This document shows, piece by piece, positions 1 through 64,000 of a stretch of 64,000 bases of DNA. The notes under the pieces were generated by a model. That model searched no databases. It saw only the letters and a program-made list of their open reading frames with translations, and was not told where the DNA came from. Origin of the DNA: an uncultured Candidatus Saccharibacteria bacterium (lineage in GTDB: Bacteria > Patescibacteriota > Doudnabacteria > UBA920 > O2-02-FULL-48-8); contig CAZSDS010000001.1 of the NCBI GenBank assembly GCA_964605735.1, positions 134,771 through 198,770 of the forward strand. The letters are read 5' to 3'. The position numbers were made by a program, and so were the translations under genes. How positions within the stretch are numbered: the first letter of the stretch is position 1; every line of letters starts with the position of its first letter.

Positions 1-993
1 TTGTTCCAGCCGATTTTGGAAGAGATAAGCAAGGTCGCTCCCGGCTTGGAGTTGCGATCACAGAGAATTGTGGCTGACCATATCAGGGCCAGCGTGTTTT
101 TGCTGGCTGACGGGGTTCTGCCATCAAACAAAGAGCGTGGCTACATTCTCCGCAGACTAATAAGAAGCGCGGTTGCGAATATCTGCAAAGTAGATTTGAA
201 TGTAGATTCTAAAGCAGTGGGTGTAATTGCGAATGTGGTCAGAGAGAACTACAAATCTTTCTATCCCGAACTGGACAATGACAAGCTGTATGATGATTTG
301 TCTGATGAGGTTAAGAAATTCCGCGCAACCCTGGAAAAAGGTTTGAAAATGCTTGAAGGCAAGACCACTATAACTGGAAAGGAAGCTTTTGATTTGTTCC
401 AATCATACGGCTTCCCTAAAGAACTGACCAAACAATATGTTTCTTTTGATGAAAATGAATTCGCTGAAGAATTGAAAAAGCATCAAGAGCTTTCCAGAAC
501 CGCTTCCTCAGGAATGTTCAAAGGCGGTTTGGCCTCGCACTCGGAAAAGGTGGTTAAGCTTCATACCGCAACCCACCTGCTTAACGCAGCCTTGAGGAAA
601 GTCCTCGGTCCGGAAGTTTGGCAAAAAGGCAGTAATATCACGGAAGAGCGAACCCGGTTTGACTTCACACACAATGCCAAAATGACTGATGAGCAAAAAA
701 AGGAAGTCGAGAAACTTGTTAATGAGTGGATTGCGGCAGACTACCCTGTTAAACGGGAAACAATGAGCCAGGATAAGGCCAGAGAACTTGGCGCAATCGG
801 TGTTTTCGGAGAAAAGTATGCAGACGAAGTTTCCATTTACAGCATAGTTGACCCCAAATCAAGCGAAGTCATTTCCAGGGAATTTTGCGGCGGTCCGCAC
901 GTTGAGCACACAGGCGTTATTGGTAAATTTAACATCCAGAAAGAAGAAGCTGTTTCCGCCGGTGTCAGGAGAATTAAAGCAACTATTTCTTAA
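1..993 (+). CDS. alaS: Alanyl-tRNA synthetase, C-terminal portion (5' end lies outside the window)
   Basis: ORF runs off the left edge of the window; the translation contains the AlaRS editing/AlaX-like region (HTATHLLNAALRKVLG...QKGSNI) and ends ...CGGPHV; stop TAA at 991-993. Confidence 0.85.
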   Translation: MFQPILEEISKVAPGLELRSQRIVADHIRASVFLLADGVLPSNKERGYILRRLIRSAVANICKVDLNVDSKAVGVIANVVRENYKSFYPELDNDKLYDDLSDEVKKFRATLEKGLKMLEGKTTITGKEAFDLFQSYGFPKELTKQYVSFDENEFAEELKKHQELSRTASSGMFKGGLASHSEKVVKLHTATHLLNAALRKVLGPEVWQKGSNITEERTRFDFTHNAKMTDEQKKEVEKLVNEWIAADYPVKRETMSQDKARELGAIGVFGEKYADEVSIYSIVDPKSSEVISREFCGGPHVEHTGVIGKFNIQKEEAVSAGVRRIKATIS

Positions 994-1006
994 GGTGCAA
1001 TCAAGC

Positions 1007-1324
1007 ATGAGAAACCCAGAACGTGAGCCTGTGAATATATATCAAGTCAGGCTTGCGCCCGGCTGTTCTGAAGAAGATGTCTTCCGCGCCCTATCGGACG
1101 GTGCCCAGGTAGGTTTTCTGGTCACAAGTAATTTTGATATATTTATATCAGTTAGAGATCTGCATATCACGCTTAAGAAAAAACTTGGATTAGACAATGA
1201 TGAGGTTGCGGCTGAAGGCAGAATGGAGTTGAATCGCGCGAATAAACTCAATTACCTATACTATCATAATAACGGCCCTGATGAGCCGATAAACAGTGCG
1301 CTTGAAGAAAAATTTAAATTTTAG
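1007..1324 (+). CDS. hypothetical protein (106 aa)
   Basis: ATG at 1007 in the same frame as the listed 848..1324 ORF; lies just after the alaS stop; no recognised motif. Confidence 0.35.
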   Translation: MRNPEREPVNIYQVRLAPGCSEEDVFRALSDGAQVGFLVTSNFDIFISVRDLHITLKKKLGLDNDEVAAEGRMELNRANKLNYLYYHNNGPDEPINSALEEKFKF

Positions 1325-1336
1325 AAATAAAAAACC

Positions 1337-2128
1337 ATGATTGATTTAGAACTGGTCTCTGGTTTGCCGATTACCCTAGGAGAGGATAACAAAATCAAGT
1401 TTAACCAGCCCTTAGACGAGGTTAAACCCTCCGTGCGCATGTACAGCGAGATGAAAGATGTATTTATGGACCAGGATGCTGAACCGCCGTTCCAGGAAAT
1501 GTATTACATGTACCGCGATGTTTGTTTCCAGGAACATCGCGAGGCGCTTAAAACTGCCGGAGTCACGTATGACATCACAGTTTTGCCTGCAGGAAAAATA
1601 GGAAAAGAATACAACAAAACCGTAGGGCATTACCATGCCGTGAAGCCAGGCACGCAAATTGCATATCCTGAAGCCTATGAGGTCCTGCACGGACATGCGT
1701 TGTTCCTCCTGCAAAAGATGGATCCCTTGTTCCAGGACTTGGTAACCGTCATTGCCATTGAAGCCAAAGCCGGTGACAAGGTTGTTTATCCGCCAAATTA
1801 CGGACACATTATTGTAAACATTGGAAGAGAGACGCTGGTGACCAGTAATTTTGTCGGCGACAAATTTGAAAGAATGTACAAACAGGTTTCTGACCGCAAA
1901 GGTATGGCGTATTATGTTGTTGAAAAGGACAATAAATTCGTATTCGAAAAAAACAACCGGTATGAAAATCATCCGGAAGTGCGAATGATTACAGACCAGT
2001 TCATGCAAAGTTTCACCTTAATGGGCAACAAGCCTATGTACACCATCGGCGCAAACAATCCTAAGGCTTTGGAATTCTTGAATAATCCTGACAAATATGC
2101 CGTGGAATTGTCGAGCATCACTTCATAA
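1337..2128 (+). CDS. pgiA: cupin-type (archaeal-type) glucose-6-phosphate isomerase
   Basis: Carries the cupin PGI signature motifs TVLPAGKIGKEYNKTVGHYH...EAYEV (TX3PX3GXE...GHXH...EXY) and YPPNYGHIIVN (PPX3HX3N); about 260 aa is typical for cPGI. Confidence 0.75.
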   Translation: MIDLELVSGLPITLGEDNKIKFNQPLDEVKPSVRMYSEMKDVFMDQDAEPPFQEMYYMYRDVCFQEHREALKTAGVTYDITVLPAGKIGKEYNKTVGHYHAVKPGTQIAYPEAYEVLHGHALFLLQKMDPLFQDLVTVIAIEAKAGDKVVYPPNYGHIIVNIGRETLVTSNFVGDKFERMYKQVSDRKGMAYYVVEKDNKFVFEKNNRYENHPEVRMITDQFMQSFTLMGNKPMYTIGANNPKALEFLNNPDKYAVELSSITS

Positions 2129-2183
2129 GGGCGTAACAAGATAGCTTGGTGTTGCGATTAAATATTGCTAGAATAAAGGCACA

Positions 2184-3809
2184 ATGGCGAAAGTCGTAAA
2201 GCTGAATAAAAACGACCAATTGGTCGATATAATCAAAAAAATCAAGAGCCTCAAGGGAGATGAGGTGGTTTTCGAATTGCCGGTTGGCTCAGCCGTTTTC
2301 AAGAACCCGCACAACTTAAGCCTGATAAAAAAGAGCGCCGCGGCAATGGGGATAAATTTGATCATCAGGACTGAAGACAAGAACGGACTGTCTTTGGCGG
2401 CAAAAGCAGGATTGTTGATTGACGACGGCAGTGAGCCTGTGAAGCCCAAGATTAGAAGCGTAAAAACCACCAAGAAAGTCAGGTTTGCCGACATAGGCGC
2501 CCAGACAATGCCTCGCGCCACCGGTTCGGTTCCGGTTATGGCTAGCGCAAAAAAAACAGGTTCAGTCAAAGTTCACTCAGAGGATTTGGGGATCGGAAAC
2601 GCGGGTTCAATTAAAAAGAAATTGCCAAGAATCAGCAGCACTTTTTCAAGAGTGTTTGTACTTAGCGTCTTTGTCCTGGTTTTGGCTGTTTTTGGACTTG
2701 CGGTTTTATTGCCGCAGGCGCGAATAACTGTGTATGCCAGGTCAGAGCCTGTGACCCGCGATATTGAGGTTTCAATTGATAAAAATATTCGAACAATAAA
2801 CAGCACGAATCTTACCATCCCAGCAGAACCAATCAGCAAAGAAATTTCACATACCAAAAATTTTCCGGCTACCGGCGTGAAGCTGGACGGCACCAAGGCA
2901 ACAGGTAATATCCAGTTGTACAACTTTACCAAAAACACATTGACTTTGCGCGCGGCAACCACCACCTTGATTGTTGACGGGAAGCGTTACTCATTTGCGC
3001 GGGATGTTACGGGGTTAAGGCCAACTGCCAGAATTGGGGTGGGGAGCGAACAGGAAATTGACGAGTCCAGTTTAATTGCACCTGTGCCGATTGTTGCCCA
3101 GGATATCGGGGCGAACTTCAATATTGGAACTAATGTCCGACTTGAAGTGCAGAACGCGGCCTTGGGACAAGCTGATGTTTATGCAGTGACGCAGGGGCCA
3201 ATCAGCGGCGGCACTTCGACTGAAACGAAAATACTTTCCCAGCAGGATATTGATAATGCAACAACAGCGATGCAGGCTGAGCTGGCTGGCTTGGTTGAAG
3301 CTGAGCTGAAAGGTTCAGTGTCAGGAAATGATCTTAAAATTATGCCAAATGCAGTGACTAGTGAAATTTTGGCAAAGACTGCGAACAAAGAAGTGGGTGT
3401 GGCCACCGAGAATTTTGACATGACCATTATTGCCAGAGTCACAGGTTTGGGATTCAAGGAACAGGATGTTAAAACTTTGGTGTTGGAAAAGATAAATTCT
3501 GTGTTGTCTGAGGATAAATATTTGCCGGAAGACGGCAAGCAGGAACTGACTGTAAACCTCAAATCAGTTGATCTGAACGGGGGGTCAGGGGTACTGGCCG
3601 TGCACTTTGAAACTGTGGCGGCTTACAGGGTCGAGAATACAAATTTGTCGAAAATCCTGGCAGGCAAGAGCGCGCTGGAGATAAAAGAAATTTTGCTGAC
3701 CAAACCGGAGATTGACAGGGTGGATGTAAGATTCTCGCCATTCTTTGTAAACAAAGCTCCGCGATTCAACGGTAAGATTTATATAGAAACAATCGAATCA
3801 CAAAGTTAA
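2184..3809 (+). CDS. hypothetical membrane-anchored protein (541 aa, one internal TM helix)
   Basis: Long ORF with a hydrophobic segment VFVLSVFVLVLAVFGLAVLL; no recognisable catalytic motif. Confidence 0.5.
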   Translation: MAKVVKLNKNDQLVDIIKKIKSLKGDEVVFELPVGSAVFKNPHNLSLIKKSAAAMGINLIIRTEDKNGLSLAAKAGLLIDDGSEPVKPKIRSVKTTKKVRFADIGAQTMPRATGSVPVMASAKKTGSVKVHSEDLGIGNAGSIKKKLPRISSTFSRVFVLSVFVLVLAVFGLAVLLPQARITVYARSEPVTRDIEVSIDKNIRTINSTNLTIPAEPISKEISHTKNFPATGVKLDGTKATGNIQLYNFTKNTLTLRAATTTLIVDGKRYSFARDVTGLRPTARIGVGSEQEIDESSLIAPVPIVAQDIGANFNIGTNVRLEVQNAALGQADVYAVTQGPISGGTSTETKILSQQDIDNATTAMQAELAGLVEAELKGSVSGNDLKIMPNAVTSEILAKTANKEVGVATENFDMTIIARVTGLGFKEQDVKTLVLEKINSVLSEDKYLPEDGKQELTVNLKSVDLNGGSGVLAVHFETVAAYRVENTNLSKILAGKSALEIKEILLTKPEIDRVDVRFSPFFVNKAPRFNGKIYIETIESQS

Positions 3810-3812
3810 AAA

Positions 3813-3885
3813 ATAAAAAAACCGTCTGGCGTGCTAGGCGGTTCTTGCTAAAAAGAAAGAGCCCTGGTACTGAGACTGGGCTTTC
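3813..3885. terminator. two consecutive hairpins followed by T-runs; the second (3853-3885) would serve as a terminator in either orientation
   Basis: aaccgtctggcgtgctaggcggtt is followed by cttgc; agaaagagccc-tggtactgagac-gggctttctt is flanked by A-runs and T-runs on both strands. Confidence 0.55.
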
Positions 3886-3894
3886 TTGTTGTAA

Positions 3895-4460
3895 ACACCT
3901 CCTTGGTGTTGGGTGGCGGCGCTGCTGCAGCAGCGCCGCCTGACGAACGAAGAAGCGAAGGAAACGAAGAAGCGAAGGAACACGGGTCCTGGTGAGCCAC
4001 TTTATGCAGCCACACCAGGGCCCAACTTGCTAAAAACCGGCTTGGTTCATCTTTGGGACTCTTCCAGTGCGAGGAAGAGAGATTCGCCGGCTTATACGAG
4101 TTCTGCATCTCGCTGTTTCCCGGAGAAACAGCTTCAAGGTTGTCCCTCACAGCCCAGAGAACTCTTTTTTCTTTTCTTATATCAAAACAAGGATGCTCTT
4201 GTATGATTGCTGCCGCCATACTTGTTAGCGTTCAAGGGAGTTGCAGCATTTATCAGTGCAATTAGATCTGCTCACCGGGGCTACAGATCGACAAACTTAG
4301 GGTTCGCACACCCCAAATCAGAAATTACACCAATACCCTACGGTTGAACTTGTAAAAAAACTACTACCAAAACAGTAGGTGTATTCTATCAGATTTTGGT
4401 AATTTGTCAATACATGAGACATAAAAATGGCTTAAATAAGCCGTTTTCCCGGAATACTTA
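3895..4460. other. GC-rich, highly structured non-coding block (candidate ncRNA, class unassigned)
   Basis: GC content is much higher than the flanks; a 24-nt perfect palindrome GCGGCGCTGCTGCAGCAGCGCCGC (3914-3937); a 17-nt tandem duplicate ACGAAGAAGCGAAGGAA x2 (3946-3979); an 11-bp imperfect hairpin gggtcctggtg/caccagggccc; a GGGGCTACAGATCGAC...GGGTTCGCACACCCC segment at 4276-4315; a hairpin plus T-run at 4427-4450. There is no credible SD-led ORF. Confidence 0.4.
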
Positions 4461-4477
4461 GCTCTTTCCTAGGGAAT

Positions 4478-4506
4478 TTGACATTTTGGGCTTTCTTTGT
4501 TATTAT
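4478..4506 (+). promoter_or_regulatory. sigma70-type promoter of the infA-rpmJ-rpsM operon
   Basis: TTGACA (4478-4483), 17-nt spacer, TATTAT (4501-4506); leaves a 5' UTR of about 140 nt before infA. Confidence 0.6.
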
Positions 4507-4653
4507 CCTTAAGCATTTCACCCCCGATTTCGGTCGGGTCGACCCTACAAGTATCTAACTGAATCTGCCTTAAACAAGCTGGTTCTGGGGTCAAAAAGTT
4601 AGTATTCGTAAACTTTTACTCATATTTCTGCATCGCAAGACTTAGGGAAGTCT

Positions 4654-4872
4654 ATCCCACAAAAGAATACAATCGAACTTGAGGGCATTGTCGAAGAGAC
4701 TTTGCCTAGTGCTGTTTTTCGTGTCCGTTTGGAAGGTGGTCAAACCATCCTTGCCCATCTGGCCGGGAAAATGCGCGTTCATAAAATTCGTATTTTGGAA
4801 GGCGACAGGGTCATTGTGGAGGTAACTCCATATGATCTTACCCGCGGTCGTGTAATCAGACGATTGAAGTAG
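4654..4872 (+). CDS. infA: translation initiation factor IF-1, with a non-canonical start (ATC at 4654, or alternatively ATT at 4624)
   Basis: The conceptual translation (I)[71 protein letters not shown] aligns along its whole length to bacterial IF-1 (72 aa). The frame has an upstream TAA at 4615-4617 and contains no ATG/GTG/TTG before Leu 13. Stop TAG at 4870-4872. It is absent from the supplied ORF track for this reason. Confidence 0.75.
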
Positions 4873-5047
4873 AAGCGTACGAAGGTTTTGAAGTTTTGAG
4901 AAAATGAACTAAAGACCGCGAAGCGATCTGACTGGCGAAGGACATCGGAGGCTGCATCAGCGGCCGTACCCGCAGACGGACAAACCGCGCCGCCGATAAT
5001 CGCGAGCGAAGCTATGGTTCAATTTGAACAATAATCAAGGGATAACC

Positions 5048-5161
5048 ATGAAGGTAAGAGCATCAGTAAAACCTATTTGCAAAAAGTGCAAAGTCGTGAA
5101 AAGACGCGGCCGCATTTTCATCATTTGCGAAAACCCTAAGCACAAGCAAAGACAAGGATAA
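5048..5161 (+). CDS. rpmJ: 50S ribosomal protein L36
   Basis: [37 protein letters not shown]; the SD-like sequence aaggga lies upstream; it sits between infA and rpsM as in the conserved operon. Confidence 0.9.
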
Positions 5162-5163
5162 TT

Positions 5164-5559
5164 ATGGCATTAGTACGTATTTCAGGCGTAAGCCTCCCAC
5201 AACAGAAAAGAATCGAAGCCGCTTTGCCGTATATCTTTGGCATTGGTTGGCCATTGTCAAAAAAGATTCTGACAGACGTCAAAGTTGACCCAAACAAGAG
5301 AACTTCCGAATTGACTGAAGCAGAGGTTGCAAGAATTCGTGAATACATCGAAAAGAATTACTCTGTGGAAGGACAACTCAGACAGACAATCGCCACTAAC
5401 ATTAAGCTGAAGAAGGAAATTGGCAGTTTCCAGGGTCTCCGCCACATCAAAGGACTTCCGGTCCGTGGCCAGAGAACCAAGACCAATAACCGCACCCGCC
5501 GAGGCAACGTTCGTAAGACTGCCGGATCAGGCCGTGCAAAAGCAGCTGAGAAGACATAA
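5164..5559 (+). CDS. rpsM: 30S ribosomal protein S13
   Basis: MALVRISGV...KGLPVRGQRTKTNNRTRRG is the S13 signature; operon context. Confidence 0.95.
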   Translation: MALVRISGVSLPQQKRIEAALPYIFGIGWPLSKKILTDVKVDPNKRTSELTEAEVARIREYIEKNYSVEGQLRQTIATNIKLKKEIGSFQGLRHIKGLPVRGQRTKTNNRTRRGNVRKTAGSGRAKAAEKT

Positions 5560-5571
5560 TCTAAGGAATTT

Positions 5572-6006
5572 ATGGCAGACACTACTACAATTGAAGAACC
5601 AAAGGTTGCGGCTACCGCCCCGGCTCCGGCAACTTCCAAGAGGAAGAAGTCAAAAGTCAAAGTGGCCCGCGGCCGAATCTACATCCAGTCTACCTATAAC
5701 AACACCATTATCACCGTCACCGATATGACCGGAAACGTGATTGGGTGGGGTTCGTCAGGCAGGACCGGATTCAAAGGTTCTAAGAAATCCACTCCATACG
5801 CCGCGCAGAGAACCATGGAAGACACGATTGCCCGCGTAAAGGACACTGGATTGAATGAAGTCGACGTATTCGTTAAAGGAATCGGCTCCGGACGTGAATC
5901 AGCTATCCGCGCATTGCAGGGCAGCGGCTTCACAATCTTATCCATTAAAGATAAGACTCCGATCCCGCACGGCGGCGTCCGACCTAAGAAAGCAAGGAGA
6001 GTATAA
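5572..6006 (+). CDS. rpsK: 30S ribosomal protein S11
   Basis: IYIQSTYNNTIITVTD...GSGRESAIRAL is the S11 signature. Confidence 0.95.
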   Translation: MADTTTIEEPKVAATAPAPATSKRKKSKVKVARGRIYIQSTYNNTIITVTDMTGNVIGWGSSGRTGFKGSKKSTPYAAQRTMEDTIARVKDTGLNEVDVFVKGIGSGRESAIRALQGSGFTILSIKDKTPIPHGGVRPKKARRV

Positions 6007-6620
6007 TGGCTAGACACATTGGACCAAAAGTAAAACCGTCCCGCCGGTTCGGCGAGGCGCTCACGCCCAAAGCTGAAAAGTATTTGGCAAAGCGCAATTA
6101 CCGCCCTGGCCAGCACGGTCAGAACCCTCTGAGATCTTCGGAATACGGACTCCAGCTGAGAGAAAAGCAGAAGGCAAAAATCATTTATGGCGTGATGGAA
6201 AAACAATTCCGTCGCTACTATGAAAAAGCCACCAAAAAAGTTGGAGTTACCGGCGACGCATTACTGCAGTTGCTGGAGATGAGGCTTGATAACATTGTTT
6301 TCCGACTCGGTTTGGCAACAACCCGCGCCCAGGCAAGACAATTGGTCTCTCACGGATTTTTCGAGATCAACGGAAAGAAAGTGAATATTCCTTCTTATGA
6401 AGTTAAAGTCGGAGATCAGATCAAGGTCCGAGACTCAAAGAAAAAATCAGGCTATATGGCTAATCTCGCTCAAGTGCTGGCAAAAGGCCAGAACAACACT
6501 CCGGAATGGGTTAGTCTGGACGCCAAGGAACTTGCAGGCAAAGTCTTGTCCGTTCCAACCGCCGAACAGCTCGATCACAAGTTGAACACCCAGCTGATCG
6601 TCGAACACTACTCAAGGTAA
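6006..6620 (+). CDS. rpsD: 30S ribosomal protein S4
   Basis: MARHIGPKVKPSRRFG...RLDNIVFRLGLATTRAQARQLVSHG is the S4 signature. Confidence 0.95.
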   Translation: MARHIGPKVKPSRRFGEALTPKAEKYLAKRNYRPGQHGQNPLRSSEYGLQLREKQKAKIIYGVMEKQFRRYYEKATKKVGVTGDALLQLLEMRLDNIVFRLGLATTRAQARQLVSHGFFEINGKKVNIPSYEVKVGDQIKVRDSKKKSGYMANLAQVLAKGQNNTPEWVSLDAKELAGKVLSVPTAEQLDHKLNTQLIVEHYSR

Positions 6621-6668
6621 TCAATAATTATGGGCTGATCAAAGGCCCAGAAAACATCGTTCAAACAT

Positions 6669-7598
6669 ATGGAAAACATCCCACTCCCTAATAAAGTTTC
6701 TTTTGAAGAACTTGGGAACAATAAGTATCAGGTTGTCATGGAGCCTCTTTACCCAGGCTATGGCGTGACAATTGGAAACAGCTTGCGCCGCATTCTGCTT
6801 TCATCATTGCCTGGTGCAGCAGTAACCGCTGTCCGCATCAAGGGTGTGGATCATGAATTTTCAACCGTTCCTAACGTCAAAGAAGATGTTATCGAGATCA
6901 TCCTCAACCTCAAGCAAATGCGCATGAAAGTTCACACTGACCAGCCAGTGACTTTGGAATGCAAAGTTAAAGGCGAAAAGTCCGTGACCGCAGGTGATTT
7001 CAAAGGCAATTCAGACGTGGAGATCGTGAACCCAGATTTGCACATTGCAACTCTGGACAACAAGAATGCAGATTTTGACATGGAAGTTGTGGTTCAGGCC
7101 GGCCGAGGATATGTACCGGTAGAGCAGAGAGAAAATGAAAAACTGGAAATCGGCATGATTGCAGTTGATGCAATTTACACCCCGGTTAAGACCGTAAACT
7201 TTGAAGTCAAAAACGTCCGCGTTGGCCAAATTACCAACTTTGACCAGCTGACCATGACTTTGGAAACTGATGGGACAATCGACGGTAAAGATGCTATCGA
7301 CCAGTCAGCAAAGATTTTGCTGGATCACTTCAGCATGTTCACCAAGTCCTCAATGGAAGCTGAAGCGCCAGCTCCTGCTTTGAACGCAGCTGCTGAGGAA
7401 GGCATTAGAATCACTGAGGAAGATGATTTGAAGTCATTGGGGCTTTCAAACCGTTCATACAATGCTTTGATCAAGAACAACATCACCAGAATCTCTGATC
7501 TGCAGAAGATGACCCACGAAGATTTGCTGGGCGTGGAAGGTTTGGGGGACAAATCAATTGAAGAAATTGAACGATTAATCAGCACATACAATCAATAA
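6669..7598 (+). CDS. rpoA: DNA-directed RNA polymerase alpha subunit
   Basis: Has the N-terminal dimerisation region and the C-terminal domain (LGLSNRSYNALIKNNITRISDL) of RpoA. Confidence 0.95.
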   Translation: MENIPLPNKVSFEELGNNKYQVVMEPLYPGYGVTIGNSLRRILLSSLPGAAVTAVRIKGVDHEFSTVPNVKEDVIEIILNLKQMRMKVHTDQPVTLECKVKGEKSVTAGDFKGNSDVEIVNPDLHIATLDNKNADFDMEVVVQAGRGYVPVEQRENEKLEIGMIAVDAIYTPVKTVNFEVKNVRVGQITNFDQLTMTLETDGTIDGKDAIDQSAKILLDHFSMFTKSSMEAEAPAPALNAAAEEGIRITEEDDLKSLGLSNRSYNALIKNNITRISDLQKMTHEDLLGVEGLGDKSIEEIERLISTYNQ

Positions 7599-7616
7599 TC
7601 CGAACTTATTAGTAAT

Positions 7617-7958
7617 ATGAGACACTTAAAGAAGAAGAAAATCGGCTCCGGAAAAGATCACGCCAGAAAACTGGTCCGCAGCATTGCTGCAGCCGCAATC
7701 GTCTACGAGAAGATTCAGACCACTGAAGCTCGTGCCAAGATTGCCCGCCAGTTGGTTGAGCGCATGATCACCAAAGGAAAAAAGGACGACTTGCACAACA
7801 AGCGCCAGATTTTCTCTGCCCTCCCAAACAACGCTGCCCGCAAGGTCATCGAAGTCCTGGGTCCGCGCTACAAAGAACGCGCCGGCGGTTACACCCGCAT
7901 TGTGCGTTTGGGCAACAGCAAGGACGGCATGCCGAAGGTTCAGTTGGAATTAGTATAG
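7617..7958 (+). CDS. rplQ: 50S ribosomal protein L17
   Basis: MRHLKKKKIGSGKDHARKLVR...GGYTRIV is the L17 signature. Confidence 0.95.
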   Translation: MRHLKKKKIGSGKDHARKLVRSIAAAAIVYEKIQTTEARAKIARQLVERMITKGKKDDLHNKRQIFSALPNNAARKVIEVLGPRYKERAGGYTRIVRLGNSKDGMPKVQLELV

Positions 7959-7962
7959 TTTT

Positions 7963-8382
7963 ATGAAGACATTTTTACCTAAAGTTAAAGAGGTCAAGCG
8001 CGCCTGGTATGAAGTAGATGCCAGCAAGTTTACACTTGGACGCTTGGCTACCAGAGTGGCTACTGTCTTGCGCGGCAAGCACAAAGCAACCTTTACTCCT
8101 CACATGGATGTTGGTGATTTTGTGGTTGTGAAGAACGCTGCAAAGGTTAAGTTTACCGGAAGAAAGCTGGATCAGAAGATCTATTACCGAAACACTGGTT
8201 ATCCAGGCGGTATCAGAACCAAGTCTTTGGCAGAGCGAATGGAAAAAGAACCTGAAAAGGTGATCCGGGACGCGGTTTATAACATGGTTGACGCCAACAG
8301 ATTGAGAAAAGGTATTTTGCGCAGGCTTAAGGTCGTGGCCGGCGATAAGCATGAATTTCCCACAGAAAAGGAGATCAAGTAA
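7963..8382 (+). CDS. rplM: 50S ribosomal protein L13
   Basis: MKTFLPKVKEVKRAWYEVDA...HMDVGDFVVVKNA is the L13 signature. Confidence 0.95.
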   Translation: MKTFLPKVKEVKRAWYEVDASKFTLGRLATRVATVLRGKHKATFTPHMDVGDFVVVKNAAKVKFTGRKLDQKIYYRNTGYPGGIRTKSLAERMEKEPEKVIRDAVYNMVDANRLRKGILRRLKVVAGDKHEFPTEKEIK

Positions 8383-8984
8383 TGACAGCAGAAAAGAAGA
8401 CCACAGCTAAGACCGCCAAAAGCGCTTCCGCAAAGACAGCTGCCAAAAAGCCAGCGGCAAAGAAGGCTGCTGCGCCTCGCGCAAAGAAAACCGAGAAGCA
8501 TGAGAAGGCTGATAAGCCGGTTAAGACATCAGCTCCGGAAATCACTGCTGCTGAGCCGGTAGCTCAGCCAGCCGCATTCGTTGCAAAGGATATTGGCAAC
8601 AACAAATTCTACGCGGTAGGCAAGCGAAAGACGGCAGTTGCCCAGGTGATCATCACTGGTGGCGCTGGAGAAGTGACAGTGAACGAATTGGCAATGGATA
8701 AATACTTTGGCACCAAAGATTTGCAGGGTATTGTCGTTCAGCCGTTGAGCGCCGTTGGTTTGGACAAGACTTTGAAGATCCGCGGCAAGGTTCAGGGTGG
8801 AGGAATTCACGCCCAGTCTGAAGCCATGCGCCACGCGATTACCCGCGCCATTGTAGCAATGGATCCGGATGCACGCAGAACTTTGAAGAAGCTTGGATTT
8901 TTGACCCGAGACCCTAGAGTCAAGGAAAGAAAGAAGCCAGGTTTGCGCAGAGCACGAAGAGCTCCTCAGTTCAGCAAGCGCTAA
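8382..8984 (+). CDS. rpsI: 30S ribosomal protein S9 with a Lys/Ala-rich N-terminal extension of about 70 aa
   Basis: C-terminal ...GGGIHAQSEAMRHAITRAI...GLRRARRAPQFSKR is the S9 signature; the N-terminus TAKTAKSASAKTAAKKPAAKKAAAPRAKK is low-complexity. Confidence 0.95.
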   Translation: MTAEKKTTAKTAKSASAKTAAKKPAAKKAAAPRAKKTEKHEKADKPVKTSAPEITAAEPVAQPAAFVAKDIGNNKFYAVGKRKTAVAQVIITGGAGEVTVNELAMDKYFGTKDLQGIVVQPLSAVGLDKTLKIRGKVQGGGIHAQSEAMRHAITRAIVAMDPDARRTLKKLGFLTRDPRVKERKKPGLRRARRAPQFSKR

Positions 8985-9002
8985 ACATTTCATAAGAAAT
9001 TT

Positions 9003-9030
9003 CAAAAACCTCCTTTACGGGAGGTTTTTT
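9003..9030 (+). terminator. intrinsic terminator of the ribosomal-protein operon
   Basis: aaaaacctcctttacgggaggtttttt: a GC stem followed by a T-run. Confidence 0.7.
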
Positions 9031-9231
9031 GATTGCCCAAAGTGCAAGTATTGATGGAAATTTAAGCTAATTACGATTTAATTTAATCTTAATACAATCT
9101 TGACCACAATGACTTTCAAGGAAATTTTTGCTAAACAAGCTATCAACGACCATGATGAAATTCAAACATTTTTTTCAGGCAATTAGCAAGTGAAAAAGGA
9201 ACAACTGCAAAGCTGTTCCTTTTTGTACAAT

Positions 9232-9477
9232 TCACATGCCTTGTTCTCGGGCATGCTCCTTGCACTTGATTTTGCCGAGCCCATTCGTTAGAATCAGCCG
9301 GACAGTATTGTCTTTGTTCTCCTCGCTCCGCCATTCGGGGAGCAGTCGGGTAATCAGTGCAAGTTCATCATCCGAAAGCAGGAAAAGAAACCCCCGATTT
9401 ACGCATTTTTGGCCATTCCTTTCTTCCTCCTCACAACGGAAAGTGCCCCACGATTCCGCATTAAAAAGCTCAGGCAT
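9232..9477 (-). CDS. hypothetical small protein (81 aa)
   Basis: GGAGG lies 3 nt upstream of the ATG on the minus strand; a hairpin with flanking A/T runs (9195-9228) follows the stop. Confidence 0.3.
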   Translation of the reverse strand: MPELFNAESWGTFRCEEEERNGQKCVNRGFLFLLSDDELALITRLLPEWRSEENKDNTVRLILTNGLGKIKCKEHAREQGM

Positions 9478-9606
9478 ACACCTCCAATTTTGGCGCGGTA
9501 GTAACTCTACCTGACCGGCCGTATTTTTGCAACTCTATGAATTTAGGCATTGGTATGAATCTTCAGACCTAAATATGTGGTATAATGCAAAAAAGGGCTT
9601 AAAGTC

Positions 9607-10377
9607 ATGAAACCAAAAACAAAGCGCAAAATAAACCGCCCAAAAAAGCAAGCAAATATGTTAACCGGCTTAGGGGAAGCCACCCGCATCCCACAGGGCT
9701 ATGCAAAATCCATGCAATGGTTTGCTGAACGCATGGTTTTGGCATTTTTGCTTATCGCAACCGTTTCATTTGCCGGCGGCGCTTTGTTTGTCTTGCATTG
9801 GTCTGAGCCGATCGCGGAAAGCCACGCTTATGCCATAGTCAGCGACAAATCTCGGCTTGCACAGCAGGGGATTAAAACCTTTTCCCAGCAGGTTATTGAC
9901 GTTGCTTCACCCTTGTTCGGTGACTTGATCAAGCAAACCAGGGATCAGCGTGATTTGGTGGCGGAACAATTTGCCTACCGCAAAGAAAAATTGAAAGCTT
10001 ATTTGCTTAGCAAAAATTCTCCTTTTGCTGAGGATGAAGGAGCGATAGAAGCATTCGCAAAATCAAAAAACATGAAACTGATGGTGGCTATATCATTTGT
10101 GGAAAGCACCTTTGGCAAGCACTGCTATTATTTCAACTGCAGTGGTATTGGAGGCACGCCGCCAACTCTGAGAAAATATGACAGCTATTCTGAATGGATT
10201 CAGGACTTTGATACCTTGCTTGAGAATCGCTACAAAGATCTTCCTCCGGAAAAATTCATTGGGCTTTATGTTCAGCCGGGCAGTGCAAACTGGCTTTATG
10301 GCGTAAAACAAGTCATCAGGGAGTTTGAAGAACAGGATATTGAGGGCGTTAAAATACTGCAGGAGCAAAAAGCATAA
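9607..10377 (+). CDS. membrane-anchored glucosaminidase-domain protein (FlgJ/mannosyl-glycoprotein endo-beta-N-acetylglucosaminidase-like peptidoglycan hydrolase)
   Basis: N-terminal TM helix; AISFVESTFGKHCYYFNCSGIGG resembles the glucosaminidase domain A-x-ESGWGK segment; an extended -10 sequence TGTGGTATAAT lies at about 9576-9588. Confidence 0.5.
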   Translation: MKPKTKRKINRPKKQANMLTGLGEATRIPQGYAKSMQWFAERMVLAFLLIATVSFAGGALFVLHWSEPIAESHAYAIVSDKSRLAQQGIKTFSQQVIDVASPLFGDLIKQTRDQRDLVAEQFAYRKEKLKAYLLSKNSPFAEDEGAIEAFAKSKNMKLMVAISFVESTFGKHCYYFNCSGIGGTPPTLRKYDSYSEWIQDFDTLLENRYKDLPPEKFIGLYVQPGSANWLYGVKQVIREFEEQDIEGVKILQEQKA

Positions 10378-10592
10378 ATTCTGTGATATTGTTGCCGTTA
10401 AAATCCCTGAGAAATCATGGGATTTTTTATTATGAACAACCCTTAGACCTCTTGCCCAAGCCTGGTTAACGATAAAGCAATCTTCACTTGTATTATTTTG
10501 CAATTTTCCATAGGAAAATTTTACGGTTTAATTATAGTGTCATTAATCACTGCAAACGGAGTTTCGGTTCCGTTCCGCAGTAAAGGACTATT

Positions 10593-10706
10593 ATGGCAAC
10601 TGAAGACCGCGGGTTTGCCTCAATGGACCCGGAAAAACAAAAAGAGATCGCTAGCAAGGGCGGGAAGGCCTCGCATGGCGGACGCAACAGTTCTTCAAAC
10701 CGTTAA
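10593..10706 (+). CDS. KGG-repeat general-stress protein (37 aa)
   Basis: MATEDRGFASMDPEKQKEIASKGGKASHGG matches the KGG stress-protein repeat (YciG/GsiB-like); SD aaagga lies upstream. The overlapping listed ORF 10498..10791 is in another frame and is probably spurious. Confidence 0.55.
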   Translation: MATEDRGFASMDPEKQKEIASKGGKASHGGRNSSSNR

Positions 10707-10939
10707 TAAAAAATCAGGAAGCGGCCCTCAAAAAGCCGCTTTCTTTACGCCCGCCGTATATGCTCCATTTATGAACACAAATGGGACGTAACAACCAGCA
10801 TACTGAATTATGTAAATGGTTTTTTGTTGTTTTGCAGTATTACAGTAAAGGAAATTTTGGTGTTAAATTAGGAGCGTTGGGCATTAATCCCGCCAATATT
10901 CGCAAAGATATTCGGCGTTGTAGGGAGGAGGTGAATAAT

Positions 10940-11035
10940 ATGGCAGACACAACAACCGACCGCGACATGAACACCGAAGCTGACGAATCTCAGCAGCGAC
11001 GCAGCCGTTTGGATGAGGATGATTCAACTTTTTAG
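10940..11035 (+). CDS. small acidic peptide (31 aa), SD-led
   Basis: GGGAGGAGGTG lies 7 nt upstream of the ATG; translation MADTTTDRDMNTEADESQQRRSRLDEDDSTF; a terminator-like hairpin is at about 11076-11110. Confidence 0.25.
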   Translation: MADTTTDRDMNTEADESQQRRSRLDEDDSTF

Positions 11036-11283
11036 CGGTGAATAACCGGGCAACTTACGGCACTTGCAAAACGTAAGCAAAACAGGTATCCTTTTGGGGT
11101 CCTGTTTTGTTTTACTGCCGCTTGAGGCAGGCTGGAGGTTATGAACAAAATATGTAGGTTCGCCCAAATTGCCTGTAAAAACCGCTGTGGGTGGTTAATT
11201 TAATTGCCATATACTGTAAACCATTATTATGAGGTTTAATATAAGGGTAATAATTAATTACAAACAGGGGGAGGTGAAAAATA

Positions 11284-11349
11284 ATGGCACAGAATGATGA
11301 CAGGAAGCAAACTGGCAGCGGCGACGACTCAGGTTCACGAAACAGATAA
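11284..11349 (+). CDS. small hydrophilic peptide (21 aa), SD-led
   Basis: GGGGGAGGTGA lies 6 nt upstream of the ATG; translation MAQNDDRKQTGSGDDSGSRNR. Confidence 0.2.
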   Translation: MAQNDDRKQTGSGDDSGSRNR

Positions 11350-11473
11350 TCAGCAAGCGTTTGAGAGTTTTGTTTTTTAAGAGGGACAAGACAAAACACT
11401 TTCACCAGAAGGTGTTTTGTTCAATTCCTGTTGAAATATAATTAAAATACTGTTTGGCAAAAAGGAAAAATCT

Positions 11474-11887
11474 ATGGCAAAAAAACTTTTTGCAGTTGTA
11501 CTCGGCTTTGCATTTGCTCCGGCCTTTATAGCTGCTGATCACGATACGGGTCTGATGGGCGCGTTTGGAAATCAATTGGTGGGAGAGCCTTGTGCTGTGC
11601 GGGTTTATCATGTCAATTTCAGGTTCCCGCCTGAGGGTGGAAAGATTGTCCAATACGGAAATGAGTTGTTCTTCATTCGCGACTACATGGCTGGATGCGA
11701 AAACGCTGGCTCAAACGCTAAGCTTCTGGTCTCAAGTCCGAACGGCAGGAATCCTTTGAACATTGACGAGCGCCAGCCGTATGTTAACCCTATGTTCACA
11801 TCCGTTCCTGGTTCGCAGTCAGGACACCAAGCACCGCCTGCGCATACACAACAGCCAGCAGGCTCTACAACCCCCAACTGCTATTAA
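11474..11887 (+). CDS. secreted hypothetical protein (signal peptide)
   Basis: MAKKLFAVVLGFAFAPAFIAADH is a signal-peptide-like N-terminus; a terminator hairpin aaccccgctgggcctaagcggggtt follows at 11896-11935. Confidence 0.5.
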   Translation: MAKKLFAVVLGFAFAPAFIAADHDTGLMGAFGNQLVGEPCAVRVYHVNFRFPPEGGKIVQYGNELFFIRDYMAGCENAGSNAKLLVSSPNGRNPLNIDERQPYVNPMFTSVPGSQSGHQAPPAHTQQPAGSTTPNCY

Positions 11888-11976
11888 TAGTTTGTCAAAA
11901 ACCCCGCTGGGCCTAAGCGGGGTTTACAATTTTTTTATAGTGTTGTACAATTGGGCTGAACTAAAAGGCAATCAAT

Positions 11977-12318
11977 TTGAAATCAAAAACACTGCCGAAC
12001 GCTAAAAATTTGCAGCGTGAGGTCATAACAAAAGCAGGTGAAACTAAGCACCTTATAATGGGGTACTTGTTTTTGGCTATTGTCTTTATGGGTGCAGTGA
12101 GCTCTGTTTATTATTGGGAAAACAAGACGAAATATTCCAGTGCAGCGGCAACACAGGTCGGAGAAAGACAGGTTGAATCAGGAGAGCAAGTGCCTGCTGC
12201 CGTTCAGGGGCAAACCTGCAAACTGGAAGTGGTGACTGCCCAGCACAAAAAGACAGGGGAGTTAAGGGATTTTCCTAGTCCTTGTCACATTAATGAATAT
12301 TGGGAAAAAGTAAATTAA
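11977..12318 (+). CDS. hypothetical small membrane protein
   Basis: TM segment YLFLAIVFMGAVSSVYY; a bidirectional terminator at 12319-12345 is shared with typA. Confidence 0.4.
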   Translation: MKSKTLPNAKNLQREVITKAGETKHLIMGYLFLAIVFMGAVSSVYYWENKTKYSSAAATQVGERQVESGEQVPAAVQGQTCKLEVVTAQHKKTGELRDFPSPCHINEYWEKVN

Positions 12319-12345
12319 AACAGCTCACGGAGGAGCTGTTTTTTG

Positions 12346-14175
12346 TTAAGCCTGCTGTTGTTCTTTTGAGCGTTCGCGTTTGCGTTTGGTTGGATCCAAA
12401 ATTTTCTTGCGCAGTCTTAAGCTGACAGGTGTAACTTCAAGAAGTTCGTCAGGAGCCAGGTACTCCAATGACTCTTCCAGGCTCATGACTTTTGGCGGGG
12501 TAAGAATAATGGCGTCATCAGAACCGGAAGCTCGCATATTGGTCAGTTTTTTAGTTTTGTTGACGTTGACTTCAATATCTTCTGCCTTGGCATTTTCCCC
12601 GATAATCATACCCATATAAACTTCTGTGGCTGGGCCAATAAACAAGGTGCCGCGCTCCTGCGCGTTGTTCAGACCATAGGCATTTGATACTCCTGATTCA
12701 GTGGCAATCAGGGAGCCATGCGGCAGGTTGATTTCGCCTGATGCGGTCACCGGTTTATACGAGTCAAATACATGGTTTATGATGACCGTGCCTTTTGTCT
12801 GCGTAAGAAGTTTGCTCTTTAAGCCGATTACGCCCCTTGTAGACATCAGGTATTCAAGGTGCACTTCGCCGTGGTCAGTGTGGTTCATACCCATAAGGTC
12901 GCCTTTGCGGCGCCCGACTTCCTCAATAACAGCGCCCTGAAAATCACCAGGAACAATAATGGAAACGCGCTCATAAGGCTCCATCCTTTGTCCGTCAATT
13001 TCCTTGAAAATAACCTCCGGTTGGGAAACCTGCAATTCGTAGCCTTCGCGGCGCATTGTTTCAATCAAAACCGCCAAGTGAAGCTCGCCGCGTCCTGCCA
13101 CCAGGAAAGTATCCGGACTTGCAGTGTCGGTAACTTTTAAGGCAACATTGGTTTCAAGTTCCTTATACAGGCGATCTCGCAGATTTCGAGATGTGACGAA
13201 TTTTCCTTCCCGTCCAGCAAATGGGGAATTGTTCACAGAAAAAGTCATTTGGACAGTTGGTTCATCAATGCTGACCGGCGGGATTTGTTTTGGATTGGTT
13301 GGGTCAGTAATGGTGGAACCGATTGTGATGCCTTCCAGTCCGGCAATGGAAACGATTTCGCCGGCTGAAGCTTCCTCAACTGACTGTTTCTGCAAACCCT
13401 GGAACACGGAAATGTCTATGGCTCGGCCTTGGAACTTGTCGCCCGTGGGCGCGATTTGCATGATTGCCTGGTTCTTCTTGATCTTGCCTGAGTAAATTTT
13501 TCCGATTCCCATTTTGCCTTTGTATGAATCATAGCCCAAGGCAAGGACCAGGATTTGCAGTGGATCAGTCTCTGAGATTTCAGGCGCCGGAATTTTTTCC
13601 AAGATGGTTTCAAATAACGGGACAAGGTCAGTGCCTGGCTGTGCAGTATCCAAAGTGGCTTTTCCTGAAATGGCAGAAGCATAGACAATAGGGAAGTCGA
13701 GCTGTTCATCATTTGCATTCAAACTGACGAACAAGTCAAAAGTTTTGTTCACAACCTCATCAATTTGTGCATCAGGTCTGTCAATTTTATTGATGACGAC
13801 AATCGCCTTATGGCCAAGCTCTAAAGCCTTTTTCAAAACGAATTTGGTTTGCGGCATAGGGCCTTCTTTGGCATCAACCAGCAGAAGCACGCCGTCAACC
13901 ATTTTCAGCGTGCGTTCCACTTCACCTCCAAAGTCAGCGTGGCCTGGCGTGTCGACAATATTTATCTTCACGTCTTTATAAACGACTGACGCGTTTTTGG
14001 CTTTGATGGTAATGCCGCGTTCACGTTCAAGATCCATGGAATCCATGATGCGTTCTCCAAGCTCTTCCAGGTTTCGCTGGACGTGAGTTTGCCTAAGCAG
14101 GGCATCCACTAACGTGGTTTTGCCGTGGTCAACGTGGGCAATAATGGCTATATTTCTGATGTCTTCTCTTTTCAT
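12346..14175 (-). CDS. typA: translational GTPase TypA/BipA
   Basis: IAIIAHVDHGKTTLVD G1 motif, DTPGHADF, NKIDR; 609 aa; an EF-G-like domain arrangement without domain IV. Confidence 0.95.
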   Translation of the reverse strand: MKREDIRNIAIIAHVDHGKTTLVDALLRQTHVQRNLEELGERIMDSMDLERERGITIKAKNASVVYKDVKINIVDTPGHADFGGEVERTLKMVDGVLLLVDAKEGPMPQTKFVLKKALELGHKAIVVINKIDRPDAQIDEVVNKTFDLFVSLNANDEQLDFPIVYASAISGKATLDTAQPGTDLVPLFETILEKIPAPEISETDPLQILVLALGYDSYKGKMGIGKIYSGKIKKNQAIMQIAPTGDKFQGRAIDISVFQGLQKQSVEEASAGEIVSIAGLEGITIGSTITDPTNPKQIPPVSIDEPTVQMTFSVNNSPFAGREGKFVTSRNLRDRLYKELETNVALKVTDTASPDTFLVAGRGELHLAVLIETMRREGYELQVSQPEVIFKEIDGQRMEPYERVSIIVPGDFQGAVIEEVGRRKGDLMGMNHTDHGEVHLEYLMSTRGVIGLKSKLLTQTKGTVIINHVFDSYKPVTASGEINLPHGSLIATESGVSNAYGLNNAQERGTLFIGPATEVYMGMIIGENAKAEDIEVNVNKTKKLTNMRASGSDDAIILTPPKVMSLEESLEYLAPDELLEVTPVSLRLRKKILDPTKRKRERSKEQQQA

Positions 14176-14332
14176 AAGTTATTTCTACCGGAAGTGCCGG
14201 TCTTTACACCGGAGCTTTCACAAAAAAATCGCCGGCGCTGTTTAATTGGCGATAGACGAATAATAGCATAGATAAGGGATTTTTTCAAGGCCTGCTATAG
14301 TTAAATCTTAAAAGTGTTATAATTAAGGGACT

Positions 14333-14560
14333 ATGAACCCAGACAGACTAAAAGACCTGAAACAGGGCAAGATTTGCGAACTTTGCATGAAGCACGATCC
14401 GCTGGTTAAGGATTATGCGGATGATTTTGAATTGCAGACTGCTCTCCGTGATTATGTGGAGAAAGAAACAGGGGAAACCATCAATGTCCAGGATATTGCC
14501 AGGCTTTGCGATTCCTGTTACTTCAGGGTGAAAGACATGAGCAAAACCAAGGATTACTAA
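14333..14560 (+). CDS. small zinc-ribbon-like protein (CxxC...CxxC)
   Basis: CELC...CDSC pairs; SD aaggga; an extended -10 sequence TGTTATAAT at 14311-14322; terminator at 14561-14585. Confidence 0.45.
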   Translation: MNPDRLKDLKQGKICELCMKHDPLVKDYADDFELQTALRDYVEKETGETINVQDIARLCDSCYFRVKDMSKTKDY

Positions 14561-14638
14561 AACCGCGGCAAGCGGTTTTTTTGCAAAGAAAAAAGCCCCC
14601 AGGATCTGCGCCAGGGGCTGAAAGTTTGGACAAGAAGG

Positions 14639-15058
14639 CTAGTGATACCTCTTGGCCTGGATATTTTCCGGGTGAATCCCGACCTCCATGTGCCTGTCCA
14701 TGATTTCAAGGAAGCCAGCCGGGAGCGGCCATCGTTTTGCGTCCCGTAGGACTCGATGGAAATTTTGAGCCTCCTCAGGCATTAGTGCCCATTCGATGTT
14801 CCACACCTCAACAGCAAAGAGAAGGTAGCCGGAGACCTGCAGATGCTCATCCGGCAAGTCACCGTTCTGGATCTGCTCGCGCAGATAACCAGATTCTAGC
14901 AGGCTTAAATCGTATCGCGTCGCCGCAACACTGAGGATGTTGCATCCATCCCGCTTGAAAGCGAACTCCGGGGTTCTTATGCCGTTAGACAAGACGAGGT
15001 GGGCATGTTTGCGGCAAGCTTTACACATGACGAGCTGTCCAGACGAAACTATACTCAT
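14639..15058 (-). CDS. hypothetical protein (GC-rich islet)
   Basis: 139-aa ORF lying downstream on the minus strand of the zinc-finger gene; GC content is clearly above the genome background. Confidence 0.45.
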   Translation of the reverse strand: MSIVSSGQLVMCKACRKHAHLVLSNGIRTPEFAFKRDGCNILSVAATRYDLSLLESGYLREQIQNGDLPDEHLQVSGYLLFAVEVWNIEWALMPEEAQNFHRVLRDAKRWPLPAGFLEIMDRHMEVGIHPENIQAKRYH

Positions 15059-15082
15059 ATCCTCCTCCGTTGGGTTTTAAGG

Positions 15083-15430
15083 TTAGTCCGGGTCCGGCAG
15101 GTTGTCGGAGTTGAGCTGGTCGACTTTTTGTTCGAGACGCTTTGGGCATTCCTGGCATCTTCGAATATGCGAGTCGAACTCGATCATTTCGTCGTCGCTC
15201 ATCCTTCCCATTGCGTGCTTCTCGATTTCATCGTCAGTGGCGCAGCGGTTACCTTCGTACGGAACACTGCTGCCGGAGTTTGCGATTCTGGCGCCTCGCT
15301 CAGCGCGCAGCAGGCGGTCCTGGCAATCTTTGCATTTCCTTGTGTGCGCGATGAGTATGACAATTTCTTCCGAAGACTCTCTTGCGGCAATCCGCCGGGC
15401 CATGTCATCCGTCATATGCTGTGATTTCAT
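15083..15430 (-). CDS. zinc-finger protein with two H-x3-C-x2-C (zf-HC2/anti-sigma-like) motifs
   Basis: GAGGAGGA lies 3 nt before the ATG (MKSQHMTDD...); motifs IAHTRKCKDCQDRL and DSHIRRCQECPKRL; the longer listed ORF (to 15496) has no SD. Confidence 0.5.
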   Translation of the reverse strand: MKSQHMTDDMARRIAARESSEEIVILIAHTRKCKDCQDRLLRAERGARIANSGSSVPYEGNRCATDDEIEKHAMGRMSDDEMIEFDSHIRRCQECPKRLEQKVDQLNSDNLPDPD

Positions 15431-15591
15431 TAATCCTCCTCTAACCTTTCTCTGCTTTGAATGTAGCATTCTGACATATTTAACTTGGATTGTCAAGATT
15501 ATTTCCCCTTAGAAAGGATTGTACAAAATAACCAATTGCTCAGGCTATGTGGAAAAAATAAACTTTAAAAAATTAGCGAAAGGAGCTAGTA

Positions 15592-15840
15592 ATGAACATT
15601 TTAGTCTGGATCGTGTTCGGGGGTCTGGCTGGCTGGGTAGCAACATTGTTAACCGGCAACAATGCACAGTTTGGGATAATCGGGAATATTGTCATTGGTA
15701 TAGTCGGTTCTTATTTGGGGGGCTGGTTGTCCTCACAAGTATTCAAAGGCCCGCCAATCGTGGGGTTCGATTTCCGAAGCTTTCTGATTGCGGTCATGGG
15801 CAGCGTTGTCCTTCTGTTCCTGCTCAACCTCTTGTTTTAA
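15592..15840 (+). CDS. GlsB/YeaQ/YmgE-family stress-response membrane protein
   Basis: Two-TM glycine-zipper sequence WIVFGGLAGWVA...IIGNIVIGIVGSYLGGWL; SD aaaggag. Confidence 0.8.
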   Translation: MNILVWIVFGGLAGWVATLLTGNNAQFGIIGNIVIGIVGSYLGGWLSSQVFKGPPIVGFDFRSFLIAVMGSVVLLFLLNLLF

Positions 15841-16017
15841 CAATTATGCTTTTTTTTTGGAGAAGCACTTAGCTCGTGGGACCTATGCCGTCAGGACATC
15901 GCAGCCCGCCTCAAGCGGACGAGACTAAGCAAAATCCCACCATAAAGGAGTATAAAAGTATGAGGGATTTATGCGGTCCTGTAAGGCAGTGGGACCACGA
16001 GCGCTAAAGGACTGTGC

Positions 16018-16045
16018 TTGACTTTTAGCCAAAAAAGAGTATAAT
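16018..16045 (+). promoter_or_regulatory. sigma70-type promoter of rnpB
   Basis: TTGACT (16018-16023), 16-nt spacer, TATAAT (16040-16045). Confidence 0.6.
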
Positions 16046-16050
16046 TTACG

Positions 16051-16434
16051 TGCCTCTTAAAGTAAGCGTGCAATCGCGTCCGCCTTTGGCGGATGAGGAA
16101 AGTCCGAACACGTGGATTGAATGAAGTCTCATGAGTTCATGCAATCATTCGTTGCGGGTAACGCCCGTCGAAAGTAATTTTAGGGATGCGAGCAGTGACG
16201 GTTAAGCAGAGATGCGAGACTATCCAGAGCCGCAAGGTAACGGATAAATCTGATGGTAACATCAGGGTGAAACGGCTAAATTCCAACGAATCAGTGCAAT
16301 ACCGAATAGGGTCCTTTACGGGCCGGGTAGGTAGCTGGAGCTAGTCAGCAATGAGTAGCCAAGAGAGATGATTGCTACACTGCAGGAATGCAGGATAGAC
16401 AGAATTCGGCTTACAGCTTGCTTTTTAAGAGGCA
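16051..16434 (+). ncRNA. rnpB: RNase P RNA (bacterial type)
   Basis: Conserved GAGGAAAGTCCGAACAC (P4/CR-I) at about 16104 and ACAGAATTCGGCTTACAG (CR-V) at about 16399; a P1 stem tgcctcttaaagtaagc / gcttgctttttaagaggca closes the molecule; a terminator hairpin follows at 16440-16470. Confidence 0.85.
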
Positions 16435-16528
16435 AATAAAAGGCGACATCATAAGATGCCGTTTTTTATTTCTCATTTTCTTTGTAAAATAAAAAAGGCC
16501 AGGCGAAATGCCTGACCTCACGAAAAAT

Positions 16529-16843
16529 TTACTCGGTGACGAGACCGTTCCAGTTCCTGCAGAGCTGCTGTTTGACGTTGGCGAGATCCTCCGAACTCCC
16601 GCGAAGCTTGATGATGATCTCCTGGATCTGGTTGCTGGCGCGAATGAACACCTTCAGCGTGTTGTTGGAGAAGTTCTGGAGACTGAGCCTCTGCCGTCTG
16701 CTGCACTTGACCGGAGTCGCCGGACGAATGGTGATTTTGGCAACAGCAGGGTGCCCGTCGATGTAAGCCAACTGTCTTTTTGCAGCGTCGATTGGACGAC
16801 GTTTGTTGCTCAGCCTTTTCCTGAACTGGTCCCGATTGGCCAT
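16529..16843 (-). CDS. hypothetical basic protein (104 aa), GC-rich
   Basis: GAGGAGGAG lies 5 nt upstream of the ATG on the minus strand; a terminator hairpin ggccaggcgaaatgcctgacc lies after the stop; the overlapping plus-strand ORF 16508..16903 lacks an SD and was rejected. Confidence 0.5.
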   Translation of the reverse strand: MANRDQFRKRLSNKRRPIDAAKRQLAYIDGHPAVAKITIRPATPVKCSRRQRLSLQNFSNNTLKVFIRASNQIQEIIIKLRGSSEDLANVKQQLCRNWNGLVTE

Positions 16844-17066
16844 CAGTACTCCTCCTCACAAAAACGAACGATAAAGCATTATGGCATGAAAATGCTTATT
16901 TAGTCAAGAACACCTTGACTTTAGCTTTGATAGCTGATATACTGCTCACGTTTCCCAAGTCCCCACAGGAAGGGACTTACAGTCGAAGGGAAGTTTAGTA
17001 CATTTAAGTAACAAAGGTTCAATTTTTAACGTTCGTTAGTAAATTTCCCTTTGTTTGAAGGTTCCA

Positions 17067-17345
17067 ATGAACAAGAAATTGTTTGTCGGTGGCTTGCCTT
17101 ACGCAACCACAGACGAGGAGCTTAAGAGCCACTTTGCGCAAGCTGGTAACGTGTTGTCCGCACAAATCGTGATGGATCGCATGACCGGCCGCTCAAAGGG
17201 ATTCGGTTTCGTAGAAATGGAAACTGATGAAGAAGCTCAAAAAGCTATCGAAATGTTCAATGGTACTGATTTCGGCGGCCGCTCACTCGCGGTTAACGAA
17301 GCCAGACCAAAGACTGACCGCCCTCGCGGTGACTTCCGAAACTAG
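17067..17345 (+). CDS. RRM-type RNA-binding protein
   Basis: RNP2 KLFVGGL and RNP1 KGFGFVEM motifs; promoter TTGACT-17-TATACT at about 16914-16942; terminator gccgcccttaaccgggcggtttttt at 17355-17385. Confidence 0.9.
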   Translation: MNKKLFVGGLPYATTDEELKSHFAQAGNVLSAQIVMDRMTGRSKGFGFVEMETDEEAQKAIEMFNGTDFGGRSLAVNEARPKTDRPRGDFRN

Positions 17346-17408
17346 TCTCAAATAAAAGCCGCCCTTAACCGGGCGGTTTTTTGTTTGATAAAAAACCCGA
17401 CAGATTAA

Positions 17409-18026
17409 CTATCGGGTGGTTTTTTTCCGCCGCAATGGGGGAAAAATTCTTGGCTGGCCAAGCTTGAAGAGTTCTTCATTCACGGCCATTCTCAAGTCTG
17501 GAGTCCAACTGCTGCCTTCGTGTTTGATAAGCAGGCGCAGTTTGGATTTCTTCTTTTCGAGCTCCAGAAGTTTCGCGACAAACGTCCCCAAATCCTTTTC
17601 CCGGTCCGGGGGATTTCGATTCCACCAAACACCAAGATGTGAGGCGAGATCCTTTGCACTACCGAAAAAAGCCTGCAATGCCGTGGTCGCATACTTTGGA
17701 TCAGCCAGGACGGTAAGCCAGAGAATTCTGGCTCGAGGTTCCTCCGGCCGGATTCTCACCTGACAGAGTGTTGCCGTGACTATGTTGTTGGCCTCGACAT
17801 CACCCCAGCGCGGCTGTCCGTTGTCATTCTTTTTCCCGGAGACAATGGCAAGCGTTTCGTCATGAAACCAGGTCTTGAGACTAGGCAGCTCATGGTCCAT
17901 GGCTGCTTTGAGTACGTCGTTGATGCCCGCTGTAACCAGCGGACGCATATTCAGCGCCGTAGTTACCAAAACCCTGGTAATATGCTCCAAGTGCTCTTTC
18001 TCTGACATGGGTTGCCTGATCAGCAT
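17409..18026 (-). CDS. hypothetical protein (205 aa), GC-rich
   Basis: GGAGGA lies 3 nt before the ATG on the minus strand; no recognised domain. Confidence 0.5.
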   Translation of the reverse strand: MLIRQPMSEKEHLEHITRVLVTTALNMRPLVTAGINDVLKAAMDHELPSLKTWFHDETLAIVSGKKNDNGQPRWGDVEANNIVTATLCQVRIRPEEPRARILWLTVLADPKYATTALQAFFGSAKDLASHLGVWWNRNPPDREKDLGTFVAKLLELEKKKSKLRLLIKHEGSSWTPDLRMAVNEELFKLGQPRIFPPLRRKKTTR

Positions 18027-18142
18027 TAGTCCTCCAACTGCTTTGAGATTTCTAGTTTATAGCTATATATCAGCCGCGTCAATTTTTTGAAAATCTGAAG
18101 CAATTATGGTATAATAATGCGGCATAAATAAATAATATTTTC

Positions 18143-19567
18143 ATGAAACGAACAGAACTTTCTTTTAATCTGATCTCCATTCTGGTTGACTTTATAATGA
18201 TTTTGCTCGCAGGAATTGCGGCTTTTTATTTGCGTTTTGAAATCGCTGAAGTCCGTCCTGTTTTGTTTGATTTAACGATCGGCGATTATGTCCGCAACCT
18301 GTTTTTGGTTTCACCGATTATCATAGGCCTGCTCGCCCTGGCTGGCCTGTACAACTTAAAAGGCACCAGAAGAATATCTTCCGAGCTTTCCCGAATTGTC
18401 CTGGCGATTTCGTCCGGCTTACTTGGTGTTGTCATTTTGTTCTTCTTTAACCAAACAGTGTTCCCATCCCGTATCATTATTCTTTTTACCTGGGGATTGG
18501 CAATCGTCCTAGTCAGCTTGGGAAGAATTATTCTGCGCAGAATTCAGGTTCGCTTGTTGCGCAAGGGGATTGGCGCGCACAAATTAGTTGTCATTGATTG
18601 GGAAGACAGGACGCAAAACAATTTGATGGAAGAGATTTCCAACCGGCCTGAGCTGGGGTACAGGATAGTGGATGTGCTCAAATATCGAGGTGATGTCGAG
18701 CAGATGGTCCAGGAGCTAGAAAAAATCCAGAAAATGACAGGTATTGATGAAATGCTGCAATCAAATCCACGATTGCCTAAAGAGGTTAGTGCACGGCTTT
18801 TGCAGTTCTGTCGCGATTACGGAATTTTGTACAACTTTGTTCCTGATATTTTTGAGACATCTCAGACAAATGTTGAGTTGGCCACCATCTCCGGCGTACC
18901 GGTTGTTGTTTTGAAGGGGACGCCGCTGGAAGGCTGGGGAAAAGTCATTAAGCGCTTGATGGATATAGTTTTTTCATCCATTGGTTTAATTGTTGCCAGC
19001 CCAATTTTCCTGGCCACCGCAATTGCCATCAAAATCAATTCTCGCGGTCCTGTGTTCTTCCACCAGCCGCGGGCAGCCGGACTGGGTTCGTTCGAATGTT
19101 ACAAATTCCGATCCATGTATTATGAAATGAGCGAAGGAACTGCTTCAGGTGATAAGCTAAGAGAAGAGCTGGAAAAGCAAAATGCCCGCCAAGGTCCTTA
19201 CGTAAAGATTAAAAATGACCCGCGTGTTACACCAGTGGGCCGGTTTATCCGCAAAACCAAAATAGACGAACTGCCTCAGCTTTGGCATATTTTACGCGGG
19301 CAGATGAGTTTGGTCGGACCTCGTGTGCACATGGTCAAGGAAGTGGACCATTTCCGAAGCTCATACAAGTGGTTGTTCACAATCAAACCGGGTGCTACAG
19401 GTTTAACACAAATTACGCAGGCAACAGAAAAACCGGAAATTTCCTGGGAAGAGGAAATCAAGCTTGATGCTTTTTACATTGAGAACTGGTCAATCTGGCT
19501 GGATCTGGTCATCATATTTAAAACGGTTCTGATTTTGTTGGGACGAAAACCGAAAGTCGATTACTAA
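18143..19567 (+). CDS. polyprenyl-phosphate sugar phosphotransferase (WbaP/bacterial sugar transferase family)
   Basis: N-terminal multi-TM region plus a C-terminal sugar-transferase domain (ASPIFLATAIAIKINSRGPVFF...KPGATGLTQI). Confidence 0.85.
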   Translation: MKRTELSFNLISILVDFIMILLAGIAAFYLRFEIAEVRPVLFDLTIGDYVRNLFLVSPIIIGLLALAGLYNLKGTRRISSELSRIVLAISSGLLGVVILFFFNQTVFPSRIIILFTWGLAIVLVSLGRIILRRIQVRLLRKGIGAHKLVVIDWEDRTQNNLMEEISNRPELGYRIVDVLKYRGDVEQMVQELEKIQKMTGIDEMLQSNPRLPKEVSARLLQFCRDYGILYNFVPDIFETSQTNVELATISGVPVVVLKGTPLEGWGKVIKRLMDIVFSSIGLIVASPIFLATAIAIKINSRGPVFFHQPRAAGLGSFECYKFRSMYYEMSEGTASGDKLREELEKQNARQGPYVKIKNDPRVTPVGRFIRKTKIDELPQLWHILRGQMSLVGPRVHMVKEVDHFRSSYKWLFTIKPGATGLTQITQATEKPEISWEEEIKLDAFYIENWSIWLDLVIIFKTVLILLGRKPKVDY

Positions 19568-20667
19568 TGCGCATAGCACTTGTCCATGATGTCCTGAATC
19601 AGCTTGGAGGAGCTGAGAAGGTGCTGGAAAATTTTTTGGAGATCTGGCCTGATGCTGTGATTCACACAGTGTTTTATGATGAGCAGAAAACATATGGAGT
19701 ATTCGCCAGATTTAAGAAAAGAATCAGCTGGCTTAATAGCTTCCCGTTTGCGCATAAACACCCTAGGCTTTTTGTAGGCGTGATACCGTTGGCTTTTGAG
19801 AACTTTCGTTTTAAGGATTTTGATGTGGTAATTTCCGATTCATCGTCTTTTGCGAAATTTGCCAAATCTCGTGGTAAGCTTCACATCAGTTACATTCATA
19901 CACCAACAAGATTTTTGTGGACTGAACCCGAATATTTAAACAGGCAAAATTACCCGTACTTATTAAGGCTGGCAGGCAAGATAATCCTGCCTTTACTCAG
20001 AAGGTGGGATTATGCCGCGGCTCAGCGCCCCCATTTTTTGATTGCCAACAGCAAGAATATCCAAGACAGGATAAAAAAATATTACAACCGCGAATCATCA
20101 GTCATTTTTCCGCCTGTTGATGCAGATTTTTACAAACCCACGGGACAGAAGCAGAATTATTTTTTGGTTGCGTCCAGGCTGGAGCCGTACAAAAAGATAG
20201 ACCTGGTCATTGAAGCGTTCAATGAGCTGGGCTGGCCCCTGAAAGTTGCAGGAACCGGCACAAACCTGGAAAACCTTAAAAGCATTGCGGGTTCAAATGT
20301 TGAGTTTTTGGGCCGTGTTACTGATGAAGAGCTAAAGCGTCTGTATTCAGAAGCCAAGGCTTATATTTTTGCCGCAGAGGAGGATGCCGGGATTATGGTG
20401 TTGGAAGCTCAGGCGTGCGGCACTCCGGTTATTGCATATGGAAAAGGCGGTGCACTTGAAACAATCGTCCCAGGGCAGACAGGAGAATTTTTCCCTGAGC
20501 AGTCAAAGGAATCCCTAGTTGCCGTATTAAGAAACTTTGATTCTGCAAAATACACCGCAGAGACCCTCCGCACCCACGCAGTTAAATTCAACAAGCAAGT
20601 CTTCCAGGATAAGATCAGAAAATTCGTTGAAGAAAAATATAAACAGTTTTACAAGATAGGGAATTAG
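19567..20667 (+). CDS. glycosyltransferase family 4
   Basis: GT-B fold with the E-x7-E region (EDAGIMVLEAQACGTPVIA). Confidence 0.8.
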   Translation: MRIALVHDVLNQLGGAEKVLENFLEIWPDAVIHTVFYDEQKTYGVFARFKKRISWLNSFPFAHKHPRLFVGVIPLAFENFRFKDFDVVISDSSSFAKFAKSRGKLHISYIHTPTRFLWTEPEYLNRQNYPYLLRLAGKIILPLLRRWDYAAAQRPHFLIANSKNIQDRIKKYYNRESSVIFPPVDADFYKPTGQKQNYFLVASRLEPYKKIDLVIEAFNELGWPLKVAGTGTNLENLKSIAGSNVEFLGRVTDEELKRLYSEAKAYIFAAEEDAGIMVLEAQACGTPVIAYGKGGALETIVPGQTGEFFPEQSKESLVAVLRNFDSAKYTAETLRTHAVKFNKQVFQDKIRKFVEEKYKQFYKIGN

Positions 20668-20757
20668 GTATGGGTAACGGGTCTGGTCATCGAAGCGCTT
20701 GCGATTAGCACTGCGCTGAGAGGGCCAGCTCTCTACCATAACAAAGACTTAAGGTAT

Positions 20758-21870
20758 ATGAAAATTGGATTAGATTTAAGAATGCTTGGGGGAGGTTCTG
20801 GCATCAGCCGCTACATCTCTGAGCTCACTCAGCAGATTTTGGCTTTGGACAAAACCAATGAGTATGTTTTGTTCTTCAACAAACTGGATGAGCAAACCAA
20901 GTCGGCCTACCAAAAATTCGGCCACAAAATGGTTGAAACCGGCATTCCCCATTACTCCATGGCAGAACAATTTTCATTGCCATCCGTACTGAACAAGGAG
21001 GATCTTGATCTTGTCCACTTTCCGCATTTTAACGCCCCTATGCTTTACGGAAAAAAATTTGTTTCCACCATTCATGACCTGACACACACAAAATTTCCCG
21101 GCAAGAAAAAATCCCATTTTTTCCACCGCCTTGCATATAATCTGGTGATGCTGAATGCAGTTAAGCGCGCCCGCAAAATTATTGCAGTCTCCCAGTCCAC
21201 AAAAAACGAAGTTATTGAGCACTTTGGCATAAATAAGGAAAAAATCCAGGTTATCTATGAAGGGTTTAATTCGATATATAAGGTAATGGACAGGGAGGAA
21301 GCGTTGGCAAAAGTCGCCAATAGATATAAAATTACTAAGCCATTTATACTTTACGTAGGCGTTTGGCGCCGCTATAAAAACATCCCGGCTCTGGCCAGAG
21401 TTTTTGACCGTTTGGTGAAAAGCGGACTTGATTTAGAATTAGTCTTAGCAGGCGAACCAGATCCATTTTATCCTGAAATACAGGAACAAGTTCATTCGAT
21501 TAAGAATAAGGACAGAATAAAAGCGGTTGGCCGCGTATCTGACGAAGATTTGATGCTGTTGTACAATTCTTGCCGCATGTTTGTTCTTCCTTCCCACGCT
21601 GAGGGTTTTGGTTTGACTGCGCTGGAGGCTGCAGCTTGCGGCGCACCGGTAGTAGTCTCAGATATCCCAACCCTGCGCGAAGTTATGGGACACGGCGCAG
21701 AATACTTTGATCCGCAAAATGAAGACAATATGTTCGATGTCATAAAAGGTCTGGTTGTAAATGAGAAGCGGCTTGAGGAGCTTGCCAACGGCGCGCTTTC
21801 AAGATCCAAGCATTACAGCTGGAAACAGGCAGCAGAAGAAACTATTAAGGTATATGAATCAACCAAGTAA
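20758..21870 (+). CDS. glycosyltransferase family 4
   Basis: AEGFGLTALEAAACGAPVVVSDIPTLREV is a GT4 C-terminal motif. Confidence 0.8.
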   Translation: MKIGLDLRMLGGGSGISRYISELTQQILALDKTNEYVLFFNKLDEQTKSAYQKFGHKMVETGIPHYSMAEQFSLPSVLNKEDLDLVHFPHFNAPMLYGKKFVSTIHDLTHTKFPGKKKSHFFHRLAYNLVMLNAVKRARKIIAVSQSTKNEVIEHFGINKEKIQVIYEGFNSIYKVMDREEALAKVANRYKITKPFILYVGVWRRYKNIPALARVFDRLVKSGLDLELVLAGEPDPFYPEIQEQVHSIKNKDRIKAVGRVSDEDLMLLYNSCRMFVLPSHAEGFGLTALEAAACGAPVVVSDIPTLREVMGHGAEYFDPQNEDNMFDVIKGLVVNEKRLEELANGALSRSKHYSWKQAAEETIKVYESTK

Positions 21871-22963
21871 AAAAATAATTTTGGCGGGCGGGGGGACTGG
21901 CGGGCCAGTGGCGCCGCTTTTGGCAGTTGCCCGAGAAATAAATAAAATCGACCCAAGCATAAAATTTTTATTCGTGGGAACGAGTCATGGCCCGGAGCAG
22001 AGAATGGTTGCCGGAGCAGGAATTGATTTCGTTTCAATTCCAGCCGCAAAATTCCGCCGTTATTTTTCGTTGGCAAATTTTACCGACATTTTTGTTTTCT
22101 TCTACAGTCTTTTTAAGGCCTGGAAAGTCGTCAGGCGATTCCAGCCTGATTTGGTTTTTGGGGCAGGTGGTTATGTCGCCCTGCCGGTTGCCTGGGTTGC
22201 GAAGCTAAGTGGGGTAAAGATTGCAATACATCAGCAGGATGCCCGCGTAACTTTGACAAACCGCCTGATTTCACCGATAGCATCTTTGATTACCACGGCG
22301 TTTGACCGCACCGCAAAAGAATTTACCTCCGGCAGCGGCTTAAGCAAAGAGCCTCTGCAGGCTGCGGCCGAATGGGTGGGCAATCCTGTTCGCCAGGAAT
22401 TTTTTACCCCTGTCAGTCCCAACGCCAAGCAAAAATTCGGCTTGGATGATTCATTGCCGGTGTTGCTTATTATGGGTGGAGCAACCGGTTCTGCCCAAAT
22501 TAACTCTGTGGTGTCCGGATCCCTGCCGGAGCTGGTTAAGACTCATCAGGTTATCCATATAACAGGGCCGGGAAAAAACGGATCTGCTTTCCGGCACCGC
22601 CATTACCATCCTTATGAATTTTTGGCTGAGGACATGCCTGATGCAATGAAGCTTGCAGATATTGTCATTGCCCGGGCCGGCCTTTCGACAATTGCCGAAC
22701 TTGCAGTATTGGGTAAAATCAGCATTATAGTCCCAATGCCTGATTCTCATCAGGAAGATAATGCGGCAGTGCTCAAAGATAAAGCCGCGGCTGTGGTTTT
22801 GGACAAGTTAGAATTCAATTCCAGCGATTTGCCGCGAATAGTAACCAGCCTGAAATTCAATGTTGCCCGCCAGAAGCTGCTGACTGAAAACATTAAGAAG
22901 ATTATGCCTCATGACGCGGCAGAACGCATGGCGAAACTAATCATTGAACATGTCAGACAATAG
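21854..22963 (+). CDS. murG: UDP-GlcNAc:undecaprenyl-PP-MurNAc-pentapeptide GlcNAc transferase
   Basis: MNQPSKKIILAGGGTGGPVAPLLAV contains the MurG G-loop GGTGG; ATG at 21854 overlaps the upstream gene end. Confidence 0.85.
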   Translation: MNQPSKKIILAGGGTGGPVAPLLAVAREINKIDPSIKFLFVGTSHGPEQRMVAGAGIDFVSIPAAKFRRYFSLANFTDIFVFFYSLFKAWKVVRRFQPDLVFGAGGYVALPVAWVAKLSGVKIAIHQQDARVTLTNRLISPIASLITTAFDRTAKEFTSGSGLSKEPLQAAAEWVGNPVRQEFFTPVSPNAKQKFGLDDSLPVLLIMGGATGSAQINSVVSGSLPELVKTHQVIHITGPGKNGSAFRHRHYHPYEFLAEDMPDAMKLADIVIARAGLSTIAELAVLGKISIIVPMPDSHQEDNAAVLKDKAAAVVLDKLEFNSSDLPRIVTSLKFNVARQKLLTENIKKIMPHDAAERMAKLIIEHVRQ

Positions 22964-23921
22964 ACCAAAAATCGGTGTGGCTCTTTCTGGTGCTTCCGGA
23001 CGCGCAATTGCACACATTGGCGTGCTTGAGGTTCTGAAGGAAAACAATATCCCCATTGATTACATGGTTGGGTGTTCTTCCGGCGCGCTGATTGCGGCAA
23101 GTTATGCCACTGATACCATGCCATATTTGAAAGAAACTTTTCAGAAAATGGACATGAATAAACTTCTCAGCCTTTGGACCACAAAAAACGCCACGGGAGG
23201 CTTGTTTAATTTAAGCAACGCTGATCCGGAATTCAGAAAACTCACCAAAGGAAAAAGTTTTGAAGAAATTGACCGCCCTAAGCTTGGGTTTGTTGCCGCG
23301 GACATAACCACAGGCGAACTGGTAAATATAACTTCAGGGGACATGATCAAGGCGTTCAAGGCCTCGGTTGCGGTTCCTGGCCTGTTTGAACCGATTATTA
23401 TAGATAACCGGATTCTGGTTGACGGCGGATTGGTTAACATTGTGCCGACCAAAGCAGTCAAAGAAATGGGCGCGGACATTATCATTGGAGTGAACATAGC
23501 AGCCACCAAGTTTATATATGAAAAACGCCTGCCGATCTGGCGCGGCTACCGATTTATTACCAGACTGTTGGGCTTGCAGTTCTTCCGTGAAAAGATCTGG
23601 CCAAAATTGTCTTCACGTATTTTGTTCCAAATTGATTCCCAGTCTGACGTTTTGGAAGAAAAAGACATAAAAGTTCCGGGCGTCTTGTCCATGCTCGCCC
23701 GTGCCCTGGACCATTCGTTGAAGATTTCCGAACAATGGACTGAATCTGAAATGGCTTGCGACCTCATGCTTGAACCGAGAGTTAAGCATTTCGGCAAAAC
23801 AGAGTTCAATAATCTTGATTTGATTTATAACGAAGGCAGGCGGGCCGCCCAACAGGCTGTGCCAAAAATAAAGGCACTTATTGAACAACACGGGTCACAA
23901 AAGAACACAGGAATTAAGTAA
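22944..23921 (+). CDS. patatin-like phospholipase
   Basis: GVALSGASGRAIAHIGVL oxyanion region, GCSSG nucleophile elbow, and DGG at the catalytic Asp. Confidence 0.85.
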   Translation: MNMSDNRPKIGVALSGASGRAIAHIGVLEVLKENNIPIDYMVGCSSGALIAASYATDTMPYLKETFQKMDMNKLLSLWTTKNATGGLFNLSNADPEFRKLTKGKSFEEIDRPKLGFVAADITTGELVNITSGDMIKAFKASVAVPGLFEPIIIDNRILVDGGLVNIVPTKAVKEMGADIIIGVNIAATKFIYEKRLPIWRGYRFITRLLGLQFFREKIWPKLSSRILFQIDSQSDVLEEKDIKVPGVLSMLARALDHSLKISEQWTESEMACDLMLEPRVKHFGKTEFNNLDLIYNEGRRAAQQAVPKIKALIEQHGSQKNTGIK

Positions 23922-23931
23922 GAGAGGACGA

Positions 23932-25326
23932 ATGAAACTGGAAAAAGTATCTCATGTCCACTGTATAGGAATTGGTGGAATTGGCGTGTCAGCCGTGGCG
24001 CGGCTGTTTCTGGCGCAGGGTAAAACAGTCTCAGGTTCGGATATCCGCGAATCTTCAGTCACTGAGGAGTTAAAAGCCCTTGGCGTTAGGATCATGATAG
24101 GGCATAGCGCTGAGAATGTCGGTCCAAACACTGAATTGGTCGTGCATACGGAAGATGTAAATGAAACCTCTCCAGGGTATGTTGAAATCGGACAGGGTAA
24201 AAAAATAGGGGCCGAGGTTTTAAGTTATGCAAAAGTGGTTGGTTTAATTATGCAGGGCATGAAGGGAATTGGTGTTTCCGGGACGAACGGCAAATCAACC
24301 ACAACCGCTATGCTTGGGTTAATTGCCGAAAAGGCCGGGGCAGACCCAACCGTCATCGTTGGTTCAAAAATTCCCAAATTGCCCGGATCAAGCTTTCGCT
24401 CGAATACCAGGGTCGGGGAATCGAATATCTTTATAGTTGAGGCGGATGAGTACCACCGGCACATGCTTGATGCTAAACCGTGGGGTGTCATAATCACAAA
24501 CATCAACGCGGACCATTTAGACTATTACAAGGACCTGGGGGAAATCCAGGAAGCTTTTAATGAGTATGTTAATGCTTTGCCTGACGATGGCGTTTTGATT
24601 TACAACTCCGATGACGCGCCATCGCAGAACATGGCGGAAACGGCAAGGGTCTCAAAATTGTCTTTTGGCTTTGGGGAAAAGGCTGACGTGAGGGCGCTTA
24701 ATGTGCGCACAGAAGGGCGTAAGCAGAGCTTTGAGCTTATATATAAAGGCAAGAATCTGGGTGAGTTCAGTTTGGTTGTGCCCGGACAGCATAATCTGGC
24801 CAATGCCCTGGCTGCAGCTGCGATGGCGCTTGCATTAGGCATCAGTCCTGAGCATATAAAAACTTCCCTGGCCGAGTTTCCGGGCATATGGAGGAGGTTT
24901 GAAACAGTCGGGGAAGTTGAAGGGAAAATTTTGATTTCAGACTACGCCCATCATCCTGATGGCATTCTCAGAACTTTAGAAGCAGTAAGGCAGTTCTACC
25001 CGGATTCGAAAGTTCTAACGGTATTCCAGCCGCACCAGAAAAACCGCACCAGCAAATTATATAAGGAATTTTTGGAATCGCTAAAACCGTGCGACGGCCT
25101 GATTCTCACGGAGATATTCAGCGTTGTTGGTCGGGAGAAAACCAACATTAATATTACTTCCAAAACGTTGGCTGAGGATCTTAAGCCGCACGTCAAAGAA
25201 GTTTTTTTCGCGGAAGATTTAAGAGAAACTGAGAAACTTATCAGAGAAGAGGCAAAGAACTATCAAATCATTCTGTTTATGGGTGCAGGTGATATTGATA
25301 CCCTTGCGCGGAAACTGGCACAATGA
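23932..25326 (+). CDS. murC: UDP-N-acetylmuramate--L-alanine ligase
   Basis: HVHCIGIGGIGVSAVARL, GTNGKST P-loop, Mur-ligase middle and C-terminal domains; SD agagagga. Confidence 0.9.
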   Translation: MKLEKVSHVHCIGIGGIGVSAVARLFLAQGKTVSGSDIRESSVTEELKALGVRIMIGHSAENVGPNTELVVHTEDVNETSPGYVEIGQGKKIGAEVLSYAKVVGLIMQGMKGIGVSGTNGKSTTTAMLGLIAEKAGADPTVIVGSKIPKLPGSSFRSNTRVGESNIFIVEADEYHRHMLDAKPWGVIITNINADHLDYYKDLGEIQEAFNEYVNALPDDGVLIYNSDDAPSQNMAETARVSKLSFGFGEKADVRALNVRTEGRKQSFELIYKGKNLGEFSLVVPGQHNLANALAAAAMALALGISPEHIKTSLAEFPGIWRRFETVGEVEGKILISDYAHHPDGILRTLEAVRQFYPDSKVLTVFQPHQKNRTSKLYKEFLESLKPCDGLILTEIFSVVGREKTNINITSKTLAEDLKPHVKEVFFAEDLRETEKLIREEAKNYQIILFMGAGDIDTLARKLAQ

Positions 25327-25408
25327 TAATTTAGTCTATTTGTTCGTTGACTGGTCCGGATTTTAAAAGCTACAATATATGTAAATTAACGCAAGCCAAG
25401 GAGCAAAC

Positions 25409-25744
25409 ATGAACATTGCCATAAAAACCACGAATTTTGAAATGACGGAAGCAATAAAGGCATATGCGGAAGATAAAGTGGGAGCACTGGAGAAATTTGT
25501 GGATGCCATGCAGGCCAATATTGAACTGGAAAGGGACAGAAAACATACTTCAGGAAATGTGTTTAGGGCAGAGGTTATGATGACCGTTGGCGGCAAACAG
25601 TTAAGGGCGGACGCCAGCGCCACAGATATGTATGCGGCAATTGACTTAGTCATCCCTAAATTGAAAGAACAAATCGCTAAATATAAAGATAAGCGCGATA
25701 CGTTGCAAAAAAGGGGAGCAAGGGCTGCAAAAAACAAGAATTAA
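25409..25744 (+). CDS. hpf: ribosome hibernation promoting factor / RaiA (short form)
   Basis: MNIAIKTTNFEMTEAIKAYAEDKV...FRAEVMMTVGGKQLRA matches the S30AE family. Confidence 0.9.
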   Translation: MNIAIKTTNFEMTEAIKAYAEDKVGALEKFVDAMQANIELERDRKHTSGNVFRAEVMMTVGGKQLRADASATDMYAAIDLVIPKLKEQIAKYKDKRDTLQKRGARAAKNKN

Positions 25745-25762
25745 ATAGGGTTAGTGGTAAAA

Positions 25763-25790
25763 AATGGCTTATTTAAGCCATTTTTTACTT
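25763..25790 (+). terminator. hpf terminator
   Basis: aaaaatggcttatttaagccatttttt; the same hairpin motif (aatggctta-NNN-aagccRtttt) recurs at 4427-4450. Confidence 0.65.
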
Positions 25791-25797
25791 GTCTGGA

Positions 25798-25826
25798 TTG
25801 ACGGATTGCCCCCGTTATGCTAAACT
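25798..25826 (+). promoter_or_regulatory. sigma70-type promoter driving the first GC-rich island transcript
   Basis: TTGACG (25798-25803), 17-nt spacer, TAAACT (25821-25826); a 14-nt perfect palindrome GTTGAACGTTCAAC lies immediately downstream at 25841-25854. Confidence 0.5.
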
Positions 25827-25832
25827 GCTTGC

Positions 25833-26407
25833 ATTCGTAAGTTGAACGTTCAACATCCGTCCAGGAGGACACTCATGACCGACGCCCGCGACCGTTACGG
25901 CGGCCAGCTGACCAGCCCCGCCACCTCAACGATGCATACGCCGCGTTTCTCGTCTCGCCTCGTCGCCGCCGCCGCACGCCGCGTGTAGCCACAAACCGGC
26001 TGGCCGCGGTTCGCACTGTACTACTCGTTTAGCATCTGTTCTCGCCTAAGAGGAGAGTGATGATGCCTCAGATTCGAGCACCGACGTAGTCACGCCAGAC
26101 ACCGGCGGCTGAGATTTGGGCCGAAGCTATCGGCTTCTCTGCCGCCACGCAACCCATTTACATCGTTTCGGTTTCCGCTCCTGAGCGCATTGGTTTTGAT
26201 GAAGCCAGGACCGGATCGGCGGATCTCCATTTGGATCTCCGCCGCGAACGGGGCGCTTTGATTTGCCGCCCCATGCGACCGTGCGTCGCGATTAGTCGGC
26301 AGTCGTTAACCTCAGGGTTCGCCGCCGCGTTGCCGTTGCTTGCGCGCGACGGGTTCCCTTCTTCCCGGCCAACTCATCTCTCATTGAGTTGGCCGGCTTT
26401 ATTTTGC
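25833..26407 (+). other. GC-rich (about 62%) transcription unit 1, about 570 nt, bounded by a promoter and an intrinsic terminator: candidate large ncRNA and/or small-protein gene
   Basis: No ORF of 60 aa or more lies within it (the one listed ORF 26231..26524 begins inside it but only by running through its terminator); it contains a 37-codon SD-led ORF (25875-25988) and a 9-codon SD-led ORF; it ends in a 12-bp stem ccggccaactca/tgagttggccgg plus ctttatttt (26365-26407). Confidence 0.4.
25875..25988 (+). CDS. small SD-led ORF (37 aa) MTDARDRYGGQLTSPATSTMHTPRFSSRLVAAAARRV; may be a leader peptide or unrelated to function
   Basis: AGGAGGA (25863-25869) lies 5 nt before the ATG; very high GC; below the 60-aa cutoff of the ORF track. 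Confidence 0.25.
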   Translation: MTDARDRYGGQLTSPATSTMHTPRFSSRLVAAAARRV

Positions 26408-26432
26408 AAAAAAATCCCAGAGCGGCAAGTCC

Positions 26433-26461
26433 TTGACGTTATGCTGTCGCTTATTTATGAT
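26433..26461 (+). promoter_or_regulatory. sigma70-type promoter of GC-rich unit 2
   Basis: TTGACG (26433-26438), 17-nt spacer, TATGAT (26456-26461). Confidence 0.5.
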
Positions 26462-26467
26462 AAATTC

Positions 26468-26771
26468 GCAATCCAATTCCGGGTTTGCAAAAACACAGGG
26501 AGGTTTTTACGACAAAAAGTGTGAGACGTCGCGTCGTTCGTGCCCCTCGCCCAAAAAGGCCCGCGGACACAAGCGCCGCCTCGCCAATTGGGCATTGGCC
26601 TGAACCCTGACTAGACGGGTTCTACCACCCACCACACTTTCGTTCGGCAATACCCGCATGCGAACCGGGATGTTAGCTTGCCCCTTAACCGCACAACAAC
26701 GGCATCGAAGTGGCTAGCGCCCGGCTCATCCATAAGGCCCGCTCACTAGCTGAGACGGGCCTTTCTTTTTA
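26468..26771 (+). other. GC-rich transcription unit 2, about 300 nt (candidate ncRNA), ending in an intrinsic terminator
   Basis: Has a GGGAGG sequence but no start codon within reach; stops occur in all frames; terminator aggcccg-ctcactagctgaga-cgggcct plus ttcttttt at 26735-26771. Confidence 0.35.
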
Positions 26772-26838
26772 CCTTGGTTTTTAGTATAATATTGGAGCTA
26801 ATTTTAAGTATTTTTCGATAATAACAGCCACTAATTAC

Positions 26839-29514
26839 ATGGGATTTTTCAGCAATTTATTCAGCGATTCAAATCAGCGCGTTATAGCCAAGCTTCAGGA
26901 ACGAGTTGATGAAATCAACGCGCTTGAGCCGGAATTTGAAAAGAAGTCACAAGAGGAGTTAAGGGAATTAACTGCTGTTTGGAAAAAAGAGCTGGCAGGT
27001 TTAGCCGCAGGAGAAGGATCCGACCCTGCCGGAGATTTGGAAAAAACTAAAGCGTATTTAGATCAGATTCTGCCTCAGGCATTTGCGGTTGTCCGTGAAG
27101 CTTCAAAGAGAACTTTGGGTCAGCGCCACTATGACGTGCAAATGATGGGTGGTATGGTTTTGCACCAGGGGTCAATCGCAGAAATGAGAACTGGTGAAGG
27201 TAAAACTTTGGTGGCAACTTTGCCAATGTATTTAAACGCCCTGACTGGGCGCGGTGTGCACCTTGTTACGGTAAACGATTACCTGGCGCGCTGGCAGGCT
27301 TCCTGGATGGGGCAAATTTATCATTACTTGGGAATCAGTGTTGCGTCCATTCAGCACCAGCAGGCTTTTCTCTATGACCCGACTTACCAGCCGGAAGAGG
27401 AAGAAATTAAAGCCGTTGAATCACAGGTGGAAGGTTTGGTTTTGGACGTAAAGAACATGCGGCCAGTGAACCGACGCCAGGCTTATGCGGCTGACATTAC
27501 GTACGGCACAAACAACGAATTTGGTTTTGATTATCTCCGCGACAACATGGTTTGGTCTAAAGACCAGATGGTCCAGCGCAGTGAGCCATATTTTGCCATC
27601 GTTGACGAAGTCGACTCTATTTTGATCGATGAAGCGCGTACGCCTTTGATCATTTCAGCGCCTGACACAGAGCCAACAGACAAATACTACGAGTTTGCAA
27701 AAGTTGTAAACAAACTGACCGAAGACGAAGACTACAACGTTGACGAAAAAAAGAAAGTTGCGACTTTAACAGAAGCTGGCATTGCCAAACTGGAACAGCT
27801 TTTGAATTTGAAAAATATTTACGACAAAGACGGAATCAATACTGTCCATCACATTGAGCAGGCTTTGCGGGCCAAGACTTTGTTTAAAAAGGACGTGAAC
27901 TATGTAGTGCGCAGCGGGGAAATCGTTATTGTTGACGAATTTACCGGACGATTGATGTTTGGCCGCCGCTACTCAGAAGGGTTGCACCAGGCTATTGAGG
28001 CTAAAGAAGGAGTGAAGATCCAGCAGGAAAGCAAAACTCTGGCCACCATCACTTTCCAGAACTTGTTCCGCTTGTACCATAAACTTGCTGGTATGACTGG
28101 TACTGCTGAAACCGAGGCTGAGGAATTCCATAAGATTTATAAGCTGGAAGTGGTCCAGATTCCAACCAACAAACCGATTCAGCGCCAGGATTTGCCTGAT
28201 CAGGTTTATAAGAGCGTGGAAGGGAAGTATCGGGCGGTGGCGCAGAAGGTCAAGGAACTGCACCAAATTGGCCGTCCGGTTTTGCTGGGTACTATTTCCA
28301 TTGAGAAGAATGAGCTGCTTTCAAATTTGCTGACGCAGGCTGGCGTGCCGCATGAGCTTTTGAACGCCAAAAACCATGAGCGTGAAGCGCAGATTATTTC
28401 CCAGGCCGGGCGTTTGGGAGCCGTAACTTTGGCCACCAACATTGCTGGACGTGGCGTGGACATTATTCTGGGCGGGAACCCTGCTGATCCGGAAGAGCAG
28501 GCTAAGGTTAAGGAGCTCGGTGGTTTGGCTGTGATTGGTACGGAGCGCCATGAATCGCGCCGCATTGACAACCAGTTGCGTGGACGTGCAGGACGTCAGG
28601 GGGATCCTGGATCCTCTCAATTCTTCCTGTCATTGGAAGATGATTTGATGCGCTTGTTTGGCGGTGACAGGGTTATAAGGATGATGAACATGGTGGGCAT
28701 GCCTGAAGACCAGCCAATTGAAGCTGGTTTGATTTCCAAAACCATTGAAGCGGCGCAGAGGAAAATTGAAGGCTTGAACTTTGATACCCGTAAGCACGTG
28801 CTTGAATATGACGATGTAATGAACAAGCAAAGAACCGTCATTTACAAAAAGCGCAGAGAGATTTTGGATAAGGCGGCGAGCGGCCAGGATTTGTCGGAAG
28901 AAGTCCTGGGCTTGGTGACAAAAGAAATTAAGGAGTTTGTTAATTTCCATTTTGCCCAGGAAGAGGTTGATTACAAAGAAATCTATCAGAACGCAGCGGC
29001 TATGATGCCTTTGCAGCCTGGTGATATGAAAGATGCCGGGGATGTCCAGCAAGTTGCTGAGCATTATATTTCGATTGCTGAACGCGAGTATGCGGCTAAA
29101 AAGAACCGGGTTGGGGCTGAGGTTATGGCGCAGATGGAGCGTATGGTTTATTTGCGGGCGATTGACATACTCTGGCAGCAGCATTTGGATACTATGGAGC
29201 ATTTGCGGGATTCTGTGAGATTGCGCGGGTATGGCCAGCGCGATCCATTACTTGAATTTAAAAACGAAGGATTCCAGCTGTTCCAGCGCTTGCTTGATGA
29301 GGTTAATGCCCAGGTGGCAAACATGATTTTCAAGATTGATGTCATGCAACAGCCCGCGCCAGTTGTTCCGGTGAATAATGAAATCCCTGCCGGAGAAGAA
29401 CCGGGAAGAAACGACCCATGCCCTTGTGGGTCAGGGAAGAAGTATAAACGCTGTGGATTGTTAAATACGGAAGAGCACCAAAAAAATCTTGTCAAAATGC
29501 AGGGTGGTGTTTAG
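26839..29514 (+). CDS. secA: preprotein translocase ATPase SecA
   Basis: DEAD-motor motifs (MRTGEGKTLVATLP, LIDEARTPLIIS), HSD/HWD, and the C-terminal zinc-binding sequence CPCGSGKKYKRCG. Confidence 0.95.
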   Translation: MGFFSNLFSDSNQRVIAKLQERVDEINALEPEFEKKSQEELRELTAVWKKELAGLAAGEGSDPAGDLEKTKAYLDQILPQAFAVVREASKRTLGQRHYDVQMMGGMVLHQGSIAEMRTGEGKTLVATLPMYLNALTGRGVHLVTVNDYLARWQASWMGQIYHYLGISVASIQHQQAFLYDPTYQPEEEEIKAVESQVEGLVLDVKNMRPVNRRQAYAADITYGTNNEFGFDYLRDNMVWSKDQMVQRSEPYFAIVDEVDSILIDEARTPLIISAPDTEPTDKYYEFAKVVNKLTEDEDYNVDEKKKVATLTEAGIAKLEQLLNLKNIYDKDGINTVHHIEQALRAKTLFKKDVNYVVRSGEIVIVDEFTGRLMFGRRYSEGLHQAIEAKEGVKIQQESKTLATITFQNLFRLYHKLAGMTGTAETEAEEFHKIYKLEVVQIPTNKPIQRQDLPDQVYKSVEGKYRAVAQKVKELHQIGRPVLLGTISIEKNELLSNLLTQAGVPHELLNAKNHEREAQIISQAGRLGAVTLATNIAGRGVDIILGGNPADPEEQAKVKELGGLAVIGTERHESRRIDNQLRGRAGRQGDPGSSQFFLSLEDDLMRLFGGDRVIRMMNMVGMPEDQPIEAGLISKTIEAAQRKIEGLNFDTRKHVLEYDDVMNKQRTVIYKKRREILDKAASGQDLSEEVLGLVTKEIKEFVNFHFAQEEVDYKEIYQNAAAMMPLQPGDMKDAGDVQQVAEHYISIAEREYAAKKNRVGAEVMAQMERMVYLRAIDILWQQHLDTMEHLRDSVRLRGYGQRDPLLEFKNEGFQLFQRLLDEVNAQVANMIFKIDVMQQPAPVVPVNNEIPAGEEPGRNDPCPCGSGKKYKRCGLLNTEEHQKNLVKMQGGV

Positions 29515-29516
29515 GT

Positions 29517-30974
29517 ATGGAAATTCTCTGGTTAATTTTAATTGTACTTGCGGGCGGATATATTGCTAAGTGGTTGTTTAGCGTTGCCAAGAGTAGTGGT
29601 AAAACAATTTTATCAAATGAAGAGCTAGTTAAATATGGAATTGGAGCAAGAAGACAATCGCGGAAATTTTTAACAATTGAAAAACCAAATGTAAATTTCT
29701 CAGAGGAAACAAAAAAAGTTCTAAACTTATTGGAAAATACGACTTCTAACTTATTTATTACAGGCAGAGCTGGAACAGGGAAGTCTACGTTACTTAAATA
29801 TTTTCGTGCCACTACTAAAAAGAATTTGGTAGTATTAGCACCTACCGGAGTAGCTGCAGTTAATGTGCAGGGACAAACAATACATTCATTTTTTAAATTT
29901 GGACCGAATATTACACTTGATAAAGTGAGAAAGCGATATGGGGACGAAGCACAAGTTTATAAGAAACTTGAAACCTTAATCATTGATGAAATTTCAATGG
30001 TCAGGGCTGACTTATTCGACTGCTTACAAAAATTTTTATTTTTAAACGGACCGAAGCCTTTTACTCCATTTGGAGGAGTACAGACTGTTGTATTCGGTGA
30101 TCTCTACCAATTACCACCAGTTGTAAAAGAAGAAGAAAAATATATTTTTAATAATCATTATAAAGGACCTTATTTTTTTAACTCTTTATGCTATTCTCAG
30201 GCTAAATTCAAAATCGTTGAATTAACACATGTTTACCGCCAATCTGATGAAGATTTTATTGAAATTTTGGATTCAATTCGGCTAAACCAAGCAAAACAAC
30301 ATCACTTAGATAGGATAAACCAGTGTTTTATTGAGGGATATGAATTGCCAAAAGAAGATTATGTTATTTCACTCGTTACAACAAATAATTCAGCTAGGCA
30401 AATTAATCAGAATAAATTAGATGCTTTGCCTGGTCAAAGTAAATTGTATAGAGCAAAAATAACCGGTGAATTTAAAGATACCAACTTGCCTACAGAAAAT
30501 GAACTATATTTAAAACCTGGTGCCCAAGTCATGTTGCTTAATAATGATTCCAAAAATCGTTGGGTCAATGGCGATGTTGCTAAAGTTATAAGTCTTTCAG
30601 AAGATTCCATTAGAGTTTTGTTTGAAGACAAAACGTTTGATGATATTTCCCTAAACACTTGGGAGATGTCAAGATTTGTTTTTGATGAAGAAGCAAGGAG
30701 AATCAGGTCTGAAGTTATCGGATCATTTACTCAGTTGCCTATAAAATTAGCTTGGGCAGTCACAATTCATAAATCACAGGGCAAAACTTTCGATAAAGCA
30801 GTACTTGACTTCGGATCAGGTAGTTTTGCCACAGGTCAAACTTATGTTGCATTAAGCAGATGCAGGTCACTGTCAGGGTTAGTTTTAAGAACTCCAATTG
30901 CGGAACAGGATATTTTTATAGATAAAAAAGTAGTAGAATATATGTCTGATAATTCAAGCAGAATTAAGGTATAG
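29517..30974 (+). CDS. PIF1-family (RecD-like SF1B) DNA helicase
   Basis: Walker A sequence FITGRAGTGKSTLL; IIDEISMV; VFGDLYQLPPV; TIHKSQGKTFD; markedly AT-rich codon usage compared with secA; starts 2 nt after the secA stop. Confidence 0.8.
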   Translation: MEILWLILIVLAGGYIAKWLFSVAKSSGKTILSNEELVKYGIGARRQSRKFLTIEKPNVNFSEETKKVLNLLENTTSNLFITGRAGTGKSTLLKYFRATTKKNLVVLAPTGVAAVNVQGQTIHSFFKFGPNITLDKVRKRYGDEAQVYKKLETLIIDEISMVRADLFDCLQKFLFLNGPKPFTPFGGVQTVVFGDLYQLPPVVKEEEKYIFNNHYKGPYFFNSLCYSQAKFKIVELTHVYRQSDEDFIEILDSIRLNQAKQHHLDRINQCFIEGYELPKEDYVISLVTTNNSARQINQNKLDALPGQSKLYRAKITGEFKDTNLPTENELYLKPGAQVMLLNNDSKNRWVNGDVAKVISLSEDSIRVLFEDKTFDDISLNTWEMSRFVFDEEARRIRSEVIGSFTQLPIKLAWAVTIHKSQGKTFDKAVLDFGSGSFATGQTYVALSRCRSLSGLVLRTPIAEQDIFIDKKVVEYMSDNSSRIKV

Positions 30975-31182
30975 CAATTAGACTAAAATTTGACTTTTTA
31001 GAAAAAGCGATGTATAAAAAATAAAAAACTATTTACACATTGGAATAAGATTAAAGTTAAATAAAAATATTTATTGCTCGTAGTAAACAAAATCCGCGTT
31101 GACAAGCGCGGGTCTTTGTTTTATATTTGAGACAAGGCGGCGTTTGCCGCTATTTTAATTCTAGCAATAAAGGAGCTAAATT

Positions 31183-31392
31183 ATGGCAAAAAGCGTAAAA
31201 GTAACAAAAGAAAGTGATTCGGGAAGAAATCAAGAATTTATTGATACGAAGTCAGGGCGACATATGGGCAGATCTGACTTTGTGAAGAAGATTGAGGAAG
31301 GAAACTATGACGATTACCATGTTCGGAGGATTAATGGCGTGAAAACTCCAGTTTCTAATCCTGATCATAGCGAAGGAAATAATCTAGACTAA
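31183..31392 (+). CDS. small DUF3892-like protein
   Basis: 69 aa; the C-terminal YHVRRINGVKTPVSNPDHSEGNNLD resembles the DUF3892 C-terminus; SD aaggagc. Confidence 0.4.
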   Translation: MAKSVKVTKESDSGRNQEFIDTKSGRHMGRSDFVKKIEEGNYDDYHVRRINGVKTPVSNPDHSEGNNLD

Positions 31393-31398
31393 TTATTT

Positions 31399-32106
31399 AT
31401 GTCTAAACTAATTTTTGACATAGAAACAGTTGGCGAAAATTTTGATGAACTTGATGAAACCACTCAGGGTGTTTTGACGCGATGGATCAAACAAGATTCC
31501 GAAACTGAAAATGAGTATTTAAGAGCATTAGAAAATCTAAAGAATGGACTCGGGTTTTCCCCTTTAACGGGTGAAATAGTTGCAATTGGTGTATTTGACC
31601 CCGATAAAAATCAAGGAGGTGTTTATTTTCAGGCTCCAGAACAATACATTGCAGACTTTGAAGAAAATGGAATCAAATATAAGCAAATGAATGAAAAAGA
31701 AATGCTTGAAAAATTTTGGGAGATATCTTCAAAGTACCAAGAATTTATAAGTTTTAATGGGAGAGGATTTGATGCACCATTTTTAGCAATCCGATCAGCA
31801 ATCCATAAAATTAAGCCGGCCAAAGATCTTATGGATGGAAGGTATTTGTATCAGCAGAAGAAAGTAACACATATTGATCTGCAGGACCAGCTTTGTTTTT
31901 ATGGATCCGTGCGCCGTAAGGGGAGTTTGCATCTATTCACTCGTGCTTTTGGTATTAAAAGTCCCAAGTCAGAAGGAATATCAGGAGATGATGTTGGTAG
32001 ATTATTTCAAGAAAAAAAATTTGTAGAAATTGCGAAATATAATGCAGGTGACTTATTCGCAACAAAAGAACTTTATGATTATTGGAATAATTACTTAAGA
32101 TTATAG
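31399..32106 (+). CDS. DEDD-type 3'-5' exonuclease (PolB-exonuclease-like / DnaQ-like fold)
   Basis: FDIETVG is Exo motif I; the overall size and FNGRGFD match predicted 3'-5' exonucleases related to the PolB exo domain. Confidence 0.55.
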   Translation: MSKLIFDIETVGENFDELDETTQGVLTRWIKQDSETENEYLRALENLKNGLGFSPLTGEIVAIGVFDPDKNQGGVYFQAPEQYIADFEENGIKYKQMNEKEMLEKFWEISSKYQEFISFNGRGFDAPFLAIRSAIHKIKPAKDLMDGRYLYQQKKVTHIDLQDQLCFYGSVRRKGSLHLFTRAFGIKSPKSEGISGDDVGRLFQEKKFVEIAKYNAGDLFATKELYDYWNNYLRL

Positions 32107-32188
32107 TTGAATATTAGAGCATAAAACTTGTCGTTGCCAAGTTGACGTTTGTTTACTGTGGAGGTAACATCCAGACAGTTCATTCAAA

Positions 32189-32749
32189 TTAAATAATTTT
32201 ATAATATTTTCTGTACCAAGATAGTGTTCTTAAAAGCATAAACCTCTTAATTATTCGGTCTTTGTATTCCCTAGTCGGCAACAAATTACAGAAGTGTGCC
32301 ATTTTTGGATACAGATCAGCAAATACCAGAGGTATAAAAAATAGGCCTACCTTGCGGTAAGCCCCAGTTCCTTGCCCTCTTGATGTTCTTCTTGTGCTCT
32401 TCGTTCGTGATGCATTCGCATTCACCTGCGAGGCGCGCTGCCAGATGCGCATCTCGAATTGCGACTGCGAGCCTGCTCATATCGAGCTTCTTTTTCATAA
32501 ATCCCCCTGATGACACAAGGCCTCGCGAAGAAGCTGGTAAGTAGTTTTCCGTTGTAACATTCCCACGATCTGAAAACTGAGTTGCAGTTCACGTGGAGTG
32601 CTTCCGGCCAACTTGGCCAAGCTTCGCCAGGTGGTCAAAAAGTCTCCGTTTTTGAAGCCTTCCTGTGCTGCAAGGTACAGCTTGATTCTGCGACTGGTTC
32701 GCCACTTACGTATTACTCTAAACACATTCCACCTCCTTTGACCGTGCAT
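32189..32749 (-). pseudogene. possible degraded gene (three consecutive minus-strand ORF fragments in shifting frames, HTH-like segment)
   Basis: Fragments of 84, 66 and 87 aa in three frames; WRSLAKLAGSTPRELQ is HTH-like; GC content is higher than the flanking AT-rich island. Confidence 0.2.
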
Positions 32750-32786
32750 TCTATCTCAAAAAGGCAGGAAAGTCAACCCTAAATAT

Positions 32787-33239
32787 ATGAACTATTTTCT
32801 TATGAAATCTGAGCCTGAGAGTTATTCCATAGACGACTTTCAGCGCGACAAAGAAACAATCTGGACCAGCATCCGCAATTACCGCGCGCGCAATATCATG
32901 CGTGACGAAATGAAACCAGGTGATTTGTTTTTGTTCTACCATTCCATGGCAAAAGACAATGGCGTGGTCGGCATTGGGAAAATCGTAAAAAATAATTTGC
33001 CGGACGAAACTGCTCTTGATAAGAATGACGAGTACTATGACCCAAGAGCCACCAAGGATAAAAACCCCTGGATTGCCCCCAAGGTTAAGTTCGTCAAAAA
33101 GCTTAAGCGAGCCGTAACTTTGGAAGAAATAAAAAAGGACAAGCGTTTCAAAGACATGGTCCTGGTGAAAATCCCAAGACTTTCAGTCCAACCAGTTTCC
33201 AAAAAGCACTTTGACGCAATCGTACAACTAGCTTCTTAA
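32787..33239 (+). CDS. EVE (PUA-like) domain protein
   Basis: MNYFLMKSEPESYSIDDF...WTSIRNYRARNIMRDEMKPGDLFLFYHS is the canonical EVE/DUF55 N-terminus. Confidence 0.85.
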   Translation: MNYFLMKSEPESYSIDDFQRDKETIWTSIRNYRARNIMRDEMKPGDLFLFYHSMAKDNGVVGIGKIVKNNLPDETALDKNDEYYDPRATKDKNPWIAPKVKFVKKLKRAVTLEEIKKDKRFKDMVLVKIPRLSVQPVSKKHFDAIVQLAS

Positions 33240-33291
33240 TTGCGCCTTTGATTTTTCTTTGCTAACCTGAGCAAAAGAACAGGAGGCGTGT

Positions 33292-33576
33292 ATGAACAGG
33301 AAGCACGCAAAACTTCGTCTGCTTGTCCTGATCTCAGTCTTGCTGAGTTTTGGCCAGGCACCGGTCCACAGGGACGAGTCGCTCACTGTCTCGGCAACCC
33401 TAAGGAGAAGCAATCATCATCTGGAAACTGACTACTTTTACTTTGGCGAATATGGGTCGTTCCACGCCCGGCGCGGGACTGACCTGTACAGGTGGATGGA
33501 ACTGCATCAGGACAACGAGGTCATGCTGACCGTGAAGAAGAAAGGCCAACGAGAGCTGTCTTGGCTTATTAAATAA
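33292..33576 (+). CDS. small secreted hypothetical protein
   Basis: SD aacaggagg; signal-peptide-like LRLLVLISVLLSFGQA. Confidence 0.4.
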   Translation: MNRKHAKLRLLVLISVLLSFGQAPVHRDESLTVSATLRRSNHHLETDYFYFGEYGSFHARRGTDLYRWMELHQDNEVMLTVKKKGQRELSWLIK

Positions 33577-33720
33577 AGTTCTTGCGAACACGCACTTAGT
33601 GCGAACATATTACTAAGTCTGATCCAAACGATCAGACTTTTTCTTTAAGCATTTGCGGAAGGCCATGCCACTGCATTATGATACATATGTTTGCTGACCC
33701 AATAGTAAATTCTCCAAAAC

Positions 33721-34275
33721 ATGATGAAAGAAAAAGCCTTGAGTGAAATAGCGGCGGAAATAGCCAGATGCCGGACCTGTAAAAAAGACAAAATCGGTTT
33801 GCCTGTGCCGGGAGAGGGGAGCGCTGACGCCAAAATCGTTTTTCTTGGGGAAGCTCCGGGAAAAAAGGAGGCGCAAACCGGCAAACCCTTTATTGGCCCG
33901 GCTGGGAAAGTCCTTCACCGGCTTTTAGCTCAAGCCGGCATCAGGGGCAGTGAAGTCTTCATCACCAGTCCTGTTAAATATTTGCCAAAACACGTAACCC
34001 CTACGCTGGAAGAAATCAGGCATGGTAGAAAACATTTGGATAAACAACTGGCTGTCATCAAGCCTAAGCTAATAGTTTTGATGGGACGGGTGGCTTGCCA
34101 GGCAATTTTGGAAAGAGACTATTCGCCGGCCCTTGATCATGGTAAAATTATCAAGTCAGATGGTGTCAGCTATTTTTTAACGTACCACCCAGCCGCATCA
34201 TTGCACAATCCAAATTTAAGAACAGTAATTGCAGCTGATTTCAAGAAGCTCAAGAAACTAATAGCCAATTTATGA
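33721..34275 (+). CDS. uracil-DNA glycosylase, family 4
   Basis: CRTC...GEAPG...GKPFIGPAGKVL motifs of family-4 UDG. Confidence 0.85.
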   Translation: MMKEKALSEIAAEIARCRTCKKDKIGLPVPGEGSADAKIVFLGEAPGKKEAQTGKPFIGPAGKVLHRLLAQAGIRGSEVFITSPVKYLPKHVTPTLEEIRHGRKHLDKQLAVIKPKLIVLMGRVACQAILERDYSPALDHGKIIKSDGVSYFLTYHPAASLHNPNLRTVIAADFKKLKKLIANL

Positions 34276-34916
34276 TCCATGATTTAATAGAGCTGTACCA
34301 TAAGTTAACCAACCCTGATGAGTTGTCCCTGCTTATGGATACGGTTCTGTCGGGCTGGTGGATTTATGTGGTCATGGTTGCCATCATTTTTTCCGAGAAC
34401 GCCTTTCTGGTTGGGTTTGTCCTGCCTGGGGATTCTTTGCTGTTTACCCTGGGCGTCCTTGCCGGAGCTGGAAGAATCAATCTTTACGTTTTACTGCTTA
34501 TTTTAATGGCGGCGGCCATTTTAGGGGATAGTACAGGATATTATTTGGGTAAGAAGACCGGGCCCAAAATCTTCAGCCGCCCGGACTCCAAACTTTTTAA
34601 ACAAGAGTATGTCCGCCGGACACAGAAATTTTTTGAAAAGTATGGCGGGAAAGCCGTGATGATCGCCCGCTTTTTGCCTGTCATTAGAAGTTTTACTCCA
34701 TTTATGGCCGGGGTAGGCAACATGCATTATTCAACTTTTTTGGTGTACAACGTCATTGGCAGTGTCACATGGGTTTGTTTGTTTACGATTCTTGGCTATA
34801 CCCTTGGTAATGTCCCGATTGTTGCCAATAATTTTGAGAAAGCGGTTTTGCTGATTATAGTTTTGTCTTTCATGCCGCCGATCATCGAGTACATCAAACA
34901 CCGCCGCAGTAAGTAG
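34272..34916 (+). CDS. DedA-family membrane protein
   Basis: FSENAFLVGFVLPGDSLLFTLGVLAG is the DedA/SNARE-associated core. Confidence 0.85.
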   Translation: MIHDLIELYHKLTNPDELSLLMDTVLSGWWIYVVMVAIIFSENAFLVGFVLPGDSLLFTLGVLAGAGRINLYVLLLILMAAAILGDSTGYYLGKKTGPKIFSRPDSKLFKQEYVRRTQKFFEKYGGKAVMIARFLPVIRSFTPFMAGVGNMHYSTFLVYNVIGSVTWVCLFTILGYTLGNVPIVANNFEKAVLLIIVLSFMPPIIEYIKHRRSK

Positions 34917-34956
34917 ATACAAAAACTCCCGCCTAAGCGGGAGTTTTTTCTGTTCG

Positions 34957-36612
34957 CTAACGGGAGTTTATTTCTGCTGCGTTGTTGTCGATCAGTTCAA
35001 GTGTTGTTGGATTCCCCGTGTAATTGATCCGGCTGGCACCTGACGCCGTTGCCCGCAGGCTTTCCAATACCTGCAAGTCAGCCCTTGAAGAGTTGTACGC
35101 CTGGATTGTCGCGGCTCTGGTCCTGAAATTTTCTGCATCCAGTCTGCTAGCATTGCTCAGCTCAGCATTCATCTGATCCGCAGACCCGTTTAAGGTAATG
35201 CGTGCAGCCGAGCCCAAATCCAACCCCAAGACCTGCACTGAACCATCAAACTTAATCCGTGATGCGCCGTGTGCTTCAAGATTCAACCTTGGAACATTGC
35301 TAAAGCCCAAAATTTCCACGTTGCTTGCGTTATTTGCGTCCACGGTTTCCAGAACAGGAGTGGTAATTTCGACTGTTACCGGTCTGGTGATGCAGAACAA
35401 ACAAATTCGGAAATCGTCATCCTCTTCTGAAATAACCAGGGCATTATCAATCACTTCCATGCGTACGCGGTTCAGTTTGTTTTGTTCGCCATAGGCCACC
35501 ACTCGGGTTGTGCTGCCGTGAACAATTTTAACCTGGTGGTCGCGTTCCGTTTCAATCGAATCAAATCCGCTGACCTGAAATTCTTTGGACTGGTTTGGCC
35601 GTTCTTCAATGCTTTTTACTGCTGCTTGGACTTGCGGCGCGGAATCAACTGCTAAAAACCCGAATGTAAGCGCGCTGGAAAGCCAAAGAATGGAGAAAAC
35701 AGCAATTAATGTTCCGGTAAATACGCTCTTTCTGCGCACAAAAGTGATTCCTAAAAGTAATGCCACGATCACCGGGATGATGGCGGAAATATAACCGGAA
35801 ATGACCAACATAACGTATTGCCCGCCGTTGAAAACCTGCGCTATTGCCGGATCCACATAAGTGGAATCAGGGTTGAACAGCATGACGATCATCAGCAGGG
35901 TAAAGGCAAACAGACAGACAAACGCCACGGCAGTCATAACCAGACCAATAATGCTTAAGATAATCGGGATAAGCGCACGGATAAATCTTCCCAAAAGGTA
36001 AAACAGTTCGCGGAAGAAAAAGGCTATGACGCTAAAATTTTTTTTTCTGTCGGAATTTTCCTTGTGGCTTTCTTCGAGGTTGGCAACTGTGACAGGATTG
36101 CCTTTCATCTCCAGTTTTTCGGCGCCGGATTTTGCTTCAGGGACGATAATCCAGAGAATTATATAAAGCAGGATTCCGGATCCGCCGGCCAAAGTTATTG
36201 CAACAAAGAACAGGCGTGGAAGAATGGGATCAATGTGAAAGTAACTGGCAATGCCGCCGGCCACGCCTGCGATAATCAGGTCATCCGGGTTCCGGTAAAG
36301 CCTGCGGCTTGATCCTGGTGATTCCGTTTTCTGAGTTGCGCCTTTGTCGCCGGTAAGGTCCTCCACCGAACCCATGGTTTTTATAACCTCTTCAACCTCG
36401 CTCAAATTCACGGATTCTTTTTTTCGGTCAGTAACTTTACCGCTGAATTGTTCGGCAATTCGGCTTTCAATGTCGCTGATGACCTCTCCGCCGTATTCAA
36501 CAGTGTCGAAGTGGCGCTTCAATCCGTCCAAATAGTTTTTCAGCCGATCGTAGGCATCTTCCTCTATGTTGAAAACCAGACCGTTGAGTGTGATGCTTAT
36601 GGTTTTTTTCAT
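34957..36612 (-). CDS. PspC-domain membrane protein with a C-terminal LiaF/DUF4097-like beta-rich domain
   Basis: RNPDDLIIAGVAGGIASYFHIDPILPRLFFVAITLAGGSGILLYIILWIIVPE is the PspC domain; it lies downstream of a PadR gene on the same strand. Confidence 0.75.
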   Translation of the reverse strand: MKKTISITLNGLVFNIEEDAYDRLKNYLDGLKRHFDTVEYGGEVISDIESRIAEQFSGKVTDRKKESVNLSEVEEVIKTMGSVEDLTGDKGATQKTESPGSSRRLYRNPDDLIIAGVAGGIASYFHIDPILPRLFFVAITLAGGSGILLYIILWIIVPEAKSGAEKLEMKGNPVTVANLEESHKENSDRKKNFSVIAFFFRELFYLLGRFIRALIPIILSIIGLVMTAVAFVCLFAFTLLMIVMLFNPDSTYVDPAIAQVFNGGQYVMLVISGYISAIIPVIVALLLGITFVRRKSVFTGTLIAVFSILWLSSALTFGFLAVDSAPQVQAAVKSIEERPNQSKEFQVSGFDSIETERDHQVKIVHGSTTRVVAYGEQNKLNRVRMEVIDNALVISEEDDDFRICLFCITRPVTVEITTPVLETVDANNASNVEILGFSNVPRLNLEAHGASRIKFDGSVQVLGLDLGSAARITLNGSADQMNAELSNASRLDAENFRTRAATIQAYNSSRADLQVLESLRATASGASRINYTGNPTTLELIDNNAAEINSR

Positions 36613-37013
36613 AACTGATTGATTAATGATTTAATGGATTTATTCAATGTTTCGTAATTCTTTGCCAGTTCCTGGAGCACTCCTTTGCCCTTGTCCGTAA
36701 GCCGGTAGTATTTGCGCGGCGGTCCTTCCCTGGATTCGACCCAATTGTAGCTGACCAATCCGGATTCCTTTAGCCTGGAAAGAAGGGGATATAAAGTCCC
36801 TTCCACAACCAGCAGGTCGAATTCACGCAATTTGTTGAGAATGTCAGTGGCGTAAAGCTCGTCTTTGGCAATACTGAGGAGGACGGAGAATTCCAGAACA
36901 CCTTTCCGAAACTGCGCTTTTGCGTTTTCTATGTAGTTTTCTGGGTCTTTGTTCATATTAGTGTAATTAACGGTTCCGTGTATATTATATATCAACAGTA
37001 CCTTCTTATGCAA
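36609..37013 (-). CDS. PadR-family transcriptional regulator
   Basis: GTLYPLLSRLKESGLVSYNWVESREGPPRKYYRLTDKG is the PadR winged-helix signature; the true start may be the internal Met (MNKDPENY...). Confidence 0.8.
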   Translation of the reverse strand: MHKKVLLIYNIHGTVNYTNMNKDPENYIENAKAQFRKGVLEFSVLLSIAKDELYATDILNKLREFDLLVVEGTLYPLLSRLKESGLVSYNWVESREGPPRKYYRLTDKGKGVLQELAKNYETLNKSIKSLINQL

Positions 37014-37021
37014 GGTACTAA

Positions 37022-37786
37022 ATGTGGATAAAGAGTTTTGAGCTAAATCCCGCTTCCAGCTATCATAAACCTATGCAAATTACGTTAAAAGCGGCCCAAA
37101 GCGCGCTATATAAGCGCAAAGATCCGGTTAAGGCAGAATTCCTTAAGCGTTTTTTTAAGACTGCGAAAGGAGAGTACGCAGAAGGTGACCAGTTCCTGGG
37201 GATCACTGTTCCTGTGAACCGCTCCATTGCCAAGGATTTTCGGCAACTTCCTTTAAAGGATGTTTTTCAGCTATTGCGTTCAAAATTCCATGAAGGGCGG
37301 CTGATGGCGCTTTTTATTCTTGAACATCAGTTCAAGAAAAGCGACGAAAAAGTCCGTATACGCATAATCAAAGAATACTTAAGGCTGTCAGGGAAGTATG
37401 TGAACAATTGGGATCTTGTGGATTCCAGTGCGCCATACTTGCTTGGAAAATATCTGGAGGACAAGCCTCGGGATGTTTTGTATAAACTTGCGCGCTCCGC
37501 AAATTTGTGGGAAAAACGAATTGCGATCATCAGCACGTTGCATTTTATCAAGCAAGATGACTACAAGGACACGCTGGCTCTGGCAAAAATTTTAATGAAC
37601 GATAAGCATGATTTGATCCATAAGGCTGTGGGTTGGATGTTGAGGGAAGTTGGAAAGCGTTCAGAAGAAACAGAGACCAAGTTTTTGGATCAACATGCGC
37701 ACAAAATGCCGCGCACTATGCTGCGTTATGCCATTGAAAAATATCCTGAACCAGTCCGCAAAAAATATTTAGCCCAAAAAAAATGA
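37022..37786 (+). CDS. DNA alkylation repair (AlkD/AlkC-like HEAT-repeat) protein
   Basis: Size and the repeated W-x-L-V-D/HK-x-V-GWMLRE motifs match the DNA_alkylation family; an alternative start is at 37073. Confidence 0.65.
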   Translation: MWIKSFELNPASSYHKPMQITLKAAQSALYKRKDPVKAEFLKRFFKTAKGEYAEGDQFLGITVPVNRSIAKDFRQLPLKDVFQLLRSKFHEGRLMALFILEHQFKKSDEKVRIRIIKEYLRLSGKYVNNWDLVDSSAPYLLGKYLEDKPRDVLYKLARSANLWEKRIAIISTLHFIKQDDYKDTLALAKILMNDKHDLIHKAVGWMLREVGKRSEETETKFLDQHAHKMPRTMLRYAIEKYPEPVRKKYLAQKK

Positions 37787-38430
37787 CAAAGTGGTTCTCC
37801 TTGCTTTCAGAAGAAGAAACAAAAATTTTCAAAAACCTGGCCAGTCCGGCAAAAATCCAGGATTACCTAGATCAACTGCGCATAAATTTTGAAGAAGATG
37901 GCGACACATGTTCATCCCCAAGAGTGGTCATCAAACGCAAGTCCGCCCACTGCATTGAAGCGGCTCTGCTCGCGGCCGCGGTCATGATTTTCCATGGCAA
38001 AAAACCTTTGCTATTGGACTTAAAAGCCAATAAACGCGATTTTGACCATGTGGTATGTTTGTTCAAGAAAGGAAAATATTGGGGGGCATTCAGCAAATCA
38101 AACCATGTTTCCTTGAGATTCCGCGAGCCGGTTTATCGCACAACCCGTGAACTTGCCATGTCATACTTCCATGAGTACTTCAATGAAAACGGGGAAAAAA
38201 CCCTGCAAAGTTATTCCCGGCCAATGAGTTTGTCAGGGTATGAGCCGGACTGGGTCATTGCTGAAGAAAATTTGTGGGGAATAGCGAATGATTTGGATGA
38301 AATTGCCCATTTCAATGTGGTTCCCGGGAAAATAAAACTTAGGACCGCTGATAAATTTGAAATGAAGGCAGGAAATATGGTGGAATACACTTTGCCTAAG
38401 AAAAAAATCCAGAAAAGTGGTAAAATATAA
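37783..38430 (+). CDS. hypothetical protein with a possible Cys/His/Asp hydrolase triad
   Basis: Conserved-looking C (SAHCIEAALLAAAV), H (FDHVVC) and D residues; no firm family assignment. Confidence 0.4.
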   Translation: MTKWFSLLSEEETKIFKNLASPAKIQDYLDQLRINFEEDGDTCSSPRVVIKRKSAHCIEAALLAAAVMIFHGKKPLLLDLKANKRDFDHVVCLFKKGKYWGAFSKSNHVSLRFREPVYRTTRELAMSYFHEYFNENGEKTLQSYSRPMSLSGYEPDWVIAEENLWGIANDLDEIAHFNVVPGKIKLRTADKFEMKAGNMVEYTLPKKKIQKSGKI

Positions 38431-38433
38431 GCA

Positions 38434-39327
38434 ATGACAAAGACCATACAAAAAGCAATTGTTCTGGCAGTCCTGGCAGGGCTTGGCTTTTACGTGTACG
38501 CGAACTATCTGACAGCCTGCACCCAAACGCTTTACTATGACATTGGCGAGATTGATCCAAGGTTTGGCATCACAGAAGAGGAATTTGTTAAATTGGTTCA
38601 GGAAACCGAAACGGTTTGGGAAAAACCTTTTGGTACGGAGTTTTTCCAGTATAATCCTGATGCCAAATTCAAGATAAACCTTATATTTGATGACCGCCAG
38701 CAAAAAACAATTGATGAACGCAATTCCAGGTCAAACATCAGCAGTAAGGAGCAGGCGTATCTAGCAAACGTGGCTGAATACGAAGGGGCTTTGGCAGTCC
38801 ACAATGAAACAAATGACAAATACGAGGCAGCGGTGGATGCATATGAGCAAAGATTAAACAAATACAATCAGGACGTGGACCATTGGAACAGGCAAGGCGG
38901 CGCCCCAAACCAGGAATACAACCGACTGCAACAGGAAAAAAGATTTCTCCAGTCAGAATCAAAGCGGTTGGAGAATGAGCGGCAGAAGCTGAACAGCGAA
39001 GTCACGGCATTAAACAGCATGATTGCCATAATCAACAGCCAGGCCAAGGACCTGAATTTTGACGTAAACGCATACAACGGAACTTTTGGCACAACCAGAG
39101 AATTCGACCAAGGCAGTTACAGTGGCAACGCCATTGACATTTACCAGTTTAGCACGCAGGAGGATCTCCGTTTGGTCGTTGCCCACGAATTAGGGCATGC
39201 CTTAGGCATCGATCATGTGGAAGATCCAAATGCCATCATGTATTATTTGATGGACAAGCAAAACATCAAGAACCTGCATTTGAGCGCAACGGATATATCG
39301 GCAGTAAGAAGTTCCTGTAATTTATAA
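38434..39327 (+). CDS. membrane-anchored metzincin (matrixin-like) zinc metalloprotease with a coiled-coil region
   Basis: HELGHALGIDH is the HExxHxxGxxH motif, followed by a Met-turn (IMYY); an N-terminal TM helix; a Gln/Glu-rich coiled-coil segment. Confidence 0.75.
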   Translation: MTKTIQKAIVLAVLAGLGFYVYANYLTACTQTLYYDIGEIDPRFGITEEEFVKLVQETETVWEKPFGTEFFQYNPDAKFKINLIFDDRQQKTIDERNSRSNISSKEQAYLANVAEYEGALAVHNETNDKYEAAVDAYEQRLNKYNQDVDHWNRQGGAPNQEYNRLQQEKRFLQSESKRLENERQKLNSEVTALNSMIAIINSQAKDLNFDVNAYNGTFGTTREFDQGSYSGNAIDIYQFSTQEDLRLVVAHELGHALGIDHVEDPNAIMYYLMDKQNIKNLHLSATDISAVRSSCNL

Positions 39328-39333
39328 GAAATA

Positions 39334-39819
39334 ATGACAAAAAAAGAAATTGTGGTTGCGACCAGCGGAGGTTTTGATCCTCTGCACGTGGGGCATGTGA
39401 GACTTTTCCAAGAAGCCAAAAAATTGGGTGACCGTTTGGTGGTGATTTTAAACAGCGACGAGTGGCTTAAACGCAAAAAAGGTTATGTTTTCATGAACGT
39501 CAAACACCGCATGGAGATGATTCTGGCCATTAAAGGCGTTGATGAGGTTATGGTTTGGGACGATGGAACTCCAACAGTGAGCGGAGCGCTTCGCAAGCTC
39601 AAGCCGGATATTTTTGCCAAGGGCGGTGACAGGAGCAGTCTGGACAAAATTCCGGAAGCGGCCGTGTGCAAAGAGATAGGGTGTAAGATAGTTACGGATG
39701 TTGGCAAGGGCGGCAAGATTGAGTCCAGCTCCTGGTTATTGAAGCGCTTCTTGGACAACTCCAAGGACATGAAAAGTGCTATTGCTGTGAAGATAAAGCA
39801 AAAAGCAAAGAAGCGTTGA
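39334..39819 (+). CDS. cytidylyl/adenylyltransferase-like nucleotidyltransferase (RfaE domain II / TagD-like)
   Basis: ATSGGFDPLHVGHVRL is the (H/T)xGH nucleotidyltransferase motif; 161 aa. Confidence 0.8.
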   Translation: MTKKEIVVATSGGFDPLHVGHVRLFQEAKKLGDRLVVILNSDEWLKRKKGYVFMNVKHRMEMILAIKGVDEVMVWDDGTPTVSGALRKLKPDIFAKGGDRSSLDKIPEAAVCKEIGCKIVTDVGKGGKIESSSWLLKRFLDNSKDMKSAIAVKIKQKAKKR

Positions 39820-39888
39820 CAAAGCGGGGGAGATTTTCTAAACTGTCCCGTTCCCCAGCGCTCGCGATAATTATATAATGACAACCAT

Positions 39889-41097
39889 ATGATACAGGAC
39901 AACAATCAACAACAAACTTGGTACCAAAGATACGGTAAGTACATACCCGGCGTTTTGGGCTTGGTGGGTTTGGTTGTGGCCGGATTCATATTCCTGGATA
40001 AATCAGATTCAGATCTTTTGGACGTAATTACAGGCAACAAAATTGTTCCGGTTGCCAACGCTACTGTGGATGAAATCCATACATCTTGTGAAGCCAAAGG
40101 TTCAGGCGGTGACATCTTCGAGTGCTATGCCGTGAACTTCGACACTTACATGCGCTCCAACGGGGGAAGGAAAACTTTAGAGTTGCTGGATCAGCTTCAG
40201 AAAAAAGGCGGATACGTGCAAACCAATTGCCACCCGCTTTCGCATAAAGTGGGTAATATAGCTTTGCATGTGTACGGCTCTGTCCCGGCCGCTGTGCCGG
40301 AATACCTGCCGGTTTGCCATTCCGGTTACTATCATGGCCTGCTTGAAGAATATTTAGGCACCGCTGAAAGCTATGAAAGCGGAGTCGCGGAAGTTTGTGG
40401 CACTCCGGAAACCCAATCCTTCTTTAATTGGTTTCAGTGTACGCACGGACTTGGCCACGGCATAATGCAATTCAGGGACAACGAAGTGCCGGATGCGCTG
40501 AAGGATTGTGACCTTGTTGATCCGGCCAACCAGGCCAGGGAAATTTGCTATGCCGGAGTATTCATGGAAAACATAACCACTGACGAAAAAACCGGCCATC
40601 CAGCCAAGTACATTAAAAAAGAAGATCCGATTTACCCCTGCAACGCAGTGGAGTCTCAGTACCGCAGCGCCTGCTATTTCCTGGCCAGCTCCCAAATCCT
40701 GAAACTCAACGGCTGGGATTTTGAAGACACTTTCAAGCAGTGCGCCAAAGCTGAAGAGCAATATCGCTTCCTCTGTTACCAAAGCCTTGGCCGTGATGTT
40801 TCCGGCTCATCCTTGAACAATGACGCCAGGGTAAAACAGCTCTGCGGCTTGGCAGGCGAAGACACTTATGCCAAGTCTGAGTGTTACTTCGGCGCTGTAC
40901 GTGATTACACCAACAGAGTGGGCGAGTTTGATGAATCCATAAGGCTGTGCAATTACATAGAATCCGAATTTCAACAGCGCTGTTATGAGGCAATTTTCTA
41001 TGACATGGCCCAGTACAAGCAGGGACAGGCGTTTCTTGATGTGTGCGCCAAAATGCCGGACAATTTCAGAAGCCAGTGTGTGGTGCGGCAGCAATAA
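39889..41097 (+). CDS. membrane-anchored cysteine-rich repeat protein
   Basis: N-terminal TM helix; at least 6 repeats of about 37 aa with the pattern C-x9-12-C-Y-x6-[DE] (QCAKAEEQYRFLCYQSLGRD, ECYFGAVRDY, RCYEAIFYD...). Confidence 0.5.
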   Translation: MIQDNNQQQTWYQRYGKYIPGVLGLVGLVVAGFIFLDKSDSDLLDVITGNKIVPVANATVDEIHTSCEAKGSGGDIFECYAVNFDTYMRSNGGRKTLELLDQLQKKGGYVQTNCHPLSHKVGNIALHVYGSVPAAVPEYLPVCHSGYYHGLLEEYLGTAESYESGVAEVCGTPETQSFFNWFQCTHGLGHGIMQFRDNEVPDALKDCDLVDPANQAREICYAGVFMENITTDEKTGHPAKYIKKEDPIYPCNAVESQYRSACYFLASSQILKLNGWDFEDTFKQCAKAEEQYRFLCYQSLGRDVSGSSLNNDARVKQLCGLAGEDTYAKSECYFGAVRDYTNRVGEFDESIRLCNYIESEFQQRCYEAIFYDMAQYKQGQAFLDVCAKMPDNFRSQCVVRQQ

Positions 41098-41152
41098 CGG
41101 GCTAGCAATAACGGTTTAAGAAGCATGCTGAAAAAACGTAAGGAGGCACCGT

Positions 41153-41497
41153 ATGTTGACCAGAATGACCGTCAGCTTGGGGCCGTTGTTAAAAGTCTTT
41201 CAGGATGAAAATTTTCCGGAGAAACGGCATCCGGCACTGTTCAGGTTTTTAGGCAGTGTCCGGGAGGGCCTGCAGAAAAACCAAACCGGTCAGGTTGACC
41301 CCCAGGTGTTCTGCGTGGGGCTGTTCCACCTGATTATGGGCATGGGCGCCAGGGAGCGCATCTTTGTGTCCTCTAGCCTGCCGGAGATTTGCGAAGCAGT
41401 GGAAAAACTGGGCGGCGATTATGTTCGTTTCGCGGCCGGAATGCGTGAGCACTATCAGCGCTTTATCCGCCCTGCCGTCAACCGTCCGAATTCATGA
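41153..41497 (+). CDS. hypothetical protein (GC-rich), first gene of an overlapping pair
   Basis: AAGGAGG SD; its stop overlaps the next gene's ATG by 4 nt. Confidence 0.45.
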   Translation: MLTRMTVSLGPLLKVFQDENFPEKRHPALFRFLGSVREGLQKNQTGQVDPQVFCVGLFHLIMGMGARERIFVSSSLPEICEAVEKLGGDYVRFAAGMREHYQRFIRPAVNRPNS

Positions 41498-41967
41498 GGT
41501 TGGTGAGCATGTCTGCCAAAAAGCTGAATCACCCGAATCTTTTCCCCGGGCCTCCTCTGCCCAGGCATGAAATTTCTGCCGGAGTTCTGCAAGCTGTTCA
41601 GGTGATTGAAGTTAAGGGGTGTCGGATTTATCTTTTCAAAGCGTTGATTGCCCCGCCTCATCCCAGGGCCAAGGGGGTTATCTTCGCCAGGAAAATCAAT
41701 CTGGCATTCCGGTACTCAGGGTACGAACCGGTGAACAGTAACTTCTTGCCCGAGGCGGTTGAGAGGTTTGATCCAGGCGTAGTCACTACAAACGCGAGAG
41801 TGTTTGCCTTGGATCCAATCAAGTGGGGGCGAGCCCAAGCCGCCATTTTTACGGGTGAAAAGTGGGAGATCGTTTGGGAAGCAGTCAGGCCAGAGCATGA
41901 AAACCTTTTTCTGGTCAGCAAAAGACTGCATCCGTATGCAAGGAGGGTACAGGGTAAATTATTTTAA
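41494..41967 (+). CDS. hypothetical protein (GC-rich), second gene of an overlapping pair
   Basis: ATGA start/stop overlap with the upstream ORF; no recognised domain. Confidence 0.45.
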   Translation: MRLVSMSAKKLNHPNLFPGPPLPRHEISAGVLQAVQVIEVKGCRIYLFKALIAPPHPRAKGVIFARKINLAFRYSGYEPVNSNFLPEAVERFDPGVVTTNARVFALDPIKWGRAQAAIFTGEKWEIVWEAVRPEHENLFLVSKRLHPYARRVQGKLF

Positions 41968-42084
41968 GCAGCTTTGGGCAGCTGCTTTTTTATGCGGCGG
42001 CTGGTTTTCCAGCCGGCTTGTGCCAAAAATAGGGAATTGGTATACTTAGCCAGTAGTTTTTACAAATTTTAGATAAGAAAGAAC

Positions 42085-43428
42085 ATGAAACGAAAAGGCA
42101 TATTTTTCAGGGTATTGGGGATACTGCTTTTGACAGTCGTGGCTGGGGCAATTGCTCTTCCTGACACAAACGTCAATCTAAATTCCGTTAAAATCCCGTT
42201 CGAGAAAAATTGGGATTTGAAACTTGGTCTTGATCTGCAAGGCGGCACTCAACTGGTCTATGAAGCTGACATGAGTGATATCTCGGCTGATGCGCGCGCA
42301 GATGCTTTGAATTCAGCCCGTGATGTCATTGACAGGCGGGTGAACGCGTTCGGTGTATCTGAGCCGTTGGTTCAGGTTTCCGGCGACAACAGAATTATTG
42401 CTGAGCTGGCAGGGGTAAGAGACATAAATCAGGCAATCGAGCTGATTGGTCAAACTCCGTTTTTGGAATTCCGGGAAGAAAATCCCAATCCGCCTGAACT
42501 CACTCCAAATGAAAACGGTGAGGTTGTTGTTGACACTGATTCCATTTTTCTTCCAACCCAGCTAAGCGGCAAACAACTGGAACGCGCAGTTTTGAATTTT
42601 GACCAGACAACTGGCGCCCCTATCGTTGCCTTGCAATTTGATGACGAAGGAAAACAGCTGTTCAGCCAGTTAACGCAAAAAAACATCGGCAAAAGGATTG
42701 CAATTTTTCTTGATGGAGAAATTATTTCCGCGCCAACAGTTCAATCCGCAATCGATAGCGGCGAGGCCATCATCACAAACATAGGGACAGTCAATGAAGC
42801 CAAAGAGCTGGTGACCAGATTAAATTCAGGCGCTTTGCCTGTGCCAATCAAACTCATTTCCCAGCAGAACGTTGGTGCTACTTTGGGTATTGATTCCCTG
42901 CAAAAAAGCGTCATGGCTGGCTTGATTGGGTTCATCATTGTGGCGCTGTTTATGATCATCTACTACCGATTGCCTGGTGTCCTGGCAGTCATTGCTCTGG
43001 TCATTTACACTCTGATTTCATTGGCAGTATTTAAACTTTTCGGAGTGACATTGACGCTGGCCGGAGTTGCCGGATTTATTCTCTCCGTTGGTATGGCAGT
43101 TGACGCCAATGTCTTGATTTTTGAGCGCATGAAAGAAGAGCTGAGGAAAGGCAAGAGCCTTAACCAGGCAGTGGATGACGGATTCAATCGCGCTTGGTTG
43201 TCAGTCCGCGACTCCAACGTCTCGAGCTTAATCACAACTTTCATCCTTGGTTACTTTGGCACAAGCATTATCCGAGGTTTTGCCATCACCCTGGCCATTG
43301 GTATTCTCATCTCCATGTTTACGGCAATTACCCTGACCAGGACATTGCTGAAAATAGCCGCGAGAATGAGTTTCCTGAGCAATGAAAGATTATACGGTGT
43401 AAGAGTAAAGGAGTCAGCAAATGCTTAA
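42085..43428 (+). CDS. secD: protein-export membrane protein SecD
   Basis: Periplasmic domain plus six C-terminal TM helices with the SecD motif (GLDLQGG..., LAGVAGFILSVGMAVDANVLIFER). Confidence 0.95.
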   Translation: MKRKGIFFRVLGILLLTVVAGAIALPDTNVNLNSVKIPFEKNWDLKLGLDLQGGTQLVYEADMSDISADARADALNSARDVIDRRVNAFGVSEPLVQVSGDNRIIAELAGVRDINQAIELIGQTPFLEFREENPNPPELTPNENGEVVVDTDSIFLPTQLSGKQLERAVLNFDQTTGAPIVALQFDDEGKQLFSQLTQKNIGKRIAIFLDGEIISAPTVQSAIDSGEAIITNIGTVNEAKELVTRLNSGALPVPIKLISQQNVGATLGIDSLQKSVMAGLIGFIIVALFMIIYYRLPGVLAVIALVIYTLISLAVFKLFGVTLTLAGVAGFILSVGMAVDANVLIFERMKEELRKGKSLNQAVDDGFNRAWLSVRDSNVSSLITTFILGYFGTSIIRGFAITLAIGILISMFTAITLTRTLLKIAARMSFLSNERLYGVRVKESANA

Positions 43429-44326
43429 TATTATCAAGTATTACAGGGTTTGGTTTGGTATTTCTTTGGTTTTTGCTATTGCTTCCATTATTGCGCTTGC
43501 AGTTTACGGCTTGAATTTTGGCATCGACTTCAAAGGCGGAACACTCAGCCAGTTGAGGATTTCCGAAAATCCTGCCTCAAGTGAGGTTAGAACTGTCCTG
43601 CAAGAGAATGGTTATGAAGGAGCTCTGGTCCAGCCGGGCGATGAAGGGATCTTTATTATCAGAACCGGCCCGCAGGAAAAAGAACAACATGATCAGATGC
43701 TGAAAGTTTTGGACGACAAATATGAAGAAGTTGTTGAAGAGCAATTCACTTCCGTGGGCCCGGTTATTGGCCGCGAATTGGCGAACAAAGCTTTGTGGCA
43801 ACTTTTACTGGTCTCGCTGGCTATCATTCTTTACATTGCTTATGCTTTCAGAAAAGTCACCAAGCCGGTTTCCTCCTGGAGGTTCGGCGTTACCGCGATA
43901 ATCGCATTGCTTCATGACTTGCTTGTGGTTATTGGGGTGTTTGCAGTGCTTGGCCATTTCTTTGGCGTGGAAGTGGATAGTTTGTTCGTCACCGCACTTC
44001 TTACTGTGCTCGGATTTTCAGTGCATGACACAATAGTTGTTTTTGACCGTATCCGCGAAAACCTGAGGGTGCGCGCCGGACAGTCGCTTTCTGAGATAAT
44101 CAACAACAGCATCAGCCAAACCATTGTCCGTTCCATTAACACCACTTTGACGATTGTCTTTGTCCTGGTTGCCCTGCTTCTTTTCGGCGGTGAAACCATC
44201 AGATACTTTGTCCTCGCCCTGTTGTTAGGCGTGGTTGTCGGCACTTATTCTTCCATTTTCATTGCCAGTCCGCTTCTGCTTTCCTGGCATAACTGGGAAT
44301 TAAAAAGAAAAGGCAAAACAGCCTAG
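43421..44326 (+). CDS. secF: protein-export membrane protein SecF
   Basis: GIDFKGGT..., FDRIRE and the SecF TM core; overlaps the secD end; terminator at 44347-44372. Confidence 0.95.
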   Translation: MLNIIKYYRVWFGISLVFAIASIIALAVYGLNFGIDFKGGTLSQLRISENPASSEVRTVLQENGYEGALVQPGDEGIFIIRTGPQEKEQHDQMLKVLDDKYEEVVEEQFTSVGPVIGRELANKALWQLLLVSLAIILYIAYAFRKVTKPVSSWRFGVTAIIALLHDLLVVIGVFAVLGHFFGVEVDSLFVTALLTVLGFSVHDTIVVFDRIRENLRVRAGQSLSEIINNSISQTIVRSINTTLTIVFVLVALLLFGGETIRYFVLALLLGVVVGTYSSIFIASPLLLSWHNWELKRKGKTA

Positions 44327-44389
44327 CAGTATCAGATATTCCTCTAAAACCCGCCAAAAGCGGGTTTTTTGCGTTGCGGTTAGTGCTCC

Positions 44390-44418
44390 TTGACAAGCTG
44401 AGGCATTTGTGCTATACT
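44390..44418 (+). promoter_or_regulatory. sigma70-type promoter
   Basis: TTGACA (44390-44395), 17-nt spacer, TATACT (44413-44418); it lies inside the longer listed ORF, which argues for the ATG at 44437 as the real start. Confidence 0.6.
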
Positions 44419-44436
44419 TTAGACAATTTCAAGAAT

Positions 44437-45558
44437 ATGTCAGAGACTAACGACACAAAGCCAAGCATTTTGGACGCAATAATGGGTTCTCAAACTCAGA
44501 CCAATCTGAACAATTTTGAGCCTGCTCGGATTGTCGGTAACCTCCTTGCCCAGCTAAAGGACAGAGACCGCCAGATTGTGGTCAAGCGTTTTGGATTGGA
44601 AGGCCAGCAAGTCGAGACTCTTGAATCAATCGGACAGAAATACAACTTGACCCGGGAACGCGTCAGGCAAATCGAAAAAGATTCAGTGGCGTTTCTCAAG
44701 AAAAAGAACGTCAAAGACATGCAGGAATCGTTGCAGTTGATTTTTGACACTGTTGTTGAACATGGGAATATTGCCAGTGAGGAGTTCTTGATGAAAACCA
44801 TGCTCCTTAACAAGCCGGAAACCCGTGAATATTCTGCGCTTAAGTTTTTGATTTCATTGAGCGAACAGCTTAAATACCACAAAGAAACCAACCAATATTA
44901 TTCAGCCTGGTCTGTAATTGGCTTTAATATGAGCAAATTGGCTGAAGTCACTGATGAGTTCGTGAAAATTTTGCGTTCTTTGGGGAAAGTCGTCACTCAG
45001 GAAGAGCTCTACGCTAAGTTCAAGGAGACTGACTACTACAAAACACATGCTCCAGAGTTGTCAGATCGCGTTTTGCGCAGTTACCTGAACATTGCAAAAA
45101 TTATTCAGGTTAATCCGTTCAACGAAATTGGCTTAAAGGATTGGTCAGAAGTGAAGCCCCGCGACGTAGGCGATAAGGCTTATTTGGTTTTAAAACATCA
45201 TGGGAAACCGGAGCATTACTCAGTAATCACCAAAATGATTAATGAACACCGTTTTGATGACCGCACTGCATACCAGGAGACTGTTCACAATGAACTGATT
45301 AAAGATGATCGGTTTGTTCTGATTGGCCGGGGCATTTATGCATTGACCGAGTGGGGTTATAAGAAGGGTGTTGTTGCCGACGTGATCAAAGAAGTGATTG
45401 AAAGCTTTGGCAGGCCTTTGTCGCGTGAAGAAATCATTAATGAGGTTATGAAACGCCGCCAGGTTAAAAGAAATACCATCCTGGTTGGCTTATCCAACAA
45501 GAAATATTTCCAGAAGGTCGGGAAAGACAAGTACGATTTAGCAGAAACACAAATCTAA
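44437..45558 (+). CDS. DNA-binding protein with an N-terminal sigma-70 region-4-type HTH and a long C-terminal domain of unknown function
   Basis: LKDRDRQIVVKRFGLEGQQVETLESIGQKYNLTRERVRQIEKDSVAFL matches sigma-70 region 4 / LuxR-like HTH. Confidence 0.6.
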   Translation: MSETNDTKPSILDAIMGSQTQTNLNNFEPARIVGNLLAQLKDRDRQIVVKRFGLEGQQVETLESIGQKYNLTRERVRQIEKDSVAFLKKKNVKDMQESLQLIFDTVVEHGNIASEEFLMKTMLLNKPETREYSALKFLISLSEQLKYHKETNQYYSAWSVIGFNMSKLAEVTDEFVKILRSLGKVVTQEELYAKFKETDYYKTHAPELSDRVLRSYLNIAKIIQVNPFNEIGLKDWSEVKPRDVGDKAYLVLKHHGKPEHYSVITKMINEHRFDDRTAYQETVHNELIKDDRFVLIGRGIYALTEWGYKKGVVADVIKEVIESFGRPLSREEIINEVMKRRQVKRNTILVGLSNKKYFQKVGKDKYDLAETQI

Positions 45559-45562
45559 GCAA

Positions 45563-46891
45563 TTGCAAATGTTTGATGAAACTTTCGGTGACACCCTGCG
45601 ATTAGTCGAAATTATCTTAGTAGACTATTACGGGTGGATTCCCTTTGTTTGTCTATTTATATGGATCGGGTACCAGCTCTGGCTGGAACGGCAAATAATA
45701 AAATATCTTTCCACCATCAAGTGGGTGTTTTTGGAAGTTCGCGTAGATGAGTTGAACGAAAAATCCCCAGTGGCAATGGAACAGATATTTGCTTCGCTCC
45801 ATGCCATGATGCAAAACTTTACGCTTGGTGAAAAATGGACCGGGAGAACAGCTTTGCATTTGTCCGCGGAAATCGTCAGTATTGGCGGACGCGTTTCATA
45901 TATTTTCAAAGTTCCTGAGAGATACCGAAATCTGCTGGAAAGCGCTTTGTTCGCGCAATACCCGAAAGCAGAAATCAGAGAAATTCAGGATTATCTGGCC
46001 AACCTCCCGCGCAATTATGATCCGCAGACATCTGAGTTTGAAATGTGGGGGACCCAGCTGAACAAACGCGCAGACAACGCTCTGCCTATCCGAACCTACA
46101 AGCAGGCAGACCAGTTCTTTGAACATTCAGAACAGAAGACTACTGTTGATTCTCTGGCAGGCATTTTGGAAGTTATGAGCAATATTTTGCCGCATGAATT
46201 GATGGCAATTCAAATTGTCATCAAACCCCTTAATGATGACTGGAAAAAGAGCGGCGTGGACCTGGTTAGCAAGATGAAAGGAGTCCCGCCAAAGGCCAAA
46301 CCTCCTGGGTTGTTTGATGTGATTTTCGTGCAAGGACCTGGCATGGTTTTGGATTTATTGCTTGAGGGGCTTGGGTTGAAAGGTGAGACCGAGCCTAAAA
46401 AGGAAGAAAAGCCTCAGCCTCTGACGCAGTCCATGACTGATTCGGAAAAATTTAATATTGATGCGGTGGTGGTTGGCCTGAGCAAGCTTAGCTATGAAAC
46501 CAAATTCCGGTTGCTGTATTTGGCGCCCAAAGACAAGTTCAGTAAAGGCATGCGCATCCCGGAAATTTTGGGCGCGTTCAGAAATTTCGACAACCCCCAG
46601 CTTAACGGATTGAAGCCTGACAGCGCGAAAGTCACAACAGACGCCAGCTTTAAGCTGTTCCAGAACCTTGAACAGCCTTGGCTTGACCATAAAATCAAGG
46701 TCCGCAAAAATAAATTTTTGAAGTGGTTTAAGGATCGCGGGCATTGGGAGGGTTCGGGTAAAACTATTTTCAATACGGAAGAGCTTGCGACTTTATTCCA
46801 TTTTCCACAGGCACCGAATGCGCGCGTTTCCCAGCTTGAGCGCGTTAATACCGTTAAGTCTGCCCCTCCTATTGACCTTCCGGTCGGATAA
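45563..46891 (+). CDS. hypothetical membrane protein (N-terminal TM helices), possible partner of the downstream ATPase
   Basis: IILVDYYGWIPFVCLFIWIGYQLWL hydrophobic N-terminus; a soluble domain follows; ends 22 nt before the ATPase gene. Confidence 0.5.
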   Translation: MQMFDETFGDTLRLVEIILVDYYGWIPFVCLFIWIGYQLWLERQIIKYLSTIKWVFLEVRVDELNEKSPVAMEQIFASLHAMMQNFTLGEKWTGRTALHLSAEIVSIGGRVSYIFKVPERYRNLLESALFAQYPKAEIREIQDYLANLPRNYDPQTSEFEMWGTQLNKRADNALPIRTYKQADQFFEHSEQKTTVDSLAGILEVMSNILPHELMAIQIVIKPLNDDWKKSGVDLVSKMKGVPPKAKPPGLFDVIFVQGPGMVLDLLLEGLGLKGETEPKKEEKPQPLTQSMTDSEKFNIDAVVVGLSKLSYETKFRLLYLAPKDKFSKGMRIPEILGAFRNFDNPQLNGLKPDSAKVTTDASFKLFQNLEQPWLDHKIKVRKNKFLKWFKDRGHWEGSGKTIFNTEELATLFHFPQAPNARVSQLERVNTVKSAPPIDLPVG

Positions 46892-46912
46892 CATTAAAAT
46901 ACACAGTCTCTT

Positions 46913-49018
46913 ATGATAGCATCAGACAACGACATTACGCTGTTTGCCAAAACCAACTTCCGAAACAGGGAAGTGCCTTTTGGTATCCGCCGGGATGACC
47001 GCCGCCGCCACATGTACGTGATCGGAAAGACGGGTATGGGAAAAACCACCCTGATCGAAAACATGGTTGTGCAGGATATTATGAATGGCCATGGCGTGGC
47101 GTTTGTAGATCCGCACGGAGACTCAGTTGAAAAGATCCTGAATTATATACCGGCGAATCGCATCAATGATGTAATTTATTTAAACCCGGCTGATGTTGAT
47201 TTCCCAATTGCATTTAACCCGCTGGAAGCGGTAGATCCAAAGCACAAGCATCTCGTTGCTTCCGGTTTGATGGGCGTGTTTACCAAAATCTGGGCCGGTG
47301 TCTGGTCTCCCAGGATGGAATACATTTTACAGAACACCATCCTCGCGCTTTTGGATTCACCCGGCAACACCATGTTGGGGGTGGCCCGCATGTATGTGGA
47401 CAAAGCTTACCGCAAGAAAATCGTTGACAACATCAAAGATCCTGTTGTTAAGTCATTTTGGGTTGATGAATTTGCCAATTACCAGGACAAGTTCCGTACA
47501 GAGGCCGTGGCTCCGATCCAAAACAAGGTTGGCCAGTTCCTGTCCAACGCCATCATCAGAAACATAGTTGGCCAGACCAAAAGCACAATAGACATGCGCA
47601 AAATCATGGATGAAAAGAAGATTTTGCTTCTGAATCTGTCCAAAGGACGCATCGGTGAGGACAGCTCTGCTTTGCTTGGCGCCATGATCATCACCAAGCT
47701 TCAGCTGGCCGCCATGAGCCGCGTTGACGTGCCGGAAGAGGAACGCCCGGACTTTTACCTTTACGTTGATGAATTCCAGAACTTTGCCACGGAGTCATTT
47801 GCCAGCATTTTGTCTGAGGCCCGCAAATACCGTTTGAACCTGATTGTCGCGCACCAGTACATTGGCCAGCTTGTTCAGGATAAAAACACCATTGTCCGGG
47901 ATGCTATTTTTGGGAACGTGGGGACTATGATCACGTTCCGTGTGGGCGCTGACGACGCCGAGTTTTTGGAAAAGGAATTTGAACCAGTCTTTACTATGAA
48001 CGATTTAGTCAACCTTTCCAAGTACAGCATTTATCTTAAATTGATGATTAATGGCGTGGCTTCCAACCCTTTTTCAGCCACAACCCTGCCGCCTATTGCT
48101 GAGGCTACTGGAAACGTGGACAAGGTTATTCGCGTCTCCCGCGAGCGTTATGCTGTGCCGCGGCAGATAGTTGAACAGAAAATCAGCAAGTGGTTAGGCG
48201 CTGAATTCCACGCGGAAGCCGCTAAAGCTGAAAGCGATTCAATGGATGAGGAGGGGGTTTCAGATGAGCTCCGTTTCAGGCACGCACAGCCAAAACCATC
48301 TGTGGTCCCAACTCCAGCAAGGACAGCTCCAGTGATGCAATCAGTGTCGGTTCCGGCCGAGCCGATTCCGGTTTCAACCCGGAAAGAACCGGTCTCAACT
48401 CCGATTACCAAACCTGAGCCGAAAAAAGAGAATAAACAGGAATCCAAGCCAGTGGAGCAAAAAGGAAAGCATTCGTCTAAGAATCATGACAAGCATGCAC
48501 GTTCCCATCAACCGCAAGAGCGCAGGTCAGAACAGTCAGACAGGCATCCAGGAAGGCGTTCCGGAGACAAGAAGAAGCACGAGAACCCTATCTGGGAAAC
48601 AGTCACCAAGCTCACCACAGACAAGATCAAAAGCAGTGTCGAGAAAACCAACCAGGCTTTGGATACCTTAAGCAAATCGCTTCAGGACTCCGTGGTTATT
48701 GACAAGCCTAAATTCACGCCGGCGCCAAAGATAAAAGCTCCCGAGCCGGTCATTCCTGCCAAGCCACGGACACAAGAAACTCATGTCATTGAAAAACCTG
48801 TCCAGAAGCAGGAAAAAAATGACTTCCTGGATCTTGGTTTTACGGAATTGCCAGAACCGGAACATCAAGAGGCTTTGCCGCGCCATTTCAGCGAGCCTGA
48901 ACTTCCTTCACATGATGTGCACCCGGATAACCCTGCAGAATCACCGCACGAGAATATTCAAGACCTTATTTCGCGGCATGGCGAGATAAAGCCGGGGCAA
49001 ACCATCAAGTTTGATTAA
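46913..49018 (+). CDS. VirD4/TrwB/TraG-type type-IV coupling-protein-like ATPase with a roughly 270-aa disordered Pro/Lys/Glu-rich tail
   Basis: HMYVIGKTGMGKTTLIENMV...GVAFVDPHGD (Walker A followed by D-P-x-G-[DE], as in the TrwB/VirD4 nucleotide-binding domain); Walker B FYLYVDEFQNF; no N-terminal TM segment. Confidence 0.7.
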   Translation: MIASDNDITLFAKTNFRNREVPFGIRRDDRRRHMYVIGKTGMGKTTLIENMVVQDIMNGHGVAFVDPHGDSVEKILNYIPANRINDVIYLNPADVDFPIAFNPLEAVDPKHKHLVASGLMGVFTKIWAGVWSPRMEYILQNTILALLDSPGNTMLGVARMYVDKAYRKKIVDNIKDPVVKSFWVDEFANYQDKFRTEAVAPIQNKVGQFLSNAIIRNIVGQTKSTIDMRKIMDEKKILLLNLSKGRIGEDSSALLGAMIITKLQLAAMSRVDVPEEERPDFYLYVDEFQNFATESFASILSEARKYRLNLIVAHQYIGQLVQDKNTIVRDAIFGNVGTMITFRVGADDAEFLEKEFEPVFTMNDLVNLSKYSIYLKLMINGVASNPFSATTLPPIAEATGNVDKVIRVSRERYAVPRQIVEQKISKWLGAEFHAEAAKAESDSMDEEGVSDELRFRHAQPKPSVVPTPARTAPVMQSVSVPAEPIPVSTRKEPVSTPITKPEPKKENKQESKPVEQKGKHSSKNHDKHARSHQPQERRSEQSDRHPGRRSGDKKKHENPIWETVTKLTTDKIKSSVEKTNQALDTLSKSLQDSVVIDKPKFTPAPKIKAPEPVIPAKPRTQETHVIEKPVQKQEKNDFLDLGFTELPEPEHQEALPRHFSEPELPSHDVHPDNPAESPHENIQDLISRHGEIKPGQTIKFD

Positions 49019-49093
49019 CAAGGATTCCCGACGCCGCAAGGTTGATCGGGAGTCTTATTTATGGTAAAATATTTTTTGTTTAAGACTAATCCA

Positions 49094-50173
49094 ATGACCA
49101 GAGCAAACAAGAAAAAAACTGTTGTAGTGGGTCTCTCCGGTGGGGTAGACTCCTCGCTTACTGCAGCTTTGTTGAAGAAACAGGGCTATTTTGTTATTGG
49201 CGTTTTTATGAAGAACTGGTCTGATGATTTTGGCGATTATGGCTGTACTTGGGCTGAGGATGCGGAAGATGCGCGCAAAGTCGCACAGACTTTGGATATA
49301 CCATTTTACGTTTGGAATTTTGAAAAAGAATATTATGCCAAGGTGGTCGAATACTTTTTGAAGGAATATGAGGCGGGTCGCACTCCAAATCCCGATATAT
49401 TGTGCAACAGCGAAATCAAATTTAAAGTCTTTTTGGAAAAGGCTATGGGTTTGGGTGCGGATTTTGTGGCTACTGGGCATTATGCCCGGGTGCGTAAAAA
49501 GGAAGGCGCTTACCAGTTGCTGAAAGGCATTGACCCGTCTAAGGACCAGTCATATTTTTTGTATAGGTTGACCCAGGAACAGTTGGGCAAGGTTTTGTTT
49601 CCCATTGGCGAATATCATAAGAGCGAAGTGCGGGAACTGGCGAAGAAATTCAAACTCCCAACTTATGCAAAAAAGGATTCGCAAGGCATTTGTTTCATCG
49701 GGAAAATCAATGTTACTGAGTTTTTGAAAGAGCATATAAAGGCTGCTGCAGGTGAGATTGTTACAGCCACTGGCCAGGTGGTGGGCAAACACTATGGCTT
49801 GCCATATTACACCATTGGCCAGCGCGAGGGGATTGGAATTGGTGGGCAGGGTCCGTATTATGTAGTCGCAAAGCAATTTGATTCAAACAAGCTCCTTGTT
49901 ACGAACAATAAGAATGATCCCGGGCTTTGGAAAAGGGAGTTTACGGTGGGTGATATTAGCTGGACCGGAAATATACCTCAAATGCCAAGCAAATTGGGGG
50001 TTACCATCAGATACCACCATCCTGATTGCCAGGCCTTGATTAATTCATCGGAAAATGGTATACTTAATATACGTTTTGATCAACCGCAAAGAGCGATAAC
50101 ACCAGGACAGTCTGCAGTCATTTATGACGGCGATGTATGCCTGGGTGGAGGAGTGATCGAGGAAATTCTTTAG
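49094..50173 (+). CDS. mnmA: tRNA-specific 2-thiouridylase MnmA
   Basis: PP-loop VVGLSGGVDSS; catalytic Cys region DILCNSEIKF; GHYARV. Confidence 0.9.
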   Translation: MTRANKKKTVVVGLSGGVDSSLTAALLKKQGYFVIGVFMKNWSDDFGDYGCTWAEDAEDARKVAQTLDIPFYVWNFEKEYYAKVVEYFLKEYEAGRTPNPDILCNSEIKFKVFLEKAMGLGADFVATGHYARVRKKEGAYQLLKGIDPSKDQSYFLYRLTQEQLGKVLFPIGEYHKSEVRELAKKFKLPTYAKKDSQGICFIGKINVTEFLKEHIKAAAGEIVTATGQVVGKHYGLPYYTIGQREGIGIGGQGPYYVVAKQFDSNKLLVTNNKNDPGLWKREFTVGDISWTGNIPQMPSKLGVTIRYHHPDCQALINSSENGILNIRFDQPQRAITPGQSAVIYDGDVCLGGGVIEEIL

Positions 50174-50181
50174 GAGGGACC

Positions 50182-50454
50182 ATGAGTGATCCGTCAGCTA
50201 GTCGGCGTAGCAGTCGCATCGGTTCACGTGCCAAGTACGTTGGCGCGCGTCGGTTTCGGCGGGTCAGAAGGTCTGCAAGTCCCCAGGGCAGCTTGATCGA
50301 GTATCAGGTTTCCCCGGATGCTGTGAGCTTCGATGAAGTGCTCAGAAACACGGACACTGCTCGTCTTCCTCAGCAGACCGACATGTCTCCACTTGCGGAC
50401 GGCGCCTTCCCTTGCTTTGAAGACGCCCTCAATTGCAAGAATGGCTACCACTAG
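50182..50454 (+). CDS. small Arg-rich hypothetical protein (GC-rich)
   Basis: AGGAGGG lies 4 nt before the ATG; a terminator-like hairpin caccccgaccg...cgatcggggtg at 50461-50500. Confidence 0.35.
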   Translation: MSDPSASRRSSRIGSRAKYVGARRFRRVRRSASPQGSLIEYQVSPDAVSFDEVLRNTDTARLPQQTDMSPLADGAFPCFEDALNCKNGYH

Positions 50455-50552
50455 CCGCAATCACACCCCGACCGTTTTTGAAACGATCGGGGTGTTCATT
50501 TTGTTGTTGTTTTGCTATAATATTGGTGAATTATTTAGTAAAACTAGGCAAT

Positions 50553-51065
50553 ATGAATATAAAAGACCTGCCATTTGGCGAGAACGAGAAGTTCAATGTA
50601 GTGGTGGAAATCCCTCAGGGAAGCCAGGATAAGTATGAGTATGATGAAAAGCTTGATGTTATTAAGCTGGATCGCGTGTTGTTCAGTTCGCAAACTTACC
50701 CTGCCAATTATGGATTCATACCCCAAACGCGCGCAGAGGACGGCGACCACACTGATGTGGTTTTGATTACAACCAATCCGATCAATTCAGGATTCATTGT
50801 TACTGCCCGCCCAATCGGATTTATGGAAATGATTGATGGCGGAGAAATCGATAATAAGATTATTGCCGTGCCTACTGAAGACCCAAGGTTCAACGATATA
50901 CAAAGCCTCGATGACTTGCCGGAGCATAAACTGAAAGAAATCCAAAACTTTTTCGAGACTTATAAACTGCTTCAAAACAAGAAAGTGGAAGTTAAGGGTT
51001 TTCAGGGCAAAGACCGCGCCATTCAGGAATTGGAACAGACAAAAGCAGCATACTCAAAAGAATAA
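50553..51065 (+). CDS. ppa: inorganic pyrophosphatase (family I)
   Basis: DKYEYDEK...YPANYGFIPQT...DGDHTDVV metal-binding motifs of family-I PPase. Confidence 0.9.
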   Translation: MNIKDLPFGENEKFNVVVEIPQGSQDKYEYDEKLDVIKLDRVLFSSQTYPANYGFIPQTRAEDGDHTDVVLITTNPINSGFIVTARPIGFMEMIDGGEIDNKIIAVPTEDPRFNDIQSLDDLPEHKLKEIQNFFETYKLLQNKKVEVKGFQGKDRAIQELEQTKAAYSKE

Positions 51066-51365
51066 AAAATCCCGCTCACTAAAGAGCGGGTTTTTTGACT
51101 AAAGGGGTGCAATCCCCAGTTTTTGGAGAAACTGCGTGTCGTTCCACTTGGCTCCAACCAGGGTGGGTGGAGCGTCCAGGTGTCCGTCGTCGTCAGGCAG
51201 AGTTGGTGTGTTGAGCTGATTTCGATCTTGAAGGATCTCCATCACAACCAGAGGCGCCACAAAGAGTATTACTGCGCCGAGAATTTTAAGCATGGCAACA
51301 CCCCCAGGAAGGTTCCTCCGAAAAGCTTTGTTAAATTATAACACAAGCAATCGGTGGATCGCAGA

Positions 51366-51635
51366 CTACATCATGCCCTTGAATTTTTCCATTAGGATCT
51401 GTTTGAGCTGGCCGTTGGCGTCATTGTAGGCTTGCTGGATGTTGTTTTCGATCTCAGAAGGGGATAGCTGGGCTTCAGGAGATACATGGACGCGTTTTAT
51501 TTCATAACTGCCGTTAATGGCGATTTTCAGGGTGCCGTCTTTTGAAACACCTATGACTTCTTCTGATTCCAGTTGTTTTTTCATTTCCCGTGCCTGCTTT
51601 TGCAGGTTATACATGTCTTTAAGTTGTCCGAACAT
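51366..51635 (-). CDS. ybaB: YbaB/EbfC-family nucleoid-associated protein
   Basis: MFGQLKDMYNLQKQAREMKKQLE... is the characteristic YbaB N-terminus. Confidence 0.9.
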   Translation of the reverse strand: MFGQLKDMYNLQKQAREMKKQLESEEVIGVSKDGTLKIAINGSYEIKRVHVSPEAQLSPSEIENNIQQAYNDANGQLKQILMEKFKGMM

Positions 51636-51729
51636 AGAGTGAGTGGGGTTAATTACAAAGCTAGGATATTATACCATGAGACGATAAAAAAAGCCGCAGC
51701 AGTATTGGCGCTGTGCGGCGGTGAATCGG

Positions 51730-52266
51730 TTATTCAGATGAAGCCTTGATCCACCCGAAAACCGAAATTAGCGAGAGGGTTACCGAATACGTTGACACAA
51801 GGACGAACAAAGCCGTCGGTAATACGTAGAACAGCTGATGGATGGAGTAGGCAAGTACTGGCAGGAGAATGCCGGCTGCTGCAACGGTGTTTACAATGCC
51901 AACCAGGGCTTTACTGCGTTGATCTACTCTGATGGCAGGATTCTTCCAGGTGTCAAACACTGACTCTGCTTGTTTTTCGGAAGCTTCGTATTCCTTCCAC
52001 TTCCGGTGCAAAAGGAAACCACCTTTTGCCACAAAGCCCAGAGTCCCGGCAACAATGAAGCAGGCAAAGGCCAGAGATGCCGCGGTGTTGACCACAGCCG
52101 CCAAATACACGGCGAAGATGGACAAGCCGGTGGCGGCGATCGTTGAAACCGCTTCCACTGAAATAACCTGGAACAACATGCCCGTTCTGGCCACAGCCCC
52201 TCGCATGGTGACGTTGGTAAGTTCTTCCAGAAATTTCCTATTCAGACGTTCATCATAGTCACTCAT
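51730..52266 (-). CDS. hypothetical integral membrane protein
   Basis: Four predicted TM helices; no motif. Confidence 0.5.
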   Translation of the reverse strand: MSDYDERLNRKFLEELTNVTMRGAVARTGMLFQVISVEAVSTIAATGLSIFAVYLAAVVNTAASLAFACFIVAGTLGFVAKGGFLLHRKWKEYEASEKQAESVFDTWKNPAIRVDQRSKALVGIVNTVAAAGILLPVLAYSIHQLFYVLPTALFVLVSTYSVTLSLISVFGWIKASSE

Positions 52267-52394
52267 TCACTCCTCCTTTAGAGCATTCAGGGAATAGGAT
52301 ATGATATATAAAATAGCCTGTTTGGTCAAGGGTGTATGTACGGGGGTTGGGGTTGAAAAAAGTAGGTAAATGTACTAGAATAAAGTGTGTTTAT

Positions 52395-52470
52395 TGGGGT
52401 GTAGCCAAGCGGTAAGGCAGTGGACTCTGAATCCACCATTTCCTAGGTTCGAATCCTAGCACCCCAGCCA
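52395..52470 (+). tRNA. tRNA-Gln (anticodon CUG)
   Basis: UGGGGUG acceptor stem; D-arm GCCAAGCGGUAAGGC; anticodon stem-loop GUGGA-CUCUGAA-UCCAC; T-arm CUAGG-UUCGAAU-CCUAG; CACCCCA-G-CCA at the 3' end. Closely resembles E. coli tRNA-Gln. Confidence 0.85.
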
Positions 52471-52602
52471 AAGAAAGTTTTTGACTTTTGTCGAAAACTT
52501 TCTTTTGTTTTGAGCGGCTAGGATTCGAACTCATTTGGTTAAGAATCTTGAGCACAATAATTCAAGAAATTGACGAAATGCCGGCGAGAGAAGTCGAGCC
52601 GG

Positions 52603-52618
52603 CCTAGCACCCCAGCCA
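52603..52618 (+). repeat. 16-nt direct repeat of the tRNA-Gln 3' end (att-like scar)
   Basis: cctagcaccccagcca is identical to 52455-52470; a degenerate copy of the T-arm (ggctaggattcgaactc, about 52515-52531) lies between the two. Confidence 0.6.
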
Positions 52619-52832
52619 TGAAAATTCACCCGTAAATTCGGGTGTTTTTTCTTATGCCTAATTTCACTTTCGGACATTGTTCGAATTTGTTATGCTTTGA
52701 TTATGAAAAACACCGAACTTCACCTTAATGATTTTGGAATTAAATTCTGAGCAATTTACCTAAGGAAGCTCTTATTGCGGAAGAAGATTAGTTTTCTAGT
52801 AACAAACAATTTATTCGAACCCCTGCAAAAAC

Positions 52833-53225
52833 ATGACAAATTACTCAGTTAAAACCGTAACTGAATATATCAATGCCTCGCCAAAAACCGCGCGCTCACA
52901 CCTGAAAGAAATCAGGGCTGCAGTAAAATCCGCAATCCCAAAAGCTGAGGAAAAGATTGGCTATGGCAAACCTTACTATAAAACCAGCCGTTGGGTGGTT
53001 GGTTTTGACGTTTACAAGAACCACATTGGTTTTGAGATTTGGGATGGGCAGTTACCCTCCGAAAAGCGCAAATCTCTGGAAAAAAGCGGATACAAAACAG
53101 GGAACAAAACTTTCCAAATCCGATTCGACCAGAAAGTGCCGACTGCCATGATCAAGAGAATAACCAAAACCCAGGCAAAAAGGGAAGAGGTTAACCTGGC
53201 TAGCAAGAAAGGAGTTAGAAAATAA
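52833..53225 (+). CDS. DUF1801 (YdhG-like) domain protein
   Basis: VTEYINASPKTARSHLKEIRAAVKSAIPKAEEKIGYGKPYYK matches the DUF1801 N-terminal consensus. Confidence 0.65.
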   Translation: MTNYSVKTVTEYINASPKTARSHLKEIRAAVKSAIPKAEEKIGYGKPYYKTSRWVVGFDVYKNHIGFEIWDGQLPSEKRKSLEKSGYKTGNKTFQIRFDQKVPTAMIKRITKTQAKREEVNLASKKGVRK

Positions 53226-53566
53226 AAATTCTCCTTAAAAGAATTTACGAAAAACCCACAAAATCGGATGGTGTAAGAATTTTGGTGGACAGACTCTGGC
53301 CGCGCGGGGTCTCAAAAGATGCCGCTAAACTTGATATGTGGCTGAAGGATATTGCCCCGAGTACGGAATTACGCAAGTGGTTTTCGCACGACCCCAAAAA
53401 ATGGGTTGGCTTCAAGAAAAAATATACAGCTGAACTTAGAAAGAACAAGGATGCTGTTGTAAAACTGAAACAGTTTTTGAAGAAGAAAAAAGTCACTCTG
53501 CTTTATGGAGCAAGGGATAATGACCATAACGAAGCAATTGTAATCAAAGAGTTTTTTGAGAAATAA
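53222..53566 (+). CDS. DUF488 (YeaO-like) protein, no canonical start codon
   Basis: The conserved N-terminus KILLKRIYEKPTKSDGVRILVDRLWPRGVSK... is in frame from the TAG at 53216-53218, with no ATG/GTG before the listed TTG at 53282; a possible ATA start at 53222 overlaps the upstream TAA as ATAA. Confidence 0.6.
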   Translation: MKILLKRIYEKPTKSDGVRILVDRLWPRGVSKDAAKLDMWLKDIAPSTELRKWFSHDPKKWVGFKKKYTAELRKNKDAVVKLKQFLKKKKVTLLYGARDNDHNEAIVIKEFFEK

Positions 53567-53598
53567 AAAACCGCCAGATTTTTTCTGACGGTTGTTTA

Positions 53599-54561
53599 TT
53601 ATTTACTGGAAGCGGTTCGGATTTCTATCAAGCTAATGGCAACACCTGCAAGCAGTCCTCCTATAGCAGCCACGAAACTGCCCGCCCCTAAGTCCATGTA
53701 CGTGAAATTATTGTTTGGAATAAACACACCCCCTAAACCGAAGAATAGTAAGCCGTGGATTAAGCCTGCGAATGCTCCCGCGGTTATTGTGTGAAGTTTA
53801 ATATTCCAGTTGTCTATCATAAACGCTGGAATTAGATATACCATTGTCACCAGCCAAGTAGGTATGTGTAGAAAAGTGTCGCCAGGGGTATACGGTACAT
53901 CATAAATGAGCATTTGCATGAAAACAAAAACAAAAGCTGTTATGGTTGCTGCGTAAGATTTTTTGAATAAACTTGCAGATGTTAGGAATGTTAGGATTAC
54001 AATAAATGCAGTAACAATAACACCTAAATTGCCTAGTATCTGATGTGGTCCTGCAGGTAGAAATGGGCCGAAGAATATCATCGTTACATTAAGAAATAAT
54101 CCCACAAAAGCCGGGCCAAGTGTATTGTTGTGTTTATAGGAGGACTCTTTTCTTAACAGAAGTGAAAACAAAAATAGGCCAGCCATAGCCGCAATAAAAA
54201 TTAACAAATGCGGTGGGCTCCAAACTATGGTTACATCTCTCGGGTTCTCCACTTCTCTATAAGCATGAAGAACTGTATCAATCAGCCCGGCAATGGGGAG
54301 GACCGTAGCGATGACAGCGAGGTGTTTCCACATAACATTTGATGTCACACTGTAAGCTTTCCAGCCCAGGAAAATCGTCCCGATTGCTCCAATGTGAATA
54401 AAGAGGTGAGGGAAAGCAAACAAGGATTCTACCTGCCCAGATAGATGCCAGTAAGCGTCAAAACTCGCACCAAAAGATCCGATAAATAATAGAATGGCTG
54501 TCCATTTTATATAAAAATTTTTATTTTTTGGCATTTTGTTTCTAACAGGTTTTTCTTTCAT
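53599..54561 (-). CDS. hypothetical polytopic membrane protein
   Basis: About 9 predicted TM helices; no motif. Confidence 0.5.
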   Translation of the reverse strand: MKEKPVRNKMPKNKNFYIKWTAILLFIGSFGASFDAYWHLSGQVESLFAFPHLFIHIGAIGTIFLGWKAYSVTSNVMWKHLAVIATVLPIAGLIDTVLHAYREVENPRDVTIVWSPPHLLIFIAAMAGLFLFSLLLRKESSYKHNNTLGPAFVGLFLNVTMIFFGPFLPAGPHQILGNLGVIVTAFIVILTFLTSASLFKKSYAATITAFVFVFMQMLIYDVPYTPGDTFLHIPTWLVTMVYLIPAFMIDNWNIKLHTITAGAFAGLIHGLLFFGLGGVFIPNNNFTYMDLGAGSFVAAIGGLLAGVAISLIEIRTASSK

Positions 54562-54709
54562 TCATTATACCACAGTTTTTATTTTGCAATCGGCCTTTCT
54601 AAAGCAAGAAAAAAGGGCGCTAAAATCCCTAAAAGAAAGTCTGCCAACAAACAAATATTGGTAAATACGATAAAATTTTTATTCGTATGGTATAATTTCC
54701 CTAAGATAA

Positions 54710-55309
54710 TTGATTTTCGAAACAAAAATGACGGAATTATTGATTGAGTACCGGGAGTTTATTGTTCCATTGCATGTGCTTGCTACTACGCTCGGGTTAG
54801 GCGGGGCGATTGTGACTGACTTCATGTTTATGAGGTTCTTGAAGGACTACAGAGTAAGTGCGGAAGAAAAAGAAACACTAGACAACCTCTCCTTGGTTAT
54901 TTGGGGCGGTTTGGCCTTGCTTGTTTTGACTGGGCTCTTGCTCTTCTGGCCATACAAGACTGTTTTGCTCCAAACGCCCTTTTTCCAGATGAAAATGATT
55001 GCAGTGGGTGTAATTCTGGTCAATGGAATTTTTTTGAATTTCTTTGTTTCTCCAAAACTGACTTCGATTGTTTTTAATGATCCCAGCCAGAATTCGCCGG
55101 CTGTAAACAGGGTCCGAAGACTGTCTCCGTTGTTTGGCGGCATTTCCATCACTTCCTGGCTTTATACTTTCTTTTTGGGTTCAATGAGTTCTTACCTTGA
55201 TTACTCTTTTACTTTTTTGCTTTCTGTGTACTTGGTTTTGCTGGCAAGCGGAATCAGTGCAGTTTTTTTGGTAACAAAATTAAAATTTAGGAAAAGAAGG
55301 ATTGAATAA
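54710..55309 (+). CDS. hypothetical membrane protein
   Basis: About 5 predicted TM helices. Confidence 0.5.
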   Translation: MIFETKMTELLIEYREFIVPLHVLATTLGLGGAIVTDFMFMRFLKDYRVSAEEKETLDNLSLVIWGGLALLVLTGLLLFWPYKTVLLQTPFFQMKMIAVGVILVNGIFLNFFVSPKLTSIVFNDPSQNSPAVNRVRRLSPLFGGISITSWLYTFFLGSMSSYLDYSFTFLLSVYLVLLASGISAVFLVTKLKFRKRRIE

Positions 55310-55310
55310 T

Positions 55311-55478
55311 ATGACACACTACGTTTGCGATGGCGGCTGTCAGGGCAATGCCCCTGAACCAGGTGTATGCATGATGGCAACCTGCCCAAGACACGGCATG
55401 CCTTTGCGTGAGTGCAATTGCACGGACGGACAGCATAAACAGGATCAGGAACAAGTCCAGGAAAAGGAAACTGTATGA
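55311..55478 (+). CDS. small cysteine/histidine-rich protein (55 aa), putative metal-binding
   Basis: ATG lies 1 nt after the upstream stop, with AAGGA 10 nt upstream; translation MTHYVCDGGCQGNAPEPGVCMMATCPRHGMPLRECNCTDGQH...; not in the ORF track (<60 aa); stop TGA overlaps the next ATG (ATGA). Confidence 0.4.
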   Translation: MTHYVCDGGCQGNAPEPGVCMMATCPRHGMPLRECNCTDGQHKQDQEQVQEKETV

Positions 55479-55744
55479 GGGAAACTCCAGGGTCCTTACC
55501 TGAAGAGATGCTGGAAGATGATGACTGCAAATATTGCAGTGGGAGCGGCTGCGTACACTGCAGGGGCAAAAAAGCTGATGCATCCGTTCAGGCGCAAATC
55601 AAGGCTAATCTGAAAAAACTGCGTGACCTGGATAAAGAGGCGGAGTTAGGATCAAAATTGGTTGAAGATAATATTGCTGACAGGCCAGATTGGCAAGAGT
55701 TAAAAAAACAGCTCAGCCAGAAACCTGACACTAAAAAACACTGA
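55475..55744 (+). CDS. small zinc-ribbon protein (CxxC-x4-CxxC) with a C-terminal coiled coil
   Basis: CKYCSGSGCVHCRG; translationally coupled to the preceding small ORF; a bidirectional terminator at 55756-55790. Confidence 0.5.
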   Translation: MRETPGSLPEEMLEDDDCKYCSGSGCVHCRGKKADASVQAQIKANLKKLRDLDKEAELGSKLVEDNIADRPDWQELKKQLSQKPDTKKH

Positions 55745-55806
55745 GGCGTTTCATAAAAAAGACCTAACCGAAGTTCGGTTAGGTCTGGTGCTGTGCGTAG
55801 CACGCG

Positions 55807-56199
55807 CTACTTGATGCGCCGCAGGTTACGCTTGCGGACGCTTTTTTCGCGTGGCGGCGCCGGGCGCGTACGCTGGAAATTCCTCATCTCCACGTATGAG
55901 TTTGGCATTCGCTCAAGCATCTTGTTTACCTTGCGCTTGATGAGGAGCCTGGCGCTGTTTTCGCAGTAGGCCAGGGTGTAAACAAACGCCCCTTGTCCTG
56001 CGCTGGGTTTGGATGGGATTTTTGGCGCTTCGGGACAGAAGGCCCTGTACTCCCAACGCTCCGCCGGTGTCTGCTGCAACGACTGTTGTTTTGGTAGCAA
56101 AAGGTCCTCCTTGACCCTGAAATTCAAAGCAGTATATCTTATTTTGGCATACTTGTCAATGCTCCCGCAAGCAAATTGAAACTCATAAGGGAAATCCAT
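55807..56199 (-). CDS. hypothetical protein
   Basis: 130-aa ORF with a basic C-terminus; no motif. Confidence 0.35.
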   Translation of the reverse strand: MDFPYEFQFACGSIDKYAKIRYTALNFRVKEDLLLPKQQSLQQTPAERWEYRAFCPEAPKIPSKPSAGQGAFVYTLAYCENSARLLIKRKVNKMLERMPNSYVEMRNFQRTRPAPPREKSVRKRNLRRIK

Positions 56200-56230
56200 A
56201 TAATAGAGAAAATCATTAAGTCAAAATACT

Positions 56231-56650
56231 ATGGACTTTGACATTAATTTTTGGGCGGTATTGGTTGCGGGATTGGCCAGCATGGTTACGGGTTTTATCT
56301 GGTACGGCCCGGTTTTCGGGAAAATTTGGGGAAGGGAAATGGGTTTTGATAAACTAACCCAAGACCAGACTGAAAACATGAGAAAAGAAGCCCAGCCTAA
56401 TTACATCCAGCAGCTGGTAGGCGCCATTTTGATGGCTTTTGTATTCGCTCATGTGCTTGAGTCTTTTGATTCCAATTCCATCGCGGATGCGTTGCAGGGG
56501 GCTTTCTGGGTTTGGCTTGGATTTATTGCACCGGTTAAGTACAGTGAGGTGCTCTGGAACAACAAATCATATAAATTGTTTTTCATTGATTCACTGTATT
56601 TCTTGCTGAATCTTGTGGTTTTTGGAATCATCTTCACCCTCTGGAGGTAG
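56231..56650 (+). CDS. DUF1761-family membrane protein
   Basis: N-terminus FWAVLVAGLASMVTGFIWYGPVFGKIW and a four-TM layout typical of DUF1761. Confidence 0.55.
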   Translation: MDFDINFWAVLVAGLASMVTGFIWYGPVFGKIWGREMGFDKLTQDQTENMRKEAQPNYIQQLVGAILMAFVFAHVLESFDSNSIADALQGAFWVWLGFIAPVKYSEVLWNNKSYKLFFIDSLYFLLNLVVFGIIFTLWR

Positions 56651-56698
56651 TTGTGCTCTAATACAGTGGATTAATTCAAGGTAAGCATTAGACTAAAC

Positions 56699-57196
56699 TT
56701 GAAATTAATTCATTTGTTTATGAATCAGTTCACAGCAAAGAAACTTGGAGAAGTGCTGGCTTTTGCCAACATTGGCTTGGAAATTATTGAGAAAGGCAAA
56801 GGCACCCTGACTCGCATCTTGGGTCAGAATTCCGTGGATGCGCTGGCTAAAATGACACAGGAACAGCAGGCAAACATTCAGGAGATTGCAGGGCAGAAAC
56901 AGGTCCTTGATGCTGTTCGGGCAAAATCACAAGGGACTGAAGAGAAACTCCGGCAGATGCAGGATTTGTATTTGCAAAATAAATGGGACGACGAGTCGGA
57001 ACTGCTGGAGTGGTTGGGATTTTTTGAAGGAGCGGCGCTGGTGCATTGGAAGCTTGTAGAAGGCGCAGCACAGCACTCGGATGACAATTACCTGGCCAGG
57101 GTGGTTAACAAGAGCCTGACCATGCATCAGGCGCTGTTGTTTAAGATTTCAGAAGCCATTAAAAGGATTGGGGGGCATAAAGCAATGGCAACGTAG
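56699..57196 (+). CDS. hypothetical protein
   Basis: 165-aa ORF; the start may be the internal Met (MNQFTAKK...). Confidence 0.4.
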   Translation: MKLIHLFMNQFTAKKLGEVLAFANIGLEIIEKGKGTLTRILGQNSVDALAKMTQEQQANIQEIAGQKQVLDAVRAKSQGTEEKLRQMQDLYLQNKWDDESELLEWLGFFEGAALVHWKLVEGAAQHSDDNYLARVVNKSLTMHQALLFKISEAIKRIGGHKAMAT

Positions 57197-57221
57197 AAAA
57201 CAATGACAACATAAAAAGATT

Positions 57222-58280
57222 ATGGTAAAGAAATTTATTCTTATTGTTATAGTTTTGGTTTTGGCTTATGCGGCCGGAGTTGGCATAAGCTATTTGATCA
57301 AGAATGATAACGATGGTTCAAAACAAACAAATTCTTCACCGGACCAGTCTGCTCAGGCTGGAGCTGATGATGAAGATCAGGAACAACTGCACCAGTACAC
57401 AATAGAAGCCTTGCGAAACCGCGAGTACGACGGCGGAGAGCTGGTTATTGAGCGCGGTTTGGGGGATCAAGGTTCGTTTAAAACGTATCTGGTGTCATAT
57501 ATGTCCGACGGATTTAAGCTATACGCATTGATGAATGTTCCTGATATGGCAAAGCCTGAAGGGGGTTTCCCTGTGATTATTCTTAACCACGGCTACATTG
57601 AACCGACCGTCTATAGCACCATTACTTCATACCGGTCGTATATGGACGCTTATTCCAGGCAAGGTTTTCTGGTTTTGAAACCTGATTATAGAGGGCATGA
57701 TGATTCAGAGGGCGAGCCAGTTAGTGCGCACATTTCTCCAGATTACACCGTTGACGTATTGAATCTTATAGACGCTGTGAAGACTTACCCGGATGCAAAC
57801 TCTGAAAAAATCGGCATGTGGGGGCACAGCATGGGCGGAGGGATAACCTTAAGGGCGCTTGCCGTCTCAAAGGACATTAAAGCGGCAGCATTGCTTGCCG
57901 GAGTGGTCGCATCACCAGAGCGGTTTTATTCATATTGGCAGATGTTGCAAGGCGATCCGCGGGTACCTTCATGGATCAAAGAAAACGCGCAAAGGACTTT
58001 GGATGAATTTGGCACACCGCAGCAGAATCCAGATCTCTGGCATGCCATTTCCCCTTATTCCTACATAAATGAGTTTAATACCCCTATTCAAATTCACCAC
58101 GGAACGGCAGATCCGGATGTTCCAATTGTTTTCTCTGAAGAATTGGAAATGGCTCTAAAAGAGGCGAATAAACCAGTGGAATATTTTGTGTACCAGGGCG
58201 GTGACCATAACTTGGCAGGTGCAGCGAGATCCCCGGTACTTTCGCGAACTTACCAATTCTATAATCAACACTTAAAATGA
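57222..58280 (+). CDS. membrane-anchored alpha/beta-hydrolase (S9 peptidase / dienelactone-hydrolase-like)
   Basis: GHSMGG nucleophile elbow; a C-terminal Asp/His pair (HHGTADPDVP); an N-terminal TM helix. Confidence 0.75.
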   Translation: MVKKFILIVIVLVLAYAAGVGISYLIKNDNDGSKQTNSSPDQSAQAGADDEDQEQLHQYTIEALRNREYDGGELVIERGLGDQGSFKTYLVSYMSDGFKLYALMNVPDMAKPEGGFPVIILNHGYIEPTVYSTITSYRSYMDAYSRQGFLVLKPDYRGHDDSEGEPVSAHISPDYTVDVLNLIDAVKTYPDANSEKIGMWGHSMGGGITLRALAVSKDIKAAALLAGVVASPERFYSYWQMLQGDPRVPSWIKENAQRTLDEFGTPQQNPDLWHAISPYSYINEFNTPIQIHHGTADPDVPIVFSEELEMALKEANKPVEYFVYQGGDHNLAGAARSPVLSRTYQFYNQHLK

Positions 58281-58376
58281 GACCCGCTTGCAATAGGGTC
58301 TTTTTTGATGAAATAGCTGAAATTAGAAGATCGGCAAAGGATTTGCTATATTGAATAAGTAATTAAACCTTGCCTG

Positions 58377-58979
58377 ATGGAAGACAAAGAACAAAATCTG
58401 GGGAATATAGTTGATTTTCTGTTTGAAATGGGCATTTTGGCGAAAACTCCTCGCAGCGGGTTCTATTTTTTGGGGAGTGGTAACCAGTCAGTGGCCGAGC
58501 ACATTAACAGGGTTTGCTATTTTGGTTTTACGCTTGGGCTTTTGACTCCAGGCGTTGATGCCGGAAAAATTCTGAAAATGTGTCTTCTGCATGATATCTC
58601 TGAAAGCAGAATTTCGGATTTGAATTACGTCCATCAACAGTATACGGAAAGGCACGAGCATAAGGCGGTGCAGGATTTAGCCAGCAAATTGCCGTTTGGT
58701 GATGAAATATTGTCATTGGTGAAAGAATATGAGGCCAGAGAAACTATGGAATCCAGACTGGCAAAGGATGCCGACCGGCTTGAATGGCTTATGGCGCTTA
58801 AGGAGCAATTTGACACTGGCAATGCACGCGCGGCTTCATGGCTACCTTCGGCCTTGAAGAGGATGGATACGGATATTGCAAAAGAGCTCGGCAAAAAAAT
58901 TATCGATACTCCGTCAGACAACTGGTGGTTTTCCAACAAAGAAGATGATTGGTGGATCACACGCGGAAAAAAGAAATAA
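58377..58979 (+). CDS. HD-domain hydrolase (YfbR-like 5'-deoxynucleotidase family)
   Basis: HINRV...LLHDISESRISD HD motif. Confidence 0.8.
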   Translation: MEDKEQNLGNIVDFLFEMGILAKTPRSGFYFLGSGNQSVAEHINRVCYFGFTLGLLTPGVDAGKILKMCLLHDISESRISDLNYVHQQYTERHEHKAVQDLASKLPFGDEILSLVKEYEARETMESRLAKDADRLEWLMALKEQFDTGNARAASWLPSALKRMDTDIAKELGKKIIDTPSDNWWFSNKEDDWWITRGKKK

Positions 58980-58997
58980 AAAATTAACCTGATTCTT

Positions 58998-59285
58998 TTG
59001 AAAAGAAAAGTTTACATTGCAGTTTTTACGCTATTCGGAGCATTGATGGGGTTTTTTCTGCATGCGGTTTTAGAAATACTTGTAATCAAGCTGATGTTGT
59101 CGGATTTCGAAAAATATAGCCTGGGGCTAAGCTGGAATTCGTGGATGATGATACATACAGTTGGCGTAGGGGCGTTGATTGTGGGTTTTTCTGTCTGGGG
59201 GAATATTATGGGCAAACGTTGCTGGAAATATCTTTATATCGACGGCAAATCTAGGTGGGGAAATAAATTAAAAAAGGATTTTTAA
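58998..59285 (+). CDS. small hypothetical membrane protein
   Basis: Two predicted TM helices. Confidence 0.35.
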   Translation: MKRKVYIAVFTLFGALMGFFLHAVLEILVIKLMLSDFEKYSLGLSWNSWMMIHTVGVGALIVGFSVWGNIMGKRCWKYLYIDGKSRWGNKLKKDF

Positions 59286-59286
59286 T

Positions 59287-59613
59287 ATGCCAGAAAAACT
59301 GACTGACAAAAAATGTGTTCCATGCGAGGGCGGAGTTCCGCCTTTCGACAAAAAGAAGATTTCTCAATATTTAAAACAACTGCCGAAGGGCTGGATGGTT
59401 GCAGATGACAAGGCGCTGAGAAAAGAGTTTAAGTTCAAATCTTTCCCGGATACGATAGCTTTTGTAAATAAAGTCGCTTTGATTGCGCAGGAGCAGGGGC
59501 ATCATCCGGATTTGGAAGTGCACTACAGCAGGGTACTCGTTGAATTCTCAACACATGCTATTGGCGGGCTCTCAGAAAACGATTTCATCATGGCTGCCAA
59601 AATAGAAAACTAA
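59287..59613 (+). CDS. pterin-4a-carbinolamine dehydratase (PCD/DCoH)
   Basis: EQGHHPDLEVHYSRVLVEFSTHAIGGLSENDF carries the PCD signature ([EH]-x-H-H-P...H). Confidence 0.85.
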   Translation: MPEKLTDKKCVPCEGGVPPFDKKKISQYLKQLPKGWMVADDKALRKEFKFKSFPDTIAFVNKVALIAQEQGHHPDLEVHYSRVLVEFSTHAIGGLSENDFIMAAKIEN

Positions 59614-59689
59614 CGTTGGCGAGCAGACCGATAGCTTTACAAAAACGTTATTTTGTGTTACACTATGCTCCTTATAGACGAGGAGGAAC

Positions 59690-59911
59690 ATGGCTATCAA
59701 AGATGGCGTGAAGAGCTTGAGCCTGAGTCGGCTTCGCGAGGTTCAGGCCACGCTCAAGAAGCAAGGTCGAAGAGAAGCCGCAGATTCGTTTTGCGAGCTG
59801 ATCAATCAACTTGAAGATCTCGGCAGGGGTTCGATCGCATATCACGATCTCTCAATGAAACAACAGGAATCCGTTGACTGGGTAGCCAGTTACGGCAATC
59901 GACAGGCGTAG
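59690..59911 (+). CDS. small hypothetical protein (GC-rich)
   Basis: GAGGAGGA lies 3 nt before the ATG; terminator cggtccac-ttttcttg-tggaccg plus T-run at 59923-59960. Confidence 0.4.
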   Translation: MAIKDGVKSLSLSRLREVQATLKKQGRREAADSFCELINQLEDLGRGSIAYHDLSMKQQESVDWVASYGNRQA

Positions 59912-60201
59912 CGCCTAACATTTCGGCGGTCCACTTTTCTTGTGGACCGTCTTTTTATTCCTCTTGACTAAGCCTGAGCAAACGTTTACAATGTCCCCAG
60001 TTAAATATTTATATGCACAAATACTCCCAAAAGCATAATATCGGACTTTTTGTATCCCGCATGAATTCGGGTGTTGTTTTGTTTGGGCAATTTTGGCATA
60101 TATGAACTTTCGATAAGCCGAAATAAAAAAGATTGCCCTGGCGAGACAGCACAGGGTTTTTTGTTGTCTCGGTAACAACAAGCCAATGACTAGGAGGAGT
60201 T

Positions 60202-60786
60202 ATGACTGAGAAAATCCCGTACATCCGCGCAGAGAAAACTATTCTCCGGCCAGTATCCGAAAATGATGTTTCCTTGTTTGTGCGCTGGTACAATGATCCA
60301 GAAACTCGTTCTTACTATGGGCACGCGTTCCCAGTTATGGAATATTCTGAGCGGGAGTGGATCAAGAAATGCGCTCTGAATCTGGAGAAGAGGACCGATT
60401 TTACTTTCGTGATAGAAACATTTGAGGGTGAGCCTATCGGCAATATGTCACTGCACAGAGTGGATTTTATGCACCGAAGCGCAACGACCGGGGCTTGCAT
60501 CGCCAATCCTAGTTACCGGAATTCCGGCTACGGGTCCACAACCAAAATGCACCTGCTCAGGTGGGCATTCCATGAATTAAATCTTAACAGAATTAATTCC
60601 AGCGTTTTATCCACCAATCCACGAAGTGTGAAATACAGTGAAAGGTGTGGTTATAGGGTGGAGGGTATAAGGAGGGAAGCACTTTACAAAGACGGCAAGT
60701 ATGTTGATGAGATAGTTTTGGGCTTGCTTCGTAAGGAGTGGGAGCCTCTTTGGGAGCAGTATCAGAAAACAGGTCGTTTGAAGTGA
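60202..60786 (+). CDS. GNAT-family N-acetyltransferase (RimJ/RimL-like)
   Basis: Acetyl-CoA-binding region YRNSGYGSTTKMHLLRWAF and an overall RimL-like layout. Confidence 0.85.
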   Translation: MTEKIPYIRAEKTILRPVSENDVSLFVRWYNDPETRSYYGHAFPVMEYSEREWIKKCALNLEKRTDFTFVIETFEGEPIGNMSLHRVDFMHRSATTGACIANPSYRNSGYGSTTKMHLLRWAFHELNLNRINSSVLSTNPRSVKYSERCGYRVEGIRREALYKDGKYVDEIVLGLLRKEWEPLWEQYQKTGRLK

Positions 60787-60867
60787 TCATTTAGACGATC
60801 CGCCTAGGTGGATCGTCTTTTTTCTTTTTGCTAGTATTAACGCAAGCTATTTGTCCAATTGATACAT

Positions 60868-61320
60868 ATGAAGAAACTTCTTAATCTTGTTTGTATAATG
60901 GAAGATGATCAGGTTTTGCTGGGAATGAAAAAACGCGGTTTTGGCGTTGGCTGGTGGAATGGTTTTGGCGGTAAGGTTAATGAGGGGGAGGGTATGGAGG
61001 ATTCGGCGATTAGGGAAGTGCAGGAAGAGGTTGGCATAACAGTGAACAAGTTGATTCCCCGAGGCATATTGAATTTTACGTTTGATGATGACGATAAAAC
61101 CCTGGAGGTACATTTGTTCGAAGTCCGTGACTTCTCTGGTGAGCCGGTTGAAAGCGAGGAGATGCTCCCTAAATGGTTCAAGTTTTCAGAACTGCCTTAT
61201 GAAAAAATGTGGGCTGATGACAAATATTGGGTTCCGTTGTTTCTGGCCGGTAAAAACATTAACGCAAATTTTCACTTTGATAAAAACAAGCAGGTAAAAA
61301 CATACAGCATTCAGGATTAA
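60868..61320 (+). CDS. NUDIX hydrolase (MutT-like)
   Basis: GGKVNEGEGMEDSAIREVQEEVGI is the Nudix box GX5EX7REUXEEXGU. Confidence 0.85.
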   Translation: MKKLLNLVCIMEDDQVLLGMKKRGFGVGWWNGFGGKVNEGEGMEDSAIREVQEEVGITVNKLIPRGILNFTFDDDDKTLEVHLFEVRDFSGEPVESEEMLPKWFKFSELPYEKMWADDKYWVPLFLAGKNINANFHFDKNKQVKTYSIQD

Positions 61321-61323
61321 ACA

Positions 61324-62571
61324 ATGACAAAAAACGTATTAAAAATTATTGGCGCGCTTGTTTTGTTCGGGTTGCTGCTTCTGTTTGCATTCAACTGGGA
61401 TATGTTGAGAGGCGCTCTGCCGGCAATAACAGGTCCGGATGAGAATATTGCCGATATAATCGAAGAAAACAATAATGCCAAACCTGGTGAGAATGCTACC
61501 AACTTCCCATTAAGGTTGCCAGATAACTTCAAAATAGAAATTTTGGCCAAGGATTTGCCGGGAGCTAGGGTTATGGTGTTTGACCCTGTAGGTGATTACT
61601 TGTACGTGAGCCAAACATCACAGGGTAAGATTACGCGTTTGAAAATGAATGGTCCGTCTGTGGTTGAGCAAGAAGGGGTTTTTGATAATTTACGAAGGCC
61701 ACACGGGATAGTTTTTGATACTGATCCGGTTATACAAGGTGTTGAAGCGTTCCAGAAGTTGTATATTGCAGAGGAGCACCAAATCACCACGTGGCTGGTT
61801 GATTCTACTTTGCCTAGGCAGAAAATTGCTGATCTTCCTACTCAGGGAGGTGGACATTTCACACGAACTGTTGAATTTGGTCCGGATGGACGCTTGTATG
61901 TTTCCATAGGTTCATCCTGCAATGTTTGTGATGAAAATGATCCAAGACGCGCCGCTATTTATGTCATGAACAAAGACGGCAGCGGTTTTCAGCAGTATGT
62001 AAAAGGCCTGCGCAATTCAGTTTTCTTCACCTGGAGCGACTTGGACGGCAGCATGTGGGCAACTGAAATGGGCAGGGATAATCTGGGGGACAATACCCCG
62101 CCCGACGAAATTAATGTAATCAAAGAAGGTTCTAATTACGGCTGGCCTATCTGCTACGGACAAAATATTCTCGACACGCAGTTCGACAAAAAAACTTACA
62201 TCCAAAATCCATGCAGTGAACAGGCTGGCACCACAGGCTCCAAAGTGGACCTGCAGGCGCACTCAGCGCCCTTAGGCTTGGATTTTGTGCCTGAGGAGGG
62301 GTGGCCAGAGGATTATTGGTATGACTTGATAGTGGCTTATCACGGCTCCTGGAACCGAACCACCCCCACCGGCTATAAATTAGTCAGAATAAAGCTTGAT
62401 GAAAACGGCAATTACCAGGGAATAGAAGACTTCATAACCGGATGGTTGACCGGCAATTCGGTATTGGGCCGGCCAGTGGATGTCATGATCCAGCCGGGCG
62501 GAGTTATGTACGTGTCTGATGACCATGCAGGCGTTATCTATAAAATTTCACTGACAGTCCCGCCAAGATAA
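61324..62571 (+). CDS. PQQ-dependent soluble sugar (aldose/sorbosone) dehydrogenase-like beta-propeller protein
   Basis: N-terminal TM/signal sequence; GSDH-family segments (GRLYVSIGSSCNVCDE, MWATEMGRDNLGDNTPPDEIN, GSNYGWPICYG). Confidence 0.75.
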   Translation: MTKNVLKIIGALVLFGLLLLFAFNWDMLRGALPAITGPDENIADIIEENNNAKPGENATNFPLRLPDNFKIEILAKDLPGARVMVFDPVGDYLYVSQTSQGKITRLKMNGPSVVEQEGVFDNLRRPHGIVFDTDPVIQGVEAFQKLYIAEEHQITTWLVDSTLPRQKIADLPTQGGGHFTRTVEFGPDGRLYVSIGSSCNVCDENDPRRAAIYVMNKDGSGFQQYVKGLRNSVFFTWSDLDGSMWATEMGRDNLGDNTPPDEINVIKEGSNYGWPICYGQNILDTQFDKKTYIQNPCSEQAGTTGSKVDLQAHSAPLGLDFVPEEGWPEDYWYDLIVAYHGSWNRTTPTGYKLVRIKLDENGNYQGIEDFITGWLTGNSVLGRPVDVMIQPGGVMYVSDDHAGVIYKISLTVPPR

Positions 62572-62596
62572 CAAAAAAAGCCCGAGAGGGCTTTTT

Positions 62597-64000
62597 TTAT
62601 CGGGCAATATGTATCAACACTTCCTTTTGGGCGATAATTTGGCCGTTTGAATTTTTAGCGACAAAGTTTATTCTGTAAGGACCAGTGCCATTCCATGTCC
62701 AGCCACTGACATCAACCCAGGCGCGTTTATGCGGAGCACCGCTTGAAGAATCATTGAACATTGGATTTAAAGTGTCCCCGTCAACTTGCCAGAACATCGT
62801 GTAACTGTCCAGTCCCGCGTTTTGTAAAATTGACTGGAAAGGTTGGACGCCTGAAACATATGTTCCGTTGGTTGGCCACCAAATTTCAATCTGTCCGGAG
62901 CTTGGCGGCGGATCAGGGTTCGGGGGCGGGGTGGTGGAAGACCTTTTTGTCCATGACACTTTAGCCACGGCGCCGCCACCGTTCTCATAGTACTGGACTT
63001 TCACCAGTTTTGATCCGGCTGTTGTAGCTTTTGCGATGTTGTATGTTGTTGGAGGCTGGTCCACCCACTTGTCCAAAATCAATTCGTTTCCAAGCCACAC
63101 GCGGATTCCGTCATCAGACGTTACTGTAAAATCATAGGTAGCCGAGTCAAAATTGAAATTTCCCTGCCACTGAACACTGAAAGTTTCTGGATCAATGCTT
63201 GGGTCCGGAGAACCGGTACCCCAGTCGAAGTTAATATTGCTGTCAGATCTGGTTATTTTCAGGTCAGTCAGGTCCGGGTTGTTGTAGTAACAGCCTGCGA
63301 AAGCGTTTGTGCCTACATTAGTGCATGCCGGAGGAGGATTTGGGTTTGGGTTGGCTTGGCCAACCGAGAAATTCGCTTGTTCTTTCCAGAGGTGGTTCGG
63401 CGACCAGCCTGGGCCGAATATGCCGATAAAAATTTTGTATGCTCCTGGAGAATTTGGAGTGAACTGTTCAGAGTAGTTTCTGGTTTGGTTTTGGCTGAAA
63501 TTTTGGCCTTCATAAAACTTTTGAAAGACTTTTGCGTTGGATGAATTGTAAATTTCCAGATCAACAATCAAGTTGTTTGTTGAATTTCCAGTATTGGTTA
63601 CGCCAGCGTTGATTGTAACTGGTGAGTTGACAGCAGGGGATGATGGGGAAACTGAAGCTGTCGTGTTCAGGGTTGGCGTGCCGGTTGGAGGTGGGGTTGT
63701 CCCTCCACCTCCCCCTGAGAACCAGTTGGTCATGACTTGTTCAGCTGGTTTGTTTTGAGGAGTAAACCCTATATGTCCGTTTCCACCCGCATTTGGATCA
63801 GTTTCCCAATCCCAGAAACTGACACCAACCATGTAGCTTCTGTTGTTCCAGTACTGGAACAACGCTTCATAGGCATTGGCTTGAGTTTGGCCATTATACT
63901 CGCCGCCTGAATTCCATTCCCAGGGTTGGGTATGGGAACCCGTATAGCTTCTGTATCCAACCTCGCTGAACAGAATTGGTTTGTTCCAGGTTTGGTTCAA
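62597..64000 (-). CDS. large secreted protein, 3' portion only (N-terminus beyond the window end): glycoside-hydrolase-like region, beta-sandwich repeats and a PA14 domain
   Basis: KPILFSEVGY, a glycoside-hydrolase-like nucleophile region; G/T/P-rich linkers; the C-terminal segment GIRVWLGNELILDKWVD...KLVKVQYYENGGGAVAKVSWT matches PA14; a terminator at 62573-62596. Confidence 0.65.
   Translation of the reverse strand: MNQTWNKPILFSEVGYRSYTGSHTQPWEWNSGGEYNGQTQANAYEALFQYWNNRSYMVGVSFWDWETDPNAGGNGHIGFTPQNKPAEQVMTNWFSGGGGGTTPPPTGTPTLNTTASVSPSSPAVNSPVTINAGVTNTGNSTNNLIVDLEIYNSSNAKVFQKFYEGQNFSQNQTRNYSEQFTPNSPGAYKIFIGIFGPGWSPNHLWKEQANFSVGQANPNPNPPPACTNVGTNAFAGCYYNNPDLTDLKITRSDSNINFDWGTGSPDPSIDPETFSVQWQGNFNFDSATYDFTVTSDDGIRVWLGNELILDKWVDQPPTTYNIAKATTAGSKLVKVQYYENGGGAVAKVSWTKRSSTTPPPNPDPPPSSGQIEIWWPTNGTYVSGVQPFQSILQNAGLDSYTMFWQVDGDTLNPMFNDSSSGAPHKRAWVDVSGWTWNGTGPYRINFVAKNSNGQIIAQKEVLIHIAR

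What the first reader, a model, noticed from the sequence alone, without database searches (positions are those of the whole stretch)
25797..26775. About 1 kb GC-rich (about 62%) non-coding island downstream of hpf with two complete promoter/terminator units
In a genome of about 42-45% GC, this block has only one listed ORF of 60 aa or more (26231..26524), which begins inside unit 1 but exists only by reading through a 12-bp-stem intrinsic terminator and was rejected as coding. GC-rich random sequence would normally give long spurious ORFs. The block has two near-consensus sigma70 promoters: TTGACG-17-TAAACT at 25798-25826 and TTGACG-17-TATGAT at 26433-26461. Each is followed, about 570 and about 300 nt downstream, by a strong intrinsic terminator (26365-26407 and 26735-26771). 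A 14-nt perfect palindrome GTTGAACGTTCAAC sits exactly at the predicted +1 of unit 1, like an operator. Unit 1 also carries a perfect AGGAGGA SD followed by a 37-codon ORF (MTDARDRYGGQLTSPATSTMHTPRFSSRLVAAAARRV) and a second SD with a 9-codon ORF. In low-GC genomes structured RNAs stand out as GC-rich (rnpB here does), so these look like one or two unannotated structured ncRNAs, possibly with a leader peptide. Their position next to hpf/raiA is notable, because the orphan raiA-motif RNA class is named for sitting next to raiA genes. I could not place either unit in a known family (tmRNA, SRP, 6S, OLE and similar) by eye.
Basis: seen in the sequence. Interest (0 to 1): 0.7.

Follow-up and report, generated by a model that had tools for sequence, protein, structure and literature searches.

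The report
GC-rich noncoding insert beside hpf
The 1 kb GC-rich block between hpf and secA is a real, non-coding, lineage-specific insert with its own promoters and terminators, sitting in a spot that varies a lot between related Candidatus Doudnabacteria genomes, but nothing shows it is a conserved structured RNA or a raiA-motif relative.

Summary
Two promoter-to-terminator units lie between hpf and secA, with no credible ORF. Several supporting arguments fail. The lack of long ORFs is what chance gives. The block is 57.5% GC, and only the unit-1 body reaches 62%. rnpB is only 48% GC. Once the terminator hairpins are removed, the bodies fold no better than shuffled sequence (z about -1), and they are C-rich, unlike real RNAs here. 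No Rfam family matches, raiA included, and no frame matches any protein.

Comparison with relatives (Candidatus Doudnabacteria) shows that the hpf-secA junction is hypervariable. It is empty (5-120 nt), or holds a 115-nt unit, a 560-nt unit, or a retron (ncRNA plus reverse transcriptase). Only the first unit's promoter and about 60 transcribed nt (with CAGGAGGA) are conserved, in three genomes. The bodies cannot be aligned.

Best reading: compositionally foreign cargo in an insertion hotspot, probably transcribed as two untranslated orphan RNAs of unknown role. A new structured RNA class is not excluded but is unsupported. Interest is low to moderate.

The parts
25757..25788 (+). hpf intrinsic terminator (15-nt perfect arms, A-run before and T-run after, so bidirectional in form); left border of the insert
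   Evidence: I4
25798..25826 (+). Promoter P1, TTGACG-17-TAAACT with extended -10 TG; the only part of the island conserved in other genomes (L163, L162)
25833..25880 (+). Conserved 5' transcribed module of unit 1, ending in CAGGAGGA (SD-like, 25862-25869) and ATG 25875; it contains the non-conserved palindrome 25841-25854
25875..25988 (+). 37-codon sORF after the SD; not conserved (7 codons in L163, no ATG in L162)
25957..25975 (+). GCCTCGTCGCCGCCGCCGC, the only body motif shared with L163 (18/19 identical)
25880..26364 (+). Unit-1 body: 62.7% GC, C-rich, no coding signal, MFE z about -1, not alignable with the L163 body
26365..26405 (+). Terminator T1: perfect 12-bp stem, 8-nt loop, then CTTTATTTTG
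   Evidence: I11
26397..26470 (+). AT-rich (38% GC) spacer between the two units, carrying promoter P2 (TTGACG-17-TATGAT, 26433-26461)
26468..26735 (+). Unit-2 body with SD-like AGGGAGG at 26497-26503 but no start codon at a usable distance; 57-60% GC, GC skew -0.18, MFE z -1.3; no homologue found
26736..26770 (+). Terminator T2: GGCCCGCTC...GAGACGGGCC followed by TTTCTTTTT
26759..26838 (+). Ancestral host sequence: GCCTTTC...TTTTTAGTATAAT (secA promoter, -10 at 26785-26790) and the secA leader. It is shared with relatives that have no insert and forms the right border of the insert

Best explanation
The block is a lineage-specific, compositionally foreign, non-coding insert at the junction between the hpf terminator and the secA promoter. 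That junction is an insertion hotspot in this clade of Candidatus Doudnabacteria.

The insert is built as two tandem units. Each has a sigma-70-type promoter, a Shine-Dalgarno-like box about 30 nt after the start, a GC-rich body, and an intrinsic terminator. The predicted RNAs are about 573 nt (25833-26405) and about 303 nt (26468-26770).

Shown:
- The signals are present.
- The bodies are not coding.
- P1 and the first ~60 transcribed nt are conserved in three genomes whose synonymous sites are saturated.
- The bodies are unalignable between genomes, fold no better than shuffled sequence, and are C-rich.
- secA keeps its own conserved promoter downstream of T2.
- The same junction in relatives is empty or holds other cargo, including a retron.

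Inferred:
- Both units are transcribed as untranslated orphan RNAs.
- The conserved functional part, if any, is the P1 promoter plus its 5' module. Its exposed SD-like box probably docks 30S subunits, either for translation of a non-conserved sORF or for STAB-SD-like 5' protection (own knowledge of Bacillus STAB-SD).
- The GC-rich bodies are acquired filler or cargo rather than a conserved fold.
- The terminators insulate secA from read-through.

The block is not a raiA-motif RNA, and it matches no family in the Rfam release 15 library used here.
For: Signals are in place.

Non-coding:
- The period-3 power is 2.4 against 17.6 for secA.
- The six-frame query found nothing in 5.8e9 proteins.
- No convincing Pfam hit: the only match was PF25349 at E 0.067, 13.3 bits against a 27-bit cutoff.
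- The 144-aa open frame has no relative in 1.84e9 representatives.
- No alternative genetic code rescues an ORF, and the neighbouring genes use all three stop codons.

Foreign composition: GC is 0.60-0.63 against 0.452 for the window, and 4-fold-site GC is 0.30-0.46. GC skew is opposite to all flanking genes.

Hotspot: the hpf-to-secA gap is 5, 91, 101, 119, 222, 281, 730 or 1094 nt, or holds a retron of about 1.5-1.9 kb, in relatives with 74-83% identical SecA or hpf.

P1 module conserved:
- Single-sequence nhmmer gives E 1.4e-6.
- The profile hits only the window, L163 and L162, at E 2e-20, 1e-22 and 2.5e-13.
- The conservation is comparable to that of the hpf promoter.
- secA 4-fold sites are only 38% identical.

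Bodies not homologous or not constrained: the global alignment z is about 1, and tblastx finds nothing.

No special folding.

The secA promoter after T2 is ancestral.
Against: - A streamlined Patescibacteria genome would be expected to delete 1 kb of useless DNA. The promoters and a perfect 12-bp terminator are intact, which hints at function beyond the 5' module.
- The L163 body does fold better than shuffles (z -3.3). GC-rich coding controls do so too, so this measure does not discriminate.
- If the window and L163 bodies descend from one ancestral insert, their GC of about 60% has been held against an AT-leaning neutral composition. That would argue for selection on the bodies.
- No transcript data were available, so transcription is an inference.
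- No donor of the GC-rich DNA was found.
Confidence: 0.45

Rival explanations
1. One reading: one or two novel, functional, structured non-coding RNAs. They would be lineage-specific and fast-evolving in sequence, with GC-richness kept by selection for folding.
For: - The promoter and terminator units are intact.
- P1 is conserved across saturated divergence.
- Both the window and L163 bodies are about 60% GC although neutral GC4 is 0.30-0.46.
- The L163 body has z -3.3.
- Long GC-rich intergenic regions are a known enrichment for structured RNAs (PMC6429828, PMC8723152).
Against: - The window bodies have z -1.0 and -1.3 without terminators, and the unit-1 halves give +0.9 and -0.7.
- The strand is C-rich, unlike rnpB and the retron ncRNAs.
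- The bodies are not alignable and no covariation is obtainable.
- The unit is absent from most relatives at this locus.
- No Rfam hit at E up to 10.
- rnpB is only 48% GC, so in this 45% GC genome a fold does not require 60% GC.
Confidence: 0.15
2. Decayed protein-coding cassette(s). On this view each unit is the wreck of a horizontally acquired GC-rich gene, for example a former defence or toxin-antitoxin pair in the same hotspot that holds a retron in sister lineages. Each would retain its promoter, SD, start codon and terminator.
For: - Gene-like layout: promoter, SD at about +30, ATG at ideal spacing, and a terminator.
- Foreign GC, and a hotspot with a clearly foreign retron.
- Folding is no better than random.
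- GC at codon position 3 is highest in the first 270 nt in the frame of the 37-codon ORF.
- L162 looks like a deletion remnant: promoter plus SD plus terminator only.
Against: - No similarity in any frame to any protein, to the neighbours' RT, or between the window and L163 at protein level.
- No overall period-3 signal.
- Conservation of the promoter and SD while the body is randomised is not what neutral decay of a dead gene predicts.
Confidence: 0.2
3. A long regulated leader of secA. On this view P1 and/or P2 are upstream secA promoters, and T1 and T2 are conditional attenuators, sensing translation or a ligand.
For: - T2 ends only 68 nt before the secA ATG.
- All units point towards secA.
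- In L162 an ATT-initiated frame would run through the terminator.
- hpf-secA synteny is old (own knowledge of the Bacillus yvyD-secA arrangement).
Against: - A conserved secA promoter (TTTTTAGTATAAT) lies between T2 and secA and is present in relatives without any insert.
- No riboswitch, T-box or leader family matches.
- Most relatives have no such leader.
- No alternative antiterminator pairing is conserved.
Confidence: 0.07
4. A small-protein gene: the 37-aa peptide MTDARDRYGG...LVAAAARRV is the product, and the remaining sequence is a 3' UTR.
For: - Perfect SD and spacing.
- The SD and start codon are conserved in L163.
- Loose similarities exist (RY.GG, [IL]VAAAA) if a +1 shift is assumed in L163 (read).
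Against: - The ORF is 7 codons in L163 and has no ATG in L162.
- tblastx shows no conserved frame.
- The similarities need an ad hoc frameshift and are low-complexity.
- A 400-nt GC-rich 3' UTR would remain unexplained.
Confidence: 0.08
5. A retron-derived or RT-dependent RNA: an orphan msr-msd-like template left after loss of the reverse transcriptase, or one served by an RT encoded elsewhere.
For: Sister genomes carry a retron-type RT with a ~400-nt GC-rich ncRNA at exactly this junction.
Against: - No RT in the 64-kb window.
- No similarity of the island to the retron ncRNA or RT gene apart from ancestral host flank.
- The covariance model of the retron ncRNA finds nothing.
- The promoters differ.
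Confidence: 0.05

Closest known systems
raiA motif RNA (Bacillota/Actinomycetota; PMC10861870, PMC11706538)
   Same: A non-coding element next to an hpf/raiA gene that is itself next to secA.
   Different: raiA motif RNAs have six covarying stems, two pseudoknots and 51 highly conserved nucleotides. They lie upstream of raiA and downstream of comFC, and are known only in Bacillota and Actinomycetota (PMC10861870). This block is downstream of hpf, in Patescibacteria. It has no Rfam match and no conserved core.
Long GC-rich intergenic regions used to find structured RNAs (GC-IGR/DIMPL approach; PMC6429828, PMC8723152, PMC11109978)
   Same: Long intergenic region with GC well above the genome average.
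   Different: Candidates from that approach are accepted only with homologues and covariation. Here the bodies have no alignable homologue and no excess folding energy. The genome is only moderately AT-rich (45% GC), and its rnpB is 48% GC.
Defence/mobile-element integration hotspots between conserved core genes (own knowledge)
   Same: The same pair of core genes flanks alternative cargo in related genomes: nothing, small units, or a retron. The cargo has foreign composition.
   Different: The cargo here encodes no protein, and no integrase or recombination site was identified. No terminal repeats flank the window's insert.
STAB-SD / 5'-proximal ribosome-binding stabilisers of Bacillus transcripts (own knowledge; term found in PMC12970973)
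   Same: A strong SD-like box about 30 nt from the predicted 5' end. In unit 2 and in L162 it has no usable start codon.
   Different: No experimental evidence here. The RNase complement of this organism is unknown.
Retron msr-msd ncRNA
   Same: A GC-rich non-coding stretch with its own promoter at the same junction in sister genomes.
   Different: No RT in the window and no sequence or structure match.

Membership tests
raiA motif RNA | Match to the family covariance model (P1-P6, two pseudoknots, about 51 conserved nucleotides; PMC10861870) | tested here: not met
   Rfam 15 found nothing in the block at gathering score. In permissive mode (E up to 10) on 25700-26900 it found only chance hits to unrelated families. 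That the raiA model is in Rfam 15 is my own knowledge and was not checked.
raiA motif RNA | Typical position: upstream of raiA/hpf and downstream of comFC | tested here: not met
   The block is downstream of hpf, and the gene upstream of hpf is murC.
raiA motif RNA | Taxonomic range: Bacillota and Actinomycetota | tested here: not met
   The closest hpf and SecA relatives are named Candidatus Doudnabacteria or Patescibacteria.
Any Rfam family (tmRNA, SRP, 6S, OLE, ROOL, GOLLD, introns, leaders) | Covariance-model match | tested here: not met
   ARAGORN finds no tmRNA. The homologous loci also have no hits at E up to 1.
Structured ncRNA class in general | Homologues in several genomes with compensatory base-pair changes | tested here: inconclusive
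   Only two further genomes carry the unit, and only the promoter and 5' ~60 nt align. The bodies are not alignable, so covariation cannot be scored. No relative closer than 83% SecA identity exists in the protein collection.
Structured ncRNA class in general | Folding energy clearly below that of shuffled sequence | tested here: not met
   The bodies without terminators give z -1.0 and -1.3, against rnpB at -3.6. The earlier z of -2.3 to -3.4 came from the terminator hairpins.
Retron (msr-msd ncRNA plus RT) | Adjacent retron-type reverse transcriptase | tested here: not met
   tblastn of the L164 and L170 RTs against the whole window found no hit at E up to 1. The rest of the genome could not be examined.
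Retron (msr-msd ncRNA plus RT) | Similarity to the ncRNA of the retron found at this junction in sister genomes | tested here: not met
   blastn and Smith-Waterman find only the host flank. Covariance model R1 finds nothing at E up to 10.
Retron (msr-msd ncRNA plus RT) | a1/a2 terminal inverted repeats and a branching G | not tested
   No systematic search was made. The inverted repeats listed do not bracket either unit.
Protein-coding pseudogene | Residual similarity to proteins in some frame | tested here: not met
Protein-coding pseudogene | Residual codon periodicity | tested here: not met
   Period-3 power is 2.4, with a shuffle 95th percentile of 2.8, against secA at 17.6. There is a weak local GC3 excess in the first 270 nt only.
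Leader-peptide attenuator or SecM-like monitor of secA | A conserved upstream ORF directly coupled to the regulated gene, with no promoter in between | tested here: not met
   The sORF is not conserved. Two terminators and a conserved secA promoter lie between it and secA.
CsrB/RsmZ-type protein sponge | Many GGA motifs in hairpin loops | tested here: not met
   GGA counts equal the shuffle expectation: 7 against 7.1, and 3 against 4.0.
Type I toxin-antitoxin | A conserved small hydrophobic peptide and an antisense RNA promoter | tested here: not met
   The window sORF is hydrophilic. There is no minus-strand promoter in the block.

The most novel reading that the evidence does not exclude
P1 could be a conserved 'expression platform' of a Doudnabacteria-specific RNA family. 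In that family only the promoter and an SD-bearing 5' module are fixed. The long GC-rich, C-rich body would turn over rapidly or be exchanged, yet be kept at about 60% GC against the genome's mutational bias. One example would be an RNA-only decoy or defence element occupying the same hotspot as retrons.
Probability: 0.15. Interest if true: 0.6.

Novelty: new member of a known kind. Interest (0 to 1): 0.3.

Why it matters
If the units are just hotspot cargo, the value is practical. The result shows that in a moderately AT-rich Patescibacteria genome a long GC-rich intergenic block with perfect-looking promoters and terminators need not be a structured RNA. It also shows that MFE z-scores are driven by the terminator hairpins.

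The work defines the hpf-secA junction as an insertion hotspot in Candidatus Doudnabacteria that also hosts retrons.

If instead the conserved P1 module marks a real RNA family with a free-running body, it would be an unusual kind of bacterial RNA gene and worth a transcriptome check.

Tried and rejected
- **Known RNA families:** Rfam gathering and permissive scans and ARAGORN found nothing in the block.
- **Mobile DNA:** blastn against plasmids and phages found no match. No terminal inverted or direct repeats flank the block, and there are no tandem repeats.
- **Pseudogene:**
  - The concatenated six-frame query against 5.8e9 proteins found nothing.
  - The Pfam scan of the stop-to-stop frames gave no convincing hit.
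  - The full phmmer search of the 144-aa frame found nothing.
  - tblastx against L163 found no conserved frame.
  - Alternative genetic codes do not open a long frame.
- **SecA-anchored synteny:** 160 loci from genome and metagenome collections contained no homologue of the island. These relatives mostly lack hpf upstream of secA, so the approach was replaced by hpf-anchored look-ups.
- **RT-remnant idea:** the N-terminus of the sORF loosely resembles the RT N-terminus (RYGG against RSGG, AAAA against AAA). No alignment reaches significance, so the idea was rejected.
- **Shared 3' junction:** a shared 3' junction with the retron first looked like common ancestry. The same sequence is present in genomes with no insert, so it is host sequence.
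- **P2 and the L176 module as members of the P1 family:** the profile does not detect them, so the resemblance is generic promoter consensus. The viral-contig hit to the promoter pattern is a generic extended -10 promoter.
- **CsrB-like sponge:** rejected.
- **Antisense target of the GCC motif:** no convincing site in the window.
- **MFE z-scores:** those including terminators were misleading and were redone without them.
Full report
**What is there**

The window is about 45% GC. Its genes run mostly on the plus strand. hpf (25409-25744, Pfam Ribosomal_S30AE) and secA (26839-29514) are separated by 1094 nt. The elements in that gap, in order, are:

- the hpf terminator hairpin (25757-25788);
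- promoter P1, TTGACG-17-TAAACT with an extended -10 TG (25798-25826);
- a 14-nt palindrome (25841-25854);
- AGGAGGA (25863-25869) and a 37-codon ORF (25875-25988);
- a GC-rich body;
- a perfect 12-bp terminator, T1 (26365-26396, then a T-run);
- a 38% GC spacer carrying promoter P2, TTGACG-17-TATGAT (26433-26461);
- an SD-like AGGGAGG (26497-26503) with no start codon at a usable distance;
- a second GC-rich body;
- a second terminator, T2 (26736-26770);
- the secA promoter TTTTTAGTATAAT (26778-26790).

**Which parts of the observation exceed chance**

- The block is the most GC-rich stretch of the window. Its GC is 57.5%, not 62%. The two bodies are 62% and 60%, and the rest of the window is 45.2%.
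- The argument that GC-rich sequence should give long ORFs fails. In 1000 dinucleotide shuffles the median longest ORF is 120 aa, and 20% of shuffles are at or below the observed 97 aa. The longest stop-to-stop frame (144 codons) equals the shuffle mean. Stop counts per frame are ordinary.
- Promoter-like sites are enriched in the 2-kb region (6 against 2.1 +/- 1.3). Terminator-like sites are not (3 against 2.9).
- rnpB is 48% GC. In this genome a structured RNA does not need to be GC-rich, so 60% GC points to foreign composition rather than to folding.

**Not coding, and not a known RNA**

- There is no period-3 signal (power 2.4, against 17.6 for secA).
- A concatenated six-frame query found nothing among 5.8 billion protein clusters.
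- No stop-to-stop frame of 63 aa or more, in the window or in L163, gave a convincing Pfam match. The only hit was PF25349 at E 0.067, 13.3 bits against a 27-bit cutoff.
- The 144-aa open frame has no relative among 1.84 billion representatives.
- Recoding a stop codon does not help, and the neighbouring genes use TAA, TAG and TGA.
- Rfam 15 finds only rnpB and a tRNA in the window. In the block it finds only chance matches at E > 2. ARAGORN finds no tmRNA.
- Plasmid and phage collections hold nothing similar.

**Is it structured?**

- With terminators included, the units gave MFE z of -2.3 to -3.4.
- Leaving out the terminator hairpins removes the signal. The unit-1 body gives z -1.0 (its halves +0.9 and -0.7), and the unit-2 body gives z -1.3.
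- For comparison, rnpB gives -3.6, the retron ncRNAs of sister genomes -2.7 and -2.8, and GC-rich RT coding DNA -2.7 and -3.1.
- The conserved 5' 148 nt of unit 1 and of its homologue have z +0.9 and +0.5.
- The bodies are C-rich (GC skew -0.10 and -0.18). rnpB (+0.21), the retron ncRNAs (+0.10, +0.13) and all flanking genes (+0.15 to +0.24) are G-rich.
- There is thus no thermodynamic or compositional support for a special fold on the transcribed strand.

**Relatives**

- hpf and SecA homologues are named Candidatus Doudnabacteria or Patescibacteria.
- A Logan assembly of SRR7082966 is identical over 12.3 kb, which gives no evidence that the block is an assembly chimera.
- SecA-anchored retrieval gave 160 loci with no homologue of the island. 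Most of those genomes have other genes upstream of secA.
- hpf-anchored look-ups gave syntenic loci.

The hpf-to-secA interval in those loci is:

| Loci | Interval between hpf and secA |
|---|---|
| L167-169 | 5 nt |
| L171 | 91 nt |
| L173-175 | 101 nt |
| L166 | 119 nt |
| L162 | 222 nt |
| a JGI contig (no DNA) | 281 nt |
| L163 | 730 nt |
| this window | 1094 nt |
| L164/L165/L176 and L170 | about 410-460 nt of GC-rich non-coding DNA plus a 357/358-aa retron-type reverse transcriptase |

No relative closer than 83% SecA identity exists in the protein collection.

**What is conserved**

- L163 has, at the same place, a promoter almost identical to P1 (TTGACC-17-TATAGT). It also has the same CAGGAGGAC..ATGA, a 60% GC body and a terminator.
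- L162 has the same promoter and CAGGAGGAG, followed after 45 nt by a terminator. That makes a 115-nt unit.
- A profile of this 5' module hits only these three genomes, at E 2e-20, 1e-22 and 2.5e-13. It hits nothing else in the window or in 175 loci.
- The conservation is comparable to that of the hpf promoter and leader. Four-fold degenerate sites of secA are only 38% identical between the window and L163, which is near saturation. P1 is therefore most likely a working promoter under selection.
- The bodies are not alignable (global score z about 1). The only body segment scoring above the shuffle null is GCcTCGTCGCCGCCGCCGC. A few weaker short matches lie in the same order along both sequences.
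- There is no protein-level similarity.
- The sORF is 37 codons here, 7 in L163, and has no ATG in L162. The palindrome is absent from L163.
- Unit 2 has no detectable homologue.

**Relation to the retron**

- The RT of L164 and L170 hits retron RT models: PADLOC RT_III-A at 4e-29, and NCBIfam retron_St85_RT at 1.5e-28, which is below that model's cutoff.
- The window has no RT.
- The island shows no similarity to the retron ncRNA or RT gene. A covariance model of the retron ncRNA finds nothing.
- One shared segment exists: GCCTTTC...TTTTTAGTATAAT plus the secA leader. It is also present in genomes with no insert, so it is ancestral host sequence and marks the right border of the insertion site.
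- The retron and the island are therefore alternative occupants of one hotspot, not demonstrable relatives.

**Interpretation**

The most economical reading is that the block is compositionally foreign, non-coding cargo in an insertion hotspot at the hpf-terminator/secA-promoter junction. It is arranged as two promoter-to-terminator units that are probably transcribed.

The part that selection visibly maintains is P1 with its short SD-bearing 5' module. An SD-like box about 30 nt from the 5' end recurs in unit 2 and in L162 without a usable start codon. This suggests 30S docking, as with STAB-SD stabilisers in Bacillus (own knowledge), rather than a conserved peptide. That step is inference.

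The terminators insulate secA, which keeps its own promoter.

I cannot exclude that the bodies are functional. A streamlined genome keeping 1 kb of filler is odd. If the window and L163 bodies share ancestry, their 60% GC has been held against a neutral GC of 0.30-0.46. Without closer relatives or transcript data this stays open.

**Comparison with known systems**

- It is not a raiA motif RNA. There is no model match, it lies on the wrong side of hpf, and it is in the wrong phylum (PMC10861870).
- It fits the selection criterion of GC-rich-IGR screens (PMC6429828, PMC8723152). It fails the follow-up criteria of homologues with covariation.
- It most resembles lineage-specific cargo of an integration hotspot.

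**Verdict**

It is unsupported on the points that made it interesting: structured RNA, the raiA link, a leader peptide and an operator. Interest is 0.3.

Noticed in passing
L164 5337-6919 with L176 1-1446, and L170 1744-3310: Two sister Doudnabacteria genomes carry a retron-like element exactly between hpf and secA. It consists of about 410-460 nt of GC-rich non-coding DNA and a 357/358-aa RT (57% identical to each other; best hits are retron RT models). No effector gene follows it. In both RTs the catalytic box reads YGDN (TRYGDNLCFS) instead of YADD. The element sits between two copies of the T-run plus TATAAT box (TTTTTAGTATATAAT ... TTTTTAGTATAAT).
   Followed up: partly
L176 1143-1440: A ~47-nt direct repeat of the secA promoter/leader (1143-1189 and 1393-1440) brackets a ~200-nt module. 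The module has promoter TTGACG-17-TATCCT, a CCTCCT...AGGAGG hairpin that would hide the SD, a 10-codon sORF (MRRMPQLTGF), a GC-rich hairpin and a terminator. It looks like a recent insertion or duplication in the secA leader.
   Followed up: partly
window 29517-32106: Directly after secA the GC drops to 30-38% for about 2.6 kb. The genes there carry PIF1/AAA_30 helicase and RNase_H_2/DNA_pol_B_exo2 Pfam hits in the identical Logan contig. This is probably a second, AT-rich foreign island on the other side of secA. Relatives have different genes at this position (Ku, EVE, SMC-like).
   Followed up: no
window 4423-4447 versus 25761-25785: The hpf terminator hairpin (aaaaatggcttatttaagccatttt) has a near-identical copy (24 of 25 nt) about 21 kb upstream.
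   Followed up: no
window 16058-16429: RNase P RNA (Rfam RNaseP_bact_a, 125.8 bits) is only 48% GC, barely above the genome average. GC-richness is therefore a poor marker of structured RNA in this genome.
   Followed up: yes
L002, L004, L007-L009 and many other SecA-anchored loci: Many records whose SecA is 50-70% identical to this Patescibacteria protein are titled 'uncultured Gammaproteobacteria', 'Methylomirabilota', 'Binatia' and so on. The record titles look unreliable for these MAGs.
   Followed up: no

Follow-up and report, generated by a model that had tools for sequence, protein, structure and literature searches.

Gabija requires GajA, an OLD-type ATPase-TOPRIM nuclease, together with GajB, a UvrD-type helicase, and Hachiman requires HamA together with HamB, an SF2 helicase. 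Both resemble the locus described here only in a general way, by combining a helicase gene and a nuclease gene, and none of the components GajA, GajB, HamA and HamB was detected in it by PADLOC or Pfam. The locus is a 2.8-kb AT-rich stretch that adjoins secA in a Patescibacteria (Doudnabacteria-like) genome. It lies within a window of 64 kb, the whole stretch of DNA that was analysed, and carries the genes of a PIF1 helicase, a 69-aa protein and a PolB-type exonuclease, all on the same strand (Table 1). With small compositional islets at synteny breakpoints it shares a sharp discontinuity in GC content and codon usage, genes of accessory type and a location where a conserved gene block ends. 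Unlike such islets, it has among its genes an allele of a core gene of the lineage, the exonuclease, and no integrase, flanking att-like repeats or tRNA were found in the search around the block. We consider it probable that the low-GC block is a small patchwork of horizontally imported DNA, with three genes that function independently of one another, and not a co-evolving system.

Table 1. Features of the low-GC block and its flanks (positions in the 64-kb window)
Feature	Position	Strand	Basis
secA, native left flank, 891 aa	26839..29514	+	SecA Pfam domains on source contig
PIF1-family SF1B helicase, 485 aa, low-GC	29517..30974	+	Pfam, PHROG, alignment
AT-rich structured spacer	30975..31182	+	two terminator-like hairpins and promoter-like site
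69-aa small protein, phage family	31183..31392	+	PHROG 11939; marginal DUF3892
Stand-alone PolB-type DEDDy 3′-5′ exonuclease, 235 aa, low-GC allele	31399..32106	+	PF10108, motifs, model
AT-rich non-coding tail	32107..32300	.	approximate right edge of low-GC block
Intact 76-aa gene, very rare family	32495..32725	-	called on source contig; GC 0.49, native-like
Stand-alone EVE-domain protein, 150 aa	32787..33239	+	PF01878, native backbone
Family-4 uracil-DNA glycosylase (UDG)	33721..34275	+	TIGR00758, native backbone

The drop in GC content begins 2 nt past the secA stop codon (TAG, 29512-29514), at the ATG of the PIF1 gene (29517), and the block extends to approximately position 32300. In 200-nt windows, the GC content falls from 0.43-0.46 to 0.30-0.35 across the secA/PIF1 junction, amounts to 0.28-0.32 in the tail and recovers at about 32300, reaching 0.49-0.51 by 32300-32700. 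In the loci of the closest exonuclease relatives, the similarity stops at the exonuclease stop codon. The GC content is 0.336 in the PIF1 gene, 0.381 in the 69-aa gene and 0.346 in the exonuclease gene, and the corresponding GC3 values are 0.245, 0.314 and 0.254, while secA has a GC content of 0.477 and a GC3 of 0.520. Relative to the 64 genes in the window that encode 100 aa or more (GC3 0.501 ± 0.073), the GC3 z-scores are -3.5, -2.6 and -3.4, respectively, and in the whole window a GC z-score below -2 is found only in these three genes. Their codon usage is shifted as well: TTA accounts for 43% of the leucine codons (vs 15%) and CTG for 3% (vs 21%), and GAA makes up 88% of the glutamate codons (vs 62%). 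The near-equal GC3 of the PIF1 and exonuclease genes would, counter to a patchwork, also fit their co-transfer as a working unit. The first-pass annotation had given the same open reading frame coordinates and the same 2-nt gap to secA, and it had described the three genes as AT-rich relative to secA and as probably horizontally acquired; all of this agrees with our results. A close relative in which the site is unoccupied was not found (secA identity of the best relative, just 72-79%), and the case for acquisition is therefore one of composition. From their foreign GC content, GC3 and codons, the three genes were probably acquired horizontally.

The genes on both sides of the block are host-like. 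The secA gene is the last gene of a conserved murC-hpf-secA synteny block (21 of 80 related loci have HPF upstream of their secA), and the low-GC block appears to have been inserted precisely where this unit ends on its downstream side. On the right side, the EVE-domain protein (PF01878, 174 bits, E = 2e-51) and the UDG (TIGR00758, 144.5 bits with a cut-off of 125.3; PF03167, 108.7 bits) are encoded by genes with GC3 values of 0.517 and 0.454, and the downstream DedA gene has a GC3 of 0.544. With this native composition, the EVE, UDG and DedA genes lie outside the AT-rich block, although EVE and UDG had been annotated as part of the island. The region 32189-32749, described earlier as a frame-decayed HTH-like remnant, contains instead the intact 76-aa gene. 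Its product had no significant match in Pfam, HTH families included, and none in PHROG or NCBIfam, and a search of 1.84 billion representatives yielded three further clusters of homologues, 75-78 aa long. The EVE, UDG, DedA and 76-aa genes are ordinary neighbours outside the island.

The recurrence of the three genes was assessed in about 290 loci: 86 centred on the exonuclease, 39 on the 69-aa gene, 86 on PIF1 (6 cellular and 80 viral) and 80 on secA. The trio was absent from all of them, including the 39 loci around 69-aa genes and both the cellular and the viral loci around PIF1 (0/6 and 0/80), as was any pair that includes the 69-aa gene. Even with a profile search, the 69-aa gene was found in 0 of the 86 exonuclease-centred loci. 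The genes that follow secA in the window follow it in none of the 80 secA-centred loci. Any PIF1 gene near the exonuclease was seen in one of the 86 exonuclease-centred loci, L033, where a PIF1 lies 5 nt upstream. This PIF1 shares 33% identity with that of the window and is devoid of the N-terminal helix described below. Since the trio does not recur among the surveyed loci, it is probably not one co-evolving system.

The product of the PIF1 gene matches the Pfam family PF05970 with 97.6 bits (cut-off 25.9, E = 1e-27) and the Dda-like helicases of PHROG 325 with E = 7e-82; the NCBIfam scores for RecD2, RecD and TraA are far under their cut-offs. It has the full core of PIF1/Dda-type SF1B helicases, and the aligned relatives show no variation in the Walker A and B motifs or in the later helicase motifs. 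Unlike the viral PIF1/Dda relatives, it has a conserved hydrophobic helix at its N terminus, residues ~3-21 (mean Kyte-Doolittle hydropathy of residues 3-21, 2.09), followed by a basic linker, GIGKRRxSRK. The hydrophobic segment is retained in 9 of 14 relatives. Cellular relatives have it and reach 60% identity, while viral ones do not exceed 44-45% and lack it. The family is distributed patchily, and 60% is only the identity of its best relative, whose gene is also low in GC in its own genome (0.383 vs 0.47). In six of six other cellular genomes the PIF1 gene is solitary, and five of these six contexts are of island type, with defence or mobile-element genes. HEPN_AbiU2, Shedu SduA_C, methyltransferase, NERD, Fic and toxin-antitoxin genes are among the neighbours of the relatives. 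The PADLOC matches, to the candidate systems PDC-S68, PDC-S53 and PDC-M16A, were partial and confined to the helicase core; nothing was returned for the 69-aa protein, EVE or UDG. PIF1 probably acts alone, as an ATP-driven helicase of presumed 5′-3′ polarity on DNA. It may be held at the membrane by its N-terminal helix, and its gene is probably read through from secA.

The spacer downstream of PIF1 contains a pair of hairpins that resemble terminators, at 31092-31113 and 31136-31151, as well as, at 31099-31127, the best promoter-like site of the region in a consensus scan. Its RNA fold has a z-score of -4.5 against 200 shuffles, and an Rfam search of the spacer gave no match. Located after PIF1 and before the 69-aa gene, these elements point to two transcription units. 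The second unit would start with the 69-aa gene, which is separated from the exonuclease gene by 6 nt. The 69-aa protein matches PHROG 11939 over its full length (E = 1.1e-25). It has 201 homologues, with 61-75% identity among the 120 listed, and its family is present on 31 IMG/VR contigs. The earlier assignment to DUF3892 (PF13031) is above the cut-off (22.8 vs 22.3 bits) but marginal, and PHROG 11939 is the solid assignment. DUF3892 has been predicted to be linked to defence (Lau et al. 2022, preprint, 10.1101/2022.04.27.489752; Burroughs, Nicastro and Aravind 2025, PMC12419801). The AlphaFold2 model (mean pLDDT 81) shows the order strand-strand-strand-helix-strand-strand, and the predicted meander of three strands, with the helix after it, corresponds to the published description of the DUF3892 fold; no solved structure was matched by sequence or by fold. 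Relatives of the 69-aa protein are preceded by a stress-responsive, LexA-like (LexA/CI-type) repressor and followed by cargo such as CBASS. In contrast, the window gene adjoins the core exonuclease and not a repressor, CBASS or a Min-Wnt effector. Its relatives appear to stand beside the repressor in prophage-like elements and to head variable cargo operons, and the 69-aa protein has most likely been left behind by phage or mobile DNA.

The exonuclease matches DNA_pol_B_exo2 (PF10108) with 70.7 bits (cut-off 24, E = 1.8e-19), and the DxE, Nx4D and Yx3D motifs are invariant in its family. The best Foldseek matches of the AlphaFold2 model (pLDDT 85) are exonuclease domains, namely those of Pol epsilon and archaeal PolB (E ~4e-9, TM ~0.6). 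The DEDDy set and a superposing predicted fold are thus shared with the PF10108/'YprB-like' RNase H-fold exonucleases and with the proofreading domain of family-B DNA polymerases; unlike the latter, it has no polymerase domain. Compared with the PF10108/'YprB-like' exonucleases, its family is tightly conserved and spread across Patescibacteria. A search found 6203 homologues, of which the 120 listed share 66-85% identity, the named ones coming from several Patescibacteria groups, and the family occupies at least 446 genome loci. A literature search found no experimental characterisation of it. The neighbours are mostly housekeeping genes; 10 loci include ribosomal protein L27, and in 13 loci a downstream gene encodes a conserved protein of ~360 aa, read as a polyprenyl synthase. 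In several loci, however, defence-type genes lie 3-9 nt upstream, namely AAA_15/AAA_21 ATPases in L013 and L018, in L082 a fusion of methyltransferase and Mrr, and in L033 radical SAM along with PIF1. A functional link to these variable upstream partners is conceivable. Each of the closest relatives (85%, 81% and 71% identity) has a gene context unrelated to those of the other two. Among three Doudnabacteria genomes the identity is 81-88%, and named homologues of other groups reach at most 71%. DNA_alkylation and Peptidase_M10 genes are found a few kb downstream in both the window genome and P0003. Counter to import, the grouping with the Doudnabacteria copies and the shared downstream genes fit a long residence with allele exchange within the lineage only. 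The GC content of the exonuclease gene tracks that of its host over 83 loci (r = 0.90, mean difference +0.011, sd 0.030), and the window gene, 0.110 under its flanks, is the most extreme of the 83. A second homologue on the 797-kb contig was not present among the best 120 of the 6203 matches, and the window gene is apparently the sole copy there.

Three other explanations were weighed against the patchwork. A vertical origin is unlikely. It would have the exonuclease, and perhaps PIF1, as long-resident genes, their low GC content coming from a local cause other than transfer or from an old allele exchange within Doudnabacteria, with only the 69-aa gene being foreign. The identities within Doudnabacteria and the loose downstream synteny speak for it, as does the second Doudnabacteria genome, L082, in which the exonuclease gene is low in GC too (0.38 vs 0.453). 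However, the low-GC patch of L082 extends over toxin-antitoxin and methyltransferase-Mrr genes and is itself an island. A GC3 of 0.25 against 0.50 in the genome, 3.4-3.5 standard deviations off and confined to these genes, the match of exonuclease and host GC content in 80 other lineages and the distant, patchy relatives of PIF1 also argue against it. We find it quite improbable that the block is what is left of a replication module of a phage or prophage, consisting of a Dda/PIF1-like helicase, a small phage protein and a polymerase-type exonuclease, that was partly domesticated in the chromosome. Phage-derived DNA is typically low in GC, the 69-aa protein belongs to a PHROG family that occurs on viral contigs, and PIF1 and the exonuclease match phage PHROGs, the latter at ~1e-11. 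Yet the exonuclease family has no member in the IMG/VR viral contigs and matches only five phage records, at 26% identity; PIF1 is nearer to its cellular than to its viral relatives, and structural, integrase or repressor genes are not found nearby.

The first-pass annotation had likened the trio to the helicase-plus-nuclease logic of anti-phage systems and had seen in the region a small defence or DNA-processing island. In an undescribed three-gene anti-phage system, PIF1 would unwind the DNA of the invader, the DUF3892-like protein would act as a sensor or adaptor, and the exonuclease would degrade the exposed strand. The shared orientation and low GC content, the short distance between the last two genes, the predictions for DUF3892, the island contexts of the PIF1 relatives and the arrangement in L033 are all compatible with such a system. 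We nevertheless regard it as very improbable, because the trio is not syntenic in any other locus surveyed, the L033 helicase is a distant one, terminator-like hairpins split PIF1 from the other two genes, and the PADLOC check gave only partial helicase-core matches. A link to mobile elements or defence persists for the relatives of PIF1, found in islands, and for the 69-aa phage family, found next to CBASS; the exonuclease is a conserved core gene.

Under the patchwork reading, the exonuclease allele was most likely brought in with the block, its source being a relative of lower GC content, roughly 32% as estimated by regression, and its outlying composition suggests that it replaced a resident allele. 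The block is an ordinary small acquired islet with some interesting by-products. The PIF1 clade is cellular, solitary and mostly located in defence or mobile islands, and may have a role in conflict. Judged from its sequence relatives, the exonuclease is a conserved, cell-borne and Patescibacteria-wide gene and not an accessory nuclease, and it would trim 3′ DNA ends in replication or repair.

The genes in the region downstream of secA are listed in the table below. The open reading frames lie as described in the first-pass annotation and its Pfam assignments were confirmed; only 2 nt separate the secA stop codon from the PIF1 start codon. The encoded proteins have exact matches on a 79.7-kb Logan contig and on a 797-kb NCBI contig, and the window originates from a Patescibacteria genome. 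The GC content of the PIF1, 69-aa and exonuclease genes is 0.336, 0.381 and 0.346, and their GC3 is 0.245, 0.314 and 0.254, respectively. Against a GC3 of 0.501 ± 0.073 for the 64 genes in the window that encode 100 aa or more, this corresponds to z3 values of -3.5, -2.6 and -3.4. GC z scores below -2 are confined to these three genes within the window. The GC content drops at the secA/PIF1 junction and recovers at about position 32300. The codon usage of the three genes shows a strong synonymous shift towards TTA: 43% of their leucine codons are TTA (15% for comparison) and 3% are CTG (21%). The genes encoding the EVE, UDG and DedA proteins and a small minus-strand gene are native in composition. 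The AT-rich island noted before is therefore a real, sharply bounded low-GC islet, but it comprises three genes and about 2.8 kb instead of 3.8 kb. It is a small, ordinary islet, probably acquired, and is built from members of known families.

Genes of the secA-downstream region and locations of related genes in the compared loci
Locus	Position	Feature	Basis
Window	26839-29514	secA	ORF scan
Window	29517-30974	PIF1-family helicase, 485 aa	ORF scan, Pfam
Window	31183-31392	69-aa ORF	ORF scan
Window	31399-32106	Exonuclease, 235 aa	ORF scan, Pfam
Window	32787-33239	EVE protein	ORF scan, Pfam
Window	33292-33576	94-aa ORF	ORF scan
Window	33721-34275	UDG	ORF scan, Pfam, NCBIfam family-4 model
Window	34272-34916	DedA/VTT protein	ORF scan
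L092, L096-L099	~6001-6210	69-aa gene	
L088		PIF1 with HEPN_AbiU2, DUF5677 and homing-endonuclease-like genes	
L090		PIF1 with serine recombinase, methyltransferase and Shedu SduA_C	
L091		PIF1 with Fic	
L291		PIF1 with ParB-methyltransferase, DUF6119 and NERD	
L292 (Kaiserbacteria)	5301-9105	PIF1 after ribosomal protein L5, before Gp49/HTH toxin-antitoxin pair	
L089 (sixth)		PIF1 on a short contig; only type-II/IV secretion genes, also found 3′ of PIF1 in L088	

The helicase, the 69-aa protein and the exonuclease had been proposed to form a coherent helicase-sensor-nuclease defence module. Searches centred in turn on the exonuclease, the 69-aa protein, PIF1 and secA covered about 290 loci in all, and the trio was found together in none of them. 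The sole pair is a PIF1-exonuclease adjacency, the only one in the exonuclease-centred set of 80 genome loci and six from closer relatives; the PIF1 of this locus, L033, is 33% identical and has no N-terminal segment. In the exonuclease-centred loci, the 69-aa family was never detected near the exonuclease by tblastn or profile HMM. A profile HMM search of every ORF with 40 aa or more revealed no DUF3892-like ORF with E below 1 beside other exonuclease or PIF1 genes. Neither PIF1 nor the exonuclease occurs near relatives of the 69-aa gene (0 of 39 loci), and neither the 69-aa gene nor the exonuclease occurs near PIF1 relatives (0 of 6 cellular neighbourhoods, 0 of 80 viral loci). The window genes downstream of secA are absent from 80 related secA loci; upstream of secA, hpf is kept in 21 of the 80 and murC in 7. 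The three closest exonuclease relatives, which are 85%, 81% and 71% identical, lie in three unrelated contexts. The component genes thus do not recur together in other genomes as a conserved multi-gene system would, and the trio is non-syntenic, which the first-pass annotation itself had named as the outcome that would speak against its proposal. No known or candidate anti-phage system was revealed among these genes by PADLOC-DB v2, which includes Gabija and Hachiman, and no component matches any system model over its full length. For PIF1, the matches to PDC-S68, PDC-S53, PDC-M16A and type IV RecD are confined to the helicase core (in one case, residues 62-202 align with positions 607-745 of a 1221-position profile). 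The exonuclease gives just one DEDDh match of 15.7 bits, and the 69-aa protein, EVE and UDG give none. We propose that the block is probably a patchwork combining a PIF1 helicase of island-borne type, a small gene derived from phage and a lineage-core exonuclease, the resident allele of which would have been swapped for another.

The exonuclease matches PF10108 (DNA_pol_B_exo2) at 70.7 bits (Pfam cut-off 24). With the motifs defined as ExoI DxE, ExoII Nx(2-4)[FY]D and ExoIII Yx3D, it shows the DEDDy signature of the B family as D7-x-E9, N120-x4-D125 and Y214-x3-D218; these residues do not vary in 15 sequences. Its AF2 model (pLDDT 84.9, pTM 0.84) is predicted to superpose on the Pol epsilon and archaeal PolB proofreading domains, the top Foldseek PDB matches (E 4e-9 to 1e-7; TM(query) 0.54-0.62). 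The best 120 of 6203 homologues are 66-85% identical; those named among them belong to Doudnabacteria, Liptonbacteria, Colwellbacteria, Paceibacterota and Parcubacteria, and the closest, at 85%, comes from a Candidatus Doudnabacteria MAG. At least 446 genome loci encode the exonuclease. IMG/VR yielded no relatives, and among phage records just five match, with 26% identity. In other genomes, housekeeping genes make up most of the neighbours of the exonuclease gene. Ribosomal protein L27 adjoins it in 10 loci, and in 13 loci it is followed by a conserved protein of about 360 aa, a putative polyprenyl synthase according to its motifs. Other neighbours are likely to encode orotate phosphoribosyltransferase, DnaN, DnaJ and TGT, as read from their sequences, and NUDIX and nucleoside 2-deoxyribosyltransferase were identified by Pfam. 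In 83 loci, the GC content of the exonuclease gene follows that of the host (r = 0.90, mean difference +0.011, sd 0.030). The most extreme outlier is the window gene (-0.110) and the runner-up is that of the Doudnabacteria relative L082 (-0.073). The best 120 of the 6203 include no other homologue from the 797-kb contig, so the gene is probably the genome's only copy. The encoded protein clusters with the other Doudnabacteria copies (81-88% identity), and genes for DNA_alkylation and Peptidase_M10 proteins lie a few kb downstream both in the window genome and in that of the relative P0003. The most economical reading is that the exonuclease allele was replaced from a lower-GC relative, rather than added as a foreign gene. 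Literature searches on PF10108 and on proofreading in Patescibacteria revealed no assigned function for it. This stand-alone PolB-type exonuclease appears to be an unusually well conserved, uncharacterised core gene of Patescibacteria.

The PIF1 helicase (PF05970, SF1B) was assigned by Pfam at 97.6 bits (cut-off 25.9; E = 1e-27). Both Walker motifs, A and B, are intact, as are the later SF1B motifs, and G83, A85-K89, D157-E158, Q198-P201, R241-Q242, T416-K419, Q421-T424 and Y443-R448 are invariant in the alignment with its relatives (A4). For the Pif1 2B (SH3-like) domain, PF21530 gives 19.2 bits against a threshold of 23.9, and the NCBIfam equivalogs RecD2, RecD and TraA are missed (72.8 vs 500, 46.1 vs 310 and 54.7 vs 590, respectively). 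The best relative is 60% identical. In 9 of 14 aligned relatives, an N-terminal hydrophobic segment is followed by a basic GIGKRRxSRK linker. In the window protein, these N-terminal features lie within residues 1-60 (29517-29700), and the Kyte-Doolittle mean hydropathy over residues 3-21 is 2.09. Carriers of the hydrophobic helix include the relatives' proteins P0122, P0123, P0126, P0129, P0130, P0139, P0160 and P0187. Viral PIF1 relatives are at most 44-45% identical, their matches start near residue 59, and they have neither the hydrophobic helix nor the basic linker. The conserved helix and linker suggest a membrane-tethered PIF1 helicase. The gene is solitary in all six cellular neighbourhoods, and five of these are accessory or conflict contexts. 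In L088 the PIF1 gene is low in GC relative to its own flanks. It is also seen that PIF1, the Gp49/HTH toxin-antitoxin pair and a DUF6804 gene interrupt a ribosomal protein operon in L292. PADLOC and NCBIfam place PIF1 in no defined system or equivalog, and a literature search on PIF1 in defence islands revealed no assigned function. An island-borne accessory helicase that works independently is the description that fits it best, and only the neighbouring genes point to a conflict role.

The 69-aa protein matches PHROG 11939, a phage protein without an assigned function, over residues 1-69 (profile positions 4-72 of 72; E = 1.1e-25). The DUF3892 (PF13031) cut-off of 22.3 bits is exceeded only marginally (22.8 bits; E = 1.3e-4), and just about one tenth of the homologues listed carry a precomputed PF13031 call. 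There are 201 homologues, and relatives are encoded on 31 IMG/VR contigs. The AF2 model (pLDDT 81) contains strands at 5-10, 16-21 and 27-29, a helix at 30-39 and two more strands. This predicted order of three-strand meander, helix and beta-hairpin appears consistent with DUF3892 as published (PMC12419801), but the model has no significant counterpart among the solved structures of PDB or the viral ones of BFVD. The closest relatives, 70-74% identical, lie in a conserved prophage-like backbone (loci L092-L099), which consists of a large serine recombinase, terminase large subunit (PHROG 38, E = 9e-84), N6/N4 methyltransferase, S24/LexA-like repressor and the 69-aa gene. Interchangeable cargo begins three nt after this gene; in one element it is a CBASS CD-NTase with Cap15, and in another a metallo-beta-lactamase-fold protein with genes without assignment. 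The backbone is absent from the window according to ORFs and tblastx. When the backbone around the 69-aa relatives and one PIF1 relative was compared by tblastx with 32189-32749 and the block flanks, no match to its recombinase-terminase-methyltransferase-repressor series was found. Upstream of the 69-aa gene, no operator or promoter is shared between the window and the mobile elements; only the coding region aligns.

The 208-nt spacer between PIF1 and the 69-aa gene (30975-31182) is significantly more structured than its shuffled versions (z = -4.5). Two terminator-like hairpins lie in it, together with the region's best promoter-like site, suggesting that PIF1 and the 69-aa/exonuclease genes belong to two transcription units. 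A long-range helix (31070-31087/31154-31171) encloses both hairpins and ends just 5′ of the ribosome binding site of the 69-aa gene. The spacer could be a regulatory leader; the mobile-element copies of the gene do not share it.

The EVE and UDG proteins had been regarded as part of the defence island. Both are stand-alone proteins, EVE matching PF01878 at 174.3 bits (cut-off 23) and the family-4 UDG matching NCBIfam TIGR00758 at 144.5 bits (cut-off 125.3). ORFs and PADLOC show that EVE is neither fused to nor adjoined by any restriction or defence gene here. The native composition of both genes places them outside the low-GC island, and PADLOC gave no signal for either. Between the exonuclease and EVE, a frame-decayed HTH gene had been suggested at 32189-32749. 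This segment contains an intact 76-aa gene on the minus strand (32495-32725), a member of a very rare family for which 1.84 billion representative proteins include just four clusters (75-78 aa). Because the three other clusters contain homologues of the same length, the remnant reading was rejected. For an overlapping 66-aa ORF (32316-32516, minus strand), no homologue was detected in family libraries.

No integrase or recombinase was found in or next to the block. Flanking repeats are short and at chance level, such as a 17-nt inverted pair at 29470/32386 that is 82%-complementary, and the sole tRNA in the window (52395) is not near the block. The recombinase, direct repeats and tRNA or tmRNA target that characterize self-mobile integrative elements are therefore lacking at the block. 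A SecA scan of metagenome contigs for a relative with an empty site gave nearest proteins of only 70-79% identity. These relatives share nothing downstream of secA, so they provide no direct view of an insertion.

The segment between hpf and secA (25745-26838) comprises 1094 bp without a convincing ORF and has a GC content of 54.5%, compared with 46% for the window. It is predicted to fold into extensive structure, and blastn and tblastx revealed no similarity to it in 80 related secA loci. Rfam gave no significant match in 29400-33800 or 25700-26900. Within the window, the only features to pass the Rfam gathering threshold are an ordinary bacterial class A RNase P RNA (16058-16429, 125.8 bits) and an ordinary tRNA-Gln(CTG) (52395-52470).

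In several Patescibacteria loci, a defence-type gene lies 3-9 nt upstream of the exonuclease. The exonuclease is preceded in L013 and in L018 by AAA_15/AAA_21 ABC ATPases (before position 8001), in L082 by a methyltransferase-Mrr-REase fusion (6483-7997), and in L033 by radical SAM and PIF1 genes (5862-7995). In L082, a separate low-GC patch of about 4 kb (5800-9800; 0.35-0.42 vs 0.48-0.50) surrounds the 85%-identical exonuclease and also holds Phd/ParE toxin-antitoxin genes, the methyltransferase-Mrr fusion, an HTH_20 protein and small ORFs without assignment. The upstream genes could reflect either an insertion hotspot or functional coupling, and the exonuclease may be loosely coupled in function to variable upstream partners. 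Taken further, the exonuclease would be a nuclease shared by island-borne front-end genes, including the upstream genes of L013, L018, L082 and L033, that are recurrently joined to it, giving modular conflict systems around a core gene. In the window, the front end could consist of PIF1 with its N-terminal hydrophobic helix and the phage-type DUF3892 protein, and the membrane-tethered PIF1 could act where foreign DNA enters. We regard this extension as very unlikely, and the patchwork of separately derived genes is preferred. If true, a shared nuclease would make the exonuclease more than only a housekeeping enzyme.

The original proposal would have meant a new helicase-nuclease defence system in small-genome, hard-to-culture bacteria, and the evidence against it removes a false lead. 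The solitary island-borne PIF1 clade with the N-terminal helix, the 69-aa phage family, which lies next to LexA-like repressors and heads cargo operons including CBASS, and the exonuclease family are by-products of the analysis, each of which may merit its own follow-up.

Follow-up and report, generated by a model that had tools for sequence, protein, structure and literature searches.

Two adjacent genes in the 64,000-nucleotide stretch of DNA analysed here (the window) encode a membrane-anchored protein of the DUF8128 family and a soluble ATPase of the VirD4/TrwB type. On balance, we consider this pair to be a chromosomal, vertically inherited patescibacterial type IV coupling protein that is made of two polypeptides. 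The identity and the architecture of the pair are well supported, while its substrate and its link to a T4SS we infer. The source organism is a patescibacterium, Candidatus Doudnabacteria.

Organization of the locus

Three co-directional ORFs were found on the plus strand, as the preliminary description had it, in the order HTH protein, DUF8128 protein and TrwB-like ATPase, with intergenic gaps of only 4-21 nt. The features of the locus are:

44346..44370 (+), terminator-like hairpin downstream of secF (AAAACCCGC-caaaa-GCGGGTTTT, then more T), read by eye from the sequence
44390..44418 (+), sigma-70-type promoter, TTGACA-17-TATACT with a TG extension
44482..45558 (+), HTH protein, 358 aa: sigma-70 region 4, helical middle, HARE-HTH domain, C-terminal winged helix
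45569..46891 (+), DUF8128 protein, 440 aa: membrane-anchored module whose predicted fold is like the VirB4 N-terminal domain, partner of the ATPase
45605..45688 (+), hydrophobic, aromatic-rich N-terminal helix or hairpin, presumed membrane anchor (aa 15-42 of the 442-aa ORF)
46862..46888 (+), C-terminal motif APPIDLPVG (family consensus PPxxLP), at which fused proteins continue into the ATPase
46913..48220 (+), TrwB/VirD4-type ATPase domain, aa 1-436: nucleotide-binding domain interrupted by an all-alpha insertion (about aa 105-235)
47024..47050 (+), Walker A, GKTGMGKTT, aa 38-46, seen in the sequence
47753..47785 (+), Walker B, FYLYVDEFQNF, aa 281-291, invariant in alignment A3
48221..49018 (+), disordered P/K/E-rich C-terminal tail, 266 aa
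48983..49015 (+), motif EIKPGQTIKFD at the extreme C-terminus (family pattern roughly [LI][KRQ]PG[QE]x[IV][KR]F)

The promoter, which had been noticed previously, is real: it matches the consensus at 11 of 12 positions in addition to the TG extension and is the top promoter-like site within 41900-50400. The hairpin was not listed by a simple terminator scan. Since this promoter is preceded by a terminator-like hairpin and the gaps between the genes are so short, the HTH, DUF8128 and ATPase genes probably form a single operon driven from 44390-44418.

The HTH ORF had been taken to begin at a TTG at position 44374, which is unlikely and too far upstream; the promoter falls within the ORF so defined and the real start therefore lies downstream. 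The gene-caller choice, ATG 44482, is consistent with ortholog lengths of 346-349 aa, and ATG 44438 is an alternative. The sigma-70 region 4-like domain was rightly recognized (Pfam Sigma70_r4, E 3.7e-12) and is accompanied by a HARE-HTH domain (E 7.5e-11). PDB matches of the protein were to sigma region 4 only. Assignment to the sigma-70 family of σ factors was rejected, because region 4 alone matches, instead of regions 2 and 4, and the remainder consists of HARE-HTH and winged-helix domains. The protein is probably a factor related to RNA polymerase that has a separate, essential role.

The TrwB/VirD4-type ATPase and its tail

The full ATPase ORF (46913-49018) encodes 701 aa. As can be seen from the Pfam scores, it exceeds the gathering cut-offs of TrwB_AAD_bind (45.4 bits against 20.5), T4SS-DNA_transf (30.9 against 20.1) and TraG-D_C (24.9 against 22), and it also matched the TraD and CD1115 VirD4-like families of NCBIfam. 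Residues G38, K39, G41, M42, G43, K44, T45 and T46 of Walker A are invariant in alignment A3, and a VDPHGD motif follows. The best matches in the PDB by sequence were TrwB (E 2.5e-6) and DotL (E 9e-4). In the AF2 model of the ATPase domain (pTM 0.82), a helical block at about aa 105-235 lies between strands 87-90 and 237-241; Foldseek aligned this model to TrwB (E 5e-10, TM-score 0.60-0.62), followed by Cag-beta and DotL. VirB4-type models scored below cut-off (AAA_10 15.6 bits, P-loop_TraG 16.7), and the VirB4 C-terminal domain appeared only at rank 48 among the Foldseek matches. The HMM and fold results thus agree with the earlier assignment of the ATPase to the VirD4/TrwB type, and by the same results membership in the HerA or FtsK family was rejected.

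The ATPase had also been described as lacking a transmembrane anchor of its own and as ending in a low-complexity tail. Both statements hold: a Kyte-Doolittle scan of the 701 residues revealed no hydrophobic segment, and P, K and E make up 12%, 11% and 10% of the last 266 residues. Among 68 ATPase ORFs (a set that includes the window's own contig, L001, and one tail-less ORF at a contig end), tails are between 0 and 358 aa long, and their sequence is not conserved. The terminal motif differs in this respect: with a pattern that was defined post hoc, after looking at the data, a KPGQxIKF-type motif was found within the last 13 aa in 30 of 64 tails (0.09 expected from shuffles), and elsewhere in the tails it occurs twice.

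The DUF8128 partner and its fusions to the ATPase

Gene callers start the upstream protein at ATG 45569 (440 aa), and a TTG at 45563 gives 442 aa. The preliminary description credited it with N-terminal transmembrane helices and an unknown soluble domain. The hydrophobic anchor is present, though several clear helices are not: the Kyte-Doolittle profile contains a single hydrophobic stretch at about aa 15-42, which the structural model splits into two helices (residues 2-22 and 25-51). The charges flanking the stretch, negative before and positive after, suggest that the soluble domain of about 390 aa is on the cytoplasmic side. This domain proved to be that of Pfam family PF26449/DUF8128, to which the precomputed annotation assigns an identical protein (P0001) and most listed homologues; in our local Pfam copy, the protein matched neither PF26449 nor any other family.

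The AF2 model of the DUF8128 protein (pLDDT 87.6, pTM 0.81) was compared with the PDB by Foldseek. The top 13 matches were all TrwK/VirB4 (E 9e-5 to 3e-3, probability at least 0.98), and VirB4 (TrwK) chains were the only ones matched among solved structures. In BFVD, the model matched phage G gp156 (E 1e-16), the VirB4-like gp155 (E 4.5e-7) and a “type IV transporter component” (E 4.2e-4). The TM-scores to VirB4-type structures were low (0.30-0.38), and at the sequence level, profile comparisons with TrwK, gp155, Pfam and the PDB gave no match. The likeness to VirB4 is thus structural only, with the predicted fold of the DUF8128 domain resembling the VirB4 N-terminal domain. In TrwK of R388, that domain spans residues 15-400, binds VirB3 and mediates VirB4-VirB4 contacts. 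The DUF8128 domain agrees with the VirB3-VirB4 arrangement in size (ca. 390 aa) and in position, with an ATPase after it and hydrophobic helices before it. Sequence-level similarity to TrwK/VirB4 was not detected, TM-scores in this comparison reached only 0.30-0.36, and the attached motor is of the VirD4 type and not of the VirB4 type.

Several lines of evidence support the earlier proposal that a coupling protein is here split in two. The ATPase gene is located directly 3′ of the DUF8128 gene in 68 of 80 related loci, and single-chain DUF8128-ATPase fusions exist in other Patescibacteria (P0317 and one ORF of locus L061) and in Bacillus phages (phage G gp156 and SPO1 gp27.4); phrog_5156 spans both halves. 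The phage proteins are true homologues of both halves, with an identity of ca. 20% when the fused protein P0317 is used as the query; by hhalign, the DUF8128 profile matched phage G gp156 with 97.8% probability and SPO1 gp27.4 with 76%. Because natural fusions exist and the genes adjoin so often, we take the upstream gene to be the missing N-terminal part of the ATPase. The junction in P0317 reads “...APTNLPIEGSEEDLTLFAKTNF...”. Residues P436, L439 and P440 of the DUF8128 protein are invariant in alignment A2, and the PPxxLP motif in a loose form is C-terminal in 39 of 80 DUF8128 ORFs. Since other organisms have both proteins in a single chain, with the PPxxLP motif at the junction, the motor would be expected to bind its DUF8128 partner.

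The best sequence and fold matches of the ATPase, TrwB (R388) and VirD4/TraD/DotL/Cag-beta, have in common with it Walker A and B, the VDPxGD motif, the all-alpha insertion, the TraG-D_C region and a flexible C-terminal tail, even though identity to TrwB is only ca. 16%. Classical coupling proteins carry two N-terminal transmembrane helices in the same chain and adjoin a relaxase or an MPF gene cluster. In the Doudnabacteria locus, in contrast, the ATPase chain has no N-terminal transmembrane domain, and anchoring falls to a separate protein of 440 aa, which has a large additional domain; in fused relatives the anchor is in cis. Unlike classical systems, the pair is also chromosomal, flanked by housekeeping genes and conserved far above what is usual. 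A precedent for the split is found in pIP501: according to a review, its coupling ATPase TraJ is soluble, and the proposed anchor is a separate small membrane protein, TraI. TraI is reported to be small, with two transmembrane segments and without a VirB4-like domain of ca. 390 aa; furthermore, pIP501 is a relaxase-bearing conjugative plasmid, unlike the chromosomal locus studied here.

The order of hydrophobic N-terminus, VirB4-like domain and ATPase mirrors VirB3-VirB4, and in phage G the VirB4-like protein and gp156 adjoin like paralogues. One could therefore imagine that the pair is a second, split VirB4-like assembly ATPase that energizes an envelope structure, e.g., VirB2-like pili, instead of acting as a substrate receptor. 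We consider this improbable. By both HMM and fold, the VirB4 C-terminal domain is clearly more distant from the motor than TrwB, Cag-beta and DotL are, the motor's TraG-D_C region and long tail are both typical of coupling proteins, and a dedicated VirB4 is already present in Patescibacteria.

Conservation, neighbourhood and possible function

Patescibacteria are host-dependent and make up a large portion of bacterial diversity, and theirs is, to our knowledge, the sole T4SS so far described as essential to its owner's survival. The order secD-secF-(HTH)-DUF8128-ATPase was observed in most of the 80 loci, which come from nine or more candidate-phylum groups; the HTH gene lies immediately 5′ of DUF8128 in 50 loci according to the presence table (51 by clustering), and secA is also near in 12. 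This synteny spans distant classes. Median identity is 66% for the motor against 56% for SecD, which is unusual conservation for a coupling protein.

The preliminary description stated that the window holds no VirB4, VirB6 or relaxase. Searches with TrwK, TrwM, TrwI, phage G gp153 and gp155 and SPO1 gp27.3 bore this out for the 64-kb window, where VirB3 likewise was not found with the same queries, and Pfam scans of the window's large ORFs retrieved no VirB4, VirB3, VirB6 or relaxase. In none of the 80 loci was a VirB4, VirB6 or relaxase gene found within ca. 6 kb. The association with a relaxase or with VirB4 and MPF genes, which is characteristic of coupling proteins, is thus absent from the window and from these loci but is observed in the phage relatives. 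In phage G, VirB6-like gp153 comes first, then VirB4-like gp155 and gp156; in SPO1, where relaxase-like and actin-like genes adjoin gp27.4, the next gene encodes the Replic_Relax protein gp27.3. No function is annotated for gp156 or gp27.4 in the phage records. The match to gp156 starts at residue 17, so that little room is left for an N-terminal hydrophobic helix. The ATPase had been called an orphan, a term that says too little; it is no stray gene, being part of a core, vertically inherited set beside secDF across Patescibacteria.

Coupling proteins are usually carried on mobile elements, and homologues of the pair occur in Bacillus phages, as would be expected if it were a leftover of an integrated conjugative element or prophage. 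Such an origin is strongly disfavoured and, in our opinion, very improbable. The GC content at the locus (0.435-0.478, against 0.34-0.51 over the window) is unremarkable, the flanks are housekeeping genes and contain neither an integrase nor a relaxase, the gene order recurs in the nine or more candidate-phylum groups, and relatives were not found on plasmids or IMG/VR viral contigs.

Southlakia epibionticum (Wang et al., 2023) likewise has an HTH gene with Sigma70_r4 and HARE-HTH domains, SEML1_0294, followed by a coupling ATPase gene, SEML1_0293. As in the fused form, ca. 400 aa precede the TrwB_AAD_bind region of SEML1_0293 and a tail lies behind it; the protein is a single chain of 921 aa, in contrast to the two proteins of the Doudnabacteria locus. 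It is apparently a natural fusion and the counterpart of the pair, with orthology resting on architecture and synteny. Tn-seq scored SEML1_0293 as non-essential, in contrast to the T4SS cluster, which proved essential; SEML1_0294 was essential by itself. The suggested role of the pair in the epibiotic lifestyle is therefore unproven and so far not supported. SEML1_0294 bears the name “RpoS”, although the HTH protein of the window is, by its domain content, no σ factor.

SEML1_0293 adjoins a CRISPR-Cas9 locus, and the ATPase matched PADLOC mad8 (E 1.6e-16, 58.7 bits) and, weakly, HerA and DndH, all of which could point to a component of an anti-phage defence system, either mad8-like (MADS) or HerA-like. 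There is hardly any chance of this, in our estimate: MADS is an eight-gene operon whose other genes are all absent, the surrounding genes are of the conserved housekeeping kind and do not form a variable defence island, and the match to mad8, of which no domain description was found, is most simply explained by a common P-loop superfamily.

According to a T4SS survey (2025), VirD4-like homologues are present in 2,918 of 3,035 Patescibacteria genomes (96%) and VirB4 in 2,417, and 148 of 5,713 VirD4-like homologues are located near virB4. The authors raise exaptation of coupling-protein homologues as a possibility and leave the role open. Several points weigh against a coupling-protein reading of our pair: no T4SS genes are near, VirD4-like homologues are commoner than VirB4 and seldom close to it, the Southlakia counterpart is non-essential, the motor is unusually conserved and the likeness of its partner to VirB4 is purely structural. 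The two-piece ATPase might have been co-opted for a core task that does not involve a T4SS, carried out at the cytoplasmic membrane by the ATPase alone or together with housekeeping machinery of the envelope, where it would, for example, pull in or process DNA during uptake or move another polymer. The near-universal presence of VirD4-like homologues almost never near virB4, the secD-secF synteny kept across distant classes and a motor more conserved than SecD agree with this reading, as does the exaptation proposal. We nevertheless find it rather unlikely, though deserving serious consideration. The function is non-essential in Southlakia, since the counterpart is dispensable in co-culture; chromosome translocation is probably handled there by the essential FtsK-like paralogue SEML1_0142; the phage relatives adjoin VirB4/VirB6-like and relaxase-like genes, which indicates T4SS-type partners; and kept gene order in small genomes need not mean common function.

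We therefore return to a coupling protein made of two polypeptides. The DUF8128 protein would be the membrane anchor that holds a VirB4-N-terminal-like domain in the cytoplasm, and the downstream gene encodes a soluble motor of the TrwB type, in which both Walker motifs are intact and the all-alpha insertion is present. By analogy with TrwB, the complex may be a membrane-bound hexamer, and, judging from the TraD and DotL tails, the disordered tail with its terminal motif may be a docking peptide for a partner or substrate. Most likely, the complex would use ATP to pass a DNA or protein substrate on to a conduit in the envelope. The conduit is probably the VirB4/VirB6 system of Patescibacteria, with its genes elsewhere in the genome, for which the VirB4-like module would be the docking surface.

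A more far-reaching proposal, which we hold to be unlikely, is that DUF8128 and the motor constitute a hitherto unrecognized third lineage of T4SS-type ATPases, an evolutionary intermediate between VirB4 and coupling proteins that retains a VirB4-type N-terminal domain on a VirD4-type motor. In Patescibacteria, this lineage would have turned into a near-universal, relaxase-free chromosomal machine that has no part in classical conjugation and may transport DNA or proteins where epibiont and host meet, and its conserved C-terminal peptide would be a handle for a partner.

The VirB4-like fold of the partner, the recurrent secDF gene order, the conservation of the motor and the conserved tail motif go beyond the preliminary description. 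An orphan coupling-protein homologue thereby gains an architecture: two pieces, a VirB4-like partner, natural fusions, a conserved candidate docking motif and gene surroundings that are likewise conserved. The pairing of a VirD4-like motor with a front half resembling VirB4 is relevant to the divergence of the two T4SS ATPase families. Since a mutant phenotype for the counterpart of the pair has already been recorded in a species open to genetics, its binding and cargo are directly testable.

Layout of the locus and the HTH gene

Three co-directional open reading frames occupy positions 44374-49018, and their GC content (0.435-0.478) is ordinary for the window. The genes, their flanks and the signals found among them are as follows.

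42085-44326: secD/secF, upstream flank of the three-gene unit
44346-44370: terminator-like hairpin, between secF and the HTH gene
44390-44418: promoter TTGACA-17-TATACT, 11 of 12 matches plus TG
44482-45558, + strand: gene of the HTH protein, from its most likely start
45563-46891, + strand: open reading frame of the DUF8128 protein, started by gene callers at ATG 45569 (440 aa)
46872-46900: promoter-like site TTGACC-17-TAAAAT, 10 of 12 matches, just upstream of the ATPase start
46913-49018, + strand: gene of the TrwB-like ATPase (the motor), 701 aa
48983-49015: tail-end motif EIKPGQTIKFD of the ATPase
49061-51065: mnmA and inorganic pyrophosphatase, downstream flank

The promoter claimed in the preliminary description is real, but it sits within the HTH reading frame as drawn there, from 44374. 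That start is too early; the gene must begin later, most likely at 44482, which is also the choice of the gene callers. Since the gaps between genes are just 4-21 nt, we suggest that the three form a single operon, and the site at 46872-46900 could be an internal promoter for the ATPase gene.

The region-4-like domain described earlier in the HTH protein was found as Pfam Sigma70_r4, accompanied by a HARE-HTH domain. Region 4 is the only part that matches sigma factors, and since region 2 is absent, the protein is not a sigma factor. Its counterpart in Southlakia epibionticum, SEML1_0294 (349 aa, annotated 'RpoS'), has the same two domains and is essential by Tn-seq (Wang et al. 2023). The HTH protein looks like an uncharacterised RNA-polymerase-associated factor that is widespread in Patescibacteria.

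The ATPase and its DUF8128 partner

The ATPase has the Walker A motif GKTGMGKTT at aa 38-46, a VDPHGD motif and the Walker B motif FYLYVDEFQNF at aa 281-291. In agreement with the TrwB/VirD4 signature first read from these motifs, it scored above the curated cut-offs of the Pfam families TrwB_AAD_bind (45.4 bits, cut-off 20.5, aa 28-345), T4SS-DNA_transf (30.9, cut-off 20.1) and TraG-D_C (24.9, cut-off 22). NCBIfam matches were to TraD and the VirD4-like family CD1115, and the best matches among sequences of solved structures were TrwB (E 2.5e-6) and DotL. The structures nearest to a model of the ATPase (pLDDT 77, pTM 0.82) were TrwB (E 5e-10, TM-score 0.60-0.62), then Cag-beta, DotL and HerA, with the VirB4 C-terminal domain first appearing at rank 48; in the model, helices at about aa 105-235 form a block in the place of the all-alpha domain of TrwB. 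A HerA/FtsK identity was rejected, HerA fold matches ranking under TrwB by TM-score and the Pfam DUF87/HerA score lying just under its cut-off. As had been described, the motor lacks a membrane anchor of its own, no hydrophobic segment being found in its 701 aa; P, K and E abound in its final 266 aa.

The disordered ATPase tails of the related loci range in length from 0 to 358 aa, and their sequences are not conserved. Their ends share a motif: 30 of 64 tails terminate in a sequence near [LI][KRQ]PG[QE]x[IV][KR]F, EIKPGQTIKFD in the window (0.09 expected from shuffles), and 15 tails have a second motif, ISLxEAxK, both patterns having been set after inspection of the data, though the excess is very large nonetheless. 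A third subset of tails ends in an amphipathic helix resembling LRxALxESLxKK. In TraD of the F plasmid, the extreme C-terminus of the tail, which ends in Phe, docks TraM, and this parallel suggests that the shared tail-end motif may be a docking peptide.

The product of the gene upstream of the ATPase carries Pfam PF26449 (DUF8128); a local Pfam scan of the protein gave no match, and a literature search for the name 'DUF8128' found no paper. It had been read as N-terminal transmembrane helices plus an unknown soluble domain. The membrane segment is present, but as a single aromatic-rich hydrophobic stretch (about aa 15-42), and the domain is DUF8128. As the stretch has an acidic side before it and a basic side after it, the large domain is placed in the cytoplasm. 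DUF8128 proteins end in PPxxLP, which long forms carry twice.

In a confident DUF8128 model built from 62 diverse sequences (pLDDT 87.6, pTM 0.81), alpha/beta domains come after a pair of N-terminal helices. When it was compared with solved structures by Foldseek, the best 13 matches were all TrwK/VirB4 of plasmid R388 (E 9e-5 to 3e-3, probability at least 0.98); unrelated oxidases came next, at E 1e-2 or worse. Foldseek gives no residue ranges for these alignments. Since the protein lacks a P-loop and TrwK/VirB4 is the sole RecA-like ATPase among its listed matches, the modelled fold most likely corresponds to the VirB4-specific N-terminal domain. In TrwK, this domain comprises residues 15-400; the membrane protein VirB3 wraps around it, and VirB4 subunits contact each other through it. 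BFVD searched with the same model gave the fused phage homologues first, then phage G gp155 (E 4.5e-7), a VirB4-like protein by Pfam, and also a 'component of type IV transporter system' (E 4.2e-4). TM-scores of the VirB4 fold matches are low (0.30-0.38). The predicted likeness to VirB4 is purely structural, since every sequence-level test was negative: a Pfam scan of all 62 alignment members, a DUF8128 profile search of PDB sequences, and hhalign against phage G gp155 and TrwK.

Split and fused forms

The ATPase gene directly follows that of DUF8128 in 68 of 80 related loci; of the other 12, two stop at a contig edge and ten have another next gene. No masked sequence was found in these ten, which have room downstream. 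In a 956-aa homologue (P0317), the sequence '...APTNLPIEGSEEDLTLFAKTNF...' joins the DUF8128 C-terminal motif straight to the ATPase N-terminus, and at one locus (L061) a single reading frame contains both parts. Of the 824 profile positions of the phage family phrog_5156, 69-200 match the window DUF8128 protein and 397-815 the ATPase (E 1.8e-60). By hhalign, the DUF8128 profile matches residues 17-320 of Bacillus phage G gp156 (97.8% probability, E 7.5e-13) and residues 78-357 of SPO1 gp27.4 (76%). Adjacency, natural fusions and one-chain phage homologues together bear out the suggested division of the coupling protein into two pieces.

Some lineages, e.g., Falkowbacteria, have DUF8128 without a following ATPase, L041 and nine other loci being of this kind. 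At L041 (5917-8586), the one of these loci that was read, the next gene is glycosyltransferase-like, as named from its sequence, so the ATPase must lie elsewhere; its DUF8128 protein has a long extension with the PPxNLP motif repeated at the very end. At an Uhrbacteria locus (L010, 6259-9701), DUF8128 is followed by a tandem pair of TrwB_AAD_bind ATPase genes, and the product of the latter has a tail of just 29 aa.

Given a partner VirB4-like in its predicted fold and a motor closest to TrwB, the machine would comprise a VirB4-like front half and a VirD4-type motor. The two proteins may bind each other physically and form a hexamer at the membrane, where the tail would serve as a docking peptide and the substrate would be passed on to the patescibacterial T4SS.

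Conservation, phage relatives and possible role

The closest homologues of both proteins belong to Candidatus Doudnabacteria. An exhaustive search of cluster representatives retrieved 1,541 DUF8128 relatives at E ≤ 1e-3, and a scan with one genome per species at least 575, the best 80 of which form the set of loci. The labels of these 80 come from nine or more candidate-phylum groups (Doudna-, Uhr-, Magasanik-, Falkow-, Sung-, Terry-, Portnoy-, Buchanan- and Moranbacteria); for part of the 80 the label is instead generic or plainly untrustworthy, e.g., 'uncultured Gammaproteobacteria'. The HTH gene is a neighbour in 50 loci by the presence table or 51 by clustering, secD/secF in 50, mnmA in 22 and secA in 12; recurrent neighbours also include cell-wall and tRNA-synthetase genes. 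Synteny of the pair is broadly conserved across Patescibacteria, and none of the 80 loci has T4SS genes among the neighbours. Median identities to the window proteins are highest for the motor (66%), followed by SecD (56%), MnmA (48%), SecF (47%), the HTH protein (37%) and DUF8128 (31%); the constraint on the motor is unusually strong for a coupling protein. Overall, the preliminary description was essentially correct, and the unit is a coupling ATPase in two pieces, with a front predicted to be VirB4-like, and belongs to the patescibacterial core.

The main alternative to hand-over to a T4SS is a core function of the pair independent of T4SS, favoured by its distribution, its neighbourhood and the conservation of the motor. 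The phage contexts argue against it, as the company of the fused homologue is T4SS-like in both phages: in phage G, TrbL/VirB6-like gp153 and VirB4-like gp155 precede gp156 (L083, 1827-7391), and in SPO1, the order is actin-like partition protein gp27.9 (ALP), gp27.4 and the relaxase-like (Replic_Relax) gp27.3 (L082, 3908-9418). SPO1 and phage G are lytic Bacillus phages in which plasmid- or T4SS-like modules surround the fused homologue.

Origin of the patescibacterial form as a mobile-element remnant or a defence gene is unlikely. The window DUF8128 protein had no tblastn match in plasmids and phages, and its profile found no relative in IMG/VR; PADLOC reported a mad8 match, but the remaining MADS operon is absent, and the literature yielded no domain description of mad8.

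In a survey of 3,035 Patescibacteria genomes, VirB4 was present in 2,417 and 5,713 VirD4-like homologues in 2,918, only 148 of the homologues being near virB4; the authors count exaptation among the possibilities, and mention no partner protein (Quiñonero-Coronel et al. 2025). Tn-seq tables of S. epibionticum show the gene order of the window (Wang et al. 2023). There, SEML1_0293, an apparently fused counterpart of 921 aa with TrwB_AAD_bind at residues 402-719, adjoins SEML1_0294 and is non-essential, its normalised reads declining across the time points (5,817, 2,940 and 1,372), with flat counts in neighbouring genes; the FtsK-like paralogue SEML1_0142 is essential, and the essential T4SS cluster has no recognisable coupling protein according to the main text (Wang et al. 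2023). The non-essential phenotype fits neither T4SS hand-over nor the T4SS-independent role well.

Elsewhere in the window, a PIF1-like helicase gene directly follows secA (26839-30974), its product having an N-terminal hydrophobic stretch. GC falls to 0.34 at 30001-32000, and about 32110-32790 is free of long reading frames and Rfam matches. The only RNA genes found are RNase P RNA (bacterial class A, 125.8 bits, 16058-16429) and tRNA-Gln(CTG) (52395-52470). Pfam gives no match to two large reading frames, 2184-3809 (541 aa) and 39889-41097 (402 aa); the product of the latter is rich in cysteine and has a hydrophobic N-terminal helix.
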